Of a stretch of DNA of 63,999 nucleotides, positions 1-63,999 are shown piece after piece. The number at the start of each line of letters is the position of its first letter. Positions within the stretch are counted from its first letter, which is position 1. The notes beneath the pieces were generated by a model. That model was given only the letters and a program-made list of their open reading frames with translations, was not told the DNA's origin and searched no databases. Source of the stretch: a virus (taxonomy: Duplodnaviria; Caudoviricetes); IMG/VR virus record IMGVR_UViG_3300030101_003107, positions 1 through 63,999 of that record. One strand, given 5' to 3'. A program made the translations under genes and the position numbers.

Positions 1-100
1 CGATGAATATATAGCCATTACACTTTATTTTTTATATGATTATACATATCTAATCCTATTTGTTCTCCAAATTTACTATCAGACTCGTAATGAGCATGAG
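1..100. repeat. Terminal overlap, copy 1 (circular assembly signature)
   Basis: 1-100 matches 63900-63999 except A99 vs G63998. Confidence 0.97.
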
Positions 101-557
101 CTACATTTCTACTATATGAAATATCTTTGCCAAGCTTTAAAAAATCTTTAGCATATTTAGGATATTTCTTAGCAAAAACTTTTGCTATTAATATACCTTG
201 AGCCGAATGACCTGACGGATAAGACGGCGTTTTCATTGAGTCTAACTCTTTGTCATCAAACTTAATATTCATTTTTTTAGCTAATACTTTTGGTCTCGGT
301 CTATTATGATGTTTCTTTATTTTCATAATAACCTTAGATGATTGATTTATTATTTTATCTATAATACTAGCGTCAATATCTATATTCTTTGATTTAGCTA
401 ATTTTATAAAGCTAGCTTTTATATCATCTTTTTCTTTAACAAAACTTTTATTAATAGGTATCTTATTAAGCTTTTTTATCTCTTGAGCTGTTTCAAAAGA
501 AGAATCGCTAGGAGGTTTTTTACTTAAATACTTTTGTATATTAAAGTCTTTAAACAT
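18..557 (-). CDS. PAP2-superfamily phosphatase (acid phosphatase / vanadium haloperoxidase fold)
   Basis: Three PAP2 motifs: K-x6-RP (IKKHHNRPRP), PSYPSGH, SR-x5-H-x3-D (SRNVAHAHYESD). Confidence 0.85.
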   Translation of the reverse strand: MFKDFNIQKYLSKKPPSDSSFETAQEIKKLNKIPINKSFVKEKDDIKASFIKLAKSKNIDIDASIIDKIINQSSKVIMKIKKHHNRPRPKVLAKKMNIKFDDKELDSMKTPSYPSGHSAQGILIAKVFAKKYPKYAKDFLKLGKDISYSRNVAHAHYESDSKFGEQIGLDMYNHIKNKV

Positions 558-814
558 TATCGTTTTAAATATTTACTAGGATTACGCGTGCATCTTACAC
601 CCCAGCCAGAAGCATAAGCCGAAGGCCATACTTTAAACTTACGTTTTGCAGCTGTTTTACAAGCAGGACTAATTTTTCCTTTCATAGGTGTTTTCATTTT
701 ATTAACACTATTCATACGTTCCAACTTGTCTGCTTGACCAGCGTGTAGCTTGCTAGCGTTTCTAAGTTCACCTATTATTTTTTTTACTTCTTTGTTTTTT
801 AATTTAAAAGCCAT
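557..814 (-). CDS. Small basic hypothetical protein (MAFK leader, WPSAYAS motif)
   Basis: Tightly packed ORF, Lys-rich; WPSAYAS motif recalled from small marine phage proteins. Confidence 0.7.
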   Translation of the reverse strand: MAFKLKNKEVKKIIGELRNASKLHAGQADKLERMNSVNKMKTPMKGKISPACKTAAKRKFKVWPSAYASGWGVRCTRNPSKYLKR

Positions 815-817
815 AAC

Positions 818-1219
818 TTAATATTTTCCTCTAACACCTTTTGGATTAGACTTTGTTGATCCACCTTTGCCAGACCAAAGATTTTTACAAGCCCAATACG
901 AAGCTGTTAATTTACTTTTCTTTTTATCGCAACCATGCCTAGCTCTAAAACTTTTACGAGCTGCAGCTGAATAATTATGCCCATAACTAGTGTGGCCATA
1001 ATGTATTATTTTTTCTTTACCACCTTCGCAAGCTTTAACAACTTTTTTCTTTTGAGGCTTAGGTGATCTACGAGGCTTATTGCAAGCCATTTTACTTTTG
1101 TCTAATTTTCTAAAAGGCGGCACATTTCTGCTTTCATCAAATCCAGCAGCGACACCACCAGCTCTACGTCTACCGCAGCTAGTTATAGGAAAAGGATTTT
1201 TATGTTGTATGTAAGCCAT
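818..1219 (-). CDS. Small basic conserved phage protein
   Basis: KIIHYG...RKSFRARHGCD...SYWACK motif recalled from uncharacterised marine phage and giant-virus proteins. Confidence 0.7.
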   Translation of the reverse strand: MAYIQHKNPFPITSCGRRRAGGVAAGFDESRNVPPFRKLDKSKMACNKPRRSPKPQKKKVVKACEGGKEKIIHYGHTSYGHNYSAAARKSFRARHGCDKKKSKLTASYWACKNLWSGKGGSTKSNPKGVRGKY

Positions 1220-1686
1220 TATTTACTTATTATTACATTAACAGAATCATTAGCATCGTCTAGTGAGGCAAAAAAAACTAAATCTCTTCTTGTTAATGCT
1301 GCTTTCTTTTTAGAGCTTAATGTAGGTGAATCTTCAGTTGTTCTTCTTTGAACTTTTCTTCTACCGTCATCAACAAGGCTTGTTTTAGTTTGTCTTAGTA
1401 TTATACTATCACATTTAAGTGAATCTATTTCTAAAGTTACACCAACTGGTATATTTATTGATTTAAAAAAATAAAAACCTTTATCAAGACTTGCTATAGA
1501 TGTCTCTCCTTCTAGAGTATTACCTGTTATATTTAAAAACGAATTAGCTCTTTGTTTATGTATGCCAGCGGCTAAATTAAAATCGCATGCATTAGCGCCA
1601 GTATTAGTAACTGTTAGTTTATTAAAACTGTTACAGCCTAAACTTACAAAAGCATTTGTTGATATTTGTTTTATTATTTTCGACAT
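1219..1686 (-). CDS. Hypothetical beta-rich protein, possibly virion accessory
   Basis: Operon packing; LTVTNT...IPVGVTL pattern resembles small jelly-roll proteins. Confidence 0.6.
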   Translation of the reverse strand: MSKIIKQISTNAFVSLGCNSFNKLTVTNTGANACDFNLAAGIHKQRANSFLNITGNTLEGETSIASLDKGFYFFKSINIPVGVTLEIDSLKCDSIILRQTKTSLVDDGRRKVQRRTTEDSPTLSSKKKAALTRRDLVFFASLDDANDSVNVIISK

Positions 1687-2217
1687 TTATCTTAATGTTA
1701 AATCTATTGTTTTAGTCACTGGCGATCTAGCGTTTGTAGAATCAACAACTGTTATTCTTAATATATAACTACCTCTATTGTTTATTACATCAAACTGCAT
1801 AGTATGGTTTGCGGTTTTTAAATTCTGACTTACTTTAGCTGTATTAGCATTTATAGCGCTAGCTTGACTAGTTGATATACCTGTTTTAGCGGTGTTAGCT
1901 ACTATAGCATCAGCCTGCGATGTAGATATACCTGTTTTAGCAGTATTAGCTGTTATAGCATTAGCTTGAGACGTGCTTATACTAGTTATTTCGCTGCCAA
2001 CAAATCTTCTTAACTCATCTATATCTTCACTTAATTTTTGAATAGCGTATAAAGCTGGTGCTATGGTATTAAACATACCGTCGTCTGCAATATGAACTCC
2101 TGCATCATATTCAGCTTTTATTTCAAGTTCTTTTGTATCTGTAATAGATCTTGCATCTTTACTTCCTCCTGTTTTTTTATTAAAAATTTCTGGTATTTTT
2201 CTACTTGCTAATGCCAT
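1687..2217 (-). CDS. Fibre-like protein with 17-aa repeats
   Basis: Coiled coil (LYAIQKLSEDIDELRR), three xISTSQAxAIxANTAKx repeats, beta-rich C-terminus. Confidence 0.65.
   Translation of the reverse strand: MALASRKIPEIFNKKTGGSKDARSITDTKELEIKAEYDAGVHIADDGMFNTIAPALYAIQKLSEDIDELRRFVGSEITSISTSQANAITANTAKTGISTSQADAIVANTAKTGISTSQASAINANTAKVSQNLKTANHTMQFDVINNRGSYILRITVVDSTNARSPVTKTIDLTLR
1831..1983 (-). repeat. 3 x 51-nt coding tandem repeat
   Basis: SISTSQANAITANTAKT / GISTSQADAIVANTAKT / GISTSQASAINANTAKV. Confidence 0.9.
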
Positions 2218-2220
2218 AAT

Positions 2221-3261
2221 TTATACTGTATATTCGTAAACTATTGTTACTGTTAAATCTACGTTTGTTGCAGTTGTATTTTTAACTAATGAAAAACCTA
2301 ACATATCACCTTCATCAAAAACCCAGTTAGCAGCATTAGTACCACCAACTCCGCAAGGTACTATTACAGTAGACTTTGTTGATCCGTCAAATGTTTCTGA
2401 AGCTTGAAAACTACTAGTTTGATGTGAGACAGATGTTCCATCATGATCTCTCCTAGACATGTTTATTGTACAACTACTACCCATAACTTCAGAGCCTCTA
2501 AATAACATCTTAACTATTTTACCGCCATAAGCAGCTACAACTCTAGTATAATATAAACTAGAGCTACTACCATCTGCTAATGAGTTAATAGGAAAATAAT
2601 AGTCTACAGTAGAGCTACCACCATCTAAAGACATGTTGTGATGCGTGCAGCATATCTGCTTTACAACATTAGAGTTTTGTCCCGTTGACAAGCTTACAGC
2701 TCCTGATGATACGCTAAAATTACTAGAACTAAAACTAGCTATACCTTTATTTGAAGTTGTAGCATCTTCTCCAGCTATAGTAATAGTAGTACCACTACTA
2801 CCGCTAGTGTCTATGCCCTCTCCTCCACTAACAAGAAGACTAAGCGCTCCGGAGCTACCTCCAACGTTATTTCCATCGTCTGTTCTAAAATTTACATCTG
2901 TTATATCTCCTGTGTTAGCTGTAAATCCAGAGTCATTATTTAAAGAACTTATGTCTATGCTACCTAACGAAGTAACACCAGTACCACCGTTACCTACAGG
3001 TAAAGTACCGGTAACATCTGCCGCTAAATCAATTTGATTTCTAGTTATTTCTTGTCCTGACAGTGTTATATAATCAGGCGTACCAGCTAAAGTAACAGCA
3101 TCATGTGATGTTGGTACGTTTGCTTTTACTATTTTATTATTTGAATCAAGGCCAAGATTACCACCACTAGCTATTGTGCCAGAGCTTACGTCTTCAAGAA
3201 AAACATCAGACCTAAAGCGAGCTATTAGGTCAACTATATGCTGACCTATAAATTTAAGCAT
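2221..3261 (-). CDS. Putative tail fibre / receptor-binding protein
   Basis: Gly/Ser/Thr-rich; VTGTLPVGNGGTG and ATTSNKGIASF fibre motifs. Start moved to ATG 3261 because 3321 overlaps the upstream gene by 68 nt. Confidence 0.65.
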   Translation of the reverse strand: MLKFIGQHIVDLIARFRSDVFLEDVSSGTIASGGNLGLDSNNKIVKANVPTSHDAVTLAGTPDYITLSGQEITRNQIDLAADVTGTLPVGNGGTGVTSLGSIDISSLNNDSGFTANTGDITDVNFRTDDGNNVGGSSGALSLLVSGGEGIDTSGSSGTTITIAGEDATTSNKGIASFSSSNFSVSSGAVSLSTGQNSNVVKQICCTHHNMSLDGGSSTVDYYFPINSLADGSSSSLYYTRVVAAYGGKIVKMLFRGSEVMGSSCTINMSRRDHDGTSVSHQTSSFQASETFDGSTKSTVIVPCGVGGTNAANWVFDEGDMLGFSLVKNTTATNVDLTVTIVYEYTV

Positions 3262-3739
3262 AAGCCACGAATATACTACACGAGCATTCAGCAGTATCAG
3301 CTTGAAGTAAAACTTCTTCAATTTTACCTGAAACTGTTGTAGCTGATTTAACAGTACCTAACGTTACACCAGCGTCTATACAGAAAAAATTAAAAGTATC
3401 AAAATACATGCTTTGTCCAGCTAGTAGTTTATAGTTAACTGATAAGTTATTAGTTGCGTCTTGAATAGTTAAAATAACAAAGTTACTAGAGTCATTATTA
3501 GTTATACGCATATACTTAAAATCAGTATGCTTAATTTGACCAGCTGACTCTGTTGGAGAACCAGCGTGATCTATTTTAAAAACTTGAGTAGCTCCAGTAT
3601 GTAATATTCCTAACGTTTGTTGAAACACATGGTTTACACCTGTTATTTCAAGATCATCTGAAGAGCCTGTTGTGTCAAAGCTAAAAGTTGTACCGTCTAT
3701 TGTTACACTTTCTTTTATACCTAATGTTAATGTTGCCAT
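3254..3739 (-). CDS. Small beta-rich structural protein (distant paralog of 4211 and 4636 ORFs)
   Basis: MATLT start; KYMRITN...KLLAGQSMYF pattern. Confidence 0.65.
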   Translation of the reverse strand: MATLTLGIKESVTIDGTTFSFDTTGSSDDLEITGVNHVFQQTLGILHTGATQVFKIDHAGSPTESAGQIKHTDFKYMRITNNDSSNFVILTIQDATNNLSVNYKLLAGQSMYFDTFNFFCIDAGVTLGTVKSATTVSGKIEEVLLQADTAECSCSIFVAYA

Positions 3740-3741
3740 AG

Positions 3742-4209
3742 TTAATCGTAATCTATATATGTTATTGTTACCTCTTCGCCTTGCTCAATAGCTTTTGCAA
3801 TGCTCGGGTAAATACGTTTATACGCGTTGACAGACTTTCCAACAAACCCGTCTCTAAGTATAAGGTTGTTTTCTTGACTATCCCCAACGATAAGACACCC
3901 AGCAGTATGCTCATCAGTGTTTCCAGTATGAATAAGAATATACTCAAAACCAGGAACATCGACGACATGAAGCATACCACGATGTAAACCAGGATATTTT
4001 TTATCATATCTTGCATGGAAGCCACCTTCTTTTCTTAACTCAATACGATATGTACCTGCTGGTATTCTAGTTTCACCTTTTACTTTTAAAACACGATGTT
4101 CGTCTTCTAAAGTATAACACAAAAAATGTTTTTTTATGTCTGTTACTTCAAACAAAATACCATGTGTACAATCGGCTTGAGAACTAAATCTCAATACTTC
4201 AAGTTTCAT
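3742..4209 (-). CDS. DUF5675-like protein, candidate peptidoglycan-acting enzyme / endolysin
   Basis: CYTLED, TRIPAGTY, VPGFEYILIHTGNT..HTAGCLIVG with a His/Cys pair, as in L,D-transpeptidase-like folds. Confidence 0.75.
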   Translation of the reverse strand: MKLEVLRFSSQADCTHGILFEVTDIKKHFLCYTLEDEHRVLKVKGETRIPAGTYRIELRKEGGFHARYDKKYPGLHRGMLHVVDVPGFEYILIHTGNTDEHTAGCLIVGDSQENNLILRDGFVGKSVNAYKRIYPSIAKAIEQGEEVTITYIDYD

Positions 4210-4210
4210 A

Positions 4211-4612
4211 TTAATATAAAGCCATGTATTCTAAAGTAACTGAATCAGTAGTACTAGGTGTAACTTTTAAGTCAGACGCATCTGGAGCTAGCGTAGGCAT
4301 AAAAAGCCAATCACCACCATAAAGTCTACCAACTTCAACACTACCTAGTAATACTTGAACATACTGAGTTGAAGATGTAGAAGTATTTTTAATATATACT
4401 TTTTCATGTCCAGAAGATGTAATGTCATCTGCTGAATAATCAATTAAAGTAAAAGCAGTGTTTTGCGTTAATGTTTTAGAAGCTAAACCAGTAGATCCAG
4501 TAATACCTGTTGAAATACCAGCTTGTGTTAATACTGAAGAGTTTGATATATTAATACTGTTAGAGTGTAAATCTCTACTTGATATTGATATTGCAGCTGT
4601 TACTGTTGCCAT
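4211..4612 (-). CDS. Small structural protein, paralog A
   Basis: Shares VYIxN...GRLYxGDWxFxP...ExM with 4636..5061. Confidence 0.7.
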   Translation of the reverse strand: MATVTAAISISSRDLHSNSINISNSSVLTQAGISTGITGSTGLASKTLTQNTAFTLIDYSADDITSSGHEKVYIKNTSTSSTQYVQVLLGSVEVGRLYGGDWLFMPTLAPDASDLKVTPSTTDSVTLEYMALY

Positions 4613-4635
4613 AATTTTTTATTGTTAATTAGTTA

Positions 4636-5061
4636 TTAATCTGCAGCTGTTGCTAGCGTTTCATTTTCGTGCATGCACATCCACTCTATAGTTTGAGTAC
4701 CACTACTGGCCTCTACTTCTATATCATGAGTAGCATCATCACAATTCCAAGGTATAAACATCCAATCACCAGCGTATAATCTACCAATAACTTCTGCATC
4801 TATAGTTATAGTAACATACAGTGTAACGTCTGTTTCTAAATTAGCTATATAAACCCAGTTAGATTTATCTACAGCCGCCGCAGTGGCGTCTAATAAATCA
4901 AAATTAGTACCAGATGTTATTTCATTTCTACCCATACGAACTTGATCTAAACCTATTTGAAGCCCAGCTTTATACAACACGTTTGAAGTTGCAACGTTTA
5001 AAGGGGCTGTAGATATTAGATCAGAACTGTTTAATGTAAAACTACATGTTGTTGTTGCCAT
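4636..5061 (-). CDS. Small structural protein, paralog B
   Basis: WVYIANL...IGRLYAGDWMFIPW...IEWM. Confidence 0.7.
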   Translation of the reverse strand: MATTTCSFTLNSSDLISTAPLNVATSNVLYKAGLQIGLDQVRMGRNEITSGTNFDLLDATAAAVDKSNWVYIANLETDVTLYVTITIDAEVIGRLYAGDWMFIPWNCDDATHDIEVEASSGTQTIEWMCMHENETLATAAD

Positions 5062-5064
5062 TTT

Positions 5065-6876
5065 TTATTGTTTTATAATTTTATGTTTTAATGTTCTGCT
5101 ATTTATTTCTATGTGTAAACTATATACACCAGGTGTTAGTGCAGATACATCTATTATATTCACCTGTTTTGCTTCTAACGTAACTTTACCTGTAATGTCA
5201 TATAATTTAACGTTAGCTATTTTATTTATTCTTATAGTTGATTTAACTGGATTAGGATAAACCTCAGTGTTTATTATTAGTTCGTTTAAACTTGTAGGTC
5301 CTGACCACCCGTTTTGACAGTAAGTATACAAATCATCGCAAGTATAATCCCAAGTATTATCACAACAATACGGATCAACATCTATAACCCACTCAAAACA
5401 AGCGTCAGGCACATAGTATATATCACCACTAGCACAACCAGCAGAATAATAACACGAACTATCAGCGATGTTTGCTTCAATATTATAATTAATAGCGGAC
5501 GGATCAGTGCAACCAGGCACTGGATAAATACAAGAATTATTATCAGTGTTTGCAAGAGCATTATAGTTTATAGCCGTGCTATCAGTACAACCATTTATTA
5601 TTTCAATACAGCTACCGTTGTCTGTATTACATGTGTCACAATAATTAAAAGCTGTAGGATCTATACAGCCAAATATAAGCGGTATACAACTACCGTCTTC
5701 TACGTTAGCGTTAGGATTATAGTTAAAAGCATCGTCGTCCATGCAACCTAAAACTACTTCAATACAAGATCCTTCAAGCTCTACATTTGCTTCAGGATTA
5801 TAATTAAAAGCCGTAGAGTCCATACATCCAAGAACTATTAACGTCTCACAAGAGCCATTATCAAAATCTGCTTCTTCATTATATTCAATGTAGTTTGGAT
5901 TCATGCAGCCAGCTATATAGTAGCAGCTGCCGTCATCTGTATTAACGCTGTCATTATAGTTTAAAGCTGTTTCGTCTATACAGCCGTATGTTCTGTCTAT
6001 ACAATTATTGCCACAGTCAGGATCACCAAATATATAAACAAAAGGCGGTATAGGATTTACAAACCCACCTTCTATTTCTATAGCTACATGTTCTTCAGAA
6101 TATATACTATAGCCGCACTGTACGGCTGTAAAGTCTGATTGTTGAGTTATATTAAACTGTACTCTTACAGGCTCTGATATATTTAAGTTAAAAGTAAACG
6201 CAGTATCAAAGCCTTCTTCTAAAGTAAATTGACCTATAAAATTATTGCCCTGATAAACCATTAAGTATGAGCCAGCCCAACCGTTGCCTGCTAAATCTGT
6301 TAACTCTAACGTGTGAGTACAACTATCTACAAACTCATCAATGTTTGCCATAGGATCATAATTGAAAGCTAGTGAGTCTGTACAACCAAATAGCTTTGGT
6401 GTAAAACACATACCTGTGTCTACTGTTGCTTCTGGCAAAAACTCTAAAAAGTCGTCTTGCATACATCCATACACGGGTGGAGGTGGCGCACAATCTTCTA
6501 ATGTAAACCCATGAAAAGCAGCATAACCAAAATCTGCAGAGTCTGGTTGTACTAAAGTATCACCGCAATGAACTACATAATATGACCCATCTTGACCACC
6601 CCATAAACTACCAGCCATACCATCTCCGTACTGATCAGCTATGTTAAATAAATAATCACCGTTAGGTATGCATACTTGAATTACTTGCGGTTGATAATCT
6701 ACTATATCAACATAAGGCCCACCAGTAGCAATAGTGTCTTCTAGCGGTGTAATAATAGCCCAAGAAGTTTCTTCTGGATATTGATCAGGATTAATAATTA
6801 TATTTACGTAAGTACCGTTTGGACATTGCGCAAACGCTATATTAACACATAATAATAATGTAATTAAATATTTCAT
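5065..6876 (-). CDS. Secreted Cys-repeat protein with T9SS type A C-terminal sorting domain
   Basis: Signal peptide MKYLITLLLCVNIAFA|Q; nine GCxDxxAxNY-type repeats; C-terminal VYPNPV...LYDITGK...IDVSALTPGVY...KIIKQ. Confidence 0.9.
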   Translation of the reverse strand: MKYLITLLLCVNIAFAQCPNGTYVNIIINPDQYPEETSWAIITPLEDTIATGGPYVDIVDYQPQVIQVCIPNGDYLFNIADQYGDGMAGSLWGGQDGSYYVVHCGDTLVQPDSADFGYAAFHGFTLEDCAPPPPVYGCMQDDFLEFLPEATVDTGMCFTPKLFGCTDSLAFNYDPMANIDEFVDSCTHTLELTDLAGNGWAGSYLMVYQGNNFIGQFTLEEGFDTAFTFNLNISEPVRVQFNITQQSDFTAVQCGYSIYSEEHVAIEIEGGFVNPIPPFVYIFGDPDCGNNCIDRTYGCIDETALNYNDSVNTDDGSCYYIAGCMNPNYIEYNEEADFDNGSCETLIVLGCMDSTAFNYNPEANVELEGSCIEVVLGCMDDDAFNYNPNANVEDGSCIPLIFGCIDPTAFNYCDTCNTDNGSCIEIINGCTDSTAINYNALANTDNNSCIYPVPGCTDPSAINYNIEANIADSSCYYSAGCASGDIYYVPDACFEWVIDVDPYCCDNTWDYTCDDLYTYCQNGWSGPTSLNELIINTEVYPNPVKSTIRINKIANVKLYDITGKVTLEAKQVNIIDVSALTPGVYSLHIEINSRTLKHKIIKQ

Positions 6877-6880
6877 ATTG

Positions 6881-7690
6881 TTAGCCTATTAATTCTCTGT
6901 TATTCATAATATTAAAAAGCTCTGTTACTTGACTAGAAGACAGCTCTTTCTCGTATGATCCCCACTCAAATAACTTTGCACCCATTTGCCTTTGAGGACT
7001 GCCAGAGTGATGACCTATAATTTTTATATCAAAAGCTTTATCTCCACTTAAGCTGCTTGAAGAGGCTTCATTTATTGAATCTGAATTTGTATCGTTTCCT
7101 CCAAAATAAGCTTTAACTGTACCGCCATCAGTGTCTGAACAAGTTATTACTACTAAACTCTTAGTGTCGTGCAGTGGATCAGGATTAGTAGCTACGCTAA
7201 TAGAGCTACTTGAAGATCCAGACGCAGCGCCAGAAAGCACCATTTGAAAAAAAGTATTACTTAAAGTACTTGTATTATCAAAAAAGTTTATAGTACTATC
7301 AGTAGATGATAAAGTACCACCAGCAGTAAACCCATGAAATATAAGTGTACCTGAAGTAAAGTCCTCTAGCTCTACAAGAAAATACAAAGAAAAAGCTCCT
7401 GTAAAAGATTGAAGGGAACTAAATTCTAGTCTATTAGAGTTAGCGCTAGTTTCTGCAACAGTAAAATTTATACCGCCTGTAGTAGAGTCATATAATGGTT
7501 GGCGATTAACAGTTGTTTGTACTAAATTGGCTGTACCTATTTGATCTTCCCAGTTAGTAACACGATCACTAGAAGTAGTTATACCAGTTTCATGTTGAAA
7601 AAAATGTTTCATGTCACCTAGAGAGTCAGGTAAAACTACTCCGCTTGGTGTTACTGTTTGTGATAAACTTTGGCCTAATCCTAAACCCAT
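6881..7690 (-). CDS. LamG/concanavalin-like domain protein, likely virion fibre or spike
   Basis: MGLGLGxSL leader; VTNWEDQ..QP.Y and final FEWGSYEKELSSSQV pattern typical of LamG-like phage domains. Confidence 0.6.
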   Translation of the reverse strand: MGLGLGQSLSQTVTPSGVVLPDSLGDMKHFFQHETGITTSSDRVTNWEDQIGTANLVQTTVNRQPLYDSTTGGINFTVAETSANSNRLEFSSLQSFTGAFSLYFLVELEDFTSGTLIFHGFTAGGTLSSTDSTINFFDNTSTLSNTFFQMVLSGAASGSSSSSISVATNPDPLHDTKSLVVITCSDTDGGTVKAYFGGNDTNSDSINEASSSSLSGDKAFDIKIIGHHSGSPQRQMGAKLFEWGSYEKELSSSQVTELFNIMNNRELIG

Positions 7691-7694
7691 AATA

Positions 7695-8042
7695 TTAAAA
7701 TTTACTTATAATTAATTCATCAATATATTCTTGTATCTCTTCACGGGTAGCAACCATTTTAAAACTTAAGTCTGCTTGAAACCGTTTGACTTCTTCACCA
7801 TCATCGAAAACAATGATAGTAGGTACAATAGCAATAGCATATTTTTTTTGTATTTTTGTGTCGTCTATACTTAAACTTTTTTTGCCAGCGTCTGATAATT
7901 TATCAAACCACTCAACGTCATTAGCTTCGTTCCAGCCAGCATTAAAGTGTATTACTTTTACTTGACTAAAAGCTGTTGATACTGTAAACACTAATAACAT
8001 GATTAGTATGTACAAGTAGTTTGCTATACACACTTTTTTCAT
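7695..8042 (-). CDS. Exported thioredoxin-fold protein lacking CxxC
   Basis: Signal peptide ending AFS|Q; VIHFNAGWNEAN replaces FxAxWCxxC; YAIAIVPTIIVFDDGEEVKRF is the thioredoxin C-terminal signature. Confidence 0.75.
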   Translation of the reverse strand: MKKVCIANYLYILIMLLVFTVSTAFSQVKVIHFNAGWNEANDVEWFDKLSDAGKKSLSIDDTKIQKKYAIAIVPTIIVFDDGEEVKRFQADLSFKMVATREEIQEYIDELIISKF

Positions 8043-8320
8043 CTTCTGTCTAATTTATCTTCTATACGTCTAACGCTTTCTTTAAGTTCTTTAACATCTT
8101 CTTGTGTTGTCATGATAGTGTTACGTATCATTTCATCTTTCATTTGAAACTCCATGCGTGTAACTTCTGGAGCTGGTGGCTCTGGAAGTTCTTTTGCGTC
8201 AGCAATATCTGCTTGAAGCGTAAACCACATACCAGTCATTGTTACTAGTACGATACCTAATGATATTATTGTTTCTAAACTTAATTTTACTTTTGTATCT
8301 TTACCTATTTCAGTTGCCAT
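8039..8320 (-). CDS. Single-pass membrane protein with coiled coil
   Basis: One hydrophobic helix (IISLGIVLVTMTGMWF) followed by a heptad region. Confidence 0.7.
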   Translation of the reverse strand: MATEIGKDTKVKLSLETIISLGIVLVTMTGMWFTLQADIADAKELPEPPAPEVTRMEFQMKDEMIRNTIMTTQEDVKELKESVRRIEDKLDRR

Positions 8321-8323
8321 TTT

Positions 8324-9367
8324 TTAGAATATAATGTAGTTTATACCTGCTTTAAAATCGTACCATTCACGATTCCAGTATTTATTGTACTTACCTTCAG
8401 CAAACACTCCTAAGTTTCTATTTAGTTTATAACCAAATATCAAACCACCTGAGTAGTCGTACCATTGTTCGCCGTTATTAAAGTTATGGTATGAAAATCT
8501 ACCACCATCATCATAGTGATAAGGCATAAAGTTGCCCCAGCTGTGCAGCCAAAAGCTTTTGGTATAATGGTAAAAGTCAAAACCAATAACAACACTATTT
8601 TGCCATTGATTATCTAACTCATTACGTTTTTTATCTACATAGTTTTCTAAAACTGTAGGTATTACTACTTGATTCCAAACATCAGAGCTTGTAGCTACTA
8701 TACTACCGTTTGGATCTTTGTATTCATTATTGTATACATCTATGCTATAACCTTCTTGTATTGCTAGCTGTGTGTAATGTATATCGCCTGTAGCCATAGT
8801 CCACTCTTCTAATGGATCATAACCGTATGGCTCTGCTAGTCTAGTAACGCCACCAAAGTTAAACGATAACTTTTTTTTACCGTTTAATCTAAATCTTTGC
8901 GTGGCTTCATAATATTCTATGTCTGCAAAACCATCTTTAATATATTCTACTTTTGTAAACCAAACAGGCCTAACATATCTTAACATGTGTGTTTGATCAA
9001 AGTATTCTACGCCTTCTTGTCTTTTGTAATCTACTTCAAATAAATACTCAAAAGGTGATCTACCAATATTAGCCGCATCTGAAAATGATGTTTCTGTACC
9101 ATCTTTAAAAGGTGTAGATCCTTCGTAGCCAAATCTTTGTATTTTGCGTATACCCATAGTTAATGAGTAATCGTAAGGCGTTAATATAGTATCATATAAT
9201 AGCGTGCTATTGTTAATAGAATATATTTCTCTATCAGACAATGATGTACCGCCATTAGTAGCTACATAAAACGTAGAAAACTTAAATGCTTTTTTAATTT
9301 GCGAGCAACACTCTTTAGGTGCTGCGCAAGAAATTATAAATATTAATATTAAAATTATATACTTCAT
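8324..9367 (-). CDS. Putative outer-membrane beta-barrel protein
   Basis: Signal or lipobox (IIISC); aromatic-rich amphipathic strands; C-terminal FKAGINYIIF resembles a BAM beta-signal. Confidence 0.7.
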   Translation of the reverse strand: MKYIILILIFIISCAAPKECCSQIKKAFKFSTFYVATNGGTSLSDREIYSINNSTLLYDTILTPYDYSLTMGIRKIQRFGYEGSTPFKDGTETSFSDAANIGRSPFEYLFEVDYKRQEGVEYFDQTHMLRYVRPVWFTKVEYIKDGFADIEYYEATQRFRLNGKKKLSFNFGGVTRLAEPYGYDPLEEWTMATGDIHYTQLAIQEGYSIDVYNNEYKDPNGSIVATSSDVWNQVVIPTVLENYVDKKRNELDNQWQNSVVIGFDFYHYTKSFWLHSWGNFMPYHYDDGGRFSYHNFNNGEQWYDYSGGLIFGYKLNRNLGVFAEGKYNKYWNREWYDFKAGINYIIF

Positions 9368-9373
9368 AAGTAA

Positions 9374-9382
9374 ATTATTACA
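9374..9382 (-). promoter_or_regulatory. Candidate middle/late promoter box TGTAATAAT
   Basis: aTGT(A/G)AT(A/T)A(T/C) occurs just upstream of starts at 1229-1237, 9374-9382, 19152-19160, 45151-45159 (minus) and 53908-53916 (plus). Confidence 0.45.
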
Positions 9383-9385
9383 TGT

Positions 9386-12300
9386 TTAATCGTGAGCGTA
9401 ACATCTTGTTTTAGGCTTGTTTACCATGTTTTTACATCTAGAACTATCACGCTTAATAAAGCTGCATTGATTTTTGTTTTGTTTTTTCTCTTTTTTCTTT
9501 TGCTCTTTTAGCTCATCTTTAGCTTCTTGCTGTGCTTGACGTTTTAAATCTAAGTATCTTACGTATTGATTTTCTTTACCTTTGTTTACAACTACACGCT
9601 CACCAACTTGTAAATCCCAAGCACTCCAACCTAGCGTTAAAAATGCTCTTTGCATTGCTGTGTTTTCTTGATTTAAAGCTTCTCTAATGTTGTCCGTTTT
9701 TCTAAATAACCTATCAAGCGGAACATTAGTAGCAGCTGTTGTAACTTTTGCTGTAGCATCCCAAATAGGATTATTATAATCGAACGTGTCCATGCTACCC
9801 ATTATCTCTCTATTAAATTTATAAGCATTTAATGCACTATAAACTTTTCTAGCTTTTGATCCCATAGGCGGCGAAACTTGCACAGCTTCAACTACTACTT
9901 GACCATAATCAGCCCTAGACTTTCTTTCAGACTCAGAAATAAATCTCATTATAGTGTTTTTAATAGTTGCAACTGCAGCGCCTGCTACACCAGAGCCTCT
10001 TAGTATTGTATCAAGCATACTATTTGCTATTCTTGTAGCTCTTTGGTCTAGCGCGTCGTCTTCTTCGTCGTCAAAGCTTAAAGCAAATATAGCTGATTGC
10101 AAGGCAGAGAATATAACATTTTGTATAGCGCCGTAATATAATATTCTTGACACGTTACTTCTCCAGTCTCCACGATTATTAATTAAATCTCTACTAGCTT
10201 TTTTAATTAAACGATTATATTGCATAGGTGTATTAGCGAAAGCTAATATAAGACGACCTAATGGACTAGCTTGCTGTTGTGATATACGATCAGGTCTAGC
10301 CGACTGCTGAGTTTCTTGAGCTATTTCTTGAAAATCTAAAAAAGCTTTTTCTTCTGCAGCTTTTTTATTCATACCTTGCTTCGTATATGTTTCAACTCTA
10401 TTTCTATAAAACGTAGATCCACCAGAAGCAATAGCAAAACTATCAGCTATTTGTGTAGGTAAAAAACCTTTTTTAAGCAAATACGCAAGCGCAGCTTTAG
10501 CTTTGTTCTGAGCGCCTGCTACAGCATTAGCAAGTTCAGCTTCATTTACATTTATTTGTAAACCTGCTCGTCTAGCTTTTAAAAAGTCGGAGTTAAATAA
10601 CGTTGAAAAGTCTGACCAATATTGTTTTTGATTAGCAAAAGCTTTACCAGCTTTAAATATATTGTTATCGTCAAAGTTTATAAAGTTAACTGTAGACAAA
10701 GTTTGTAGTACAGCTGATCTTGCGTTAAAGAACATTATAGCGCCAACAGATCCGTTAACCCAGTTTGTCCAAGCTTGGCCATAAGTTCTACCTGAAGATC
10801 TATTTGTACCGTTTTCCATACGATATAATGAATCTTCTAAAGCGCTTCTAAATCTAGAGCCATATATAGCTTCTATTTTATTCATATTTTCAGTAGAAAA
10901 TATAATATTTTTATTTTCTATAAACTCTGCTAAATATTGTTTTCTACCTATTTTGTTTACAATGTTTTCTAAGTCAGAAGCTATACTTTCTACACTCCAG
11001 TTTTCACTTGGCTCTATCCAACCTTTATCTCTTTTTGATACAATGCTTAAAGCATCTGCAAATGTTTTTAAGTCTTGATCTGTGTTAACAACGTTTTTTA
11101 AATAATTTAAATCTCTTTTAGATATACCTGGAACTTCAAAGCCTGCTTTATCAAATAAATAAACTCTTATAGCATTATCAAAAGTAAAACCAGTATCTTT
11201 TTCTATTAACTTACCTAATCTTTTTTTAACGTTAGGTATTTCTTTTCTAAGTAGTTTATAATCGTCTAATATACTCATACGAGCTTCACTCATTTCACGA
11301 TCAGCTCTACCAAACGGATCTAGTAAAGCTTTTTTCATAAACTCCATATCAGCATCACCTTGTTTGCCTTTGCCGTAAAAGTCATATAATAAGCCCGCAA
11401 AGTCTTCAGCTGACGGTGGTACAAAAAATCTATATCTACCTATGTTTTTACCACGCTTTTGACCAACAACTCTTGAAAATATTTTTTCAGCTGCAACACC
11501 TTTTGTTCGCTCGATCATTTTGTTAAACTCAGAGCTCATGTCTTTGCTAAAGTTTATTCTTGCTTGTACGGATTTACCTTTAACATCTAGCTGATCAAAT
11601 ACATGTTTAACAGCTTCTACATTAGGTAAAGCATCGTCTACAAAGTACATATCATTATATCCCTCTTGATATTTTTCTAAAAACCAAGCTGCTTTAGCAT
11701 CGCCTTCGCTTTTACCAAGTCCAGTTATATTTTTTAAAGGTATATTAATACCTTGGCTTTTTAACCACTTGTGTATAGGTTCAGCAGCTTCTTGCATACG
11801 AGCTGTTAAAACAAACACATTACTAGGACCATACTTTTTTATTTGGTTTTTCATCTTCTGAAGTAGTGGCCCTTCTTTACCTCCTCTTACGTTTGCAAAA
11901 TCAGAAAAGTCAAATTCATAACCATCAGCCGCTAACTTAGGTCCATCAATAGGCCATTTGTCAGAAGGTATTTTAACTGTTTCGCCATCTTTAGTTGCTG
12001 TAACAAAGTTTTCACCGTCTATAATTAACGTTTCGTCAAAGTCAAAAGTAGACATACCTTTTGAGTCTTTGCTATAAGCTAGCACAGGTCTAACGCTAGA
12101 TATGTTTTGACTAATGCTAGAGTTTTGTTTTATTTCAGCATTTGGCTTAATTTTGTTTCTAGTTTGTAAAAAAGTATCTAAGTTGTTTTTAGCTTGAGAA
12201 GCTGTAATATCTCCATTTAAAAACTGATACAAAAGATTTTGTTGAGTGCTAATAGTTGATGCATCGCTATGCAAGCTAACGTCAACGCCTAAACCAAACT

Positions 12301-15300
12301 CTTCTGCTATAGTTTCACCTCTAGCATTTATTAAGTAGTTAGGATTTATTCCACCATCGTTAGCGTTTACTAATGGATTAAAATATCTTATCCACTTAGA
12401 TTTTAATCCTAACAATATATCAAGATGATATTCTAGCGGCGGTGCTTGAACAAAATTAAACTTAACGCCATTAATTTCACCTTTAAGCTTTTTATCGTAA
12501 GATAAAGGCAAAGATCCTTGAGCATAGTTTTCAAAAGCGCCATCAATATACAACTCTAAGTTGCCTTGCAAAGCTCTATTAAATAAAAATTTAGCAAAGT
12601 CGCTAGCTGGTAAAGTGTGTTCTTCTACGTTTTTTTCATTAAGAGTATTAGTAAATTCTAATGTTGATATAACTCTAGCAAAATGACCCATGTTCTGAGA
12701 AGTAGAAGCAAACATAGTAGCAAAATAAGGTATAGTCTCAGGTTGAGCTTGCATTATCTCTTGTATTTTAAGCCATACCTTTTTAGCGCCTATTATTGAT
12801 GATTCGTGATACTCAGAGTCTTTTAGTTTTTCCGCAACCGTTTTACCAGTTGATTTGCCGTATTTACCTACCGATGAAACAGCTGCAGTTATATCTGGAT
12901 CAGAAGGGGCAAACTTAGCTCCTTCAACAGAGCTTAATAAATCTTGTTTACTTGTAAAAGCAAAGTTTCTTTTTCTACCATTAGCTCCAGCTCCAGCAAA
13001 AGTTCCTACAGTTAACATTTCTATTGGAAAGTTAGGTGCTATGGTATTTTTTACAAAGTCTCTATAATTTTGAAGATCTGCGTCGTTATTAACTATGTCT
13101 ATAGGTTGAACATCTTGAGTAGCGGCAGCAACAACGCTTTTCCAAGCTTTGTTTTCTTGTCGAAGCATTTTGTTTAAGTCTGTATCTTCTTTAGAAAACA
13201 TATAGTTTGCCATACCGTCAGATATGCTAGTTAGCTCTGGATTTTGTCTTCTTATTTCTTGATTAGTTATAACTTTACCAAGTAAATCTGCAAGTGCTAT
13301 AACTCTAGCCGATGTATTTCTATTACGTGTTGGCTTACCGTCTATAATATCTATAAGCTCTAATAACTCTGAGTCTTTAATGTTTGTTCTTTTGACCTGA
13401 GTGCGCAAACCTGCTTTAGTTTTAGCTCTAGAGTCTCTTTTATTATAAAGTGTCTCTAATACAGTCTTAGGCACTCCTGTTGCTTTACCTGATGAATCAA
13501 AGCCTTGCGGTAAAGCTTGTATTACTAAAGCGGCATTAGCTTTAAACCATCTTTGCGCTGAAGCTACTTCTGCGGCTGTAAGATTTGCTTTGCTCTTAAT
13601 TTTATCAGGTGATATACCTAACAATTTACCAATAGTATTTCTAGCGGCATTTGGCACGCTCTTAAAATTAGACAATGTAGAAAACTTAGTTTCTTGTTCG
13701 TTTACCTCTGTAGTAACTTCATTTTGTATGTTTAACCTATCAGCTAATACTATATCTTTAGTTTTTCTTTCTGGCTGTTGCTCTACAGTTTCTTCAGCCG
13801 CAACACCTCTAGCCTCTGTTACATCATCTGTAAACTCTTCGCCTAACACTCTACGTGAAGCCTCAATAGCTCTAGCAGGTAAAAACTTATTTATGTAAGC
13901 AGCTAATGGTACGCCTGACTCAGGATTATATTTTTGTATAAGATCAAATATACCTCTTTCACCAGTGTTTATTTCATCAGTTAATAATTGTCTATCAAAG
14001 TTAGGCGCTTCAGATCTTCTCTGCACAAGTCTATTTACTATAGGTGCAAACTGATCTATAATACTCATAGCACCACCTACACCTTGATCTTGGTATATTT
14101 GTTGTACTCTATCAGAGGCTTCTTTTGAAAACTGTTGAACATCACCTGGTTTTATATCAGTAGGTAGTATGTCACCTTTAATTCCTTTAGCAGCTGATTT
14201 AATTAAATCTTTGTTTATATTGCCTGACTCTACAGACTCTACATAGTCTCTAAAAAAGTTAAATACATCTTGATTAGTGTTAAACTTATATTCTAAACCA
14301 GTTGTATTTTTAGTAAATCGCTTGACAACATCTTTTAATCTACTAAATAAGTTATCGTTAAATTTAATATCACCATTTTGAACTGCTTCAGCTGCTAGTG
14401 TAAATACTTCTTCGCTTTTACCTTCAGCTTCTGTATATTGATCTAATCTTCTTTTAAAATCAGTACCTTCTATAGCTATATTGTTTTCATCAAAGCTTTC
14501 TAATAAAGCATCACCAAATGCTTTTCTTGCGGCTTGATTACCTTGCAAAGTAGCAAAAAGCAAAGCATGTCCAAACTCATGTGTAAGTGTAGTCATAACG
14601 CCGTCTCTTAGCTCAGACTCTTGATTTATAAATATTTCTAAACCACCTTTACCGTCTTGTCTTATAGCACCATATCTAGTAGACTCACCTTTTAATATTT
14701 CTTCTCTTTTTCTAAACTGTTCGCTTTGAGATCGTTTTTCTTTTCTTGCTTCTGCTATTTCTTCTTGTGTAGAACTAGGATCGTTTATTATTTCGTCCAT
14801 AGCTTGAATAGCACCTATATCAAACGAAGCTTGTTCATCGTCTCTTCTCCAGTTAACAAAGTCATTAGAATTACCTTTACGTATATCTACATTAACGCCT
14901 TGTTGTTTTAAAGCTTCGGCTTGCAGCGACACATTTTCAAATAACTTTTCTCTACGAGAGTTTTGAGCGCTTTCTATTAAGTTAAAGTTATCTTGATTAC
15001 GTTTATTTATTTTATCTAAAATTAACTCTTTGTCTTTATCAGTTTTAGCTCTTCTTAGTTTATTTTTTTGCTTGTGAATAGCATCTAAGTTTTGAGCATA
15101 AGTTTTAAGTTGAGAATTACTTAAAGAGTTAAAAGTTCTATATAAGCTTTTTTTATTAGCTACTTGCGCGTTGTTAAGATCTTTTATTTCCTCTTGTATT
15201 CCAGCTTTTTCAGACTCTTTAGCTGTTTCTAACTGTTTTACTTTAGCATCAATTTGCGTGGCTATATCAAATTGTATATTTTTAAACTGTTGTGGCGCTA

Positions 15301-16765
15301 AATAATTATATACTTGTTCTACTTCTTTTGGTTTTGTAGCAACACTAGTTACTGATGCAGCAGGACCACCTAGCAAAGCACCTATACCAGCATCATGTAT
15401 AACATTTGTAAAAAACTCTTTACCACCTATCTCGTCGTCAAATATAAACATATCTCCAAGCTGCTGCAAAGTTTTATTCGCTCCTTCTGTAGCACCTTCT
15501 GTTACAAAACCACCACCAAACTTTGAAATAGCGTTAGTAGTATAACTTCTAATATAGTCTGTAACAGCTTTTTCGCTAGCACCTACTCTTCTTAATCCTA
15601 CTACATCTCTAAATAATCTAGCTCCCAAATATTCTGTACCCCACTCAAACAAACCATCTGTACTACTAGTTAAATATAACTCTCCAATAGTAGCGTCTGG
15701 TCTTTCTTTTAAGTTTTGTTCAAAACTACTACCAGCTGCAGAAGTACCTAAAGCTATACTACCATACATTGGAAAACCAATTGCTAAAGCCAAAGAAGGT
15801 ATGTTAGATAAAGCTTGCTCAGAAGCTACTTTAGCAGCGTTAGGATAATCACCTTTTTTTATAAGATCAATATACGTCATGGTGTTGCCGTCTTCATCTC
15901 TAACGTTAGTCATGTGACTTCTTAGTTTAGCTGAAGTGTATTTTAGCTGTTCTGTAGGTATATCTGGATATGTTCTTTGTACAATCTCTAGTGGTAAACC
16001 TGTTGATTGAGCTATTAAAGGTTTTAAGCCATAATTGTTTACAAAATCAACCATACCAGCGGTTAAATCTAGTGTTACTGCTTTTACACCAGACAAATAA
16101 GGAATTAAAGCTTTAGGAATGTTTGAGTTTGCTGATAGTTTAATTTTTTCGGCTTCTGCTATAGCGTCTTGAAGATCATAACCTGTTTTTTTATAAATCT
16201 CTTTACGCTCGTTTAAATCTAGTTGTCTAGCTTCAAGATCTTTGCCAGCTTCAGCTGCTTTAAAAAAATTATCTCTAAGCGTATAATATTCGTCTAAAGT
16301 TTCTTGAGGAAAGTTTGCAGGAAGTTTTTTATTTTCATCTAATTGCAAAGCTATGTTTTGATTATAAAAACCATCAACAACATCTTTAGCATTATTTAAT
16401 TTTTCAGTGTATTCTTCTATTGTTTTGCTTAGCTCTCTTTGTTGAACTTCTAAAGGCACTATATCAACTTCAGGTAAAGTTACGCCTTTTATAGTATCGT
16501 CTTCTACTCTTGCTCCGGGCACAACGTCAAAACCTGAAGCTTGAACTTCTGCTATAGTTTCAGGATTATTTGTGTAAGTAGGAAACTCCGATAAAGATTT
16601 TGCCGAACTGGATGCCGTACTTTCTGGCTCCGCAGGGGCATCCACTTTCTGGGGAGCTTGTTCTTTTTTTGTTTCGACGTAGTTTGTAATAAAGCCTTTT
16701 ATTTCATCATCAGACTTTCCAGCATCGATTAGTTTTTGAATTTCTAATTCTAACTCTTCGTTCAT
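9386..16765 (-). CDS. Giant virion/ejection polyvalent protein (zincin + sigma70-like + HAD + helical C-terminus + CCCH finger)
   Basis: Third gene of the post-tail ejection trio; HEFGH at aa 729; sigma region-2-like GIFDLIQKYNPESGVPLAAYI; HAD FDFDETL..LTAR..FVDD; terminal C-x9-C-x10-C-x2-H. Confidence 0.85.
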   Translation of the reverse strand: MNEELELEIQKLIDAGKSDDEIKGFITNYVETKKEQAPQKVDAPAEPESTASSSAKSLSEFPTYTNNPETIAEVQASGFDVVPGARVEDDTIKGVTLPEVDIVPLEVQQRELSKTIEEYTEKLNNAKDVVDGFYNQNIALQLDENKKLPANFPQETLDEYYTLRDNFFKAAEAGKDLEARQLDLNERKEIYKKTGYDLQDAIAEAEKIKLSANSNIPKALIPYLSGVKAVTLDLTAGMVDFVNNYGLKPLIAQSTGLPLEIVQRTYPDIPTEQLKYTSAKLRSHMTNVRDEDGNTMTYIDLIKKGDYPNAAKVASEQALSNIPSLALAIGFPMYGSIALGTSAAGSSFEQNLKERPDATIGELYLTSSTDGLFEWGTEYLGARLFRDVVGLRRVGASEKAVTDYIRSYTTNAISKFGGGFVTEGATEGANKTLQQLGDMFIFDDEIGGKEFFTNVIHDAGIGALLGGPAASVTSVATKPKEVEQVYNYLAPQQFKNIQFDIATQIDAKVKQLETAKESEKAGIQEEIKDLNNAQVANKKSLYRTFNSLSNSQLKTYAQNLDAIHKQKNKLRRAKTDKDKELILDKINKRNQDNFNLIESAQNSRREKLFENVSLQAEALKQQGVNVDIRKGNSNDFVNWRRDDEQASFDIGAIQAMDEIINDPSSTQEEIAEARKEKRSQSEQFRKREEILKGESTRYGAIRQDGKGGLEIFINQESELRDGVMTTLTHEFGHALLFATLQGNQAARKAFGDALLESFDENNIAIEGTDFKRRLDQYTEAEGKSEEVFTLAAEAVQNGDIKFNDNLFSRLKDVVKRFTKNTTGLEYKFNTNQDVFNFFRDYVESVESGNINKDLIKSAAKGIKGDILPTDIKPGDVQQFSKEASDRVQQIYQDQGVGGAMSIIDQFAPIVNRLVQRRSEAPNFDRQLLTDEINTGERGIFDLIQKYNPESGVPLAAYINKFLPARAIEASRRVLGEEFTDDVTEARGVAAEETVEQQPERKTKDIVLADRLNIQNEVTTEVNEQETKFSTLSNFKSVPNAARNTIGKLLGISPDKIKSKANLTAAEVASAQRWFKANAALVIQALPQGFDSSGKATGVPKTVLETLYNKRDSRAKTKAGLRTQVKRTNIKDSELLELIDIIDGKPTRNRNTSARVIALADLLGKVITNQEIRRQNPELTSISDGMANYMFSKEDTDLNKMLRQENKAWKSVVAAATQDVQPIDIVNNDADLQNYRDFVKNTIAPNFPIEMLTVGTFAGAGANGRKRNFAFTSKQDLLSSVEGAKFAPSDPDITAAVSSVGKYGKSTGKTVAEKLKDSEYHESSIIGAKKVWLKIQEIMQAQPETIPYFATMFASTSQNMGHFARVISTLEFTNTLNEKNVEEHTLPASDFAKFLFNRALQGNLELYIDGAFENYAQGSLPLSYDKKLKGEINGVKFNFVQAPPLEYHLDILLGLKSKWIRYFNPLVNANDGGINPNYLINARGETIAEEFGLGVDVSLHSDASTISTQQNLLYQFLNGDITASQAKNNLDTFLQTRNKIKPNAEIKQNSSISQNISSVRPVLAYSKDSKGMSTFDFDETLIIDGENFVTATKDGETVKIPSDKWPIDGPKLAADGYEFDFSDFANVRGGKEGPLLQKMKNQIKKYGPSNVFVLTARMQEAAEPIHKWLKSQGINIPLKNITGLGKSEGDAKAAWFLEKYQEGYNDMYFVDDALPNVEAVKHVFDQLDVKGKSVQARINFSKDMSSEFNKMIERTKGVAAEKIFSRVVGQKRGKNIGRYRFFVPPSAEDFAGLLYDFYGKGKQGDADMEFMKKALLDPFGRADREMSEARMSILDDYKLLRKEIPNVKKRLGKLIEKDTGFTFDNAIRVYLFDKAGFEVPGISKRDLNYLKNVVNTDQDLKTFADALSIVSKRDKGWIEPSENWSVESIASDLENIVNKIGRKQYLAEFIENKNIIFSTENMNKIEAIYGSRFRSALEDSLYRMENGTNRSSGRTYGQAWTNWVNGSVGAIMFFNARSAVLQTLSTVNFINFDDNNIFKAGKAFANQKQYWSDFSTLFNSDFLKARRAGLQINVNEAELANAVAGAQNKAKAALAYLLKKGFLPTQIADSFAIASGGSTFYRNRVETYTKQGMNKKAAEEKAFLDFQEIAQETQQSARPDRISQQQASPLGRLILAFANTPMQYNRLIKKASRDLINNRGDWRSNVSRILYYGAIQNVIFSALQSAIFALSFDDEEDDALDQRATRIANSMLDTILRGSGVAGAAVATIKNTIMRFISESERKSRADYGQVVVEAVQVSPPMGSKARKVYSALNAYKFNREIMGSMDTFDYNNPIWDATAKVTTAATNVPLDRLFRKTDNIREALNQENTAMQRAFLTLGWSAWDLQVGERVVVNKGKENQYVRYLDLKRQAQQEAKDELKEQKKKEKKQNKNQCSFIKRDSSRCKNMVNKPKTRCYAHD

Positions 16766-16776
16766 AAAATTTTATT

Positions 16777-18216
16777 TTAAGTAGTAGGATTTTGTATTTC
16801 GTTTGCAAATTTTAAATAGTCTGCTAGTGTTTTTTTAGCTGCAGGCTGAGTACTTCGATCTAACAAGGCTGGAACTTTACCTGATTGTTTTTTATCAAAC
16901 TTTTTAAGTTGACTTCTAAACTCTTTTGGTATACCTTTACCCATTGTAAGCAGATCTTTTTCTTCTATTATATTTGGTTTTTGATTTGCTAAAGTAACAG
17001 GATTACCTTTCTCATATATTAAATATCTACCATCAGATTGTCTTTTAGCAGTTCGAGTAGTTCCAGGTATATTTATTTGTGCGCCTTCAGTGTTGTAAGA
17101 CTCTATAAAAGCATTTATTTCGTTCATAAAAGAATAACTTGGCTTAGTTCCGCCTTTTCCTACGTTTGGTTTTTTATCATTAGCAGCCATAGCTAGTATA
17201 GCGTTGTTGTCTATAAAATCTTTAAAATACCCTAAAAAAGCATCTGTTAAATCTTCGCCTTTCAAAACATCAAGCATTTCATCTCTCTGAGCTGGCGTTA
17301 CAAATGTTAATTTTTCGTCTGCTAGTAATTTATCTAGCCATATTGTAGCGTAAGCTGACTCAGCACCTTCTGTTTTATCTGCTGTAAAACCACCAAATAT
17401 AATAGGTCTTAGTTTTTCAGGATCTGACTTAGCTAAATTCAACATGCCGCTAATAATCTCTCTCCTTGAGTCTTCGTTCCATTTGCCTGTAGCAGCAAGC
17501 TTTCTAGCATCGTTAACAAACTCTGCCATTTGAGCTTCAAACTCTAAATCTACTTTGTTTACGGCTTTTAAATCTTCAATTTTAATAAGTTTGTCAACGT
17601 CTTTGTAATATCCTCCTAGTTGTTTTTCACCATTAATTACAGGATTCCAAACTATATTATTTTTAAAACTACCGTCCATTAATTCAGCATGTACTCTTGA
17701 TTCTAATAAAGTTGGATTTGGATCTGGATTTTTTTCAGCTTCTATAGCTTTAGAATAAAGATCGTTAATTAAATCTTTATCTTTTTTATAAACTTTAAAT
17801 CTATTTTTTATAGCAGAAAGCTCATTAGTTTCAGCTAATTTTTTCTTTTTGTTTACAAAAGGATTTTGAGATCTTTTAATTAGTCTGTAAGCTTCTTCAT
17901 TGTCTTTTTCTATTTCTTCAGTTAATGTAGCATTAACTTCTGGACTATTTGCAATGTCAAGCTTTAATGGCTTTTTAGATAAATTTTTTGTGTAATTTTG
18001 TAAATCTTTTATCTCGTTAGATACAGGTTGATTTGACTCTTTCAAGTATTTATTATAAGCAGCCTCAGTATTTTCTAATGCTTGAGAAGCAACTTCAGAT
18101 AAATCTGTTACAGCTTTATTAATATACTTTACAAACTCAGTACTTCTAGCAGTGTTGTACTTAGTTTGAGATTCGCTTAACCTTGTTAATGATTTTTGTA
18201 AAAAATTTAATGACAT
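16777..18216 (-). CDS. Putative ejection (internal virion) protein
   Basis: Helical, charged protein lying between the small Gly/Gln-rich ejection gene and the giant gene. Confidence 0.55.
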   Translation of the reverse strand: MSLNFLQKSLTRLSESQTKYNTARSTEFVKYINKAVTDLSEVASQALENTEAAYNKYLKESNQPVSNEIKDLQNYTKNLSKKPLKLDIANSPEVNATLTEEIEKDNEEAYRLIKRSQNPFVNKKKKLAETNELSAIKNRFKVYKKDKDLINDLYSKAIEAEKNPDPNPTLLESRVHAELMDGSFKNNIVWNPVINGEKQLGGYYKDVDKLIKIEDLKAVNKVDLEFEAQMAEFVNDARKLAATGKWNEDSRREIISGMLNLAKSDPEKLRPIIFGGFTADKTEGAESAYATIWLDKLLADEKLTFVTPAQRDEMLDVLKGEDLTDAFLGYFKDFIDNNAILAMAANDKKPNVGKGGTKPSYSFMNEINAFIESYNTEGAQINIPGTTRTAKRQSDGRYLIYEKGNPVTLANQKPNIIEEKDLLTMGKGIPKEFRSQLKKFDKKQSGKVPALLDRSTQPAAKKTLADYLKFANEIQNPTT

Positions 18217-18229
18217 GTTTATTATTTAA

Positions 18230-19132
18230 TTAATTCGTAGAGTCAGGATCTAGAAGGTTTGGCACGCCGTCACCATCAGAATCATTAGGATCACTACTAC
18301 CACCGCCAGTACCACTAAAAGCATCAATAATAGTTGGCGCAGCGCTTATGATATTGTTAAACAAATTAGTGTTTTCTTGTTGTTGTGCTTGAGCTGTTTC
18401 AGTTGCAGAAGCTAATTGTTGAGCTTGAAAGCCTAAAGCTAAAGACTCTCTGTCAGCTTGCATTCGTTGCACATCCATTGCGCCTTGAGCTTGAAGTTGT
18501 TGTATATTCATGCCAGCTTGAGCTTGCGCTTTATCAAGTTCTAATTGTGCTCTACCTATATTCATTTCAGCTTGTCTGGCTTGTTCAGCACCTTGAGCTT
18601 TTAATCTTTCATTTTGAGCTTCTTGAGCACCAATATCTGCGGCTATTTGTTGTCTAACTTGAGCATTTTGTCTAGCTAAAAGTCCAGCAATACTAGCAAT
18701 ACCACCAGCACCGCCCGCGCCAGCTCTAGCACTTTGCAATATAGCTGCTTGAGACTCTTCAGCCATTTGTCTTTGATAATCTGCAGATTTTAAATTTACT
18801 GTTAAATCTTCAAACTTATTTTCTGTAGATATTTTAGATAAAGGATTTTCAAGTCCAGCAAACGTATTAGTCATGCCAGCAAAAGGATTTGTTAGTTCAG
18901 CGCTTGTAAAAGCGTCTAGCTGACTTTGAAACTCACTTTGTTGGTCAGTTAAATTATCGTCAATTTTATCGTTTGCTCTACCAGTTAAAAAACCACCAAG
19001 ACCACCAATAATAGCTCCACCTATAGCTCCACCAGTACCTAACTTAGAACCTTGCGACGCTCCACTAACGGCGCCGCTAAATATATCTGTAAACGTATTT
19101 TTTAAAGGACTTTTTGATTCTTGGTAACTCAT
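18230..19132 (-). CDS. Putative ejection/pilot protein
   Basis: Glycine-zipper N-terminus (GGAIGGAIIGGLGGFL), Ala/Gln coiled coil, C-terminal DSDGDGVPNLLD Ca-binding-like repeat. Confidence 0.7.
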   Translation of the reverse strand: MSYQESKSPLKNTFTDIFSGAVSGASQGSKLGTGGAIGGAIIGGLGGFLTGRANDKIDDNLTDQQSEFQSQLDAFTSAELTNPFAGMTNTFAGLENPLSKISTENKFEDLTVNLKSADYQRQMAEESQAAILQSARAGAGGAGGIASIAGLLARQNAQVRQQIAADIGAQEAQNERLKAQGAEQARQAEMNIGRAQLELDKAQAQAGMNIQQLQAQGAMDVQRMQADRESLALGFQAQQLASATETAQAQQQENTNLFNNIISAAPTIIDAFSGTGGGSSDPNDSDGDGVPNLLDPDSTN

Positions 19133-19151
19133 TTTATTCTTTTATTATATT

Positions 19152-19160
19152 ATTATTACA
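19152..19160 (-). promoter_or_regulatory. Candidate late promoter box TGTAATAAT upstream of ejection genes
   Basis: Located in the 29-nt intergenic gap; same box as at 9374. Confidence 0.45.
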
Positions 19161-19161
19161 T

Positions 19162-22100
19162 CTATTTGCTACTTTCAACAGCGTTTAGCGCTGCAGCAAA
19201 TAACTCAGATTTATTTTCAAAATCATTATTTCTCCAAACACATCTTGCATAGTAGCCTTTAACTCCAGAGTGTTCAACAGGATTTTGTGTTAATACAAGC
19301 AATATTGAGCTTATATCAACGTTATAATCATCTACAATAGGGCCTAATGCTTCAAATAGCTCAGGTGTAGATACATTTGTTGTTATTGACGTAGAATCAA
19401 AACTTACCACGCTTCCAAGATTTACAAATTGACCTACAGTTTCTGATGGAGGAATAACAGTTGGATTATCACCTACGGTAGTACGCATTACGCGCACGTT
19501 AACACCTTCTTGAATAACAGCCATGTTTATAATTCCTAAATCAAATGATATTGTAAAACCTAGGCTACCATCACTATTTTCTACAATGCTTGTTGGTATA
19601 CCTAAAGGAGCTATATATTTTTGAAAATCTTCACTGTCTGTAGATAAAGTATCACCTTGTTTATCGTCTATATTTACATGCATTAAATTATTATGCCATT
19701 TGTTTTCTTTATTCTTAAAGTTTATTGACATACCCTGCTCAAGATCTGTTGTAATTCTACTTATCCACCATCCATCTTTGTTTAAATTAGTAGATAACAC
19801 GCCGTCGTTATTGTTAGATATAATTCTAGCTTGAGTACCTTCATAGTTAGTATAAGTAAAGTCTTTTACAGTGCCAGGCATTTCGTTATAAACTAAAGCA
19901 ATTCTTGGCTCTTGACTACTAGGCTCTGATTGAAAATAACCTTCATAAAAGCCGTATTTAGCTACTACGTTGTCATGATGATAATGCTCGCTGCTAATAC
20001 TAAAATATTGATTTTTTAAACTATATCCTTGAGCATCTTTATAGTATGTTCTAAAAGAAGTCCAAGCGTTTAAGCTTTCGTCCCAAGCAATAGTCAAATA
20101 GCCAAAAATTTCATCTTCTATATCTGTAAGATCAAAGTTTCTACAAGATAAAAGATATTCGTTTTTATCAATATCATAACTTCCAAATATATAACTATTT
20201 TGATCTCTAGCGTCTGATAGTTGGTTTTTAAAATAAGAGTCCATACCTTGATCAGATATTATAGTCATACCATCTTTTGATAATCTTATAACAACACCAC
20301 GTTTGGCATCGGTAAAGTAAGATCTAAAACCATATTGAGCAAAAGACTCAGGATTATTTGATATACCATATTCACCGTCAAAAGCAACAGATTGACCTAA
20401 AACTTTATCAGTAGCTAATAAATCAGGATTACCATCAGCTTTAAATATTGCATCTTTTTGAGAAAGAACTTTTAAAACTTTATCTTCACAAAGAACTATT
20501 AAATCATTTGCTCTAGAGTATAGTTTTTGTATAAATCCGTGATCTGGATTAAATCTTTTAGTTATACCTAATGCTTCTATAAACTGATTAGTCTCGTTAA
20601 ATCCACTATAAGAATTATATATACCTGAAAATATTAAACCTTCACCAACCTTAATTTCAGCATAATCTTCATATATACTAGATGCCTTAACACCTTTTTG
20701 TATTCTAGCTCCATTAAAAGAGTTTTTAACAGTAGATATTTCTATACCGTTTCCAAAGCAGAAACAATTATAATAAGGTAAAGCTATAGGTGTAACTACA
20801 TCGTTTACTAAACTAAAGTTTGATAAATGCGTGTGTCTTTTTACAAGAATAGTATCACTATTAACAACGCTTTCTGCTACGGTAACGTATACGTGCTCTC
20901 CAACATTTAATCTTCCGCCTCTATGCTCTTGTATTTTTAAGACTAGTTGATCTGGATTAGCAGGAACAGTTATGGTTACAGGTTGACTTAAAGTTATTGT
21001 AGTATACAAAGCATCATTAATATTATGTCTACCAACATTAGTTGATACAGATGTTACTGTAATTGGAGTAAGATCAATATCGTCAAGAATACTAACCCCA
21101 CCATCGCCATCATTATCACTTGTATATAGTAGAGGAAAAGTAGTATCACCTACTTGAACAACGCTATTTAAACCTAAAGCGCCGCCTGGGCCTGGTATTA
21201 AAGCAGTATAATAATAAGCTTCTACCATACGACCAACTTTAATAAACTGTTCGTCAGTTTCATCGTCTAATACTATAGGATATGCTTGAGAAGCTTCATA
21301 ATATAAGTCTGTATCATAATTAGGTTTTGGCAATGTTTCAAATACACCTTGTGTTTTAGCTGTGTTCGGGCCAGGTAACGGGCCTACGTCATTGTTCACT
21401 ACTAATGGTCTATCAGTTTTTACATAAACAAAAAACTTACCTTCAAAAACGTTTGGATCATCGTCTAAAGCATCAATTAAAGCTTCAGGCACTTCATTTC
21501 TTATTCTTTGAACTTCATATTCAAGATTAAGATTGTCTGACTCATAGTTGTTTGTTACATTAGACAAATCAGGATCTGGTTGTCCAGATTTTCTATGAGC
21601 TCTTTTTTGTATTAGTATATCGCCTTCTTGAACTTTGTTTCTATGATCAGAACTAAATATTAAAACACTATTAGTTTTTTCTGTTAAGCTACTTGCTTGA
21701 GCTTCAACAGAAGCGTCATCTTCACCGTCAACATTTATAAAATGTCTAATTTCTTCTAATGGTAAAACATTATAATCTAAAGAAGTATCTTTAACAAAAA
21801 ATTTATATGACTTAGCCCAAGTTGGATGTGGGTTTTTAACTATTACAGATATTCTTTGTGTTTTTTTAGAGTCTTCTGGACTTACTTTTATAATAGCTTG
21901 TCTATTAGTTAAAACAGGTGTTTCTCTACCAAACTCATCTCTATAAACAATACCAACTTGATAAGATCTATAAGATTTAATAGACTCCTGTGGTACGCCA
22001 AAGTTAGGGTTTGTTCCAGCGAAAGCTTCTTCAAAAACTTCAATAGCTCCATCGTCTGAGCTAGCACCTATAATTATTGGGTTACCATCAGGTCCAAGTA

Positions 22101-25100
22101 TTTCATTTATTTCTTGATTAACATAGGTGTAAAGTCCTACTTCAAGATTAACTTTTATATCAGAAGAAGATATAATTTCGTTATTAAAATCAAGTACTGT
22201 TTCTACTAAGTTGTAGTCTTTTAAGTAATTACCATAAACAACTCTATTAGCAGTAACTTCTTGTGCTTTAGCTGATTTTGGCACAGAGTCAAAAGGTCTT
22301 AATATTTGATTAGGATCTATTGTTAAACCTAAAGTATTAGCATTAAAAGGATGTAAGCCTGTATAAGATCCGTTTGCTGGTAAATTATATTCACCATCTC
22401 TAAAATCATATTTTTTTACAGCATATATATTATTTGCTTCTTCACTTTTAACTACCAACTCTACAGCTTTTACATCATGTGGTAAATTTTTTGGTGTCCA
22501 GTCTATTAATCTTAAATCTTTTATTTCATTAATTAAAGATATGTAATAGTTTGGCCAATCTATTTTTTGATTTAAAGTTCTCCAAATAACTGTAGTAAAA
22601 GGCGCAAAGCCAGAGTATTCGTTGTCTTCGTATTGATACCTGTAAGAAAATCTTAACATAGCTTCTCGTAAAGACTTTTCATCAGCTAATCTGCCTGCGC
22701 TGCTACCTTCATATTGAGAAGCTAAACTAACAGACCAAACTTGAGGAAGAGGTGGACCATAAAATTTTGGATTACCTTGAGAGTCAACTAGCAAACCATC
22801 GCGGCCCCAATTTTGATTAGTAGTCCAATAAGGTGATCTTCTGCCTTTGTAATCTTTAGGTAACATTGCTGCGTTTTTAGTACTGTCACCTTCTCCAATA
22901 ATAATAGGGCCTTCATCGCCTGGTCTTACATACTTATTGCTTAAATCAACTCTTAACGATGGATCTAAAGGATCTTTAGCGTTGTTTTCATCTATTTGAA
23001 TAGTAATAATATATTGGCTAATAAAATGCTCTGTAGAGAAAAAACTTGGCGGTAAGTCTACTACTGTACCGTCATCTAATACTATTTCTTCTCCACCAGG
23101 ATCAGTGCCATCAATTATAGTTTGATCAACTAACCCATCATTTAAAAATATAAATTTATCTTTTAAATCAGTATAAACATTACCAAGGTTATCAGTGAAA
23201 CCTACATTGTTAGGAACACCATTTATAACTGCACCAGCTCCTGCTGGGCCTTCAGGCCGCATGTTTACATGCTCTATTTTTGTTATTGTAGCTTTTACTA
23301 AATCAGCAAACCCGTCGTGTCTTCTGCCTGCAAACCGTGTACTATTTAAAAAATTAGCTCCTAGTGGATTTGCAGGGCTATTGAAACTAAGCTCTTGAGT
23401 ATCTCCAAAGTCTTGCCCACCTTGATTGTCTATTGTCCAAAGATCTTCATCTACAAAACCTCCTGTTTCTTCTAAAACCGAAGCAGGTGTGAAAAAGCTA
23501 TTGTCGTCTTCATCTGTATAATAAACATCAGTATATCTACCAACTGCGTTACTTCTTCTAGTATTACCTTGACCTTCTAATACAATTTTGTCACCAACAC
23601 TAAATCCATGAGGTTGAACTACAAATCTTCCAGGCCCTGTAGGTCTATATAAATTATTTTCGTTTAAATCAATTCTACCATTATGCACAAAATCAGCCAT
23701 TGGACCATCGTCAGGATCTCCACCTAAACCCCAATATTCGCTAATAGCAGCTAAATTTTGCGAAGGGCCTGATATATTAGCTTGTGAAAAAAGACCACCT
23801 AAATGATAAGCTTTAGCTATACCGTGCTGATTTGCATAAATAGGTGGGGCAACATCACCATCAAGAAGATACCCTCCAGGCATTTGATTTGTGTAGTGTA
23901 TAACATCACCTTCTGATCCAGCGTTACCACCAAAAGAACTGCCAGGACTAAAAGATACTAGCACGTTTTCATTTACAGAGTTAGCACCTACACCTCTAGT
24001 ACCACCTGCGCCTGAATAATTTTCCCAATAAAACGGCTCTAACGCTTGATTAAAGACACCATCATCTTCAGTAATTCCTGAAGCCATACGCATTGGACCA
24101 ACTGGAATAATATGTCCATCAGTTGGATCATTAAAAAAACCAAAAAGTGGTCCAAGCTCTTGGTAAGAGTCCATACCAGCGTTTAAATAATTTTTAAACA
24201 ATGGGTAAGGCGCTGATGGTTGTGAGTTTGCTTGTACATTTTCAGCTATAGCAGTTGGAAAAACTAAAGACTCTATAGTATATCCGCGTGGATCGTCTTG
24301 ATTAAAAATGTTAGCTGGAACACCAAAAAATCCATTGCCAGCTCCCATTGGATCTAGCGCGCCAGTTCCTGGGGCAGCAGTACCGTAAATACTTCCTCTA
24401 GATGCTTTTACATAAGCGCCCCAAGATAAAGTGTCAGGAATATCAAGAGTCATGCTGTTTCTAAAGTCCATAGCTTGGTTGCCATTTACATCAGCATACG
24501 GAATAAAAGATCTGAAGTTATAATAAGTATCAGGGCCTAAGCCTACTAACGGCTCACCCAGTCCATCGTTAGTAATTAATCCACCGGCTTCGTTATAAAA
24601 ACCAGCTTCGTTTAAAAATGCAACTGCAAACTGTAATGTTTTACCACTTGCGTGGTTTGGATGTATAGGAAAAGGATGCGTCATAACACCTTTAGTTGGA
24701 CCAACTGTTTTAACGTCTGAGTCGCCAACCACAGCACCCACATCAGTTAACACTTTTAAATGCTCTTCTGGATTTGGTCTTATAACAGTACAGTGAGACT
24801 CTATAGTTCCACCTAGCCCTGTATTTATAGCATTGTTTGCTATAACAGCGTTATCGTGATACCCGTTAAACTGCCAACCAGGAACACCTTGAAAGCCTAA
24901 ATTGTTATCAGAGTTTTCTCTTAATAATCTAGTATGAAAAAGTCTTCTATCTGTAAGCCAGTCTGGATATACCGACTGTTGATCAGATAAAGTACCTACT
25001 TTAGATCTATTTATTTGTATTTTTTTAGGTTCGTTTTTATTATCTGTAAAAAATATTAAACCATCAAATACATTTATACCTGTTATATATCTTGAGTAAT

Positions 25101-26709
25101 CAAAATCTAATATTCTTTTAGATACAAAAGCAAAGAAAAAATTATCCTCATCAAGAGCTATGTCATCAGGAATAACTACATTATCTGCAAATCGATTAAA
25201 ATCATCTTTTATGTATACTCTGTAGTTAACTCTATCAACATAGTCAACATAAAAAGCATCTATTAAAGTATTTATACCAGCACCTTCAGTTAAAGAATTA
25301 GAAACAGCAAAATCAGTGCCTACTATTGTGTCATACTGAAGAATACGCATGTCCTCTCTAATGTCTAAGTCACGCATATTCAAACCATCGTCAGGAAGTT
25401 GTATGTATGTTCCTAATTCATTCATGGGCTGGCCTATGAAAACAGCTGGAGTTCTTATTTCATAAACATCGTTAAAAACTAAATCCATGTCTCCATGGCC
25501 ATTGTTTTCTTCTGATATTCGCTGCATAGCTCTATTAGGCTCATACTCGTATATAGCGTCAGCTCTAACAACAATGCCTCTAGCGCCAAAAGATTCTGGA
25601 TCAAGATCTTCTATAGCATCAATACCACCGCTAAAAAATTGTCGAGTATCTTCTCTAAATTGATCTATATGAGTAAAAGGATCGTGTTCACCCGTCAAAT
25701 TATCTGTTAAGTGATTCCATGTTCCAGGAATTGCAGTAATTAAAGCTTGATCTACAGTACCTCTATTAGGACCTGTTAACTCAATAAGATTACCATCTTC
25801 TCCAGCGGTAGGTTGAATTATTGTTACAGAGCTTCCGTCTAATTCAACGTTAACTCCTATGCTACTTAGAGCATTATAAAAGTTTGTTGCTTTTCCTTCT
25901 GCTGAAGCTGCTGAAGCTACATTTATAGTTACTAGCTCTCCTGCTTCATCAAAAATATGTCCATTAGGAAATGATATGTTAGTATAACTATAAGGAAAAA
26001 GCGGATTAGCTTGTGCTTCAGTTGTAAAAGCGCCATAAACAATAGTTATTTGACTAAAACCGCTAGATGTTGCGTTGTTTAACGTAAACCTCATTTGAGG
26101 ACATCCACCAATTGTTCCTGCGTCCCAAGGTCCTGAGCCATCAATTTGATAATCTGGATTACCTATTGCGGCTTCCCACCAGTTGCTGCTAAGTTGACTA
26201 CCAAAATCACTTGGACCTACTGGTCCTTCGTTTATCCAGCCAGGTTCGTTTGATTCAATATTTTCGTTATGTAATCCATATCTACGCGCAACTGCGTAAT
26301 CATAAAGAGGGCTTATGCCTACGTAATTATTAAAATTAATTGTAAATCTTGCTCTTTCACCAAAGCCTTCACCTTCTAGTCTAAAGGCATTAACATAAGC
26401 TGAGTCTTTAACGAAATGATAAGCATAATCATTTGTTCTATCTACAGCTGTACCTACTACTCTAGGTTGAGTAAAACCTACTCTTCTAGGGCCAAAAGTG
26501 TTTAGCTCTCCATCTCCTTGATGTCTCCATCTATCTTGAGCAATAACTTTAGTATTTGCTCTAACAGTTTCTAACGAACCTTCGTTTCCTTCTGAAGAAC
26601 TACTAACCCGTATGTTTATAGCTTCACGATATAAACCTTGACCTACTAGCCTCTCATCAAGGTCAAGATTCATTCCACCTTTAATAAAAGTTCTTTTTAA
26701 TTCAGCCAT
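19162..26709 (-). CDS. Tail stabilization / nozzle (muzzle-type) protein with large insertions
   Basis: GGMNLDLDERL, FFTDNKNEPKKI, RFSYRYQYEDNEYS, NRVVYGNY, RSYQVGIVYRDEFGRETPVL, YGISNNPESFA, FKNKENKW: motifs recalled for the P22-gp10-like tail protein of Bacteroidota podoviruses and crAss-like phages. Confidence 0.8.
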   Translation of the reverse strand: MAELKRTFIKGGMNLDLDERLVGQGLYREAINIRVSSSSEGNEGSLETVRANTKVIAQDRWRHQGDGELNTFGPRRVGFTQPRVVGTAVDRTNDYAYHFVKDSAYVNAFRLEGEGFGERARFTINFNNYVGISPLYDYAVARRYGLHNENIESNEPGWINEGPVGPSDFGSQLSSNWWEAAIGNPDYQIDGSGPWDAGTIGGCPQMRFTLNNATSSGFSQITIVYGAFTTEAQANPLFPYSYTNISFPNGHIFDEAGELVTINVASAASAEGKATNFYNALSSIGVNVELDGSSVTIIQPTAGEDGNLIELTGPNRGTVDQALITAIPGTWNHLTDNLTGEHDPFTHIDQFREDTRQFFSGGIDAIEDLDPESFGARGIVVRADAIYEYEPNRAMQRISEENNGHGDMDLVFNDVYEIRTPAVFIGQPMNELGTYIQLPDDGLNMRDLDIREDMRILQYDTIVGTDFAVSNSLTEGAGINTLIDAFYVDYVDRVNYRVYIKDDFNRFADNVVIPDDIALDEDNFFFAFVSKRILDFDYSRYITGINVFDGLIFFTDNKNEPKKIQINRSKVGTLSDQQSVYPDWLTDRRLFHTRLLRENSDNNLGFQGVPGWQFNGYHDNAVIANNAINTGLGGTIESHCTVIRPNPEEHLKVLTDVGAVVGDSDVKTVGPTKGVMTHPFPIHPNHASGKTLQFAVAFLNEAGFYNEAGGLITNDGLGEPLVGLGPDTYYNFRSFIPYADVNGNQAMDFRNSMTLDIPDTLSWGAYVKASRGSIYGTAAPGTGALDPMGAGNGFFGVPANIFNQDDPRGYTIESLVFPTAIAENVQANSQPSAPYPLFKNYLNAGMDSYQELGPLFGFFNDPTDGHIIPVGPMRMASGITEDDGVFNQALEPFYWENYSGAGGTRGVGANSVNENVLVSFSPGSSFGGNAGSEGDVIHYTNQMPGGYLLDGDVAPPIYANQHGIAKAYHLGGLFSQANISGPSQNLAAISEYWGLGGDPDDGPMADFVHNGRIDLNENNLYRPTGPGRFVVQPHGFSVGDKIVLEGQGNTRRSNAVGRYTDVYYTDEDDNSFFTPASVLEETGGFVDEDLWTIDNQGGQDFGDTQELSFNSPANPLGANFLNSTRFAGRRHDGFADLVKATITKIEHVNMRPEGPAGAGAVINGVPNNVGFTDNLGNVYTDLKDKFIFLNDGLVDQTIIDGTDPGGEEIVLDDGTVVDLPPSFFSTEHFISQYIITIQIDENNAKDPLDPSLRVDLSNKYVRPGDEGPIIIGEGDSTKNAAMLPKDYKGRRSPYWTTNQNWGRDGLLVDSQGNPKFYGPPLPQVWSVSLASQYEGSSAGRLADEKSLREAMLRFSYRYQYEDNEYSGFAPFTTVIWRTLNQKIDWPNYYISLINEIKDLRLIDWTPKNLPHDVKAVELVVKSEEANNIYAVKKYDFRDGEYNLPANGSYTGLHPFNANTLGLTIDPNQILRPFDSVPKSAKAQEVTANRVVYGNYLKDYNLVETVLDFNNEIISSSDIKVNLEVGLYTYVNQEINEILGPDGNPIIIGASSDDGAIEVFEEAFAGTNPNFGVPQESIKSYRSYQVGIVYRDEFGRETPVLTNRQAIIKVSPEDSKKTQRISVIVKNPHPTWAKSYKFFVKDTSLDYNVLPLEEIRHFINVDGEDDASVEAQASSLTEKTNSVLIFSSDHRNKVQEGDILIQKRAHRKSGQPDPDLSNVTNNYESDNLNLEYEVQRIRNEVPEALIDALDDDPNVFEGKFFVYVKTDRPLVVNNDVGPLPGPNTAKTQGVFETLPKPNYDTDLYYEASQAYPIVLDDETDEQFIKVGRMVEAYYYTALIPGPGGALGLNSVVQVGDTTFPLLYTSDNDGDGGVSILDDIDLTPITVTSVSTNVGRHNINDALYTTITLSQPVTITVPANPDQLVLKIQEHRGGRLNVGEHVYVTVAESVVNSDTILVKRHTHLSNFSLVNDVVTPIALPYYNCFCFGNGIEISTVKNSFNGARIQKGVKASSIYEDYAEIKVGEGLIFSGIYNSYSGFNETNQFIEALGITKRFNPDHGFIQKLYSRANDLIVLCEDKVLKVLSQKDAIFKADGNPDLLATDKVLGQSVAFDGEYGISNNPESFAQYGFRSYFTDAKRGVVIRLSKDGMTIISDQGMDSYFKNQLSDARDQNSYIFGSYDIDKNEYLLSCRNFDLTDIEDEIFGYLTIAWDESLNAWTSFRTYYKDAQGYSLKNQYFSISSEHYHHDNVVAKYGFYEGYFQSEPSSQEPRIALVYNEMPGTVKDFTYTNYEGTQARIISNNNDGVLSTNLNKDGWWISRITTDLEQGMSINFKNKENKWHNNLMHVNIDDKQGDTLSTDSEDFQKYIAPLGIPTSIVENSDGSLGFTISFDLGIINMAVIQEGVNVRVMRTTVGDNPTVIPPSETVGQFVNLGSVVSFDSTSITTNVSTPELFEALGPIVDDYNVDISSILLVLTQNPVEHSGVKGYYARCVWRNNDFENKSELFAAALNAVESSK

Positions 26710-26711
26710 AT

Positions 26712-27965
26712 TTAGTGCTTAATAAACTTATTTTGATTTCTTAATACTTGAGCAAACTCTTCTATTTTAAAGTTAGATAATCTTAACTTAGCGTTTCTTT
26801 TAGCTGCTCTAGCTTCTTTTTTTAACATTGCTAATATATTACCTGGAATACCAGCTCTAACAGATGCTAAATTATATTGAACATACTTATATAAAGCTTC
26901 TTCAGCAAATTTATGTATAACCATTTCATATTCGTTTCCAAGCGAATCACTAATATATTCTAGTACCACTACTTGCCCTACTAAACTAGAGCCAAATCTT
27001 ATTCTACCAGTTGTATGATCTATATAATAACTTCCGTTAATTTGAGCTCTTTCAGACTCTAATCCATATCTTCTACCATAAACATCCATTAAGTCATTGT
27101 CTACGTTTGGATCGTAAGATACTGTATCGCTATTAACATTTTGGCTTGTTTTATAATTAGTTAAAGCCGTAGACTCGTGTGTTACAAAAGTAACAACTTC
27201 ATTAATATCACCACCAACAAATTTGTTAAGAAATATAAAAGGTGAAAGTGGGTTAATAATTTGAGATGGTGCTTTATTTACTCTAACTATACCAGTAGAT
27301 CCAGTTTGTAATCTATTAAACATTGGATTAGACATGTCTCTATTAGCATCAAGCATTAATCCTTTTCTAACATCAGCTATAGAGCCTAATGTAAAGTTTT
27401 CTAATATATAAACAGGATTATCAGGTGAAGTTGCTCCAAAAGATCTAATATTACAAGTTATCACGTTAGTAGCTACTTGAGTCATTCTTTGCATGTCTAC
27501 TTGACCATCAGGACCAAGACCATCATCTTGAAAATTATCTCCAGTGTCAAAGCTTGGTTGACCATATTCGTCTTGCACCATGCGAAAAGCATTACCTGTT
27601 TTTCTCTCTGGATATAAAGTTCTATATAAACCGCTACTATCTACTACAGCAACTCTAGAATAATTAACATAATCTTTAGGTAATATAAAAGATAAATTAT
27701 TAGGTACTTCAAACTCTTGAGCTTTTATAGATCGTATAGTATCATAACTTAATTCTTGCAAGCCTCTTTGTGCAAAAAAAGAAACTTCTGTTCTATTTGC
27801 TTTTCTTATTATTTTATCTTCACCAACATAAGAAACCATAAACCCATTTAAAAAAGAGTGAAAGTCAGTATGTTGATATTGTCTAGCTAAATGAAAGCCA
27901 GAATTACCAGTGTCTAACGAAGCATCTTCGTAATATTTTCTATCAAATATAAAATCTTGTGCCAT
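26712..27965 (-). CDS. Tail ring / tubular structural protein
   Basis: AQRGLQELSYD, LPKDYVNY, VVLEYISD, HKFAEEALY, AKRNAKLRLSN; located in the head-tail block. Confidence 0.7.
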   Translation of the reverse strand: MAQDFIFDRKYYEDASLDTGNSGFHLARQYQHTDFHSFLNGFMVSYVGEDKIIRKANRTEVSFFAQRGLQELSYDTIRSIKAQEFEVPNNLSFILPKDYVNYSRVAVVDSSGLYRTLYPERKTGNAFRMVQDEYGQPSFDTGDNFQDDGLGPDGQVDMQRMTQVATNVITCNIRSFGATSPDNPVYILENFTLGSIADVRKGLMLDANRDMSNPMFNRLQTGSTGIVRVNKAPSQIINPLSPFIFLNKFVGGDINEVVTFVTHESTALTNYKTSQNVNSDTVSYDPNVDNDLMDVYGRRYGLESERAQINGSYYIDHTTGRIRFGSSLVGQVVVLEYISDSLGNEYEMVIHKFAEEALYKYVQYNLASVRAGIPGNILAMLKKEARAAKRNAKLRLSNFKIEEFAQVLRNQNKFIKH

Positions 27966-27966
27966 A

Positions 27967-28992
27967 CTAACTGTTTCTTATTTGTGTTTTTTCTTGAATT
28001 TTAGCTCTACCTACTTGAGATATATCTGCTTGTTTTAATTTAACACCAGACAATTCAAGTATTTTGTTTACTAAACTAGAACTTTCAGATATATGTAGTT
28101 CAAAATTAATAGAATTATTAGGATTATATATGGGATAACTTGTTCTACCAAGATTATTTTCAGTATAACCCCATCTAGGAACACTAGGTTTTCTAATATA
28201 TGAAATAATTAAAAGCTCAGGAGAAATATTAGCAGTATCTAAAATACCGTTATGAGTGAAGCCTCTAAACCTTGGACTTCTACCGTCGCCTGGTGGTATT
28301 TCATTTTCACTTCCATTATGTCCTGCAAAAGAACTTGGATCTAAAAAGTATCGTTGAGCACTAGAATAATTATCTGGATAACCATCTTTACCAAAAACTC
28401 TAATAAAATCTAGCTTTTTACCTTCAAAAGTATAAACAGGTCTTTTCATTGTTGGTCTTGTAAGCTTATTACCCATTATATTTATAAGCTCTTTTTTACT
28501 TACATATTCAGCTTCATTAACAGCGTAAGCTTTAGGGCCACTAATTTCACCGCGATCAACTGAATATTCATAGCCAAGCGGTGGTTGTAAAATACCGTTA
28601 ATTCCAGTATCTTCGCCTGCTAAAAAAATTTCTTGATTAGATTGATTGTCAGTTGTATCTGCCACTAATACTGTTTGTAGTTTGTAAAAATCAGTAGGAG
28701 TATACATTTGATAAATTCTAAAATCATCTGGTCGAAAAGCTATTTCAGCACCGTATATTTCTTTTTCAAAAAACTCTATTTTTTCTTGAATAATATCATG
28801 TCTGTCTGAGTGCTCAGTGTCGTTAGGCCCTGTTCTACCATAACGCTCTGAGCTATAGAAGTAGCTGTCAAATATTTCCATTTGAGCTTGGTCAGCAAAG
28901 TTGTTAAACTCTTTAGGTGTTATATATCCTCTTTGCTCTTTATTAGCAATGTCTTGTACTTTTTGATATACTGTGTTAATGTTTACTGACAT
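27967..28992 (-). CDS. Head-tail adaptor / tail tubular protein
   Basis: ANKEQRGYITPKEFNNFADQAQ, YIRKPSVPRWGY, FELH..LVNKIL; position after the capsid genes. Confidence 0.7.
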   Translation of the reverse strand: MSVNINTVYQKVQDIANKEQRGYITPKEFNNFADQAQMEIFDSYFYSSERYGRTGPNDTEHSDRHDIIQEKIEFFEKEIYGAEIAFRPDDFRIYQMYTPTDFYKLQTVLVADTTDNQSNQEIFLAGEDTGINGILQPPLGYEYSVDRGEISGPKAYAVNEAEYVSKKELINIMGNKLTRPTMKRPVYTFEGKKLDFIRVFGKDGYPDNYSSAQRYFLDPSSFAGHNGSENEIPPGDGRSPRFRGFTHNGILDTANISPELLIISYIRKPSVPRWGYTENNLGRTSYPIYNPNNSINFELHISESSSLVNKILELSGVKLKQADISQVGRAKIQEKTQIRNS

Positions 28993-29011
28993 ATTGTATT
29001 TTTTATAGTTA

Positions 29012-29037
29012 AGTAACCACCCCGAAGAGTGGTTACT
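29012..29037 (-). terminator. Stable hairpin with cUUCGg loop after the 29051 gene (terminator or processing site)
   Basis: Minus strand AGTAACCACTC-TTCG-GGGTGGTTACT; weak U-tract. Confidence 0.65.
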
Positions 29038-29050
29038 CTTCTATAAATGA

Positions 29051-29887
29051 TTACGCGTTTAAGCGCTTTTCTATGTTGGAGTATATCTCCATACCTTCAT
29101 CTGTTTTAAACCAAGAGGCTAAAGCAGAATAAGGGTGTTCATCAAATGGCACGGTCATTAGTTTCCTATCATTTGATCCCCATAAAAAGTTTCGTTGATC
29201 ACTTGATAATTTTAATATACCTAGCTCTGTAGCTTTAATACCAAAGTTTCTAAGTTGAACGTTATCATCAGTAGCTAATTCTAAGAACAGTTTAGCATTT
29301 TTACGTGCAAATAGTAGTAAATCTCTTTTTAGCTCTTTAGAGCTTAAACTATTAACCTTAGATCCGATCTCTGCTCTCATAATAGCTTCAGCTAAATCAA
29401 TATCTATTGATCTTGCTAAATCTAAAGCTTCTATCTCCATTTCTAAAATGTCAAGTTGATTTTCAGCGATCTGCACAGGTTTATGTTCATAGTACAAATT
29501 TTGATGAGGGTGATATAAAGATAATAGTTTCTGTAAAACTGTTTTTTCTTTAGGAACATATAAGCTTCCGCTTGTAAAAACAATATGAGCTAATCTTTGA
29601 TCGCCTTGCATTTCATCAACAAATACTGTTCTTTGGTTTTCACAATACTTAAGCTCTCTTTCATAACCTTTTTCTTCATCAAACCAATATATGTTTGAAG
29701 ACTTTATAGATCTTGTTAAAGGCTTTTTGTTTCCTTTAAGATAATAAATTCTATCTTTTATTTCCCATTTTGGTTTTTTTGGCTCAGCTTTAATTTTAAC
29801 TTCAACCATTTCATTTGTAGCTTTAATTTGTGGTTGTGCTACTTCAACTTCTGGTGCAGACTTTGCTGCAGTTTTTTTCTTTGTCAT
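29051..29887 (-). CDS. Conserved phage protein downstream of the major capsid gene
   Basis: Long ORF in the structural operon; function not recognised. Confidence 0.7.
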   Translation of the reverse strand: MTKKKTAAKSAPEVEVAQPQIKATNEMVEVKIKAEPKKPKWEIKDRIYYLKGNKKPLTRSIKSSNIYWFDEEKGYERELKYCENQRTVFVDEMQGDQRLAHIVFTSGSLYVPKEKTVLQKLLSLYHPHQNLYYEHKPVQIAENQLDILEMEIEALDLARSIDIDLAEAIMRAEIGSKVNSLSSKELKRDLLLFARKNAKLFLELATDDNVQLRNFGIKATELGILKLSSDQRNFLWGSNDRKLMTVPFDEHPYSALASWFKTDEGMEIYSNIEKRLNA

Positions 29888-29907
29888 AATATAATATAAT
29901 AAAAATT

Positions 29908-29938
29908 AAAAAAAGCCGAGGGCCTAAGCCCTCGACTA
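29908..29938 (-). terminator. Rho-independent terminator after the major capsid gene
   Basis: AGTCGAGGGC-TTAG-GCCCTCGGCT followed by a T run on the minus strand. Confidence 0.9.
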
Positions 29939-29945
29939 AATTGAT

Positions 29946-31475
29946 TTACTTCATTAACACGAAGTTGTTAGCACCTTGTACTACCAAACATCTTTCAGTT
30001 AAGAAGTGAACTTGCATTGCATCTAATGCAGCTGTAGTAGCTCCAACAGATCCAGTAACCCATGACTTCATTCTACGGTCATCAGTTTGAGAAGCACGAT
30101 AACGAACGTGTAAGAACGGACGCTTGATGTTTCTACCTAATTGCTGATCGTAAACAGTTGAAGTACCAGCAGGGATAAATATACCTCTGATAGCGTTAGC
30201 GCCAGCAGCAGTATTAATACCTCCACGAGTAGCTTTGTCGTTCAAGTAACGGAAGTCAGACTTATAGAAGTCGTATGAACCTCTTCGGAATCCAGAGAAA
30301 CCTAAGTTTAAAGCCATATCTTCAGAGTTATCAAATACTCCGTAAGAAGTACCACCAGCATAGTAACCATTCATAGAAGCTAACATGTCATCAATTGCAA
30401 GAGATACACCTCTGTTGCAGAAAATCATGTTTTCTTCGATAGCACCTTGCTTATCAAACTCAGCTAATATAGCATCAAACTCTTGTAAATCATTAGCAGA
30501 GTTAACGCCGTCGATACCAGCAGTAATGTTACCTCTGTCTTCTAAAGCAGCAAACAAACCTTCAGTACCAACACCAGCAGCAGCAGCTACTGAGCCAGGT
30601 AAAAGGGCTGAGCCATCAAGAAAAGAGTTACCAACTGTAGCAATTTCAGCTTCTAGCATAGCCATTTCTACGTAGTCAGTGAAACGAGCTCTTGTATCAG
30701 CTTCAGCTTTTAAATACCATAAGTAACCAGAAGCACCCATTTCAGAAGCAACTTCTACCCAACCAATACGAGATGCATCAGATCCTGATACTTCGTAGTA
30801 GTCTTTCATGATAATTGGCTTGTTTGAGAAAGACGTAAAGTCTGGCTCGTTAGCACCTCTTGTGTCAGTAGCAGCACCAGTAGATCCAGTGTGGTAAGAT
30901 TGACCTTTACTAAATTCAGAACCATAAACTAATATAGTTGTGTCATCAGCAGCACCTGTAGCAGCAAGTTGACCACCAGCGTTGTCGTAAGGAGCAACGT
31001 CAATAACGTGGTCAGTAACTTCTGTTACTAAACATTTGAAAACACCGTTAGCATTAGCAACGATAATAGTATCGTTAACTCTAATACCGTGATCAGGTAA
31101 TGTACCACCGTTAGTAATAGCTAAACCATCGATATTACTTTGTATAGTAATCTCTGATACAGCACCTGTACCAATGTTAGCACCACCAGCAGCACTAGTA
31201 ACTTGACCAGTATATGATAAGTGTAATCTTCCTTGTTCAGACCAGACAACTTGATCAGATGTCATAGCCTCTTCAGCGCCTACTTGAGATAAAAATCCTG
31301 AAATAGTTCTCGGTCCGAAAACTTCAGCTTCTTTCTCCATTAGGTCTGGTAAATATTGTTGAGCCCAGTTTACTCCACCAGCGCTCGCAAAGTCCAAATA
31401 ATTTGAAGCTAATGCTTGTCTCTGAGGAGCAGGCACGCTATTTATATTTGTCCCAAATGATAATTGATTTGGCAT
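29946..31475 (-). CDS. Major capsid protein
   Basis: Follows portal and scaffold, ends at a strong terminator; WAQQYLPDL, WSEQGRLH, LNLGFSGFRRGSYDFYK motifs recalled from Bacteroidota phage capsids. Confidence 0.85.
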   Translation of the reverse strand: MPNQLSFGTNINSVPAPQRQALASNYLDFASAGGVNWAQQYLPDLMEKEAEVFGPRTISGFLSQVGAEEAMTSDQVVWSEQGRLHLSYTGQVTSAAGGANIGTGAVSEITIQSNIDGLAITNGGTLPDHGIRVNDTIIVANANGVFKCLVTEVTDHVIDVAPYDNAGGQLAATGAADDTTILVYGSEFSKGQSYHTGSTGAATDTRGANEPDFTSFSNKPIIMKDYYEVSGSDASRIGWVEVASEMGASGYLWYLKAEADTRARFTDYVEMAMLEAEIATVGNSFLDGSALLPGSVAAAAGVGTEGLFAALEDRGNITAGIDGVNSANDLQEFDAILAEFDKQGAIEENMIFCNRGVSLAIDDMLASMNGYYAGGTSYGVFDNSEDMALNLGFSGFRRGSYDFYKSDFRYLNDKATRGGINTAAGANAIRGIFIPAGTSTVYDQQLGRNIKRPFLHVRYRASQTDDRRMKSWVTGSVGATTAALDAMQVHFLTERCLVVQGANNFVLMK

Positions 31476-31498
31476 AATCGTTAAATTTTAAATGTTAT

Positions 31499-32701
31499 TT
31501 ACTTTTTTTTAATTTTAAACTTAAAATCTGAACTATCTTCTCCTAATACTCTAAACTTTATGCCATCAGCGTTAAATTCTTTTTGAACGCCTCTTGGTTC
31601 CATATCAATGTTTTTTGCTTTATTAACACTATCTTTTACAGCGTCAGCCTTACCTTGCTCATAAAAATGTTTTGCAATAGCATCAGCGTTCATAGCTGTA
31701 AATAAAGATTTGTGATAACCTGCAGCATTATCTATTGTGCCATCTTTACTTAGAAACTTTCCAAGAAAATTATTAATGTCACCTTGACTTTGCTTTACAG
31801 CACTAACATCTTTAACTTTAAATCTATATTTTTTATCACCAACATTATATTCAAAACCTTTGAAGTTGTCGTTAAAAACACTATTTGTTTTTTCGTTAAA
31901 TACAGATTTTTGTCGTTCATTTAGAGTTTTAGCCTGTTCAGACTTTTCGTTATACTCTTTGTAGAAGTTAATGGCTTGTTGTTGATCTTCTGTAAGATTA
32001 ACACCAGCTTTAACCTCTTGGTAATACTTAGACTTTTGCCCGTCTAAATAGGCTTTAGCATTGGCAACCTGCTCTTTTAATGCTAATTTCTTTCTTCGTA
32101 TATCTCTTTCTTCGTCAACTTCTTCATCATAATTAAATTGATCTTCCATTAAAAAAGATATTTCTTCTCCAGTTAAATGCGGTTTTGTTTTATTATAATA
32201 TTCTCTCAAAACCGTATCGCTGTCTAGTTCAGAATAGTCTTTATTTAATCTGACATAATCTTCTAAACTACCACCAGTTTCGTTCATAAACTCAACTAGC
32301 TTTTCTACGCTACCTGGTATTTTTATTTCTAAATTACCAGACTCACTAACACCAACATCAAGCTTTTCTGGCTCAGGCTGTTCAATAGTTTCTTCAACAG
32401 TCTCTTCGACAGGCTCGTCTATTACTTCTTCAATAACAGACTCTTCTTGTGTTTGTTCTTCCGGCTGTACTTCTTCTTGTTCTTGTACGGGCTCGGCGTC
32501 TTCATCGCTTCCAACCACTCCTGTGTTGTCAGCTTCTGCATCGTTAGTTTCCTCTGGTTGTTCATTGTTTTGCTGCTCTATAGGAGCATCTAGGTTTATT
32601 TTAATAACGCTTTCATCTTCTGCAGACTCAAACGTTGGTCCTTGTTCTTGAGCTTGTTCTACTTTTTCAACTTGCTCAACTTGTTCATTGTTTTCTTCCA
32701 T
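31499..32701 (-). CDS. Capsid scaffolding protein
   Basis: Very acidic disordered N-terminus, helical body, HFYEQGKADA; sits between portal and capsid genes. Confidence 0.75.
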   Translation of the reverse strand: MEENNEQVEQVEKVEQAQEQGPTFESAEDESVIKINLDAPIEQQNNEQPEETNDAEADNTGVVGSDEDAEPVQEQEEVQPEEQTQEESVIEEVIDEPVEETVEETIEQPEPEKLDVGVSESGNLEIKIPGSVEKLVEFMNETGGSLEDYVRLNKDYSELDSDTVLREYYNKTKPHLTGEEISFLMEDQFNYDEEVDEERDIRRKKLALKEQVANAKAYLDGQKSKYYQEVKAGVNLTEDQQQAINFYKEYNEKSEQAKTLNERQKSVFNEKTNSVFNDNFKGFEYNVGDKKYRFKVKDVSAVKQSQGDINNFLGKFLSKDGTIDNAAGYHKSLFTAMNADAIAKHFYEQGKADAVKDSVNKAKNIDMEPRGVQKEFNADGIKFRVLGEDSSDFKFKIKKK

Positions 32702-32723
32702 AATATATAATATAAGTTAATAG

Positions 32724-35141
32724 TTATTTTGGTGCAAAAGCTTCTAGACCAAATCCACTACCAAGTATATCATTACCTGATGATTCAAACTTTTTAGGTG
32801 ATCCACCTGTTTTTCTTTGATCTATAAGTTCTGACTGTTGGCTTGCTTGTATTTTTGTTCTTTCGTCTTTACGGTCTTCTTTTTCTTTTTCTCTACTTTT
32901 TAAATTGTTAGACTGCGCATTTTGAATTTGTTGATTATATTGAAACTCTAAAGCCATTAACTGCTTTTTAAGTTCAACTTCTAAATTCATTTCTTTTTCT
33001 TTAAACTGAGCTTTAGCTTGTTCTACTTGTATATCAGCTTGAGCTTTACTAGAGTGCTTTTGTTGTTCTAGTTGTGCAGCTAACTGTTGCTGTTGAGCGT
33101 TAGTTTGAGCTTGTTTATCCATATTAGCTTTTTGAGCTGCAGCAGCTGCTTCCATTTTCTTTTTTCTTCTAATCTTTAAAACTTGATTAGCTAACTTAAG
33201 ATTTTTAATTTGTCTAATATCTATAGCGTCTTCAAGATCAAGAGTTTGCTGTTGTATAGACATTTGTATATTATTTTCAAGTCTTTGTTTTTCATCTTCA
33301 TCTGGAGATACTTGTAAAAATATACCAAAGTCATATAAGTGCATTTTGCTAATTTCTTCTAAGTTAGCAACACTATGAGAACCTATAGCTTGAATAAAAG
33401 CTTCTTTAGTTGGTGAAAACTCTAATATATCTGATATTCTAAGAGACATAGACTCTAAAACATCAGCAACTAAAAACATGCCAGCTTGAAGAATATGACG
33501 TGTAGCTGTGTTTGAATTTTGAGCGGCTAGTTTTTGCAAACCTACTAAAGCGTTTTTATCAGGTGTGCTACCATCTCTAGCTTCGTTTAAACCAGTAGTA
33601 TCACGTATCATTTGTAAATAATAGTTATAGTTTCCTATTAGCGCTTGCATTTTGCTACCACCATTACTATTTCTTATTTCTTGTATAGGTACTTTACCAG
33701 GATTCATATCTCCATCTTGAGTCATTGATCTACCAATAACACTACCTGTTTGGAAAAACATGTTTAAAGCTTCTTGTGGATTATAGTTTGTACCGTTACC
33801 TAAATCTATTTCAGCTAAACCATCTGCATCTAAGTAAATACCGTCAGGTATTATCTTAGACATTACTTGTTGTATTTTTAAATGAGTAAGCTGTATCATA
33901 TCAGCAAAACCAGTTATACGACTTACTATACTTTCTATTCTGTTTTCATACATGCGAGGAGCAACAATACTATAATTCATTTTAACTTTAGTATAGTCGC
34001 TTTTAGGCCTAATCATGTTTTTACACATTTCCCACTTTAAAAGTTTTTCTGCACCTAAAACATAAGCACCTTCATATAAAACTTCAACTTGTTTTGATAT
34101 TCTTTGAAAATTTTCACTATTAGGTGGGTTAAAGCTGTCATCTTTTTCTATAGCTCTTTCTAAACCAACAGATGTTTCTTTTACTTTATAAACATTATTC
34201 ATATAAGTTTTATAATTAAAATATAAAACTTGAACTATATTGTTATCTTTATTTTGGCTGCTATATCTATTATTAGCTTTTCTATTGTAGTTTTTGTTAG
34301 TTATATCTTCTAAGTCTTGTTGACTTAAAAATGGAAACTGCTTGGCCAGCTCGTTTACAGGTATTTCTTTTACTTCGCCTACATAGTATATATCTTCAAA
34401 AAATGGAGACTCAGTATACGAATAAACCATATTAGCTGGATCTACGTAATCTACAGTTAAACCTTCAGATGTATTAAAATTAGTTTTAACCGCACCTATG
34501 CCTATTACTGCTAAATCATAAAAAAATCTTCTTTTAATTAAATCAAACTTATTGCCTTTTAATAAAACATTTAGCGCTTGCTCTTGAGCTATTTCAGCTT
34601 CTTGTTTATAGCTAAGCTGCATGTGAAGCCCTAACTCTTCTACACTGTCAGGTAAAGTTTCAGGATTATTTTCATACATGTTAACACCAAGCTCTTTAAG
34701 AGAAAAATCTTTTAACTCTTTTAACTTCATGTCTTTTAATATAGATTCCATGTACTCAGTTCTTTTACTAGCTCCATAAGGATCTTGTGAATGAGCTTTT
34801 ATAGAATAGTCTTTATCAGTCATGCCGTTTACGACTATGTCGACAAATTTAGGTATAATAGGAACAGGCTTCCAGTCTAAGTTTAAATAAGATAAATCAC
34901 CGTTTATAGACAATTCATCTTTATATTTTTGTATTGGTTGCTCGCCTCTAGCATAAAGTCTTAAACTTCTAAATGTATCTCCATTTGAAGTATATCTTCT
35001 TGAATAATAATTTTGTCCATTATTGCCATTATAAAACCATTCAGCTTCAATAGCTTTTGCTATTTTTAAACCATAGTCATAGCTTACTTTTTCTATATCG
35101 CTTACTGCTTGACTTGGAAAATAATTATTTGGTGACTTCAT
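32724..35141 (-). CDS. Portal protein
   Basis: Directly follows the terminase; LRLYARGEQ, PIIPKFVDIVVNG, IRDTTGLNEARDG; long C-terminal coiled coil. Confidence 0.88.
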   Translation of the reverse strand: MKSPNNYFPSQAVSDIEKVSYDYGLKIAKAIEAEWFYNGNNGQNYYSRRYTSNGDTFRSLRLYARGEQPIQKYKDELSINGDLSYLNLDWKPVPIIPKFVDIVVNGMTDKDYSIKAHSQDPYGASKRTEYMESILKDMKLKELKDFSLKELGVNMYENNPETLPDSVEELGLHMQLSYKQEAEIAQEQALNVLLKGNKFDLIKRRFFYDLAVIGIGAVKTNFNTSEGLTVDYVDPANMVYSYTESPFFEDIYYVGEVKEIPVNELAKQFPFLSQQDLEDITNKNYNRKANNRYSSQNKDNNIVQVLYFNYKTYMNNVYKVKETSVGLERAIEKDDSFNPPNSENFQRISKQVEVLYEGAYVLGAEKLLKWEMCKNMIRPKSDYTKVKMNYSIVAPRMYENRIESIVSRITGFADMIQLTHLKIQQVMSKIIPDGIYLDADGLAEIDLGNGTNYNPQEALNMFFQTGSVIGRSMTQDGDMNPGKVPIQEIRNSNGGSKMQALIGNYNYYLQMIRDTTGLNEARDGSTPDKNALVGLQKLAAQNSNTATRHILQAGMFLVADVLESMSLRISDILEFSPTKEAFIQAIGSHSVANLEEISKMHLYDFGIFLQVSPDEDEKQRLENNIQMSIQQQTLDLEDAIDIRQIKNLKLANQVLKIRRKKKMEAAAAAQKANMDKQAQTNAQQQQLAAQLEQQKHSSKAQADIQVEQAKAQFKEKEMNLEVELKKQLMALEFQYNQQIQNAQSNNLKSREKEKEDRKDERTKIQASQQSELIDQRKTGGSPKKFESSGNDILGSGFGLEAFAPK

Positions 35142-35143
35142 AC

Positions 35144-37354
35144 TTATTTAATTATCTTTGATGTATAGCCGTCATTACTAAATCTAGCTATATTTATATT
35201 TATTTTTGGTCTTGATTTAGTTGAAACTGGTGAATATAAATGTCTATTACAACCCATTACTGCTAAACCACTACTTATTGAAGCATCGTGCTTTGTTCTT
35301 TTATTTATATCAAACTTTGCCCAATCATTTAATGTTTCATTAAAATACATATCGCCGTGCGATCCATCTTTACGTATACCAACATGATCGTTAATATACA
35401 TTTCAATAGCTGCCGCATGAGCTTGTTTTATATCTTCACTAGAGTTTGGTATGCCACCTATTTCTTTTTCAGCTGTAGATAACTTATTCCAAACTTTGTC
35501 TGGTCTGTTCATGCTAAAACCTCTATACCCTCTTCTTTTTAAATAGTATAAAAGTCTTGGTTTATTATTTTCTGCTAGTAGCGGCATACCGTAAAACACT
35601 AAAGCCATTAGCACATCTTCAAAAAATATCTCAGCGGTTTGTGGTCTAGCTATATATTCTAAAAAAAACGTATTAGCTGGAGCGTTTTCCATACTAAACT
35701 TAGTTAATCCATGAAGAGATCCGTTGGATCCTCTACCATCAACAGTACCGCTAATATCATAACTATCGCAGCCAAAAGCGCCCATGTGTTCATTTCCAGG
35801 ATATTTAACTCCATTTTTTATTATCACTCTATTTTGAAGATTTGTATTAGGCACCCAGCTAACTTTAAATCTTCCGTTAGGGTCAGGATTAAAAACAACT
35901 TGAGTATCTTTAACCCCGCCAACCCATTGAAAACTACCCTGTGTTATAACAGCAGAGTTTCTTATTCCTTCATTATAATCTATTTGCTCATATATTTTTG
36001 ATAAATTAAATAGACTATTTTTTGTTTCATCTCTAAACGCGTGTTCTTCAGTTCTTGGAAACTGTCTGTAAAACTCATTTAACGCGTCTTGATCTCCTTT
36101 TAATCCATCAACTTCATTATTCCAATGATCTATAACTCCTACGTCTATTAGTTCGCCATCTGGTCCGAATACATCATTGCTAGGGCTATTAAATACTGGT
36201 TGTCCATATTCGTCAATAAATCCTTCAAAGTTCCATTCCATTGGCATAAACAAAGAATATAAACCAGATTTTGTCTGTCCATTTTTATTTCTACTTCCGA
36301 CGTTTGAGTCATTGTAAATTTTTTTAAAGTTTTCACCACCTTTATCTAACGAGTTACTCGTTGAGCCCATCATACACTTACCAATAATTCTACTACCTAA
36401 TCTTAGACAAGTTTTAGTTACTCTCCAGTTATTTAGTATATTATCAGGCCTTTCCCACTTACCACTTTCGTCGTGTACTAGCAGATTAAGTTTTTCACCG
36501 TCATAGCTGTTATCACCTGTGTTTTTCCAATCAATAGTAGTGTCAAGTCCAACCAGCTCTTCTTGCTTTTCGTTTGCCGTAATTTTTCTACGCGTAAACT
36601 TACTTGCAGGTACGCGATAAGCAAGTTCACTTTTAGGTCTGTCCATACCGTCTTGTATCGGTTTAAAGAAAAACGGATAGTTAACAGATATTGGTACAAC
36701 TTTATCGGTAAACATTTTTTTAGCATCAGCACCACTTTTAGATAATATTCCATATCTAGCATCACTCGATATTGTAGCTAAGTTAACAGTTTCAGCTGAG
36801 CTCATAAACGAAAAACCACTACGTCTATTTTTTAAATAACACATGCCGTAACATCTGCTATCAGCTTTACAAGCTTCCCAAAATATAAAGAACAGTCTAT
36901 TAGCTTCTCTAAAGTCAGGCGCACCTACGTCTATCTTACTCCATTGAAGATACATGTAGTGTGTTCCTGTAATATAAGTAGGTTTACCATTATTTGTAAA
37001 CCAAAACCCTTCGTCACGACGTTTAAACTCTTCGTCTATATAATCGTACCATTGCTCTTTTGCTTCTTCCGGGTACGATCTCCAATCAAATATACTTTTT
37101 AACTTACTTAACTCTTTTGGATAATCAGACTTTTTCCATTTGTTTATTTTGTTACACAGCTTCCCTGGCACTCCTGGCAGCGCAATTCGCAAACCTTGGA
37201 TCTCAAGTATTTCACTAATTCTTCCAGTTTTAGAAATAACGACAATATCATTTTCTTTATTATATCCATAATCCCATTTACGTTTTTTATTAAGTCGACT
37301 TATAGTTGTCTTCTTAACTGGTTCTACAATCTTATATAGTGTTTGCTCGTACAT
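35144..37354 (-). CDS. terL: Terminase large subunit
   Basis: Walker A-like LKNRRSGFS, Walker B LLVHDESGKW, MMGST coupling motif, RNase H-like FGCDSYD, LAENNKP, TKHD. Confidence 0.92.
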   Translation of the reverse strand: MYEQTLYKIVEPVKKTTISRLNKKRKWDYGYNKENDIVVISKTGRISEILEIQGLRIALPGVPGKLCNKINKWKKSDYPKELSKLKSIFDWRSYPEEAKEQWYDYIDEEFKRRDEGFWFTNNGKPTYITGTHYMYLQWSKIDVGAPDFREANRLFFIFWEACKADSRCYGMCYLKNRRSGFSFMSSAETVNLATISSDARYGILSKSGADAKKMFTDKVVPISVNYPFFFKPIQDGMDRPKSELAYRVPASKFTRRKITANEKQEELVGLDTTIDWKNTGDNSYDGEKLNLLVHDESGKWERPDNILNNWRVTKTCLRLGSRIIGKCMMGSTSNSLDKGGENFKKIYNDSNVGSRNKNGQTKSGLYSLFMPMEWNFEGFIDEYGQPVFNSPSNDVFGPDGELIDVGVIDHWNNEVDGLKGDQDALNEFYRQFPRTEEHAFRDETKNSLFNLSKIYEQIDYNEGIRNSAVITQGSFQWVGGVKDTQVVFNPDPNGRFKVSWVPNTNLQNRVIIKNGVKYPGNEHMGAFGCDSYDISGTVDGRGSNGSLHGLTKFSMENAPANTFFLEYIARPQTAEIFFEDVLMALVFYGMPLLAENNKPRLLYYLKRRGYRGFSMNRPDKVWNKLSTAEKEIGGIPNSSEDIKQAHAAAIEMYINDHVGIRKDGSHGDMYFNETLNDWAKFDINKRTKHDASISSGLAVMGCNRHLYSPVSTKSRPKININIARFSNDGYTSKIIK

Positions 37355-37632
37355 TACCTAGACCTTCCTTCAGCAAATCCTTTAAACACTCTTTCTTTTT
37401 TCTCTTCAGGCTCTTTACCTTCTAGTATATTTTCTTCTTCTTGTATACGGTTAAGTATTTCAAAAGCATCAAATATAGCTAACTTTTTTGTAGCCGCTGC
37501 GTTTTTTAATCTATCAGCTGAAACATCATCTTCAGTATTAGTTATAATTTGCTCTTCAGCAACTTTAATTAACTCTTTAACTGCTTTGTGCCCAGCTTGG
37601 ATTATAAACTTCTTCGTCTCCTTTATATTCAT
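37354..37632 (-). CDS. Putative terminase small subunit
   Basis: Small helical ORF translationally coupled directly upstream of terL. Confidence 0.5.
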   Translation of the reverse strand: MNIKETKKFIIQAGHKAVKELIKVAEEQIITNTEDDVSADRLKNAAATKKLAIFDAFEILNRIQEEENILEGKEPEEKKERVFKGFAEGRSR

Positions 37633-38191
37633 ATTTAATTGTAATAAATTTATTGTGTACTCTAAAAAGTCTTTTACCTTCTAAAACAAACTCATATTGA
37701 GAAAAAGGCGTATAACTAACTACATCACCTTTTTTAAAGTGTTTGTTTCCATACACTACAACTCCTTTGTTAGGATGTTCTACTTTTCTGTTCATAGATA
37801 ACTCTTCTACAAAAGGCTGTACAAAACAATATCCTTCTAAAGGTTTCCAAGTTGCTTCTTTAAATCTACTCCATTTAGCAATTCTACTATAAGCGTATAT
37901 TTGATCTTGCTGCACGAAGTATTTATTATCTTCAAAATAGCTTTTGCTATTTTTTTCTCTACCTTTAACATCATACCATCTTCTAAAAACGTTATGATGA
38001 ACTAAAATTTTATCACCAACTTCTAGTTCTGTTTCACCAAAAGCTGGTAAAGAAATTATTTCAGCAAATCTATTAACGTACTTGTGATCTTCAATACTAG
38101 AGTTTACTATTAGTTCTTTTCCATCTATATCAATAGAGTTTCTATATCTTTTACCAACAGGCTTTACTATGTAGCTATTTATAGCTTTCAC
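37577..38191 (-). CDS. Tandem GroES-like domain protein
   Basis: Two units: YIVKP...LEVGDKILV and KPLEGYCFVQP...KGVVV...KKGDVVSY...EFVLEGKRL. Confidence 0.6.
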   Translation of the reverse strand: MKAINSYIVKPVGKRYRNSIDIDGKELIVNSSIEDHKYVNRFAEIISLPAFGETELEVGDKILVHHNVFRRWYDVKGREKNSKSYFEDNKYFVQQDQIYAYSRIAKWSRFKEATWKPLEGYCFVQPFVEELSMNRKVEHPNKGVVVYGNKHFKKGDVVSYTPFSQYEFVLEGKRLFRVHNKFITIKYEYKGDEEVYNPSWAQSS

Positions 38192-38420
38192 TAGTATTCA
38201 AGATTATACTCAACAGAAACAGCCATGTTTTTATTAAAGTCTTTCCAAGGCATAACATCTTTATTTTTTCTAATATAAATGCTATATTTCTCTTGCTCTT
38301 CAATAATATCGCAAATTTTATGACCTCCGTAAACTTCTTGACCTACAGAGTAATGCATTGAGTCTATTTTGTAATCTTTACCTATCGTTATTTTTCTGAT
38401 CAGCTTTGTTGTCTCCATTT
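38191..38420 (-). CDS. Hypothetical protein
   Basis: Likely starts near M(K)METTKLIRKITIG within the tracked ORF 38191..38481; 5' boundary approximate. Confidence 0.55.
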
Positions 38421-38695
38421 TCATTATATTTAATTTCTCCGGTTTTAATATCAATATCGCATGAGCCATACTTTTTTTCAAAACCTTTTTTAGTTTCTTC
38501 TATGAATTTATTTATAGTAAGTATATCGTGGCATATTAAATGTTTTTTGTGCTCTAATACTCCTAGCTCTCTGTGAGCCATATCTAACGATTTAACTACT
38601 TGCTGCAAAGATTCTAACTCAGAGTCTTCAATTTTTGTAGCTTTAGTTAAATCTATAATTTCATCTTTTACTTTTGGTGTTTTTCTTTTTGCCAT
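38378..38695 (-). CDS. Coiled-coil hypothetical protein
   Basis: Heptad region ending KKYGSCDIDIKTGEI. Confidence 0.65.
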   Translation of the reverse strand: MAKRKTPKVKDEIIDLTKATKIEDSELESLQQVVKSLDMAHRELGVLEHKKHLICHDILTINKFIEETKKGFEKKYGSCDIDIKTGEIKYNENGDNKADQKNNDR

Positions 38696-38711
38696 TTTAT
38701 TTAATTTAATA

Positions 38712-39368
38712 TTAATAATATCTACGATAATCTCTTCTTGGATCTCGTTTTATTTCTATTTTTTCTTTTTCTACTTGTGTTTTCTTAGTAGTTTGTTTTT
38801 GTTGAATATTAATTACGTTAACTTTTATCTTATCTTGTACGTTTATTTTTTCTTCTGTTTTTTCTTCTTGCACTACACCTTCTACAGCAGAAACAGAAGC
38901 TTGTGCTTTGTCTAGCGTTTTTTCTTCTATTTCTTGTTTGTCTATTAACTCTTGCAACTCTTGTGGTGATGAACTTTGAGCTTTTTGTTTATCTAAAGAC
39001 AGTTTATCTTTTTCAGATGTTAAAAAAGTAATAGACTCTTTAATACGATCTATTTTATCTTCAATATTTTTATCTGGTTTATTTTGCGTCACTCTGTCTA
39101 AGTCATCTTTTTCACTTTCAAGTCTTTCTATTTCTTTTTCAACAATATTTATTGACTCAGTAGTTTGAGATATGTATTGTTGATAAACTGTTTGTTGAAC
39201 GTTTAAATTTGAAGTAGGGTGATTATAACCTGCCATATAGCCAATTATTCCTTCATACTCATGTGTATGATAACCTACCATTCTAGGCGAAGCTGTAGCT
39301 CCATAGCTAATAGCTTCAGCTTTAGTAGTAAATAAAGGTATATTGCTTATGTAGGTTAGTATTGGCAT
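38712..39368 (-). CDS. Hypothetical protein (His-motif N-domain plus coiled coil)
   Basis: PLFTTKAEA...GYHTH...YMAGYNH followed by a charged coiled coil. Confidence 0.65.
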   Translation of the reverse strand: MPILTYISNIPLFTTKAEAISYGATASPRMVGYHTHEYEGIIGYMAGYNHPTSNLNVQQTVYQQYISQTTESINIVEKEIERLESEKDDLDRVTQNKPDKNIEDKIDRIKESITFLTSEKDKLSLDKQKAQSSSPQELQELIDKQEIEEKTLDKAQASVSAVEGVVQEEKTEEKINVQDKIKVNVINIQQKQTTKKTQVEKEKIEIKRDPRRDYRRYY

Positions 39369-40082
39369 TTAGTAACCAAAGTAACAAATAATTCCACTAG
39401 GCTTGGCTGCAGCAACAGTAACAGCGTTAGTAGTTTGAACAGCAGTCCATCTTCCATATATAGTCATACCAGCTGGAAAAGCTAAACTAGTAGAGTTTGT
39501 TATACCACCTGCGCCGTGAGTATCATCTAAAAATATTAATGACTGAGAGTCAGGAGATATTCCGACAAAAGTGCTTCTAGTAGTGCCATGACCTTCTAGT
39601 GTAACATTTGCTCCATCTACTGATTTAACTTTAACACCTCTAGCGTTAGGCCCATTATATATAGGCGTTGGAGTTTGAGCATCAATAACAGTAGCAGGAT
39701 CACCATCTGATTCAGCTGTAGCGTTTACTAATAAAACAAATTGACCAGCTTGAACTCTGTCATTAGCACCACCAGCTAAGGCTACTGTAAATATATTACT
39801 ACCAGTATTGTCTGTTAAATCTAAAGTAACTACACCGTTTGCATTAATATCATTATCTTCAGCGTCTAAATCTAAATTATTACTTCTACTATCTACAGCA
39901 GGAAAGTTTGGGCCTCTTTCGTCTAAACTTTCTGGAGTTAATAATGTTAAAGCATTCGCTGCTAAAAATTGAATAGCAACTATAACCATATCGCGAGGAG
40001 GAACTACTACATTAGCGTTAGCGCAATATGCACTACCCATTTGTCCAAAGTTATATGCTACGTCTTGTGAATTTTGTCCCAT
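39369..40082 (-). CDS. Putative virion decoration / structural protein
   Basis: Beta-rich; VIVAIQFL...FPAGMTIYGRWT...IICYFG frame with an inserted middle domain. Confidence 0.55.
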   Translation of the reverse strand: MGQNSQDVAYNFGQMGSAYCANANVVVPPRDMVIVAIQFLAANALTLLTPESLDERGPNFPAVDSRSNNLDLDAEDNDINANGVVTLDLTDNTGSNIFTVALAGGANDRVQAGQFVLLVNATAESDGDPATVIDAQTPTPIYNGPNARGVKVKSVDGANVTLEGHGTTRSTFVGISPDSQSLIFLDDTHGAGGITNSTSLAFPAGMTIYGRWTAVQTTNAVTVAAAKPSGIICYFGY

Positions 40083-40083
40083 T

Positions 40084-40506
40084 TTATTTTTCTTTTATTT
40101 GTTCGTTTTTCTTTGAACTTCCACCGAAGAAGAAGTCTATTATTGTATTTACTTTAGCGCTCATAGCACCAAATATTGTTGATATAAAGCTAATTTCAAA
40201 TTCACCTAGCTCTATAGTTTTTGTAACGAAATAATTAAACATTACAAATGTAATACCAAAATACGCTACGGTAAACAGTGTTGCTAATACTTTTTGAATA
40301 ACAGCATCGTCTTTATATAGATCACGCGCATCTTTACGATCTTCAACTTCTTTTGCAAAAGCTTCACGCTCCGCGTCTAATAATAATTTTTTTAAAGCTA
40401 ACTTAGCTTCGTCTCTTTCTTTATCTGTAGTTATTACTTTGTCGAGTATGCCTTCAGCATTATCAACTATTTTACCAAATAAACCACCTACTAAATTGTT
40501 TATCAT
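40084..40506 (-). CDS. Putative holin (3TM / GTA-holin-like)
   Basis: Amphipathic N-helix, ILDKVITTDKER, EDRKDAR, two TM helices, FFFGGSSKK tail. Confidence 0.7.
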   Translation of the reverse strand: MINNLVGGLFGKIVDNAEGILDKVITTDKERDEAKLALKKLLLDAEREAFAKEVEDRKDARDLYKDDAVIQKVLATLFTVAYFGITFVMFNYFVTKTIELGEFEISFISTIFGAMSAKVNTIIDFFFGGSSKKNEQIKEK

Positions 40507-40844
40507 ATTTTATCGTTTTCCCAAGGCAAGCTTCTATCACCTTCTTCGTATTTTTTACCTGTATTTGGATCTGTTATATAACCATCACCTCTTGGCCAGA
40601 CTTGGCCTTGGTGATATACAGCTTGATCGTCATAGGTAGTTCTACCTATCTTCATATCTGTTTGGTGTTGCACTTCATGTACAACAACTCTTTCAACTTC
40701 TTCTTCAGGTACATTAGTGTTTACGTATATAGAGCCATCGTTATTAGCTTCACCCATAATGCCATCAGCTAGCCTCTTCCTAAATATAGGTGTATTGCTA
40801 GAGCTTCTTATTTGTCTTTTTTCGCTACCTAGTTTAAATGCCAT
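40503..40844 (-). CDS. Small zincin-like metallopeptidase with MAFK leader
   Basis: GEANNDGSIYVN...VVVHEVQH (HExxH)...LPWE. Confidence 0.7.
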   Translation of the reverse strand: MAFKLGSEKRQIRSSSNTPIFRKRLADGIMGEANNDGSIYVNTNVPEEEVERVVVHEVQHQTDMKIGRTTYDDQAVYHQGQVWPRGDGYITDPNTGKKYEEGDRSLPWENDKI

Positions 40845-40845
40845 A

Positions 40846-41097
40846 TTATTTCATTGATCCCATATCGTAAGGATTTATTGCTTTAGTTGCTTTTCCTATA
40901 GTTTTATAATCTTTGTGAAGCTTATTATGAGCTTTACCTAAATTCTTTATACTTTCAAAAATAGTTCCAATAGCTCCTGGTGCTGTACCTGCTTTTGTTT
41001 TACCTTCACCTTCTTTTAAAGGTCTCAAAGCTCCCATATCTTCGTTTTTCATAGCTGAGCTTTTAAACCCGCTAAATCCTTTCATTTTAAATGCCAT
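40846..41097 (-). CDS. Small basic protein with MAFKMKGF leader
   Basis: First 8 aa identical to those of 44221..45114. Confidence 0.7.
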   Translation of the reverse strand: MAFKMKGFSGFKSSAMKNEDMGALRPLKEGEGKTKAGTAPGAIGTIFESIKNLGKAHNKLHKDYKTIGKATKAINPYDMGSMK

Positions 41098-41102
41098 AGT
41101 TG

Positions 41103-41543
41103 TTATCTTGTTGGATCTTTAATCATATCATCAATAGCCTTATTAAAGACTTTATCTGTATATGTTTTGTTATTGTAGAATACACTACGATCTGATACTG
41201 GCATGTCTTCTTCTCCGAGTAAGATACGATATATTCTACTTATAAGTTGGCTGCATTTAAATGAGGTTTTGAAGACGCTGTATTTAATCGTAGTTCGATT
41301 TCGATGACGCCAGACCTCTATCCAGCCTTTTTTTCTTAGTTTATCCCAACGCTTCTTGTCCCAGCTCATGGTATAAGTACCATCTATAAATTCTTGTCTT
41401 GTAAACCGACCTTGACAGTCTAAAAATATTAGTAATTCAAGTTCGGCATCTGTTAACCCGTAAGTCTTACAAGCCCACTTTCTAGTGAGCCTGTAATACT
41501 TAAGGATTTTTAATTCACGTAAATCGTGACTAGTTAATCTCAT
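41103..41543 (-). CDS. Winged-helix (MarR-like) DNA-binding protein
   Basis: YGLTDAELELLIFL...KLRKKGWIEV...wing...FKTSFK pattern. Confidence 0.6.
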   Translation of the reverse strand: MRLTSHDLRELKILKYYRLTRKWACKTYGLTDAELELLIFLDCQGRFTRQEFIDGTYTMSWDKKRWDKLRKKGWIEVWRHRNRTTIKYSVFKTSFKCSQLISRIYRILLGEEDMPVSDRSVFYNNKTYTDKVFNKAIDDMIKDPTR

Positions 41544-41548
41544 TGAGA

Positions 41549-41974
41549 TTAGTCTGCAGCAGCCTGTTGTGCAACGACAGTAATACCAGTAACTCCTGGA
41601 ATACTAGTAGTTGGATCAGCAGCTGGCTTATCAGCATAGCCATCAAAAAGAGTAATAAACCCTTCATCATGAGGACCAGCGTTGATAGCATTAATCAAGT
41701 CAATCATTACTCGCTTTTGCCCATATTGCCCGCAAGCTAGTACAATTACATCTGGATCTGCATCAGCAGCGTTGTCTTCTTGAGTTTGAGTCTTTAGTAT
41801 AGGCTTTAAAAATAACGAAATTGCGTTGTCGTCATCAGTAATAGCACCATTACCATCTGAAGTACCAGAACACATGCCCATGAAGTTTTCAACTGGGTAT
41901 AAGTTAGAACCCGTAGTGTTGTCACGTTCAGTAGCAGTTACTCCACCTACTCTAAAATAAAAAAACTTTTTCAT
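41549..41974 (-). CDS. Hypothetical acidic protein
   Basis: ORF preceded by an A-rich initiation region; function unknown. Confidence 0.65.
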   Translation of the reverse strand: MKKFFYFRVGGVTATERDNTTGSNLYPVENFMGMCSGTSDGNGAITDDDNAISLFLKPILKTQTQEDNAADADPDVIVLACGQYGQKRVMIDLINAINAGPHDEGFITLFDGYADKPAADPTTSIPGVTGITVVAQQAAAD

Positions 41975-42050
41975 TTTAATTTTTTTTAAGGATTAATAAT
42001 TAATTTTGTTTTAGATTTTGTGTTTAAAGTTTTAGGATTATGGTTTATGT

Positions 42051-42308
42051 TTAATCTACTAGTACAATATCACCTGCTTTGATAACAAAATAAAGCTTAC
42101 CTTCAAATTCTACTCCGTGACCAGCGTGTTTATCATACCAGACAACATCACCATCTTTTATAAATTCTATTAAATTACCAGTTGATATAACTTTACCTTT
42201 AGAATATCTAACGTCTTCGTCAGCATCTTCTTTAATAATTAAGCCAGCAACTTTCTTTTCTGTTTGTTTTATCTTATCGATAACTACATAATAATTAACT
42301 GCCTTCAT
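42051..42308 (-). CDS. groES: Co-chaperonin GroES
   Basis: KVAGLII mobile loop, KGKVISTG, IKDGDVVWY, GDIV; adjacent to groEL. Confidence 0.9.
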   Translation of the reverse strand: MKAVNYYVVIDKIKQTEKKVAGLIIKEDADEDVRYSKGKVISTGNLIEFIKDGDVVWYDKHAGHGVEFEGKLYFVIKAGDIVLVD

Positions 42309-43863
42309 TGATACGTATATTTGAAATTACACAATCAGCAGAAATTATTGTCGATGCTACTGAAGCAGCGTTAGTAAGTGCTGTTTTAGTAACAAGCACA
42401 GGGTCTATGATACCTTCAGATACCATGTCAACAGTTTTTCCAGTTACAACGTTAATGCCTTCACCTTCTTTAGTTGGTAAGTCTGTGTCTGTGGATATAC
42501 CTGCATTATCAAGTATTGTAGCCATAGGCGATATAATAGCGTTAGCTACCACTTGTTCACCGACCGTGTCGGTCGAAATTTTTTGAGATGCGTTAAAGAG
42601 GGCGATGCCGCCTCCTGGCACTATACCTTCTTTCAAAGCAGCTTTAACTGCGTACACAGCATCTTCAACACGATCTCTTTTTTCTTTTAACTCTACTTTA
42701 GAGTTAGCACCTACTTTAACTATAGCTACACTACCAGATAATATAGCAAGCCTGTCTTCTAGCTTCTTCTTCATAAAGCCGTTTTTCTCGTCAGCCACTA
42801 GCTTTGCAACATGATCAATACGTTCTTCTATATCTGAAGTTATCTCTTCTAACGTTATAACAGTATTTTTTTCATCAGTCTTAACAAATTCAGCTTCACC
42901 TAAATGTTCTGGAGTTATAGTATCAAGATCGTCGCCTAAGTCTTCATTAAATAATGTACAGCCAGTTAGTATGGCTACATCTTCACATGTGTCTTTTTTA
43001 GTAGGACCAAAACCAGGCAAGTCAATTATGTTAACTTTAATATTGCCTTTTACTTTGTTCATCATAAGCGCAGACTTAACTTGATCGGCTACTGGCGCTA
43101 TAATTAATAAAGATCTATTATTTTTAATAACATGCTCTAATACTTTTTGTATTTTACGTATGTTAGGTATTTCTGACATACACATTAATATTAGTGGATT
43201 ATCTAAATCACAGCATTGCTTGTCGGTATTAGTTACAAAGTTAGTGGAAATTAAGCCACAATCAAACTGAACACCGTCAACAGTCTCTACGTATGTTTCT
43301 TCTGTATCTGATGTTTCCATAAGTACAACACCGTCTTTACCTACAGTCTTATAAGCTTCTGCTATAATTCTACCTAGCTCTTGATCGTTATTACAGCTAA
43401 TACTAGCTACGTGATCTAACATATCATCATTAACTTCTATTTTAATAGAGTCAAGATATTTGATAATATTAGCTACAGCAGTGTCTATACCTTGCTTAAC
43501 ATCTCTAACATTATTAGTTTGTAATACTTTGTAGACTTCTTGAAGCAAGCTTTCAGCCAAGACGGTAGCCGTTGTGGTACCGTCACCCGCTTCCTTGACT
43601 GTTTTGCTTGCAGCTTCTTTAATGAGAGTGGCGCCAATGTTCTCTACGGGATCTAATAGTGTTACAGATTGCGCGACCGTAACACCATCTTTTGTGATCA
43701 CTGGCTTTCCTCGGCTATCTTCATAGATTACGCACTTGCCAGAAGCGCCGAGAGTTGATTTTACTGCCGATGCTAACTTATTAACACCAGCGATTATTCG
43801 GTTTTTGGCATTATCGCCAAAATTAAGCTCTTTTACGAGCTCACTCGGTAAATTATATTCCAT
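42295..43863 (-). CDS. groEL: Chaperonin GroEL
   Basis: ITKDGVTVA, AGDGTTTATVLA, GVQFDCG, KDRVEDA-like KRDRVEDA, GIVPGGG, GIIDP. Confidence 0.97.
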   Translation of the reverse strand: MEYNLPSELVKELNFGDNAKNRIIAGVNKLASAVKSTLGASGKCVIYEDSRGKPVITKDGVTVAQSVTLLDPVENIGATLIKEAASKTVKEAGDGTTTATVLAESLLQEVYKVLQTNNVRDVKQGIDTAVANIIKYLDSIKIEVNDDMLDHVASISCNNDQELGRIIAEAYKTVGKDGVVLMETSDTEETYVETVDGVQFDCGLISTNFVTNTDKQCCDLDNPLILMCMSEIPNIRKIQKVLEHVIKNNRSLLIIAPVADQVKSALMMNKVKGNIKVNIIDLPGFGPTKKDTCEDVAILTGCTLFNEDLGDDLDTITPEHLGEAEFVKTDEKNTVITLEEITSDIEERIDHVAKLVADEKNGFMKKKLEDRLAILSGSVAIVKVGANSKVELKEKRDRVEDAVYAVKAALKEGIVPGGGIALFNASQKISTDTVGEQVVANAIISPMATILDNAGISTDTDLPTKEGEGINVVTGKTVDMVSEGIIDPVLVTKTALTNAASVASTIISADCVISNIRINEGS

Positions 43864-43889
43864 TATATTAAATTAAATTAGGTTTTTTA

Positions 43890-44186
43890 CTATTTTTTGA
43901 ACGATTTTACAACTTTTGGGCCTTTTGTAGCCTCTAGTTTTTTAGTAAAATGCTCAATACTACCGTCTATCGCAGATTCTGCGCCTTCTAAAGTCTCTCT
44001 ACGCGTAACATCTGACCATTTGTCAGCATCGTCAGGGTGATTTACTTCAGTTTGGTAGTAACCATTAGGTAATTGGGTTATTCGCCAGTTTTCTTTGTTG
44101 GCAAGGTGTTCCCATTGGCCCTTGGTTTTGTCATTAATTTGTGGATTTCCGGTCCACGTACTAGTTTTATAATACAAATACGTCAT
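43890..44186 (-). CDS. Conserved hypothetical phage protein
   Basis: WRITQLPNGYYQTE...DVTRRETLEGAE; A-rich initiation region. Confidence 0.7.
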   Translation of the reverse strand: MTYLYYKTSTWTGNPQINDKTKGQWEHLANKENWRITQLPNGYYQTEVNHPDDADKWSDVTRRETLEGAESAIDGSIEHFTKKLEATKGPKVVKSFKK

Positions 44187-44220
44187 TTTGGTTTTATTTA
44201 TTGGTTAATAATTAGTTTTG

Positions 44221-45114
44221 TTAAAATCTTGCTTTAGGCTTTTTAGGCGATTTAGGCGTTTTAGGCTTATTTACATTCATAGTAGGCTTTGGTGTTTTAG
44301 GAACCATACTACTGTGTGGCACTGCTGTTACAGTCTTACCGCTTAATGTAGCTTTAAGAACTTTGCCAGCTTCTTTTAAGTTTGCTAATGAAAAATATTT
44401 ATCTTTACCGTTTTTCATAGGAGTTTTCATTTTCATAGCTTCATCTTTCTTCATCTTCATAGCCTCACCTTTCTTCATTTTCATTGGCTTTTCTTTTAAC
44501 TTCATAGCCGGATCTTTTTTCATAGGCTTAGCAGATTTACCACCTTCACGACTGATAGGCGTTCTATAGTTAGTCTCAGGGTCCATCTCTACCTGATTAT
44601 ACTTTTTGCCTTCAAAAGGCTTGTAAGCCATGTCGTGACCTGGGTTTTTTCTGTTAAACTCATTTCTCTTTTTTATGTAATCTTTGTACGCAGTTGTTTT
44701 AGAGTATTTATAATGAGGCTTGCTAGTATCAAGTTCAGCAATAACCTTACTTTTTTTCTTTTTCCCTTCGTCATCTTTCATAGGAGTTTTCTCTTCTTTC
44801 ATCTTCATCGGCTCCTTCATCTTCATCGCTTTTTCTTCTTTCATCTTCATAGTAGACTTAAGCTTCATAGCTTTTTCTTTCATTTTGTCAGGAGAGCTGC
44901 CAGATTTAACAGAAGCTGTAGCAGACTTAATAGACTCTGTTGTATTGCCATCACCGTCTACATCTGGAAAGTCAGGCATAGCTTTTTTCTTCATTGCAGC
45001 TTCTTCTTTAAGCTTCATAGCTTTCTCTGCTTTCATTTTTTTAGCAGACTCAACTGCCATTTTCATAGGTTTAGTTCCGCCGATCATTGGGAACCCTTTC
45101 ATTTTAAATGCCAT
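44221..45114 (-). CDS. Lys/Met-rich repeat protein with MAFKMKGF leader
   Basis: About 13 [PA]MK units; DVDGDGNTTE loop; first gene of the late arm. Confidence 0.8.
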   Translation of the reverse strand: MAFKMKGFPMIGGTKPMKMAVESAKKMKAEKAMKLKEEAAMKKKAMPDFPDVDGDGNTTESIKSATASVKSGSSPDKMKEKAMKLKSTMKMKEEKAMKMKEPMKMKEEKTPMKDDEGKKKKSKVIAELDTSKPHYKYSKTTAYKDYIKKRNEFNRKNPGHDMAYKPFEGKKYNQVEMDPETNYRTPISREGGKSAKPMKKDPAMKLKEKPMKMKKGEAMKMKKDEAMKMKTPMKNGKDKYFSLANLKEAGKVLKATLSGKTVTAVPHSSMVPKTPKPTMNVNKPKTPKSPKKPKARF

Positions 45115-45150
45115 TGTTTATATTTTTTTTAGTTATAACGTTATAAAATA

Positions 45151-45159
45151 GTAATCACA
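45151..45159 (-). promoter_or_regulatory. Candidate late promoter box TGTGATTAC at the head of the minus arm
   Basis: Variant of the TGTAATAAT box, 36 nt upstream of ATG 45114. Confidence 0.4.
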
Positions 45160-45326
45160 TATTTTATAGTATTATAAATATTGAAGTAAAGTGTAGCCCC
45201 ACCTATATACTCGTACTTACTCTGTAGAAAATTGTTTGTAGTTTACCTAGGCCCCCTATTTTATTTTTATATGTGTAAAAGTTTTTGCGTTTTTACATTT
45301 TACATATTACTATACTATACTTTTTT

Positions 45327-45356
45327 ACAGACTAGTTACGACATGTATTGGATAAT
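45327..45356 (+). promoter_or_regulatory. Early promoter motif, copy 1
   Basis: ACAGACTAGTTACGA-catgtat-TGGATAAT. Confidence 0.8.
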
Positions 45357-45394
45357 ATATATGTAAATAAAATATAAACTTAAACTAAATTATT

Positions 45395-45625
45395 ATGTCA
45401 CAAGAAACATTAACTAAAAAAAGATTTGTAATATCAAAGTCACTAATCGGTAAAAATGTATTAATTACTTTTACAAATAAAAAAGGTGAAACATATACAT
45501 ATGACCACGACGCAGTATACAGTGCAAATCAAGAAAAGTTTGAAACAATGAATTGTTTTCAAAAGTACGGAAATTATACTAATAGTAATAATGTACCAAC
45601 ATTCGGTCGTAAGTTCACAGTGTAA
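45395..45625 (+). CDS. Early hypothetical protein
   Basis: First ORF of the plus arm, after motif copy 1. Confidence 0.75.
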   Translation: MSQETLTKKRFVISKSLIGKNVLITFTNKKGETYTYDHDAVYSANQEKFETMNCFQKYGNYTNSNNVPTFGRKFTV

Positions 45626-45627
45626 AA

Positions 45628-45678
45628 ACTGTGACACTTGCCACCTACTATACTTTACTTAACAACCTAATGTCACAC
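45628..45678. promoter_or_regulatory. Spaced inverted repeat TGTGACA-N34-TGTCACA (operator or origin-like), copy 1
   Basis: Arms at 45630-45636 and 45671-45677; similar element at 52470-52519. Confidence 0.6.
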
Positions 45679-45817
45679 TATTATGATACATGATTTAATA
45701 ATACTAATAACACTCGGAATAATTTTACAATATATTGAAAAGTTAATTGTAGAAAAAGAGAGTGAGCGGAATAACTCTTAACTAAATTTATTAACTAAAC
45801 AAAGTAACTACTTTTAT

Positions 45818-45847
45818 ACAAACTAAATACGACTCAAGTTGGATAAT
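45818..45847 (+). promoter_or_regulatory. Early promoter motif, copy 2
   Basis: ACAAACTAAATACGA-ctcaagt-TGGATAAT. Confidence 0.85.
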
Positions 45848-45875
45848 AATAATGTAAATAATAAATAATAATAAT

Positions 45876-46052
45876 ATGACTGAAAAAGAATACCTTGAAA
45901 GAGATAAACTCGCACTTGAACTAATGGAAAAGTTAGACAAAAAGTATAACATGAACAATATAATTTCACTTGATGAATATGTATATGAATACTTTAATTT
46001 ACTAACAGAAAATGAAAAAACTAAATGTTTTGAAATAATTGAAATTAACTAA
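45876..46052 (+). CDS. Small early protein (58 aa, not in ORF track)
   Basis: MTEKEYLERDKLALELMEKLDKKY... follows motif copy 2. Confidence 0.65.
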   Translation: MTEKEYLERDKLALELMEKLDKKYNMNNIISLDEYVYEYFNLLTENEKTKCFEIIEIN

Positions 46053-46066
46053 TAAAATAATATACT

Positions 46067-46291
46067 ATGTCAAACTTTAAATCAGACTCATCAACTAATA
46101 TAATTAAATTAAATAACCAAACTTATATTCCATTTCAACTTCACCAATTACCGAAGTACTATAATGAAATACCTTTATCAGAACAATTTAATTTAAAAGG
46201 TTACTGTTATATAAACTTAACTTCTTTAAAATCTCACAACAAAGATATTCATACTTTAAATAGAGACTTAGACTATACTCAAAGAAGATAA
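46067..46291 (+). CDS. Early hypothetical protein
   Basis: ORF with A-rich leader. Confidence 0.65.
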   Translation: MSNFKSDSSTNIIKLNNQTYIPFQLHQLPKYYNEIPLSEQFNLKGYCYINLTSLKSHNKDIHTLNRDLDYTQRR

Positions 46292-46320
46292 CAAAATAAA
46301 TACGACTTAAACTGGATAAT
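46291..46320 (+). promoter_or_regulatory. Early promoter motif, copy 3
   Basis: ACAAAATAAATACGA-cttaaac-TGGATAAT. Confidence 0.85.
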
Positions 46321-46347
46321 ATAGATGAACTTAATAAAATAAATAAT

Positions 46348-46542
46348 ATGTCAAAGAAAATAATTAATAAGGTAGTAGATGAAACAGTAGATACAATAAT
46401 AGATAAAATAGATGAAGTACTAGTAGACTATATGTTTGACTATGGTAACTATGAAGAAACAGATAACAAGTTCTTTGATGATAAAGAAGAAATGTTTGTA
46501 CAGGTAATAAAAGAATTAAATAATAGAATAAATAATAAGTGA
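46348..46542 (+). CDS. Small acidic early protein
   Basis: Follows motif copy 3. Confidence 0.7.
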   Translation: MSKKIINKVVDETVDTIIDKIDEVLVDYMFDYGNYEETDNKFFDDKEEMFVQVIKELNNRINNK

Positions 46543-46543
46543 T

Positions 46544-46657
46544 ATGAAAGTAACTAATAAAATAACAGGTGAAGACATAACTAAATATGTTATCGGTTTA
46601 CTAGAAGGTTTAATTACTCAAGATGAGTTTGAAGAACTAACTATGTTAACAAAATAA
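46544..46657 (+). CDS. Small early protein (37 aa, not in ORF track)
   Basis: MKVTNKITGEDITKYVIGLLEGLITQDEFEELTMLTK fills the gap. Confidence 0.6.
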   Translation: MKVTNKITGEDITKYVIGLLEGLITQDEFEELTMLTK

Positions 46658-46678
46658 ATACGATTACTAATGGATAAT
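46649..46678 (+). promoter_or_regulatory. Early promoter motif, copy 4
   Basis: ACAAAATAAATACGA-ttactaa-TGGATAAT. Confidence 0.85.
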
Positions 46679-46687
46679 AATAATGAT

Positions 46688-46879
46688 ATGAAAATTAAAT
46701 TAAAAGAACTAGAGGCACTACTAATCAGTCACGACTGGTACTATATGATGAGTGATGATAACCGTTGGTATAAACAAGGTAGAAAATCATTTGAATTAAT
46801 AACTAAACTAATGTTTGAGTTGAAAGACGGTGGTTACTATACCGAAGCAAATAACTTATACGATAAATACAGTAAATAA
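46688..46879 (+). CDS. Early protein with HDWYYxMSDD motif
   Basis: Start moved from 46670 (inside the promoter motif) to ATG 46688; HDWYY..SDD recalled from small phage proteins. Confidence 0.7.
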   Translation: MKIKLKELEALLISHDWYYMMSDDNRWYKQGRKSFELITKLMFELKDGGYYTEANNLYDKYSK

Positions 46880-46880
46880 T

Positions 46881-47165
46881 ATGAAGAGAATTAAATTAAC
46901 AGTACTAACATTACTACTAGGTGGTATATGTTACGGTCAAACTCAAGTAAAAGACGACGCGTTAACTAAAAAAATGGCGTACATTGAATCAGTGAATACT
47001 ATTCAAGATATAATAGAGTGGATGAAGTCAGATATAGACAATGAAGTAATCGACAAAGATTACGGTGAAACGTACATAGAAAACTTAGTAGGTTTATTAT
47101 CAAGACTAGAAGATATTAATGCAGGTTACGTATTCGACTGCGAAAACTGCGATGAAATAGATTAA
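46881..47165 (+). CDS. Exported early protein
   Basis: From ATG 46881: signal peptide MKRIKLTVLTLLLGGICYG|Q; C-terminal CENC. Confidence 0.7.
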   Translation: MKRIKLTVLTLLLGGICYGQTQVKDDALTKKMAYIESVNTIQDIIEWMKSDIDNEVIDKDYGETYIENLVGLLSRLEDINAGYVFDCENCDEID

Positions 47166-47166
47166 T

Positions 47167-47373
47167 ATGACAATAACTATAAAACAAATCGGCAAAACTT
47201 ACAAGGTAAGTAACGATAATACAGTAGAAGTAACTCATGACCATGACGCGGTAGTGTCTGTATGTGGTGAATACTATAAAAACAAATACACAGGCGAGTG
47301 GTTAAGTGAGTTAGAAGCTGAGCAAGCAATGATAGATAAATACGAAGAAGATGAATCAAATAAGTACTACTAA
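47167..47373 (+). CDS. Early hypothetical protein
   Basis: Operon packing. Confidence 0.65.
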   Translation: MTITIKQIGKTYKVSNDNTVEVTHDHDAVVSVCGEYYKNKYTGEWLSELEAEQAMIDKYEEDESNKYY

Positions 47374-47433
47374 TGTTTGAGTGGGCATGGGTAATATGTG
47401 CCTGTTGGTACTTAGGAAATATAATATATAGAT

Positions 47434-47913
47434 ATGATAAAAAATAAATTTATAGCGTCAGCAGTAGTAGCTACTCTTGCGCTAACATCTTGCGAAAAAA
47501 CTGACTATGATGTTCAGTTTGACAGAGATACTCATGTAAAAATCATGAGCGATAACAGTGTAAGCACTTACGCAGTGTCAACTTGTACTGGTAACGATAC
47601 TAGTTTTGTAGTTGATTTTGGTGTTGCTATGTGTATAAATGTAGCAAACCTGCCTGGTATTGACGACGTTCGCTACGATGAGTATGAGTTCTATGCTATG
47701 CTTGATGGCAGAAAAGTAAAAGGTTTTCAAAACCTAAAAGACCAAGTTAGTAATCTAGCGCAAGGTATAATTGAAGGAAATATTAACATGCAACTTTCAG
47801 GTCATGACGACTTAGCTGTGTACTTATTACACGAAAATATGTATAAAGCTCAGTTCTTTGTAGAGAACGGTGATGGTCAAATCTTTGAGTTACAACTAAA
47901 AGAAGTTTACTAA
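47434..47913 (+). CDS. Lipoprotein
   Basis: MIKNKFIASAVVATLALTS|C lipobox followed by EKTDYD. Confidence 0.8.
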   Translation: MIKNKFIASAVVATLALTSCEKTDYDVQFDRDTHVKIMSDNSVSTYAVSTCTGNDTSFVVDFGVAMCINVANLPGIDDVRYDEYEFYAMLDGRKVKGFQNLKDQVSNLAQGIIEGNINMQLSGHDDLAVYLLHENMYKAQFFVENGDGQIFELQLKEVY

Positions 47914-48290
47914 TGAAAAAAATAACACTATCAGTTGCTCTACTATTAGGTAGTTTAGCGGCTAAAGCACAGACAGAATATATAGATATTACTAGTAAAA
48001 AACCGTTTGGCAGAAGTGAGATGGTGCTTTACAATGATGACACTAATTATTACGATTTAGAATACTTTTATTTAAGTAGATTTACTAAAAACTACCACTG
48101 GGTAAAGTATACTGACGCTAATAAAATTATTTTATCACTAAATGACGACAAAGGTGATAAGCGAGAAATATGTACTAAGCAAGATACTTTTAAAGTTTAC
48201 TGTCAAGTATATGATTCTTTTGCACAGCAATTGAAAATAAATGTATCAACTAAAGTATTTCAAGTATGGATTTCAAAACCTTTAAAATAA
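47913..48290 (+). CDS. Exported protein
   Basis: Signal peptide MKKITLSVALLLGSLAAKA|Q. Confidence 0.8.
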   Translation: MKKITLSVALLLGSLAAKAQTEYIDITSKKPFGRSEMVLYNDDTNYYDLEYFYLSRFTKNYHWVKYTDANKIILSLNDDKGDKREICTKQDTFKVYCQVYDSFAQQLKINVSTKVFQVWISKPLK

Positions 48291-48295
48291 TAATT

Positions 48296-48397
48296 ATGAG
48301 AAAATTTTCACACACAGATATAGTAATAGTAGCTGTTCCGGCTATACTTATTGCTTTAATAGTATTTAACATTATTACTGTTGGTATTCAATTTTAA
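48296..48397 (+). CDS. 33-aa single-TM peptide (not in ORF track)
   Basis: MRKFSHTDIVIVAVPAILIALIVFNIITVGIQF. Confidence 0.6.
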   Translation: MRKFSHTDIVIVAVPAILIALIVFNIITVGIQF

Positions 48398-48398
48398 T

Positions 48399-48428
48399 AC
48401 AAATTAAATACGATTACTATTGGATAAT
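48399..48428 (+). promoter_or_regulatory. Early promoter motif, copy 5
   Basis: ACAAATTAAATACGA-ttactat-TGGATAAT. Confidence 0.85.
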
Positions 48429-48452
48429 ATATATGACAAAAGCTTATTAAAT

Positions 48453-48668
48453 ATGAATAAATATTGTAAATGTGGTGAGCCCGTACACCCAGTTAGACAA
48501 AAATACGGGTACAAAACATGTGTTAAATGTAGTAATGTAGAGCGTGTCGCATCGGCACCTATTACTAATCATAAAACAGGTAACACAATACAAATAGTAT
48601 CACAGGCAATGTCTGTTGCTATACACAAGGCGAGTAGGCGTAAAGGCTACGGTACTTGTCTTAGATAA
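48453..48668 (+). CDS. C4 zinc-finger protein (TraR/DksA-finger-like)
   Basis: CKCGEPVHPVRQKYGYKTCVKC; start moved to ATG 48453. Confidence 0.65.
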   Translation: MNKYCKCGEPVHPVRQKYGYKTCVKCSNVERVASAPITNHKTGNTIQIVSQAMSVAIHKASRRKGYGTCLR

Positions 48669-48671
48669 TAT

Positions 48672-48745
48672 ACGAGGAGTGAAGTTGGAAGTTAGCGCAT
48701 AAATCTGCAAGACAGTAGCCCACTAACTCAAACACTTCACCTCGT
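48672..48745 (+). ncRNA. Structured element A (long hairpin)
   Basis: ACGAG/CTCGT, GTGAAGT/ACTTCAC and AGTTAG/CTAACT nested pairings, followed by TTT. Confidence 0.6.
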
Positions 48746-48752
48746 TTTATAT

Positions 48753-48841
48753 ACGAGCGTGGCGCGTGAGACGTGTTCAGTAAAATGGAACTAACAGGTG
48801 AGGCCCCAGCCTGACTGTTCTTACTCACTTGGCCACCTCGT
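48753..48841 (+). ncRNA. Structured element B
   Basis: ACGAG/CTCGT, GTGGC/GCCAC, GTGAG/CTCAC, AACAG/CTGTT, AGGC/GCCT; same ends as element A. Confidence 0.6.
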
Positions 48842-48850
48842 TTTACAATT

Positions 48851-48921
48851 GACTGGTAGTGTTAGTCTCACGTAGCATCTATCGCGAGAAGCTAAAGACA
48901 TTGCTCGCAGGCTAGTCACCA
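48851..48921 (+). ncRNA. Structured element C with acceptor-like stem and ACCA 3' end
   Basis: GACTGGT/GCTAGTC 7-bp stem + A + CCA; internal TCTCaCG/CGcGAGA helix. Confidence 0.5.
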
Positions 48922-48923
48922 AA

Positions 48924-48973
48924 CAGCTAGGTATTGGCAATACAGGTTTGAGGTTCGATTCCTCACTAGCTAC
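48924..48973 (+). ncRNA. D-armless tRNA-like element D
   Basis: AGCTAG/CTAGCT stem, short GTATTGGCAATAC hairpin, AGGTT variable-like segment, canonical T-arm TGAGG-TTCGATT-CCTCA. Confidence 0.7.
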
Positions 48974-48988
48974 TAAAATTAAATAACT

Positions 48989-49174
48989 ATGAATATAATA
49001 ACAGTATTAGATTACGAAAGCGGTAAAGTATGGCAGTATAAAGTAGATGCAGTCGAGTATGTTCAGGTCGAAACCATTGAAGAAATACTTCAAGAACAAG
49101 GACATAAGCTAGAAGACATCGACTATATGATACACGCAGACGAAACTATTAACAAAATTAAAATTGAATTATGA
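48989..49174 (+). CDS. Hypothetical protein
   Basis: ORF with A-rich leader. Confidence 0.7.
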   Translation: MNIITVLDYESGKVWQYKVDAVEYVQVETIEEILQEQGHKLEDIDYMIHADETINKIKIEL

Positions 49175-49237
49175 GCAGATTAAAACCATTAACTAAGCCA
49201 AAAGGTATATTTTTGGTAACAAACCCAGGAAAATAAT

Positions 49238-49777
49238 ATGGAATACATGTCAACAGAAATTAGAAGTGCGCGCGAAGCAATGACTGTCTTTAAGATACTA
49301 GGTATCAAAGACGTCACTACAGATCGCCAACGTAAAAACGGTACACAAGTATTTGAGTTACCAATACAACAAATGTATCAAAGCTTAATACCAAAACCTT
49401 TACGTTTTGCTACTTACAAAGCAGGTTATGTTAGAAATGTAAGTGAGTACAACTCAAGTCCTTACCAAATTAACAAAACGAAAAAACGACCAGCAGGCAA
49501 AGGTTATCACTTTGAAACGGTTGAGCGTATACTTATTCCAAATTGGGAAGAGCGATTGATATACTTAGCTAAGTTTATTATCAAGAACTACTATAAAAAG
49601 CCTACATACTTAATTAACGACTATGTTATTAAGTGTTTGAAAGAAGCTTATTTTAGAGACTATAACAATAATCCTAACAATAGACTACCATTTGGCGATA
49701 TTGTTCACCCAGACTCTTCGCCAGTAGATGATATACAAGTAATTATTAACGGGCATAGGTATAACCTTACAAATTAA
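49238..49777 (+). CDS. Hypothetical protein
   Basis: 179-aa ORF; function not recognised. Confidence 0.7.
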   Translation: MEYMSTEIRSAREAMTVFKILGIKDVTTDRQRKNGTQVFELPIQQMYQSLIPKPLRFATYKAGYVRNVSEYNSSPYQINKTKKRPAGKGYHFETVERILIPNWEERLIYLAKFIIKNYYKKPTYLINDYVIKCLKEAYFRDYNNNPNNRLPFGDIVHPDSSPVDDIQVIINGHRYNLTN

Positions 49778-49798
49778 ATACGAATACTAACGGATAAT
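49769..49798 (+). promoter_or_regulatory. Early promoter motif, copy 6
   Basis: ACAAATTAAATACGA-atactaa-CGGATAAT. Confidence 0.85.
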
Positions 49799-49824
49799 AT
49801 TATAAACCAATTAAATAAACCATT

Positions 49825-50196
49825 ATGACAAAAACAGAATTACAAGCAAAGATAGAAGCTTTGCAAACAGCTCTTGAAACTAAAGCGCAAGAGCAAAACG
49901 CATATCAAGGTCAAATTGATACACTTAAAAAACAACTAGAAGACTTAAACAAACCAAAGCTTACTGGTCTTCAGTTCGATAAGTTACATGAAGCTATTGA
50001 AGAAGGTATTGGTAGTTACGATTTTAGTGATACTGATTGTTATAGTATTGACTACGGTATTGACTACGATGGCAGAGTACATTGCGAATCATTTGACTTT
50101 GAAAACGCTGATGACTTAGCTCATGAAATATACGAACAAGTAGCACGTTTATTTGCTGAAGCAGATGAAGATAATAACCAAGAAAACCAAGATTAA
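49825..50196 (+). CDS. Coiled-coil + acidic hypothetical protein
   Basis: N-terminal heptads, acidic C-terminal half. Confidence 0.7.
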   Translation: MTKTELQAKIEALQTALETKAQEQNAYQGQIDTLKKQLEDLNKPKLTGLQFDKLHEAIEEGIGSYDFSDTDCYSIDYGIDYDGRVHCESFDFENADDLAHEIYEQVARLFAEADEDNNQENQD

Positions 50197-50197
50197 C

Positions 50198-50431
50198 ATG
50201 AAAACATTATATAACAGTTTAAAGCCAGAGTACATAGAAGCGCTTGAATCTCATGCAGAGAAATATCCTGCGTCAGTTAGAGCTATTAAAAAAGCACTAA
50301 AAAATAACTCGCTATGGTCACGTTTAACAGTACAACAAGTTAGAGACTTTATAACTTTTTCAGACAATGTAGTGTTTGAAACTAGTTATCAAGACTGGGC
50401 TTTTGGCACTAAATTTTTACAAAATGAATAG
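50198..50431 (+). CDS. Hypothetical protein
   Basis: Likely start MKTLYNSLKPE at ATG 50198, directly after the upstream stop. Confidence 0.65.
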   Translation: MKTLYNSLKPEYIEALESHAEKYPASVRAIKKALKNNSLWSRLTVQQVRDFITFSDNVVFETSYQDWAFGTKFLQNE

Positions 50432-50541
50432 TGAGTTATGCGAAGATTAATATACGACATGTACTACGCTGAAGAGATTACTCCGGACGTAGCCGCAAGA
50501 TTATTAAATAAATTAGAAGAATTAAGAAATAAAAAAAGAAG

Positions 50542-50814
50542 ATGACAGGACAAGAAGTAGAAAATTATATTAAAAACGAGCTTGGTCATGAGCCAAGACA
50601 CGATGTATATGCTATAGCAGATGCAGCAGATGAGCTAGCATATTTATATAGTAATAGTACAACAGCTAAACAAATTGTTGAGTTTATGTTAGCAGACAAA
50701 CCAATACCAACACTTTATACTCATAGCTATGGCTTTCATACGCGTAGCGGTAGAGGTTTACGAGAATTATTTACAGAAAATTATAACAGTTACGTAAGAA
50801 ACAATGGCGACTAG
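50542..50814 (+). CDS. Hypothetical protein
   Basis: Operon packing. Confidence 0.65.
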   Translation: MTGQEVENYIKNELGHEPRHDVYAIADAADELAYLYSNSTTAKQIVEFMLADKPIPTLYTHSYGFHTRSGRGLRELFTENYNSYVRNNGD

Positions 50815-51289
50815 AGCATTAATATGTTTTGCTAAACGTGAAGATAAAGTATCGTTTAGCGATTTTAAACTATACGACGACTGTGGTAGGCAAAGAGTCA
50901 CACACCAAATATATCACCACTATGATGGCGCGCCTAGCTTTTTAGGTGTTGCGTTAGCAGAATTTATTGATAATGTCGGTGATAAACACAACGGTATACA
51001 CTGTTTTGCAGCACAGCTGTTAACACACTTAAAAATGGGTGTACATTACGGTAAATGTAGTAACGATTCACATAACGTGTACCTAGAAACACCAGGCGTT
51101 GAGCACGGTGATCTTGACTATACATATTATTTATGGTGGGGTAAAGGCGAAGTATGGATAAGTATATTTAAAGTTGGTTTTAATTATAACTTAGATCCGC
51201 TATACGATGACAGAGATAAATGTATATTCGTAGGTAAGCCAAGTAATCTTATAGATAAATACAAACTAAATACGAACTCTGATGGATAA
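50804..51289 (+). CDS. Conserved phage protein (MxTR...YxHYDGxP family)
   Basis: MATRA, IYHHYDGAPSFLG, HGDLDYTY motifs recalled from many phages; function unknown. Confidence 0.7.
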   Translation: MATRALICFAKREDKVSFSDFKLYDDCGRQRVTHQIYHHYDGAPSFLGVALAEFIDNVGDKHNGIHCFAAQLLTHLKMGVHYGKCSNDSHNVYLETPGVEHGDLDYTYYLWWGKGEVWISIFKVGFNYNLDPLYDDRDKCIFVGKPSNLIDKYKLNTNSDG

Positions 51290-51290
51290 T
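51261..51290 (+). promoter_or_regulatory. Early promoter motif, copy 7
   Basis: ACAAACTAAATACGA-actctga-TGGATAAT. Confidence 0.85.
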
Positions 51291-51548
51291 ATGAACGACA
51301 AACAAATGCAAAAGCTAGCTAAATATATAGCAGCAGATCTTACTAAAAGAATTTATGGTATCGCAAACCCTGCTACTGAAGATAATGATATGATGTGGTA
51401 TGCAGACAGAGACGATGACCACGCTGTTGGTGAGTTAGCTAGGCTAATGACACTATTAAATCTATATCAAGACAGAGAAGAATATGAAAAGTGCCATTTA
51501 ATAAACAAGCACATTAAAAAATTAGAAAAAATAATAGAAAACTTATGA
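51291..51548 (+). CDS. Small protein with UVR-like C-terminal hairpin
   Basis: YQDREEYEKCHLI resembles the UvrB/C motif; start uncertain (51291 or 51306). Confidence 0.6.
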   Translation: MNDKQMQKLAKYIAADLTKRIYGIANPATEDNDMMWYADRDDDHAVGELARLMTLLNLYQDREEYEKCHLINKHIKKLEKIIENL

Positions 51549-52417
51549 TGAGAAAAAAACCAATGCTAGCATATCCTGTTAGCGACAAACCAATTGATTA
51601 TACCAAACCTGTATTCATGCAACCAAAGCTTGACGGCGTACGTTGTCTTATACAAGCTGAGCCAGATTACTCAAGTTCTGGTTATCCTATACCTGGTGTT
51701 AGAGTAACAGCTTATTCACGTACAGGTAAAGAGTGGAAAAACATTGACCACATACTACAAAGCCTCAAGCCTTTTTTTGATGCTAACCCTGATGTTATAC
51801 TCGATGGCGAGTTATACAATCATGCGTTACGTGATGACTTTGAAAAGATTATATCTTGTGTACGTAAACAAAAGCCAACAGATGCTGACAGAGCTGAGTC
51901 GCGTAAGCTTGTACAGTTTCACTGTTACGATATTGTAGATGAAACACTTGACTTTCAATCGCGTAGTATAAGACTTAATACATTATTAAAGCCAACATAC
52001 GGTATTAAACTAGTTAAAACTATTGTAACTCCAACAGAGTCCCAAGCTAAAGTTAATCACGCTAGAAACTTAGATGCTGGCTACGAAGGCTCTATACTAC
52101 GTCTAAACGATGTCTATCAATGTAAACGTTCACATAGCTTACGTAAGTTCAAAGACTTTCACGATGCTGAAGCTGTACTAACCGACTGGGTCGAAGGTAA
52201 AGGCAAGCGTGCCGGTACTATTGGCAAGTTCATGGCTGTCGATGCTGATGGTAATGAGTTTGGCATGCCAGTCATGGATAATTTTAAAAAGTTACAAACA
52301 ATGTTTGATGAGATGAAAACTTGGGTTGGTAAAGAAGCTACGTTCACATACTTTGAGCGTACAAAAGCTAACAGCTACAGACATCCATTATTTAAAGCAA
52401 TACGTGATTATGAGTGA
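51545..52417 (+). CDS. lig: ATP-dependent DNA ligase
   Basis: QPKLDGVRC (motif I), LDGELY, FHCYD, GYEGSILR, LRKFK, C-terminal OB fold with RHPLFKAIR. Confidence 0.93.
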   Translation: MMRKKPMLAYPVSDKPIDYTKPVFMQPKLDGVRCLIQAEPDYSSSGYPIPGVRVTAYSRTGKEWKNIDHILQSLKPFFDANPDVILDGELYNHALRDDFEKIISCVRKQKPTDADRAESRKLVQFHCYDIVDETLDFQSRSIRLNTLLKPTYGIKLVKTIVTPTESQAKVNHARNLDAGYEGSILRLNDVYQCKRSHSLRKFKDFHDAEAVLTDWVEGKGKRAGTIGKFMAVDADGNEFGMPVMDNFKKLQTMFDEMKTWVGKEATFTYFERTKANSYRHPLFKAIRDYE

Positions 52418-52469
52418 TAAATTAAAACTAAAAATTCAACACATGTTGAAAACATTAAAACCAATTGAG

Positions 52470-52519
52470 ACTGTGACAACAGCCTCTAATAAATAACTAA
52501 TAACAGGCTAATGTCATAC
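52470..52519. promoter_or_regulatory. Spaced inverted repeat TGTGACA-N33-TGTCATA, copy 2, overlapping the ATG of the HTH gene
   Basis: TGACAacAGCCT...AGGCTaaTGTCA; aligns with 45628-45678. Confidence 0.6.
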
Positions 52520-53131
52520 GAGAGAAACCTAACATACCTAAATAATAAACGTTTAATATACAGGCGACATCCAGTATCAGATAAACCAGACATTGATACT
52601 AAAGAGTTTATGTATTTTGAAAACGGTACGCATCAATGCTACGAGCTATTTAGATCAACAGCAAAGATTACTACGTATCGTTCGCTTAAATGGCATTTAC
52701 TAGTACTTTGGTATTTAAACCCTAACCTCAACCAAGACGACTTTATACAACTAGCTGAATATATAGTACACAAGCCAAATGGCTTTGTAAGTTTTAACGT
52801 ATCAGAACGTTTGCTAGAAAAAGTTGTCTACGAGGTTAGCATGTCTGACCTTGATCGTCCACCTAAAAATAAATTACGTAAAGTTATATTTAAACCGTTT
52901 AGTGGCTTAACAAAAGAAATGAAATTATCTATTGTAGGCCAGCTAGTTGGTCAAAGTCCTAGAGTTTGTTCTGACGACATATATGAAGTTATGATAGATA
53001 TGCATGACATGGGCAAAAAGATTACAATAGGACGTATCGCAGGTCTGTTAGACTGTTCGTCACGTACAATATATAGACACATGTGTAACGAACTTAAAAA
53101 AGAAAAAGAATTACTTAACCAACAACTATGA
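52511..53131 (+). CDS. DNA-binding protein with C-terminal HTH (possible initiator or regulator)
   Basis: ITIGRIAGLLDCSSRTIYRHM helix-turn-helix. Confidence 0.75.
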   Translation: MSYERNLTYLNNKRLIYRRHPVSDKPDIDTKEFMYFENGTHQCYELFRSTAKITTYRSLKWHLLVLWYLNPNLNQDDFIQLAEYIVHKPNGFVSFNVSERLLEKVVYEVSMSDLDRPPKNKLRKVIFKPFSGLTKEMKLSIVGQLVGQSPRVCSDDIYEVMIDMHDMGKKITIGRIAGLLDCSSRTIYRHMCNELKKEKELLNQQL

Positions 53132-53880
53132 AACAATACGATTCAAATAATTTTAGCAGGTATAAAAAAGATGTTAAAGCATCTCAACCTAAAAATAAAG
53201 ACTGGCAACACTATAGTAGAGATGAACTTATAGTTAAATTTCTACCTCTTGTAGAAAATATAGCTAGAAAGTTTAATGATGGTGATGCTGCATCTGGCGT
53301 TATGTCGTTAAGTGATTGTATACAATTTGGTAATATTGGACTAACTAAAGCTGTTGATAAAATTATTTGGTCAACAATAACTGAGTCTAAAGATCCTGAA
53401 AGAACTATAAAATCTTATTTATCTAAAAGAATACGAGGCGCAATACGTAGAGCCACAGACGCTAATCGTAGTGGCATGCGTATACCAGAACATAAACTAA
53501 ATGATATACGTAAAAACTTTGAAAATGAAGATAATTCAAAGTTATTTTTTAACTCTATGTTTGAAAGTATAGACAAACAGTTAGACGATGAAAACTCTTA
53601 TTTATATCAAATCGAAGATACTTCAAAAGATCCAATGAGAAAAGAAAAGTTACACGCTGTAATAAGAGATATTATGCTTAAGCATTTAACTGACAAAGAA
53701 TATCATGTTATAAGACTAAGCTATGGTTTAGGTTGTGATAAAATATCTGCAAAACAAATAGCAGAAAAACTTGATATGAAAGGTAGTAGCTCTTATGTTC
53801 GTGTTTCTCAATTAAAAAAGCAAGCGATTGAAAAACTTAGAAATGTTTTAGATCACTCGCAAGTGACTGATTATCTGTAA
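53128..53880 (+). CDS. Sigma70-family RNA polymerase sigma factor (group-3-like)
   Basis: Region 2 RDELIVKFLPLVENIARKF...DCIQFGNIGLTKAVDK...RIRGAI; MRIP; region 4 LTDKEYHVIRLSYGL...IAEKL...RVSQLKKQAIEKLR. Confidence 0.92.
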   Translation: MKQYDSNNFSRYKKDVKASQPKNKDWQHYSRDELIVKFLPLVENIARKFNDGDAASGVMSLSDCIQFGNIGLTKAVDKIIWSTITESKDPERTIKSYLSKRIRGAIRRATDANRSGMRIPEHKLNDIRKNFENEDNSKLFFNSMFESIDKQLDDENSYLYQIEDTSKDPMRKEKLHAVIRDIMLKHLTDKEYHVIRLSYGLGCDKISAKQIAEKLDMKGSSSYVRVSQLKKQAIEKLRNVLDHSQVTDYL

Positions 53881-53907
53881 GTTACTCATTAAATATTAAC
53901 TGTTATA

Positions 53908-53916
53908 TGTAATTAT
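53908..53916 (+). promoter_or_regulatory. Candidate promoter box TGTAATTAT upstream of the replication operon
   Basis: In the gap after the sigma gene; variant of the late box. Confidence 0.45.
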
Positions 53917-53941
53917 ATATATACACTAAACCAATATACCG

Positions 53942-54484
53942 ATGACAGATTTAACTAAAAAACTAGCTGATGTACAGACTAAGTTAAAAGCAAAAAAGTC
54001 TTCATATAATAGCTTTGGTAAATACTATTTCCGTAAAGCTGAAGACATCCTTGAAGGTGTAAAGCCTTTTTTATTACAACATAATATTTACGTTACAGTA
54101 TCAGAAGAACTAATCGCTACAGATCCAGTTCCAATGATAAAGTCGACCGCTACAATTAGCGACGGCCAAAATGCTATACACGCCACCGCAGTAGTAGGCG
54201 TTGATATGCAACAAAAAGGTATGCAGACTGCCCAACAGTTTGGCGCAGCATCTACATACGCAAAAAAGTATGCACTTGGCAATTTATTTTTAATTGATGA
54301 CACTGAAGACGCTGACGCAACAAACAATCATGGCAAAGCAGCTCAAGTTACCACAAAGCCTAAAGCTAAAATAACTAAAGAGCAAATGACTAAAGCACTA
54401 GATTTTGTTAAAAACGGCGGATCAGTTGATGCTATTAAAAAGAAATATGAATTAACCGCAGCTCAAATCAAACAATTGGCATAA
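53942..54484 (+). CDS. erf: ERF-family single-strand annealing protein
   Basis: YNSFGKYYFRKAEDIL...QQFGAASTYAKKYALGNLFLIDD..DAD. Confidence 0.9.
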   Translation: MTDLTKKLADVQTKLKAKKSSYNSFGKYYFRKAEDILEGVKPFLLQHNIYVTVSEELIATDPVPMIKSTATISDGQNAIHATAVVGVDMQQKGMQTAQQFGAASTYAKKYALGNLFLIDDTEDADATNNHGKAAQVTTKPKAKITKEQMTKALDFVKNGGSVDAIKKKYELTAAQIKQLA

Positions 54485-55215
54485 TGAAAGAAGTTTACGA
54501 AAAACTAAGAGAAGACGAGCATTACTATGGCGACTTTGGCAAACAGTTTCTTAGCAACTCTGACATATCTGTTTTGTTAAAAAATCCTAAAGATCTGCAC
54601 AAGCCTAAGCCTAGTAGTCCGGCTCTCTTGGTTGGCGGTTATTTTCACACTGCAATACTTGAACCTGACAAGTTAAATAGGTTTAAAATAGTTGAAGCTA
54701 CAACACGTAATACAAAAGCTTATAAAGAAATATCAGAAGGTGAACTATGTTTATTACAGCATGAAGTTGACAAGATACAGCTGATGACAGAAGCTATACA
54801 AAACAATGATGTGTGTAGAGACTTAATTAAACCTATACTTGGCGAGGTTGACTATGAAGAGCCACGTGTACAAAAAATCCACGGTCAAATGTGGAAAGGC
54901 AAAGCTGATGTAATTAATCATGAAGAAAAATTAGTTATAGACCTTAAAACTACAAGTGACATAGATAAGTTTCAATGGTCAGCTAATAAGTTTAATTATG
55001 ACAGCCAAGCCTTTATTTATAGCACTCTATTTGGCTATGAGATGTTATTTATTGTTATTGATAAAGAAACACATCAAATAGGTTTGTTTGATTGTTCGCC
55101 TGACTTTTATGCTAAAGGCGAAGACAAAGTGCGTAGAGCTTGTGACGCATACGAGTTATTCTATCAAACAGATAATTTTGACCACAAGCAACATTTATTA
55201 ACTAAAACCCTTTAA
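54484..55215 (+). CDS. PD-(D/E)XK exonuclease (RecE/ExoVIII-like)
   Basis: LSNS, GGYFHTAILEP, KGKAD, VIDLKTT, YDSQAFIY. Confidence 0.88.
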   Translation: MKEVYEKLREDEHYYGDFGKQFLSNSDISVLLKNPKDLHKPKPSSPALLVGGYFHTAILEPDKLNRFKIVEATTRNTKAYKEISEGELCLLQHEVDKIQLMTEAIQNNDVCRDLIKPILGEVDYEEPRVQKIHGQMWKGKADVINHEEKLVIDLKTTSDIDKFQWSANKFNYDSQAFIYSTLFGYEMLFIVIDKETHQIGLFDCSPDFYAKGEDKVRRACDAYELFYQTDNFDHKQHLLTKTL

Positions 55216-55219
55216 ACCA

Positions 55220-55387
55220 ATGCCTAGAACTAAATCTAGAATTTGTGATGTTTCAGGAATTAAAACATCAGAAAATAATTTTTACAAAAATCAAAGCCAC
55301 GTAAAAGCTGTAGATAATCTGCGTAGATCAAGTGGTGCTACTAAATCACAGATGCAGCGTATGTTTCACCAAATAAATAATTACTAA
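55220..55387 (+). CDS. Small basic protein (55 aa, not in ORF track)
   Basis: MPRTKSRICDVSG... fills the gap between the exonuclease and SSB genes. Confidence 0.6.
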   Translation: MPRTKSRICDVSGIKTSENNFYKNQSHVKAVDNLRRSSGATKSQMQRMFHQINNY

Positions 55388-55696
55388 ATGGCAAGTATTA
55401 TTAAAACGAGTATCAACCTCAACGATATACCTAAAGACAAGATCTATGTCGGTAAAAAAGGTAAGTATTTACCAATAACAATTACGCTCAACGACGAGCC
55501 TGATCAGTTTGGTAATCAAGGCCCAGTTGTTGTTGAACAAACAAAAGAAGAGCGTGATGCTAAGGCGCCGAAGACATACCTTGGCAATGTTAAAGTTGTG
55601 TGGACAAACGGTACAAACGTTGATACTGCGCCACGTGATAACCAACCAGCTGCACCAGCTCCGGCACCTGTGGCTGATGAAGATTTACCGTTTTAA
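55388..55696 (+). CDS. ssb: Single-stranded DNA-binding protein (phage type)
   Basis: SINLNDI..GKKGKYL..DQFGN..YLGN and acidic DEDLPF tail. Confidence 0.85.
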   Translation: MASIIKTSINLNDIPKDKIYVGKKGKYLPITITLNDEPDQFGNQGPVVVEQTKEERDAKAPKTYLGNVKVVWTNGTNVDTAPRDNQPAAPAPAPVADEDLPF

Positions 55697-55699
55697 TAA

Positions 55700-57415
55700 A
55701 TGAACGTACAGGAAAGAGAGATCAATGGATTTACGATTGACCAGTTCAATCAGTATGGCCTAGAAGTTGGGAAGACACAGGGTATATGCCCTACGTGTTC
55801 TCACACTAGGAAACCTGAAAATAGGAAAGCTAAATGTGCTTCTTATGATTGGGAACGTGGTCTTGGTACCTGTCATAACTGTAACACTAGTTTTCAACTT
55901 CACACTTATAAGCGTAAAGGAAACAGCGAGAAGGTTTATATTAGACCTAAGCAAAGTCTTGCACCGAATATGAGTGAGAAAGTTGAAGGCTGGTTTAAAG
56001 ATCGCGGTATATCATCAGCTTCCCTTCGTGACTTAAACGTTACCACAGGTGAAGAATATATGCCGCAGACAGGTAAGTCTGAGAATACCATTCAATTTAA
56101 CTATTACATGGGCGATCAACTCATAAACGTTAAATACCGTGATGGCCGTAAGAATTTTAAACTGTACAAAGGTGCAGAGAAAATATTTTACAACATTAAC
56201 AGTATTGTCGGTTATGACGCTTGTGTCATAGTTGAAGGTGAAATGGACGTGCTTGCAATGCACGAAGCGGGAGTTAAAAACGTTATATCAGTACCTAACG
56301 GTGCTACGTTAAACTCAAACAATCTCGATTATTTAGATAATTGCATAGACTATTTTGATGACAAAGAAAAGATTATATTAGCAGTTGATGCTGATGAGCC
56401 TGGCCAAGCTCTAAGACAAGAATTTATTCGTCGTCTTGGTGCTGAAGTTTGTTATCTAGTCGATTTCGAGGACTGTAAAGACGCAAACGATTATTTAGTT
56501 AAGTATGGAGCTAAAAAGCTCAGAGATGTAATTGATAACGTTAGGCCTGTACCTCTTGAGGGCGTGTCTACATTAAGAGATATTGAAGATGAACTTAAAG
56601 ACTTTGTTAAAAACGGGTTTAAGCCCGGCTTTCAAATCGGACTTAAAAACTTTGATAATGTTTTCTCTACTTACACCGGTCAGTTTATTACTGTTACTGG
56701 CGTACCCAGTAGCGGCAAGTCTGACTTTGTTGACCAAATGGTTGTGGGCTATAATCAACTATACGGTTGGAAAACTGCGTATGCTAGTCCAGAAAACCAA
56801 CCAGTGTATTTACACGCGCACAAACTAATGCGTAAACATTGGCAAGACATGCCAGCTGTAGGCGATATTGGCGGTGATAAATGGCATCAAGTTACTGAAC
56901 ATGTTAATGACAACTACTTCTTTATTGATATGGATAAATATAATTTAGAAGCTGTATTACGTAAAGGCGCTGAGCTTGTTAAACGTAAAGGTATTAAATG
57001 TTTAGTTCTCGATCCATTTAATAAGATCAGAGATGTTAATGCACACTCAGATGACGTCAACCGTTATACAATGGATTATCTAGCTAAGATCGAGGCTTTT
57101 TGTAAGAAGTATGATGTACTAACATTTATTGTAGCGCATCCTACTAAAATGTACAAAGGCCAAGACGGTAAAATGGAAGAGCCAACGATGTATAACATTA
57201 AAGGCGGTGGTGAGTGGTACGATGCTAGTTATCATGGCTTGCTAGTTCATAGAGATTATGAAGCTAAAACAACTAAAGTTAAAGTGCTTAAAGTTAAGTT
57301 TCAAAACCTTGGTGAAAACGGCGCTGAGTCTTTCTTTACATGGGAGCCACGATCTGGTAGCTTTGTACCTCACGTTACATCTGAAGCAGAAGCTGAGCCA
57401 ATGCCTTGGGAATAA
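55700..57415 (+). CDS. T7 gp4 / Twinkle-like primase-helicase
   Basis: Zn finger CPTC...CHNC, TOPRIM VEGEMD...DAD..G, KDAND, Walker A TGVPSSGKS, VLDP, IVAHP. Confidence 0.93.
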   Translation: MNVQEREINGFTIDQFNQYGLEVGKTQGICPTCSHTRKPENRKAKCASYDWERGLGTCHNCNTSFQLHTYKRKGNSEKVYIRPKQSLAPNMSEKVEGWFKDRGISSASLRDLNVTTGEEYMPQTGKSENTIQFNYYMGDQLINVKYRDGRKNFKLYKGAEKIFYNINSIVGYDACVIVEGEMDVLAMHEAGVKNVISVPNGATLNSNNLDYLDNCIDYFDDKEKIILAVDADEPGQALRQEFIRRLGAEVCYLVDFEDCKDANDYLVKYGAKKLRDVIDNVRPVPLEGVSTLRDIEDELKDFVKNGFKPGFQIGLKNFDNVFSTYTGQFITVTGVPSSGKSDFVDQMVVGYNQLYGWKTAYASPENQPVYLHAHKLMRKHWQDMPAVGDIGGDKWHQVTEHVNDNYFFIDMDKYNLEAVLRKGAELVKRKGIKCLVLDPFNKIRDVNAHSDDVNRYTMDYLAKIEAFCKKYDVLTFIVAHPTKMYKGQDGKMEEPTMYNIKGGGEWYDASYHGLLVHRDYEAKTTKVKVLKVKFQNLGENGAESFFTWEPRSGSFVPHVTSEAEAEPMPWE

Positions 57416-57678
57416 TGGCTAAGAGTAAGCCTTTTAAACCTGGACTTCGACCTCTTTCAAAATTAGAATCTAAAATGATACAATGGTGTTTAGACAACAG
57501 CATAGCTTGTTGTGTTATACCTGCTCCAAAATATACAAATTGGGGCGAAGATTACTGTGTTGAAATAGTAATTAATGGTAAGTCAAACTTTAGTCCTAAT
57601 TTTAAAAAGCAAGAAGTATTAGAAAAACAAATTGAATATTATAAATACTATTATGACAAATACAATAAAACAACTTGA
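57406..57678 (+). CDS. Hypothetical protein
   Basis: Operon packing; start may be ATG 57415. Confidence 0.6.
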   Translation: MGIMAKSKPFKPGLRPLSKLESKMIQWCLDNSIACCVIPAPKYTNWGEDYCVEIVINGKSNFSPNFKKQEVLEKQIEYYKYYYDKYNKTT

Positions 57679-57782
57679 TTATAAAACAATAGCAATGAGC
57701 CGCAATGGCAAAACTAAAATACTTACTAAGCGTATTAGTACTTTAGGTTTAAAATCATGGTATAATATTAAAGGCGAAATTT

Positions 57783-58460
57783 ATGCATAATAATTTCAAA
57801 ACAGCTAATGAAGCTTTTCATGATTTATACTGGCGTATTGTTCGCGATGGCGTAGACTTTGCTGGAACTAAAGCATTATTTAACGCTGGGTTTTATATTG
57901 AAAATCCTGCATTAAACGATATTAAAGATAGTAAAGTTAAACGTAACTGGTCTATAGATTATGCTGAGGCTGAGTGGCAGTGGTATTTATCTGGCGATCG
58001 TAACATAGCTAAGCTTGGCGAGTTATACGGTAAAGTACCAGCTATATGGAAACGTATGGCTGATGAGTATGATGAAGTAAACTCTAATTACGGTTGGCAA
58101 TGGAAAAGACTACATCAACTAGATAAAGTAATTACTATGCTACGTAGTAATCCTGAAACTAGACAAGCTGCAATATCAATATATGACGGTAAAGAAATAA
58201 GCCAGTACAAGTATGATACACCATGTACATACGCTGTACAGTTTACAGTACTAGATAATAAGCTTAATATGTCTGTTGTAATGCGATCTAATGATCTCTG
58301 GTATGGTTTTTGTAATGATCAGTATCAGTTTTCAAACTTGCAGCTATTAGTTGCTCAGAAGACAGGATATGACGTTGGTACATATTATCATTTTGCGCAT
58401 AACTTACACTTGTATAATGATAAATTACCAGAAGATAAAACTAGAAACTTTCACAAATGA
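57783..58460 (+). CDS. Thymidylate-synthase-superfamily enzyme, predicted dCMP hydroxymethylase/methylase
   Basis: PC catalytic motif, MRSNDLWYGFCND with Asp at the ThyA Asn177 position, NLHLY. Confidence 0.8.
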   Translation: MHNNFKTANEAFHDLYWRIVRDGVDFAGTKALFNAGFYIENPALNDIKDSKVKRNWSIDYAEAEWQWYLSGDRNIAKLGELYGKVPAIWKRMADEYDEVNSNYGWQWKRLHQLDKVITMLRSNPETRQAAISIYDGKEISQYKYDTPCTYAVQFTVLDNKLNMSVVMRSNDLWYGFCNDQYQFSNLQLLVAQKTGYDVGTYYHFAHNLHLYNDKLPEDKTRNFHK

Positions 58461-59260
58461 CGTATGCAATATACCATATACCGGGTGTAAAAATAGGTGT
58501 AACAAACAACATTAAAAGTAGAGTTGAAGAGCAACAAGGCTATAAGCCTAGCGAGTATGAAATACTAGAAATGTCTGACGATATAAATTATATATCTAGA
58601 CGTGAGTTGTATTTACAAGAGCGTTACGGCTATAGAGTTGACAGACAACTATACAAAGAATTATTTAATAACAATTTTATAAAATTAAACAATATGGATA
58701 TAAATGTAACTGAAATGACTACAACATTTCCGTGTCCAGTTAACAAGTTAAAAGGCAGGCTTATGGACAACTTAGGTATGACCTGGGAAACAGATGCTGG
58801 TAAAGTAATGATTACAAAAGAATCTATTAAATGGGTAATGAACAATGTTAAATCATCACAATATACTAACGATAGATGCTATGTATATAACAAGGCTTTT
58901 GCTAGATGGTTTGATAACAATAACCCGTTTGAAGAAACTTGCGATACATACTGCGATGATTGTGGCGATAATATATTTGAGTGTATCAGAATGTGGGCAG
59001 ATGAACGCGGCTTATACGATAAAGGCGATCCAAAAACACAATACATTAAGCTAATGGAAGAGACTGGCGAGATCGGTAGAGCTATATTAAAAGATGACAC
59101 AGCTGAAATAATCGATGGTATTGGCGATGCTGTAGTTGTATTAACTAATCTAGCTGAACTATGCGGCGTACCTATTGAAGAGTGTATACAAGAAGCTTAT
59201 AATGTTATTAGTAAGCGTAAAGGTAAAATGATTAACGGAACATTTGTAAAATATGAGTAG
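58457..59260 (+). CDS. GIY-YIG-like N-domain fused to MazG-like NTP pyrophosphohydrolase
   Basis: AIYHI..VKIGVTNNIKSRVEE...RELYL; C-terminal WADERGL..KLMEETGEI..EIIDGIGD. Confidence 0.8.
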   Translation: MTYAIYHIPGVKIGVTNNIKSRVEEQQGYKPSEYEILEMSDDINYISRRELYLQERYGYRVDRQLYKELFNNNFIKLNNMDINVTEMTTTFPCPVNKLKGRLMDNLGMTWETDAGKVMITKESIKWVMNNVKSSQYTNDRCYVYNKAFARWFDNNNPFEETCDTYCDDCGDNIFECIRMWADERGLYDKGDPKTQYIKLMEETGEIGRAILKDDTAEIIDGIGDAVVVLTNLAELCGVPIEECIQEAYNVISKRKGKMINGTFVKYE

Positions 59261-59564
59261 TAGAGAAATATATGACGGTATGGACGGCGTAACAACACGC
59301 ACGTTTAAATTTAGAGATCCTGTAGTTGATAATGTGTGTAGAGAGTTTGTAAAACGATCTGATGCTGGCTACAAAAAATACGGTTCGACACTTGATGATG
59401 AACGTAGACTTGGTATGAAAAACCTACAAGGCTATTTAAAAGATGTACAAGAAGAGCTAATGGATGCTATATTGTATATACAAGCTGCACGTGAAGAACT
59501 TCAAGACTTATCTGAGGAAGCTTTGATTAATAAGTTTGATGATGATGAGAAAGAAGCGTACTAA
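59253..59564 (+). CDS. All-alpha NTP-pyrophosphatase-like small protein
   Basis: RSDAGYKKYGSTLD...QEELMDAILY. Confidence 0.65.
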   Translation: MSSREIYDGMDGVTTRTFKFRDPVVDNVCREFVKRSDAGYKKYGSTLDDERRLGMKNLQGYLKDVQEELMDAILYIQAAREELQDLSEEALINKFDDDEKEAY

Positions 59565-59988
59565 AAAAAGAGGTCCAGTTAGAGCTAAACGCGTAAGACA
59601 AGACGGTATTAACTTTGCTTCAGGGCTAGAGCGCTATATGTATCTAGCTCTGAAAAAAGCAAAGATCAAAGCTGTATACGAAGGTGAAACTTACATTGTA
59701 CAAGAAGGCTTTGAGTTTATGCAATCAGCTTACGAAAAACAAGCTAATGGTAAGGGCGAATATAAAAACAGAGGAAATAAAAAAATACTACCAGTTAAAT
59801 ATACTCCAGACTTTGTTGGTAAGGACTTTATAATAGAGTGTAAAGGTCGAGCAAACGAAAGTTTTCCAATGCGATGGAAAATGTTTAAAAAGTACGTAAA
59901 AGAAAATTTACCACATGTAACTTTATATAAACCTCAAAATCAAAAAGACTGCGACGAAACAATTAAACTTATTCAAAATGAAAAATGA
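59542..59988 (+). CDS. T7 endonuclease I-like Holliday junction resolvase
   Basis: FASGLE, YEGE, YTPDF, IIECKG; exact start Met uncertain (59536-59545). Confidence 0.8.
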   Translation: MMRKKRTKKRGPVRAKRVRQDGINFASGLERYMYLALKKAKIKAVYEGETYIVQEGFEFMQSAYEKQANGKGEYKNRGNKKILPVKYTPDFVGKDFIIECKGRANESFPMRWKMFKKYVKENLPHVTLYKPQNQKDCDETIKLIQNEK

Positions 59989-60115
59989 TTGGGAGTTAAG
60001 CTTTGGAACTTTTCCAGGCATATTGTTTGGCGTGAGAACATATAAAGAAAATTTAAGAGACAATCACGTGTTATACCTAGGTTTCTTAGACGTTTGTTTA
60101 ACAATATATAAATAA
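59978..60115 (+). CDS. Small hypothetical protein (45 aa, not in ORF track)
   Basis: MKNDWELSFGTFPGILFGVRTY... fills the gap before nrdJ. Confidence 0.55.
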   Translation: MKNDWELSFGTFPGILFGVRTYKENLRDNHVLYLGFLDVCLTIYK

Positions 60116-60122
60116 AAATAAT

Positions 60123-61976
60123 ATGAATAACATACTATCAGACATTACTGTTCACATGAAGTATGCTAAGTATATTCCAGAGCTTAATCGCCGGGAAACT
60201 TGGACTGAGCTTGTTGATCGTAATGTAGCAATGCATAAAAAGAAATACCCTAACCTAATAGACCAAATAGATGAAGCATATAAGTTTGTATATGATAAAA
60301 AAGTTTTACCAAGCATGCGATCATTACAGTTTGCAGGTAAGCCTATTGAAATATCCCCTAATCGCTTATACAACTGTAGTTATTTGCCTGCTGATAGTGT
60401 CGACGCTTTTAATGAAATAATGTTTTTACTTCTATCTGGTTGTGGCGTAGGCTACTCAGTACAACAGCATCATATTAAAAAGCTACCAGCTATTATTAAG
60501 CCGTTTGACAAACGTAGTAGACGTTTTGTTATTGGCGACAGTATTGAAGGCTGGTCTGACGCTGTTAAAGTATTAATAAAATCTTATTTAGGTAACAAAC
60601 GTACGTCTAAAATAGTATTTGATTATACAGACATAAGACCTAAAGGCGCAAGACTTGTAACGTCAGGTGGTAAAGCACCTGGTCCACAACCATTAAAAGA
60701 GTGTTTAACTAAAATAGAAGGAATATTAAATGATAAAAAAGATAGCACAATACTTACCTCACTTGAGGTCCATGATATTATATGCCATATTGCTGACGCT
60801 GTTCTTGCTGGTGGCATACGCCGCGCAGCTTTAATTGCTTTGTTTTCAGCTTACGATGAAGACATGATAGCTTGTAAGTCTGGTAGTTGGTGGGAGTTAA
60901 ATCCACAACGCGGTAGAGCTAATAACTCAGCTGTACTTATGAGACATAAAATAACTAAAGACTTTTTTATAGACCTATGGAAACGTGTTGAGTTATCTGG
61001 CGCAGGTGAACCTGGTATATATTTAAATAACGATAAAGACTGGGGTACAAATCCATGCTGCGAAATAGCTTTACGTCCGTTTCAGTTTTGTAACTTGTGT
61101 GAAGTAAACGTATCTGATCTTGAAAGTCAAAATGATTTAAACGAAAGAGTTAAAGCCGCAGCGTTTATAGGTACGTTACAAGCTAGTTACACTGACTTTC
61201 ATTATTTAAGAGAAATATGGAAAGAGACAACAGAAAAAGACGCGCTTATAGGTGTGTCAATGACAGGGATAGGGAGTGCCGCTGTGCTCCAGCTGGATAT
61301 GAAGGCAGCTGCAAGTATCGTAAAAAGAGAGAACACGAGAGTAGCAAAGCTATTGGGCATAAACAAAAGCGCTAGATGTACAACTGTAAAACCTGCAGGG
61401 ACGACTTCTCTGGTGCTAGGAACATCATCTGGTATTCACGCGTGGCATAATGATTATTATGTCCGTAGGATGCGCGTAGGAAAGAACGAGGCTATATATA
61501 CATATCTTAATATTAATCACCCTGAACTAATTGAAGATGAGTACTTCAGACCTCATGATACGGCCGTTATATCTGTACCGCAAAAAGCACCTGATAATTC
61601 TATACTTAGAACTGAGTCGCCGTTTGATACACTTGACCGTGTTAAGCGTGTAGCTACTGAGTGGGTTAAGCCAGGTCACAGAGCTGGTAGTAATACACAT
61701 AATGTATCTGCAACAATATCGTTAAAAGATAATGAGTGGGAGGCTGCTGGCGAGTGGATGTGGTTAAATAAAGATTATTATAACGGTTTATCTGTATTGC
61801 CTTACAATGGCGGTACGTACACTCAAGCTCCGTTTGAGGACATTAGCGAAGCTGAGTTTAATAAAATGTCCAAAGTATTATCTGAAGTTGACTTAACAAA
61901 AGTTATTGAAACTGATGATAACACAGATCTATCAGGCGAGCTTGCTTGTGCTGGTGGCAACTGTGAAATTGTTTAA
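60123..61976 (+). CDS. nrdJ: Class II (adenosylcobalamin-dependent) ribonucleotide reductase
   Basis: LPSMRSLQFAG, YNC, GCGVG, IRRAALI, TNPCCEI, CNLCE, TVKPAGT, C-terminal CAGGNC; no beta subunit gene seen. Confidence 0.9.
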   Translation: MNNILSDITVHMKYAKYIPELNRRETWTELVDRNVAMHKKKYPNLIDQIDEAYKFVYDKKVLPSMRSLQFAGKPIEISPNRLYNCSYLPADSVDAFNEIMFLLLSGCGVGYSVQQHHIKKLPAIIKPFDKRSRRFVIGDSIEGWSDAVKVLIKSYLGNKRTSKIVFDYTDIRPKGARLVTSGGKAPGPQPLKECLTKIEGILNDKKDSTILTSLEVHDIICHIADAVLAGGIRRAALIALFSAYDEDMIACKSGSWWELNPQRGRANNSAVLMRHKITKDFFIDLWKRVELSGAGEPGIYLNNDKDWGTNPCCEIALRPFQFCNLCEVNVSDLESQNDLNERVKAAAFIGTLQASYTDFHYLREIWKETTEKDALIGVSMTGIGSAAVLQLDMKAAASIVKRENTRVAKLLGINKSARCTTVKPAGTTSLVLGTSSGIHAWHNDYYVRRMRVGKNEAIYTYLNINHPELIEDEYFRPHDTAVISVPQKAPDNSILRTESPFDTLDRVKRVATEWVKPGHRAGSNTHNVSATISLKDNEWEAAGEWMWLNKDYYNGLSVLPYNGGTYTQAPFEDISEAEFNKMSKVLSEVDLTKVIETDDNTDLSGELACAGGNCEIV

Positions 61977-61992
61977 TTAAATTTTATTTACT

Positions 61993-62184
61993 ATGACTGA
62001 ATTACAAAGAATGTATAATGAGATGTTAGTTACCTTAGAAAAAGGTATTGAAGATCTTGAAAAGTTTGAAGATGGAAATATGTCTGCTGGAACTAGGGTT
62101 CGCAAGACAATGCAAACAACTAAAGAGTTAGCCCAACAAATACGGGTTACAGTTCAAGAACAAAAAAATGCTGTTGTAGCATAA
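61993..62184 (+). CDS. Histone-H1-like (Hc1-type) small protein
   Basis: EKFEDGNMSAGTRVRK...KELAQQIR matches my recollection of Bacteroidota Hc1-like proteins. Confidence 0.7.
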   Translation: MTELQRMYNEMLVTLEKGIEDLEKFEDGNMSAGTRVRKTMQTTKELAQQIRVTVQEQKNAVVA

Positions 62185-62190
62185 AATAAT

Positions 62191-62216
62191 AGAGGGCTTT
62201 TTAGCCCTCTTTTTTT
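62191..62216 (+). terminator. Terminator at the convergence of the two arms
   Basis: AGAGGGCT-TTTT-AGCCCTCT followed by T6; overlaps the stop of 62201..62434. Confidence 0.85.
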
Positions 62217-62434
62217 GTACCTTTACCATCATTACCACGATTAGCTTTTATAGATTTAAACTTACCGTCTTTATGATCGTAATCTTTTCCTTTTATATTT
62301 ACACCAGCTTTTAATGCTGCTCTACGTTTACGTTGGTTTTCTGCTTTTTTCTTTTTACGCTCTTCTGTCATTGCTGCTCGCTTATCACGAATAGCTTTCA
62401 TGCGTCTAGCTGTTGGTGTTAACTTTTGACTCAT
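62201..62434 (-). CDS. Small basic protein, possibly degenerate HNH
   Basis: GKDYDHKDG...KANRG. Confidence 0.6.
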   Translation of the reverse strand: MSQKLTPTARRMKAIRDKRAAMTEERKKKKAENQRKRRAALKAGVNIKGKDYDHKDGKFKSIKANRGNDGKGTKKEG

Positions 62435-63201
62435 GCTTCACCACATTTTTTACTTGGATTACTAACTTGCACCCAGTTTTCTTTTTGAAACCAATCACGT
62501 AGTGTAGCACCTTTTTTACGAGCACCTTTAACATTTGATTTTGAAGATCTTTTATATTTACCTTTGTTAGCTGCAGATCTTTTAGCTGAAACAACTCTTC
62601 TACGCTCTTCAGGCGACATGTTCATGACTTTAGCTTTAGGTAAACAAACTTTTTTAGTTCCTCCGCCTTTAACTTTACTTCTTCTGCCGCTTCTTCTTCT
62701 ACGTCTTGTAAAAGCAGAATTAAGTTCTGCTTCTTCAAACCTTGAATATGATCTAGGTTTAGGTGGCTCTCCAGTTTTTAAAGTTTGTAAAGCTTCTTGT
62801 TGAGTTACTAAGCCAGCAGATATACGCTTAGTATCTTTTTCTAAAGTTCTTTCTTTTGTAGCTTTATCACTGCGAGCTGTTCTTTCTAATCTTTCTTTTT
62901 CTTGTTGCTCTTTCTTTTTTCTTTCTGCTTCTTTTTTTTCTTGAAACTCTTGCTCTTTTCTTATTCTTCTTTCTTCGTTTAAAGCTAATTGGTTTTCTGC
63001 TGCTTCTGCGCCTAGTTGAGCACCAGTTTTTCTACCAATACCAAAAACATTGCTTTGACCTGGCGTAAACATCGGGCCAAACGCAGCAGTAAAAGTAGTT
63101 CCAACAGCAAGCGGATTACCACTAGTTAAACCTGCAAATGTACTTACAGCGGTACCTAAATCACTACCAGCTACGTTTTGTTTTTTAGGACTTTTTGCCA
63201 T
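62431..63201 (-). CDS. Basic modular protein
   Basis: Gly/Ala N-terminus, coiled coil, C-terminal VCLPKAK...LRDWFQKENWV module recalled from marine viral proteins. Confidence 0.7.
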   Translation of the reverse strand: MAKSPKKQNVAGSDLGTAVSTFAGLTSGNPLAVGTTFTAAFGPMFTPGQSNVFGIGRKTGAQLGAEAAENQLALNEERRIRKEQEFQEKKEAERKKKEQQEKERLERTARSDKATKERTLEKDTKRISAGLVTQQEALQTLKTGEPPKPRSYSRFEEAELNSAFTRRRRRSGRRSKVKGGGTKKVCLPKAKVMNMSPEERRRVVSAKRSAANKGKYKRSSKSNVKGARKKGATLRDWFQKENWVQVSNPSKKCGEA

Positions 63202-63643
63202 GTTGTTTTTTTAATTGTTTTTTAGCAGCTCTTGCAAGTCTTGCTTGTTCCATTTTACCCATAACCTCAGCTCTTTGTTCTAATACAGTTAGTATCTGTA
63301 TTTTTCTAGCATAAGGTTTATTTATTCTTTTAACTTTAGCTATTGTAGCTCTAGCATCAGCAACAGTAGCAAACTTAATACTTACTGTATCTTTTGGATT
63401 TTCATCTGTATACAGCCGTCTATCTGAGCCTTTAGGTTTTTTACCTGTGCCAACTACAGGATCTTTACGCTTGTTAGGTGAAGGCCTATTAGTTTGCATG
63501 TTTATAAACCAATTGCACAACTGCTTATCACGAGGTGTAGCTCCAGGTCTAGCTTTTAACTTTTTACATTTTTCAATAGTTACATCACCACCATACACTT
63601 TAGCAATACGTGCTTTTAATACGCCTCTATAAGCTTTACTCAT
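63185..63643 (-). CDS. Basic conserved viral protein
   Basis: GTGKKPKGSDRRLYTDENPKDTVSIKF...QILTVLEQRA module recalled from marine viruses. Confidence 0.7.
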   Translation of the reverse strand: MSKAYRGVLKARIAKVYGGDVTIEKCKKLKARPGATPRDKQLCNWFINMQTNRPSPNKRKDPVVGTGKKPKGSDRRLYTDENPKDTVSIKFATVADARATIAKVKRINKPYARKIQILTVLEQRAEVMGKMEQARLARAAKKQLKKQHGKKS

Positions 63644-63917
63644 CTTTCTTTTTACCTAATCGTTTTCTAACTATATTCATAACAGTCTTCATTTTACGAG
63701 CATAGCTAGGATTTTTACCTCTATTAAAAACATACTGTTGATTTAAACTACTAATAATTTTAGATAAATTACCTTTACGAGTTTTAATTAACCAGCTAGC
63801 TAATGCTTGAGTTGACAAGTTTTTAAACTTGCCTTTAGCATCAGGTGCGTCTGAGTCATGCCACTCTATAGACTTTGAAGTTTTTTTCTTTTTATTAGGC
63901 GATGAATATATAGCCAT
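63636..63917 (-). CDS. Small basic protein
   Basis: Its ATG overlaps the PAP2 gene stop across the circular junction (63917 corresponds to 18). Confidence 0.7.
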   Translation of the reverse strand: MAIYSSPNKKKKTSKSIEWHDSDAPDAKGKFKNLSTQALASWLIKTRKGNLSKIISSLNQQYVFNRGKNPSYARKMKTVMNIVRKRLGKKKDE

Positions 63918-63999
63918 TACACTTTATTTTTTATATGATTATACATATCTAATCCTATTTGTTCTCCAAATTTACTATCAGACTCGTAATGAGCATGGG
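63900..63999. repeat. Terminal overlap, copy 2
   Basis: Matches 1-100 with one mismatch. Confidence 0.97.

Follow-up and report, generated by a model that had tools for sequence, protein, structure and literature searches.

A gene annotated as thymidylate synthase in a marine Bacteroidota podophage is predicted to encode a dCMP hydroxymethylase of the T4 gp42 type

Public databases name the ORF at positions 57783-58460 of this phage thymidylate synthase (TS). The question raised by the locus is whether its product makes dTMP, as that name says, or acts on cytosine nucleotides and thereby changes the DNA of the phage. The window, meaning here the whole stretch of 63,999 nucleotides that was analysed, is the complete 64-kb genome of a Bacteroidota podophage. 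An earlier note had read the ORF and the two genes that follow it as a cytosine-modification module disguised as thyA; what stands of this is a ThyA homolog predicted to be directed at dCMP with a MazG partner, and what finds no support is the role given to the third gene. Judged by its active-site residues, the ORF is, fairly firmly, a putative dCMP hydroxymethylase of the T4 gp42 type and not a thymidylate synthase.

The thymidylate synthase homolog and its signature residues

The gene and the codons on which its assignment turns are the following.

57783..58460, plus strand: ThyA-family enzyme of 225 aa, predicted dCMP hydroxymethylase (5hmdCMP synthase); PF00303, 103.6 bits (gathering score 24.3)
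58215..58226, plus strand: D145-T-P-C148, comprising the catalytic Cys and, where E. coli has Leu143, an Asp of the hydroxymethyl type
58293..58295, plus strand: Asp171, equivalent to E. coli Asp169 and retained; Asn is expected here in 5-hydroxy-dCMP synthases
58317..58319, plus strand: GAT codon of Asp179, the residue that specifies cytosine; it aligns with E. coli Asn177 and T4 Asp179

Membership of the TS superfamily was checked through its hallmarks, namely the catalytic Cys, the Arg166/Ser167 phosphate site, Tyr94, and Glu58. Their counterparts C148, R168, S169, Y103, and E64 are all present, and are invariant or nearly so in 81 sequences. The motif RSNDLWYGFCND spans residues 168-179 (nt 58284-58319), and in a 10-sequence alignment Asp179 shares its column with Asn177 of E. 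coli ThyA (QRSCDVFLGLPFN) and Asp179 of T4 gp42 (MRSNDVVFGFRND). The placement of an Asp codon at the Asn177 position, already made in the earlier note, is thus borne out by the translation, by the alignment, and by the conservation described below. That Asp in this column specifies dCMP, as in T4 gp42, had also been claimed, and the same rule is found in two publications (PMC13326640, PMC8670742).

The first of these sources gives three rules: N177D for dCMP, L143D/E for a hydroxymethyl product, and D169N for 5-hydroxylation (PMC13326640). The L143 rule is termed a correlation by its authors, and the sole methyl-type dCMP enzyme aligned here (Pseudomonas phage PaMx74, one reference) carries Asn there instead of a hydrophobic residue. 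At E. coli positions 143/146/147/169/177 the window protein reads D-C-T-D-D (D145/C148/T149/D171/D179). The same five positions are DCTDD in T4 gp42, LCHDN in ThyA, NCPDD in PaMx74 (5mC-type), and ECTND in RB69 gp48; Asp at position 143 is found not only in T4 (D145), but also in SPO1 gp29 and VPE25. Besides, positions 177 and 147 are those reported by the MetaGPA study as most associated with cytosine-modified contigs (PMC8670742), and the window has D and T there. Taken with the published rules, this signature argues for dCMP as the substrate and for a hydroxymethyl product. Eleven residues near the substrate C5 were tabulated (E. coli 80, 94, 143, 146, 147, 165, 167, 168, 169, 173, and 177), and the window differs from E. 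coli ThyA at five of them.

The C-terminus carries a further difference. In ThyA, the C-terminal segment closes over the folate. The window protein stops at about E. coli residue 221 of 264, so that the C-terminal 43 residues are absent, as in T4 gp42 and RB69 gp48, whereas the methyl-forming enzyme of PaMx74 retains the tail of ThyA. The NCBIfam equivalog models for ThyA reach at best 88.1 bits against a cut-off of 327.

The DCTDD signature is invariant in 81/81 sequences, comprising the window and 80 IMG/VR relatives of 63-81% identity. Further out, among the 112 full-length representatives of the best 150 clusters at 50% identity, every one has Asp at position 177 and 101 have the entire signature. 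With Asp179 kept in 81/81 and 112/112 sequences, a chance substitution is excluded.

Two trees agree with the residues. A branch labelled 97* in a FastTree of 122 rows, and one labelled 99* in an IQ-TREE of 40 rows, separate ThyA and PaMx74 from all other rows, and in the latter the window and T4 gp42 fall together in a 96* set of 18 of the 40 rows. When put to the AU test, a grouping of the window with ThyA and PaMx74 is rejected (p 0.0037); the tree rows were picked by similarity to the window, the group submitted to the test was named after the first tree had been seen, and each class has one reference. RB69 gp48 forms a distant, long branch in both trees. The phylogeny proposed in the earlier note as a check therefore places the window with T4 gp42 and apart from ThyA and PaMx74.

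The MazG fusion, the third gene, and the phage lineage

Besides the TS homolog, the following genes on the plus strand are of interest.

51545..52417, plus strand: ATP-dependent DNA ligase (PF01068 and PF14743)
55700..57415, plus strand: primase-helicase, given as context; 5' of the TS gene in 48/53 relatives
57406..57678, plus strand: 90-aa ORF between primase-helicase and TS; no family; present in part of the relatives
58457..59260, plus strand: 267-aa fusion protein, with an N-terminal T5orf172/MUG113 (GIY-YIG-like) part, a middle domain, and a C-terminal MazG domain
59253..59564, plus strand: conserved helical protein of 103 aa; homolog within 2.2 kb in 61/68 loci
59536..59988, plus strand: DUF1064/resolvase-like endonuclease (PF06356, 3.3e-07; phrog_190), in the same gene string as TS
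60123..61976, plus strand: class II (B12-dependent) ribonucleotide reductase (phrog_367, 2.4e-131)

The start codon of the fusion gene overlaps the TS stop codon (ATGA). Its product had been described as MazG-like, which is right for the C-terminal ~95 residues only (about nt 58964-59257), and these are a real MazG domain. With 25.4 bits, PF03819 exceeds its cut-off of 22, and it matches 33 of 34 family members; among PDB sequences, a profile search finds 1vmg (E 1.5e-07), and the predicted model is matched by VIA to M. tuberculosis MazG (Z 10.2, rmsd 2.2 A over 89 residues) and to S-2L MazZ (Z 8.6). The fold corresponds to that of MazG, HisE, S-2L MazZ, and DCTPP1, the last not outstanding among many MazG-fold matches, and E201, E202, E205, D220, and D224, acidic residues as required for metal binding in this family, are invariant. 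The N-terminal ~165 residues are conserved as well, with Y6, G14, T16, R22, and E50 nearly invariant; for this part there are weak T5orf172/MUG113 matches and a lead from the ESM Atlas, fold searches with the whole model being taken up by matches to the MazG domain.

A MazG homolog adjoins the TS gene in 71 of 73 related loci, four of which belong to other phage backbones, where MazG is unfused. According to the MetaGPA study, TS also co-occurs with PRA-PH in modified contigs (PMC8670742). The nearest relatives of the MazG domain in cultured phages (33-49% identity) are from Streptococcus, Staphylococcus, and other phages, and the whole fusion is covered by none of 1086 records. The Streptococcus and Staphylococcus phages with the closest MazG domains are not known to have modified DNA. 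An hhalign comparison with T4 gp56 gives no link either (probability 0.8%). Owing to these three observations the substrate is not to be read from the sequence of the domain; with such relatives, a specificity for dCTP can only be inferred, and it is the gene linkage that points to it.

The third gene had been taken for an all-alpha NTP pyrophosphatase, a reading that could not be reproduced. None of 25 family members matches an NTP-pyrophosphatase family in Pfam, and the few Pfam matches that there are, none better than E 0.018, concern unrelated families; PDB sequences searched with a profile give no match for the 103-aa protein, and hhalign gives the family a probability of 1% against the MazG family. 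The AlphaFold2 model (pLDDT 72.5) shows a simple hairpin of helices; none of its matches looks catalytic, and Foldseek and VIA retrieve single-helix or coiled-coil matches only. The assignment was therefore dropped, since neither these searches nor the ESM Atlas support it, although the protein may be a remote relative of NTP pyrophosphatases.

Of 56 relatives whose flanking sequence suffices, 36 have the reductase gene; the best model for the reductase of the window is the NTP-reductase type RTPR (TIGR02505), at 283 bits, under the cut-off of 340. As for the ligase, the MetaGPA study ties its domain pair to cytosine-modified contigs (PMC8670742).

The clade comprises at least 596 IMG/VR contigs of marine Bacteroidota podophages. 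The phage itself was found in 20 public sequencing runs, kept as contigs, from 12 studies, all of them marine, seawater, or estuary metagenomes; the phage collection searched holds no DNA nearly identical to the window. Its closest relative by terminase, MW202828.1, has no TS homolog. Flavobacterium accounts for 68 records among the terminase matches and is absent from the ten commonest organism names in the tblastn search with TS. Thus, the gene was not found in any cultured member of the phage's own lineage. The literature covered, namely papers outside subscription, had nothing specific on the clade or on a marine module of dCMP hydroxymethylase and MazG.

Competing products and the proposed pathway

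The earlier note had recognised no dNMP kinase, glycosyltransferase, or DNA polymerase. At the Pfam/PHROG level this was confirmed for the 64-kb genome, and no deaminase is recognisable there either. The only P-loop in six frames is that of the helicase, six-frame searches of the window with DNA_pol_A and DNA_pol_B are empty, and DNA_pol_A is missing in five of five relatives rated 100% complete. Of the complete T4-type hydroxymethylcytosine set of kinase, glucosyltransferase, and own polymerase, no domain was found in the ORFs of 70 aa or more. T4 requires gp1 for the dNMP kinase step. Related synthases expressed in E. coli without a phage kinase gave a trace of modified base only, according to PMC13326640. 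The E. coli replicative polymerase, on the other hand, incorporates 5hmdCTP in vivo, as stated in a preprint (bioRxiv 10.1101/2024.12.05.627091), which speaks for the feasibility of a route through host enzymes.

The public name is one alternative: a match to PF00303 and the fact that the phage has no other TS would suit an ordinary enzyme (EC 2.1.1.45) converting dUMP to dTMP. This is nevertheless highly improbable, as Asn177 is replaced by Asp in all 81 sequences, Leu143, His147, Gln165, and Cys168 have all given way to the residues of T4 gp42, the C-terminal 43 residues are gone, and the equivalog scores are a quarter of their cut-offs. Just as little can be said for a flavin-dependent 5-hydroxy-dCMP synthase like RB69 gp48 or DLP3 gp80. 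What the window and RB69 gp48 have in common is N177D, acidity at position 143, and a truncated C-terminus, yet the D169N change is absent (Asp171 in 81/81, Asn in RB69 gp48), as it should be for folate chemistry as opposed to flavin hydroxylation, neither an arabinose or hexose pathway nor a glycosyltransferase was found in the phage genome, and the long branch of RB69 gp48 lies far away in both trees, which leaves this reading very unlikely too.

An enzyme of the Xp12/PaMx74 type, which methylates dCMP to 5-methyl-dCMP and so leads to 5mC DNA, is more in keeping with the locus. Asp177 is shared with PaMx74, which likewise pairs a nucleotide pyrophosphohydrolase with TS and has nrdJ and a ligase, and ThyA N177D mutants produce 5mdCMP according to PMC8670742. 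Against it stand Asp at 143 and Thr instead of Pro at 147, the missing ThyA-like tail, the trees and the AU test (with one 5mC-type reference), and the DHFR and dCMP deaminase that flank the PaMx74 gene, neither of which was found in the phage genome. The 5mC product is accordingly considered unlikely, and of the "5hmC or 5mC" of the earlier note, signature, tail, and tree favour the 5-hydroxymethyl half. It could also be that 5hmdCMP is made, but that the final base is hypermodified or otherwise processed by proteins without a family, such as the 103-aa protein, the 90-aa ORF, or the N-terminal domains of the fusion, or that substitution is partial. The linkage of the 103-aa gene to the module in 61/68 loci and the conserved N-terminal part of the fusion would agree with this, as would the tailoring enzymes next to close TS relatives elsewhere (carbamoyltransferase, glucosyltransferase, and PLP-dependent enzyme (L050)). 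However, no ORF of at least 70 aa in the genome has a transferase, kinase, or PLP/radical-SAM domain, and the hairpin of the 103-aa model does not look catalytic. This outcome is regarded as rather improbable.

The preferred reading, to which a probability of roughly 0.6 is given, is a minimal, host-dependent 5hmC pathway consisting of the hydroxymethylase, removal of dCTP by MazG, and the kinases and polymerase of the host. In this mechanism, Cys148 would attack C6 of dCMP while Asp179 would read the N3/N4 face of the cytosine, and methylene-tetrahydrofolate would give one carbon. With Asp145 in place of the water-excluding Leu143 and the folate-closing tail missing, the active site would be open, so that water and not hydride would resolve the exocyclic methylene, yielding 5-hydroxymethyl-dCMP. 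For the MazG-domain protein, whose translation is coupled to that of TS, the most likely reaction is hydrolysis of dCTP, possibly derived from the class II reductase of the phage, to dCMP and PPi. The replisome would thereby run short of dCTP, and the hydroxymethylase would be supplied with its substrate. It would fall to the kinases and the replicative polymerase of the host to carry 5hmdCMP through 5hmdCTP into phage DNA, and the expected outcome is 5hmC DNA that is not glycosylated and withstands many restriction enzymes. Given the T4-like active-site pattern, modification of the phage's cytosines is probable, and it would be an anti-restriction strategy of a known kind.

Avoidance of palindromes was considered as an indirect test of modification, comparing the window and its pooled relatives with T4, PaMx74, MW202828, and BF486P2. 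Several C-containing palindromes are avoided by the genome and its relatives, and GATATC is found 0 times in the window against 17.3 expected, and 72 times in the pooled relatives against 283 expected. This shows that restriction pressure continues. The test was dropped because PaMx74, a known 5mC phage, avoids palindromes as much as the window does, and the statistic does not discriminate modification.

A more speculative proposal, put forward tentatively, is that the whole marine Bacteroidota podophage clade swaps cytosine for bare 5hmC with only two dedicated phage genes, while encoding neither a kinase nor a polymerase nor a glycosyltransferase. The host CMP/dCMP kinase, NDP kinase, and Pol III would in that case have to accept 5-hydroxymethyl-deoxycytidine nucleotides. 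Moreover, the fused GIY-YIG-like domain might nick or bind unmodified (host) DNA, coupling the removal of C-DNA to that of dCTP in one polypeptide, for which T4 endonuclease II together with gp56 is a functional analogue. If the proposed pathway is right, hundreds of abundant marine flavobacterial-type phage genomes with a gene labelled "thymidylate synthase" would encode cytosine replacement. This would affect library preparation, bisulfite or enzymatic conversion, and nanopore base-calling of these phages, as well as their reading as carriers of an "auxiliary metabolic gene", and it would show that kinases and a polymerase of the host suffice for 5hmC substitution of the pre-replicative sort. 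DCTDD at E. coli positions 143/146/147/169/177 would offer a simple residue rule to re-annotate the clade.

Comparison with known systems

The module of PaMx74 and Xanthomonas phage Xp12 resembles that of the window in its pair of pyrophosphohydrolase and TS with Asp177, its nrdJ, and its ligase. Unlike the window, PaMx74 has Asn143, Pro147, the ThyA tail, an adjacent dCMP deaminase, DHFR, and its own polymerase, and it lies across the 97-99* branch. The TS homologs with Asp177 described by MetaGPA, a set of 433 sequences (eLife 2021, PMC8670742), share with the window Asp177, a residue other than His at 147, a pyrophosphohydrolase of the PRA-PH/MazG type, and an ATP-dependent ligase. Unlike that class, the window lacks both a carbamoyltransferase and a dCMP deaminase.

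The closest cultured homolog is WAX06796.1 from Bacteroides phage BF486P2, at 50-52% identity, which has the DCTDD signature and falls in the same starred clade; the hosts of both phages belong to the same phylum. The neighbours of the TS gene in BF486P2 are a carbamoyltransferase (PF16861/PF02543), an AAA_28 kinase-like protein, and a dUTPase-fold protein, and the phage also has a second TS homolog; none of these is found in the window. This carbamoyltransferase architecture is linked, in PMC8670742, to 5-carbamoyloxymethylcytosine made from 5hmC. No publication on BF486P2 DNA was found in the literature searched.

Another homolog with DCTDD, of 36% identity, is encoded by Enterococcus phages VPE25 and VFW, and experiments have shown that VPE25 DNA withstands both bisulfite conversion and restriction. 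In VPE25, a beta-glucosyltransferase gene is located two genes 3' of TS with a dUTPase between them, and these two enzymes, together with a thymidine kinase and the phage's own Pol III alpha, set it apart from the window.

A further counterpart is T4. Compared with it, the window phage has no gp1-type kinase, no alpha- or beta-glucosyltransferase, and no DNA polymerase of its own, its pyrophosphatase is a MazG fusion for which no relation to gp56 could be detected, and the hydroxymethylase itself does not have the loop that holds Arg21 in E. coli and Lys in T4. T4 gp42 (PDB 1b49), only 27% identical to the window protein, belongs to the same fold family, agrees with it in 11/11 of the C5-proximal residues, and has a similarly truncated C-terminus, and D145, C148, T149, D171, and D179 carry identical residue numbers in both. 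In T4, gp42 is partnered with the NTP pyrophosphatase gp56, which supplies dCMP and removes dCTP; the window enzyme is partnered with its MazG fusion.

The ThyA-family enzyme and its active site

Three overlapping genes on one strand make up the putative cytosine-modification module:

57783-58460 (+), ThyA-family enzyme (TS), 225 residues
58457-59260 (+), MazG fusion, 267 aa, with a C-terminal MazG domain of ~95 residues
59253-59564 (+), conserved third ORF, 103 aa

TS matches Pfam Thymidylat_synt with 103.6 bits (cut-off 24.3) and misses the threshold of the NCBI ThyA equivalog models (88 bits vs a cut-off of 327). Its top PDB sequence matches are almost equal, namely ThyA (6auj, 5.7e-19), the CMP hydroxymethylase MilA (5b6d, 2.4e-17) and T4 dCMP hydroxymethylase (1b49, 6e-17). 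In the alignment, TS ends at about residue 221 of the 264 in E. coli ThyA and so lacks the C-terminal segment; this segment is also absent from T4 gp42 and RB69 gp48, whereas the PaMx74 enzyme retains a ThyA-like tail.

The earlier note had read the gene as probably belonging to a cytosine-modification module disguised as thyA, owing to an Asp in the column of ThyA Asn177. Translation and alignment bear this residue out: TS residues 168-179 are RSNDLWYGFCND, and Asp179 (codon GAT, 58317-58319) shares its column with E. coli ThyA Asn177 and T4 gp42 Asp179, both in HMMER alignments to solved structures and in a 10-sequence MAFFT alignment. According to PMC13326640, Asn at position 177 of viral ThyA homologs specifies dUMP and Asp dCMP; Leu at position 143 goes with a methyl product and Asp or Glu with a hydroxymethyl product, a correlation in its authors' words; and position 169 is normally Asp, with Asn as the mark of newly found flavin-dependent 5-hydroxy-dCMP synthases. 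In the MetaGPA study (PMC8670742), 177 and 147 are the two residues most strongly associated with cytosine-modified viral contigs. Reference enzymes taken from named records were compared at these columns.

Residues at positions 143/146/147/169/177 (E. coli ThyA numbering)
Enzyme; product; residues
Window TS; predicted 5hm-dCMP; DCTDD
T4 gp42; 5hm-dCMP; DCTDD
VPE25 TS homolog; –; DCTDD
BF486P2 TS homologs, both copies; –; DCTDD
RB69 gp48; 5ho-dCMP; ECTND
SPO1 gp29; 5hm-dUMP; DCNDN
PaMx74; 5m-dCMP type; NCPDD
E. coli ThyA; dTMP; LCHDN

Of 11 tabulated residues near the substrate C5, the window enzyme has every one in common with T4 gp42, and five are unlike those of ThyA. The enzyme, of ThyA fold, is intact and strongly conserved, and its active site has the pattern of T4 gp42. 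Residues E64, Y103, R127, D145, C148, T149, S169, N170, D171, G175 and D179 are invariant in the window and its 80 relatives (81/81). The enzyme is also abundant: a scan of viral contigs matched at least 599 stretches, at least 596 of them with an encoded relative, and the best 120 protein clusters are all at least 80% identical, the named ones being called 'thymidylate synthase'. An exhaustive HMMER search returned 8,513 proteins at E<=0.001; among the best 150 cluster representatives, all 112 of at least 190 aa have Asp at both 177 and 169, and 101 of these 112 read DCTDD.

The phylogeny with ThyA and hydroxymethylases that the same note had proposed points the same way. With FastTree (122 rows), E. 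coli ThyA and PaMx74 stand apart from all other rows (97*), and the window falls together with BF486P2 copy a into starred groupings of 19 and of 22 rows. IQ-TREE (40 rows) recovers the split at 99* and places the window, along with T4 gp42, in an 18-row set (96*). A clade of the window with ThyA and PaMx74 is rejected by the AU test (delta lnL 48.9, p 0.0037), for a group named only after inspection of the first tree and for rows chosen by similarity to the window, with one reference per functional class. TS is, with a probability of roughly 0.85, a dCMP-directed C5 one-carbon enzyme and not ThyA; if so, its product is likely to be hydroxymethylated rather than methylated.

Maribacter phage Molly_1 (L087:2617-5110) encodes a TS homolog reading D-C-T-D-N, with Asn177 and Asp143 as in SPO1 gp29. 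Its gene overlaps one annotated 'beta glucosyl transferase' and adjoins UDP-sugar enzymes, so that residues and setting together suggest glycosylated 5-hydroxymethyluracil rather than thymidylate synthesis.

The MazG fusion and its conserved neighborhood

The start of the MazG fusion overlaps the TS stop codon (ATGA), and TS is translationally coupled to this MazG-fold pyrophosphatase. The MazG-like label proposed for the second gene holds for its C-terminal ~95 residues: PF03819 exceeds its cut-off and matches 33/34 family members (PRA-PH, 28/34), the profile matches PDB 1vmg (E 1.5e-07), and the AlphaFold2 model (pLDDT 87) resembles M. tuberculosis MazG (Z 10.2, rmsd 2.2 A over 89 residues; VIA) and S-2L MazZ (Z 8.6; VIA). 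Foldseek fold matches include DCTPP1 / mouse dCTPase, none with an E-value <0.001. Residues E201, E202, E205, D220 and D224 are invariant. GIY-YIG-like matches in the N-terminal third are weak (T5orf172 in 8/34 members, MUG113 in 9/34) and are joined by a language-model lead; the middle part matches no family. The nearest cultured-phage relatives of the MazG domain occur in phages of Streptococcus (328 records), Staphylococcus (308) and others, and none of 1,086 cultured-phage records covers the whole fusion; the MazG domain alone is therefore uninformative on dCTP.

The third ORF has the core motif RS..G..KYG...E...K.L..YL.D.QEE.MDA.LY. The NTP-pyrophosphatase label given to it earlier is unsupported, since 0/25 members have a meaningful Pfam match, no PDB match was found, hhalign gives a 1% probability against the MazG family, and fold searches return single-helix matches only.

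Gene order among the 80 relatives is strongly conserved. TS is followed by a MazG homolog in 71/73 loci with sufficient flanking sequence (67 as a fusion, 4 standing alone) and the 103-aa gene follows in 61/68; a primase-helicase lies upstream in 48/53, and a class II reductase is present in 36/56. In four loci of different, Terminase_3-type phages, TS still adjoins a ~100-aa MazG, one having a dCMP deaminase in between and another an upstream PLP-dependent enzyme. This persistence argues for a functional linkage rather than a merely inherited one.

On other phage backbones, L021:7477-9378 carries the string DUF6378-TS-dCMP deaminase-MazG, and L050:5258-8645 a PLP-dependent enzyme and two ~300-aa ORFs without assigned function, followed by a TS-clade member. 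DUF6378 lies upstream of TS in relative L076 as well, as in L021.

Genome setting and palindrome avoidance

The window is a full IMG/VR record (63,999 bp, 99% complete by CheckV), and its sequence occurs in public runs from marine, seawater or estuary metagenomes of 12 studies. The large terminase shares 65% identity with that of the uncultured podovirus MW202828.1 and ~45% with those of Flavobacterium 'elemo' phages; phages of Cellulophaga, Tenacibaculum and Maribacter account for the remainder of the 87 matches. These sequence similarities point to a Bacteroidota host, as does the type IX secretion C-terminal sorting domain (PF18962, 2.1e-11) of a 603-aa protein at 5065-6876 (-).

Pfam and PHROG scans of ORFs of at least 70 aa found no DNA polymerase, nucleotide kinase, glycosyltransferase, carbamoyltransferase, deaminase or DHFR in the window. 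Six-frame searches found no DNA_pol_A or DNA_pol_B and a single Walker-A motif, in the helicase; DNA_pol_A is also absent from five relatives rated 100% complete. The absence of dNMP kinase, glycosyltransferase and DNA polymerase, as first reported, is therefore correct, and such absences appear to be a lineage trait.

Other genes of the window include phage GroEL (42295-43863 (-), PF00118, 4.9e-59), GroES (42051-42308 (-), PF00166) and a second, 204-aa protein matching the PHROG 'co-chaperonin GroES' family (37577-38191 (-)). Two giant virion proteins are encoded at 9386-16765 (-) (2,459 aa, no family match) and 19162-26709 (-) (2,515 aa, with an N-terminal crAss-virus muzzle protein match, PF25731, 9.5e-10). 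A histone H1-like Hc1 protein (61993-62184 (+), PF07432, 2.2e-15) and four very lysine/arginine-rich ORFs of 77, 256, 152 and 93 aa without family match (62201-63917 (-)) may be DNA-condensing or ejected proteins. A PAP2-family phosphatase lies at the left genome end (18-557 (-)), and a sigma-70-family factor (regions 2 and 4; 53128-53880 (+)) inside the replication/recombination block, as also in relative L040.

In the window, GATATC is missing (0 observed vs 17.3 expected, z -4.2) and CATATG occurs once (11.3 expected). In the pooled relatives (L004-L083), GATATC, GGTACC, GAATTC, GAGCTC and GGATCC are under-represented (O/E 0.24-0.40; GATATC 0.26). Such avoidance of C-containing palindromes implies that restriction pressure on these sites persists. 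Few enzymes can cut hmC DNA, EcoRV and NdeI being two of them. Avoidance was treated as uninformative on modification, because GATATC is the most avoided 6-mer palindrome in T4 as well (first 50 kb) and overall avoidance in PaMx74, a 5mC phage, is comparable to that of the window.

Proposed pathway and comparison with known phages

In the proposed pathway, MazG would convert dCTP to dCMP, both supplying TS and draining the competing pool, and TS would make 5hmdCMP from dCMP and methylene-THF. The best-scoring model for the phage reductase is of the NTP-reductase type, with a score under the cut-off; if the enzyme is of that type, it would supply dCTP directly. The remaining steps would fall to host kinases and the host replicase. 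The polymerase step is plausible, as the E. coli replicative polymerase incorporates 5hmdCTP in vivo, according to 10.1101/2024.12.05.627091. The kinase step is doubtful, as mere traces of modified base were obtained when related synthases were expressed with no phage kinase present (PMC13326640). Taken as a whole, with modification of the virion DNA included, this picture is somewhat favored.

It is established practice to read ThyA homologs with Asp177 as enzymes of cytosine modification (PMC13326640, PMC8670742, 10.1101/2024.12.05.627091); the kind of enzyme was known beforehand, and the novelty lies in membership and setting. What is new is a very large clade of uncultured marine podophages of Bacteroidota with a DCTDD enzyme, a conserved GIY-YIG-like-MazG fusion and, apparently, none of the other pathway genes; no description of such a clade was found in a search of the open literature, in which the three key papers were represented by their main text.

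The nearest cultured homolog of TS (50-52% identity) is that of Bacteroides phage BF486P2. Its surroundings hold a carbamoyltransferase (PF16861, 1.3e-34; PF02543), an AAA_28 kinase-like protein, a dUTPase-fold protein and a further TS homolog, a layout resembling that of the 5-carbamoyloxymethylcytosine pathway, here in a gut phage available in culture; MetaGPA (PMC8670742) ties this combination to that base, derived from 5hmC. In the record (OP172667.1, L002:6641-9123), the carbamoyltransferase has 611 aa, its gene and the AAA_28 gene adjoin the two Asp177 TS homologs and the dUTPase-fold gene, and all module genes are annotated 'hypothetical'. In Enterococcus phage VPE25, whose DNA resists bisulfite conversion and restriction, the genes after the TS homolog (36% identity) encode a dUTPase, a beta-glucosyltransferase and a sugar-nucleotide enzyme. 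The 5mC-type PaMx74 has the string pyrophosphohydrolase-TS-dCMP deaminase-DHFR, together with nrdJ, a ligase and a polymerase of its own. From these comparisons, the pairing of an Asp177 TS with a neighboring NTP pyrophosphatase is recurrent across cytosine-modifying phages, and what lies downstream of the pair is variable: a glycosyltransferase, a carbamoyltransferase or no transferase.
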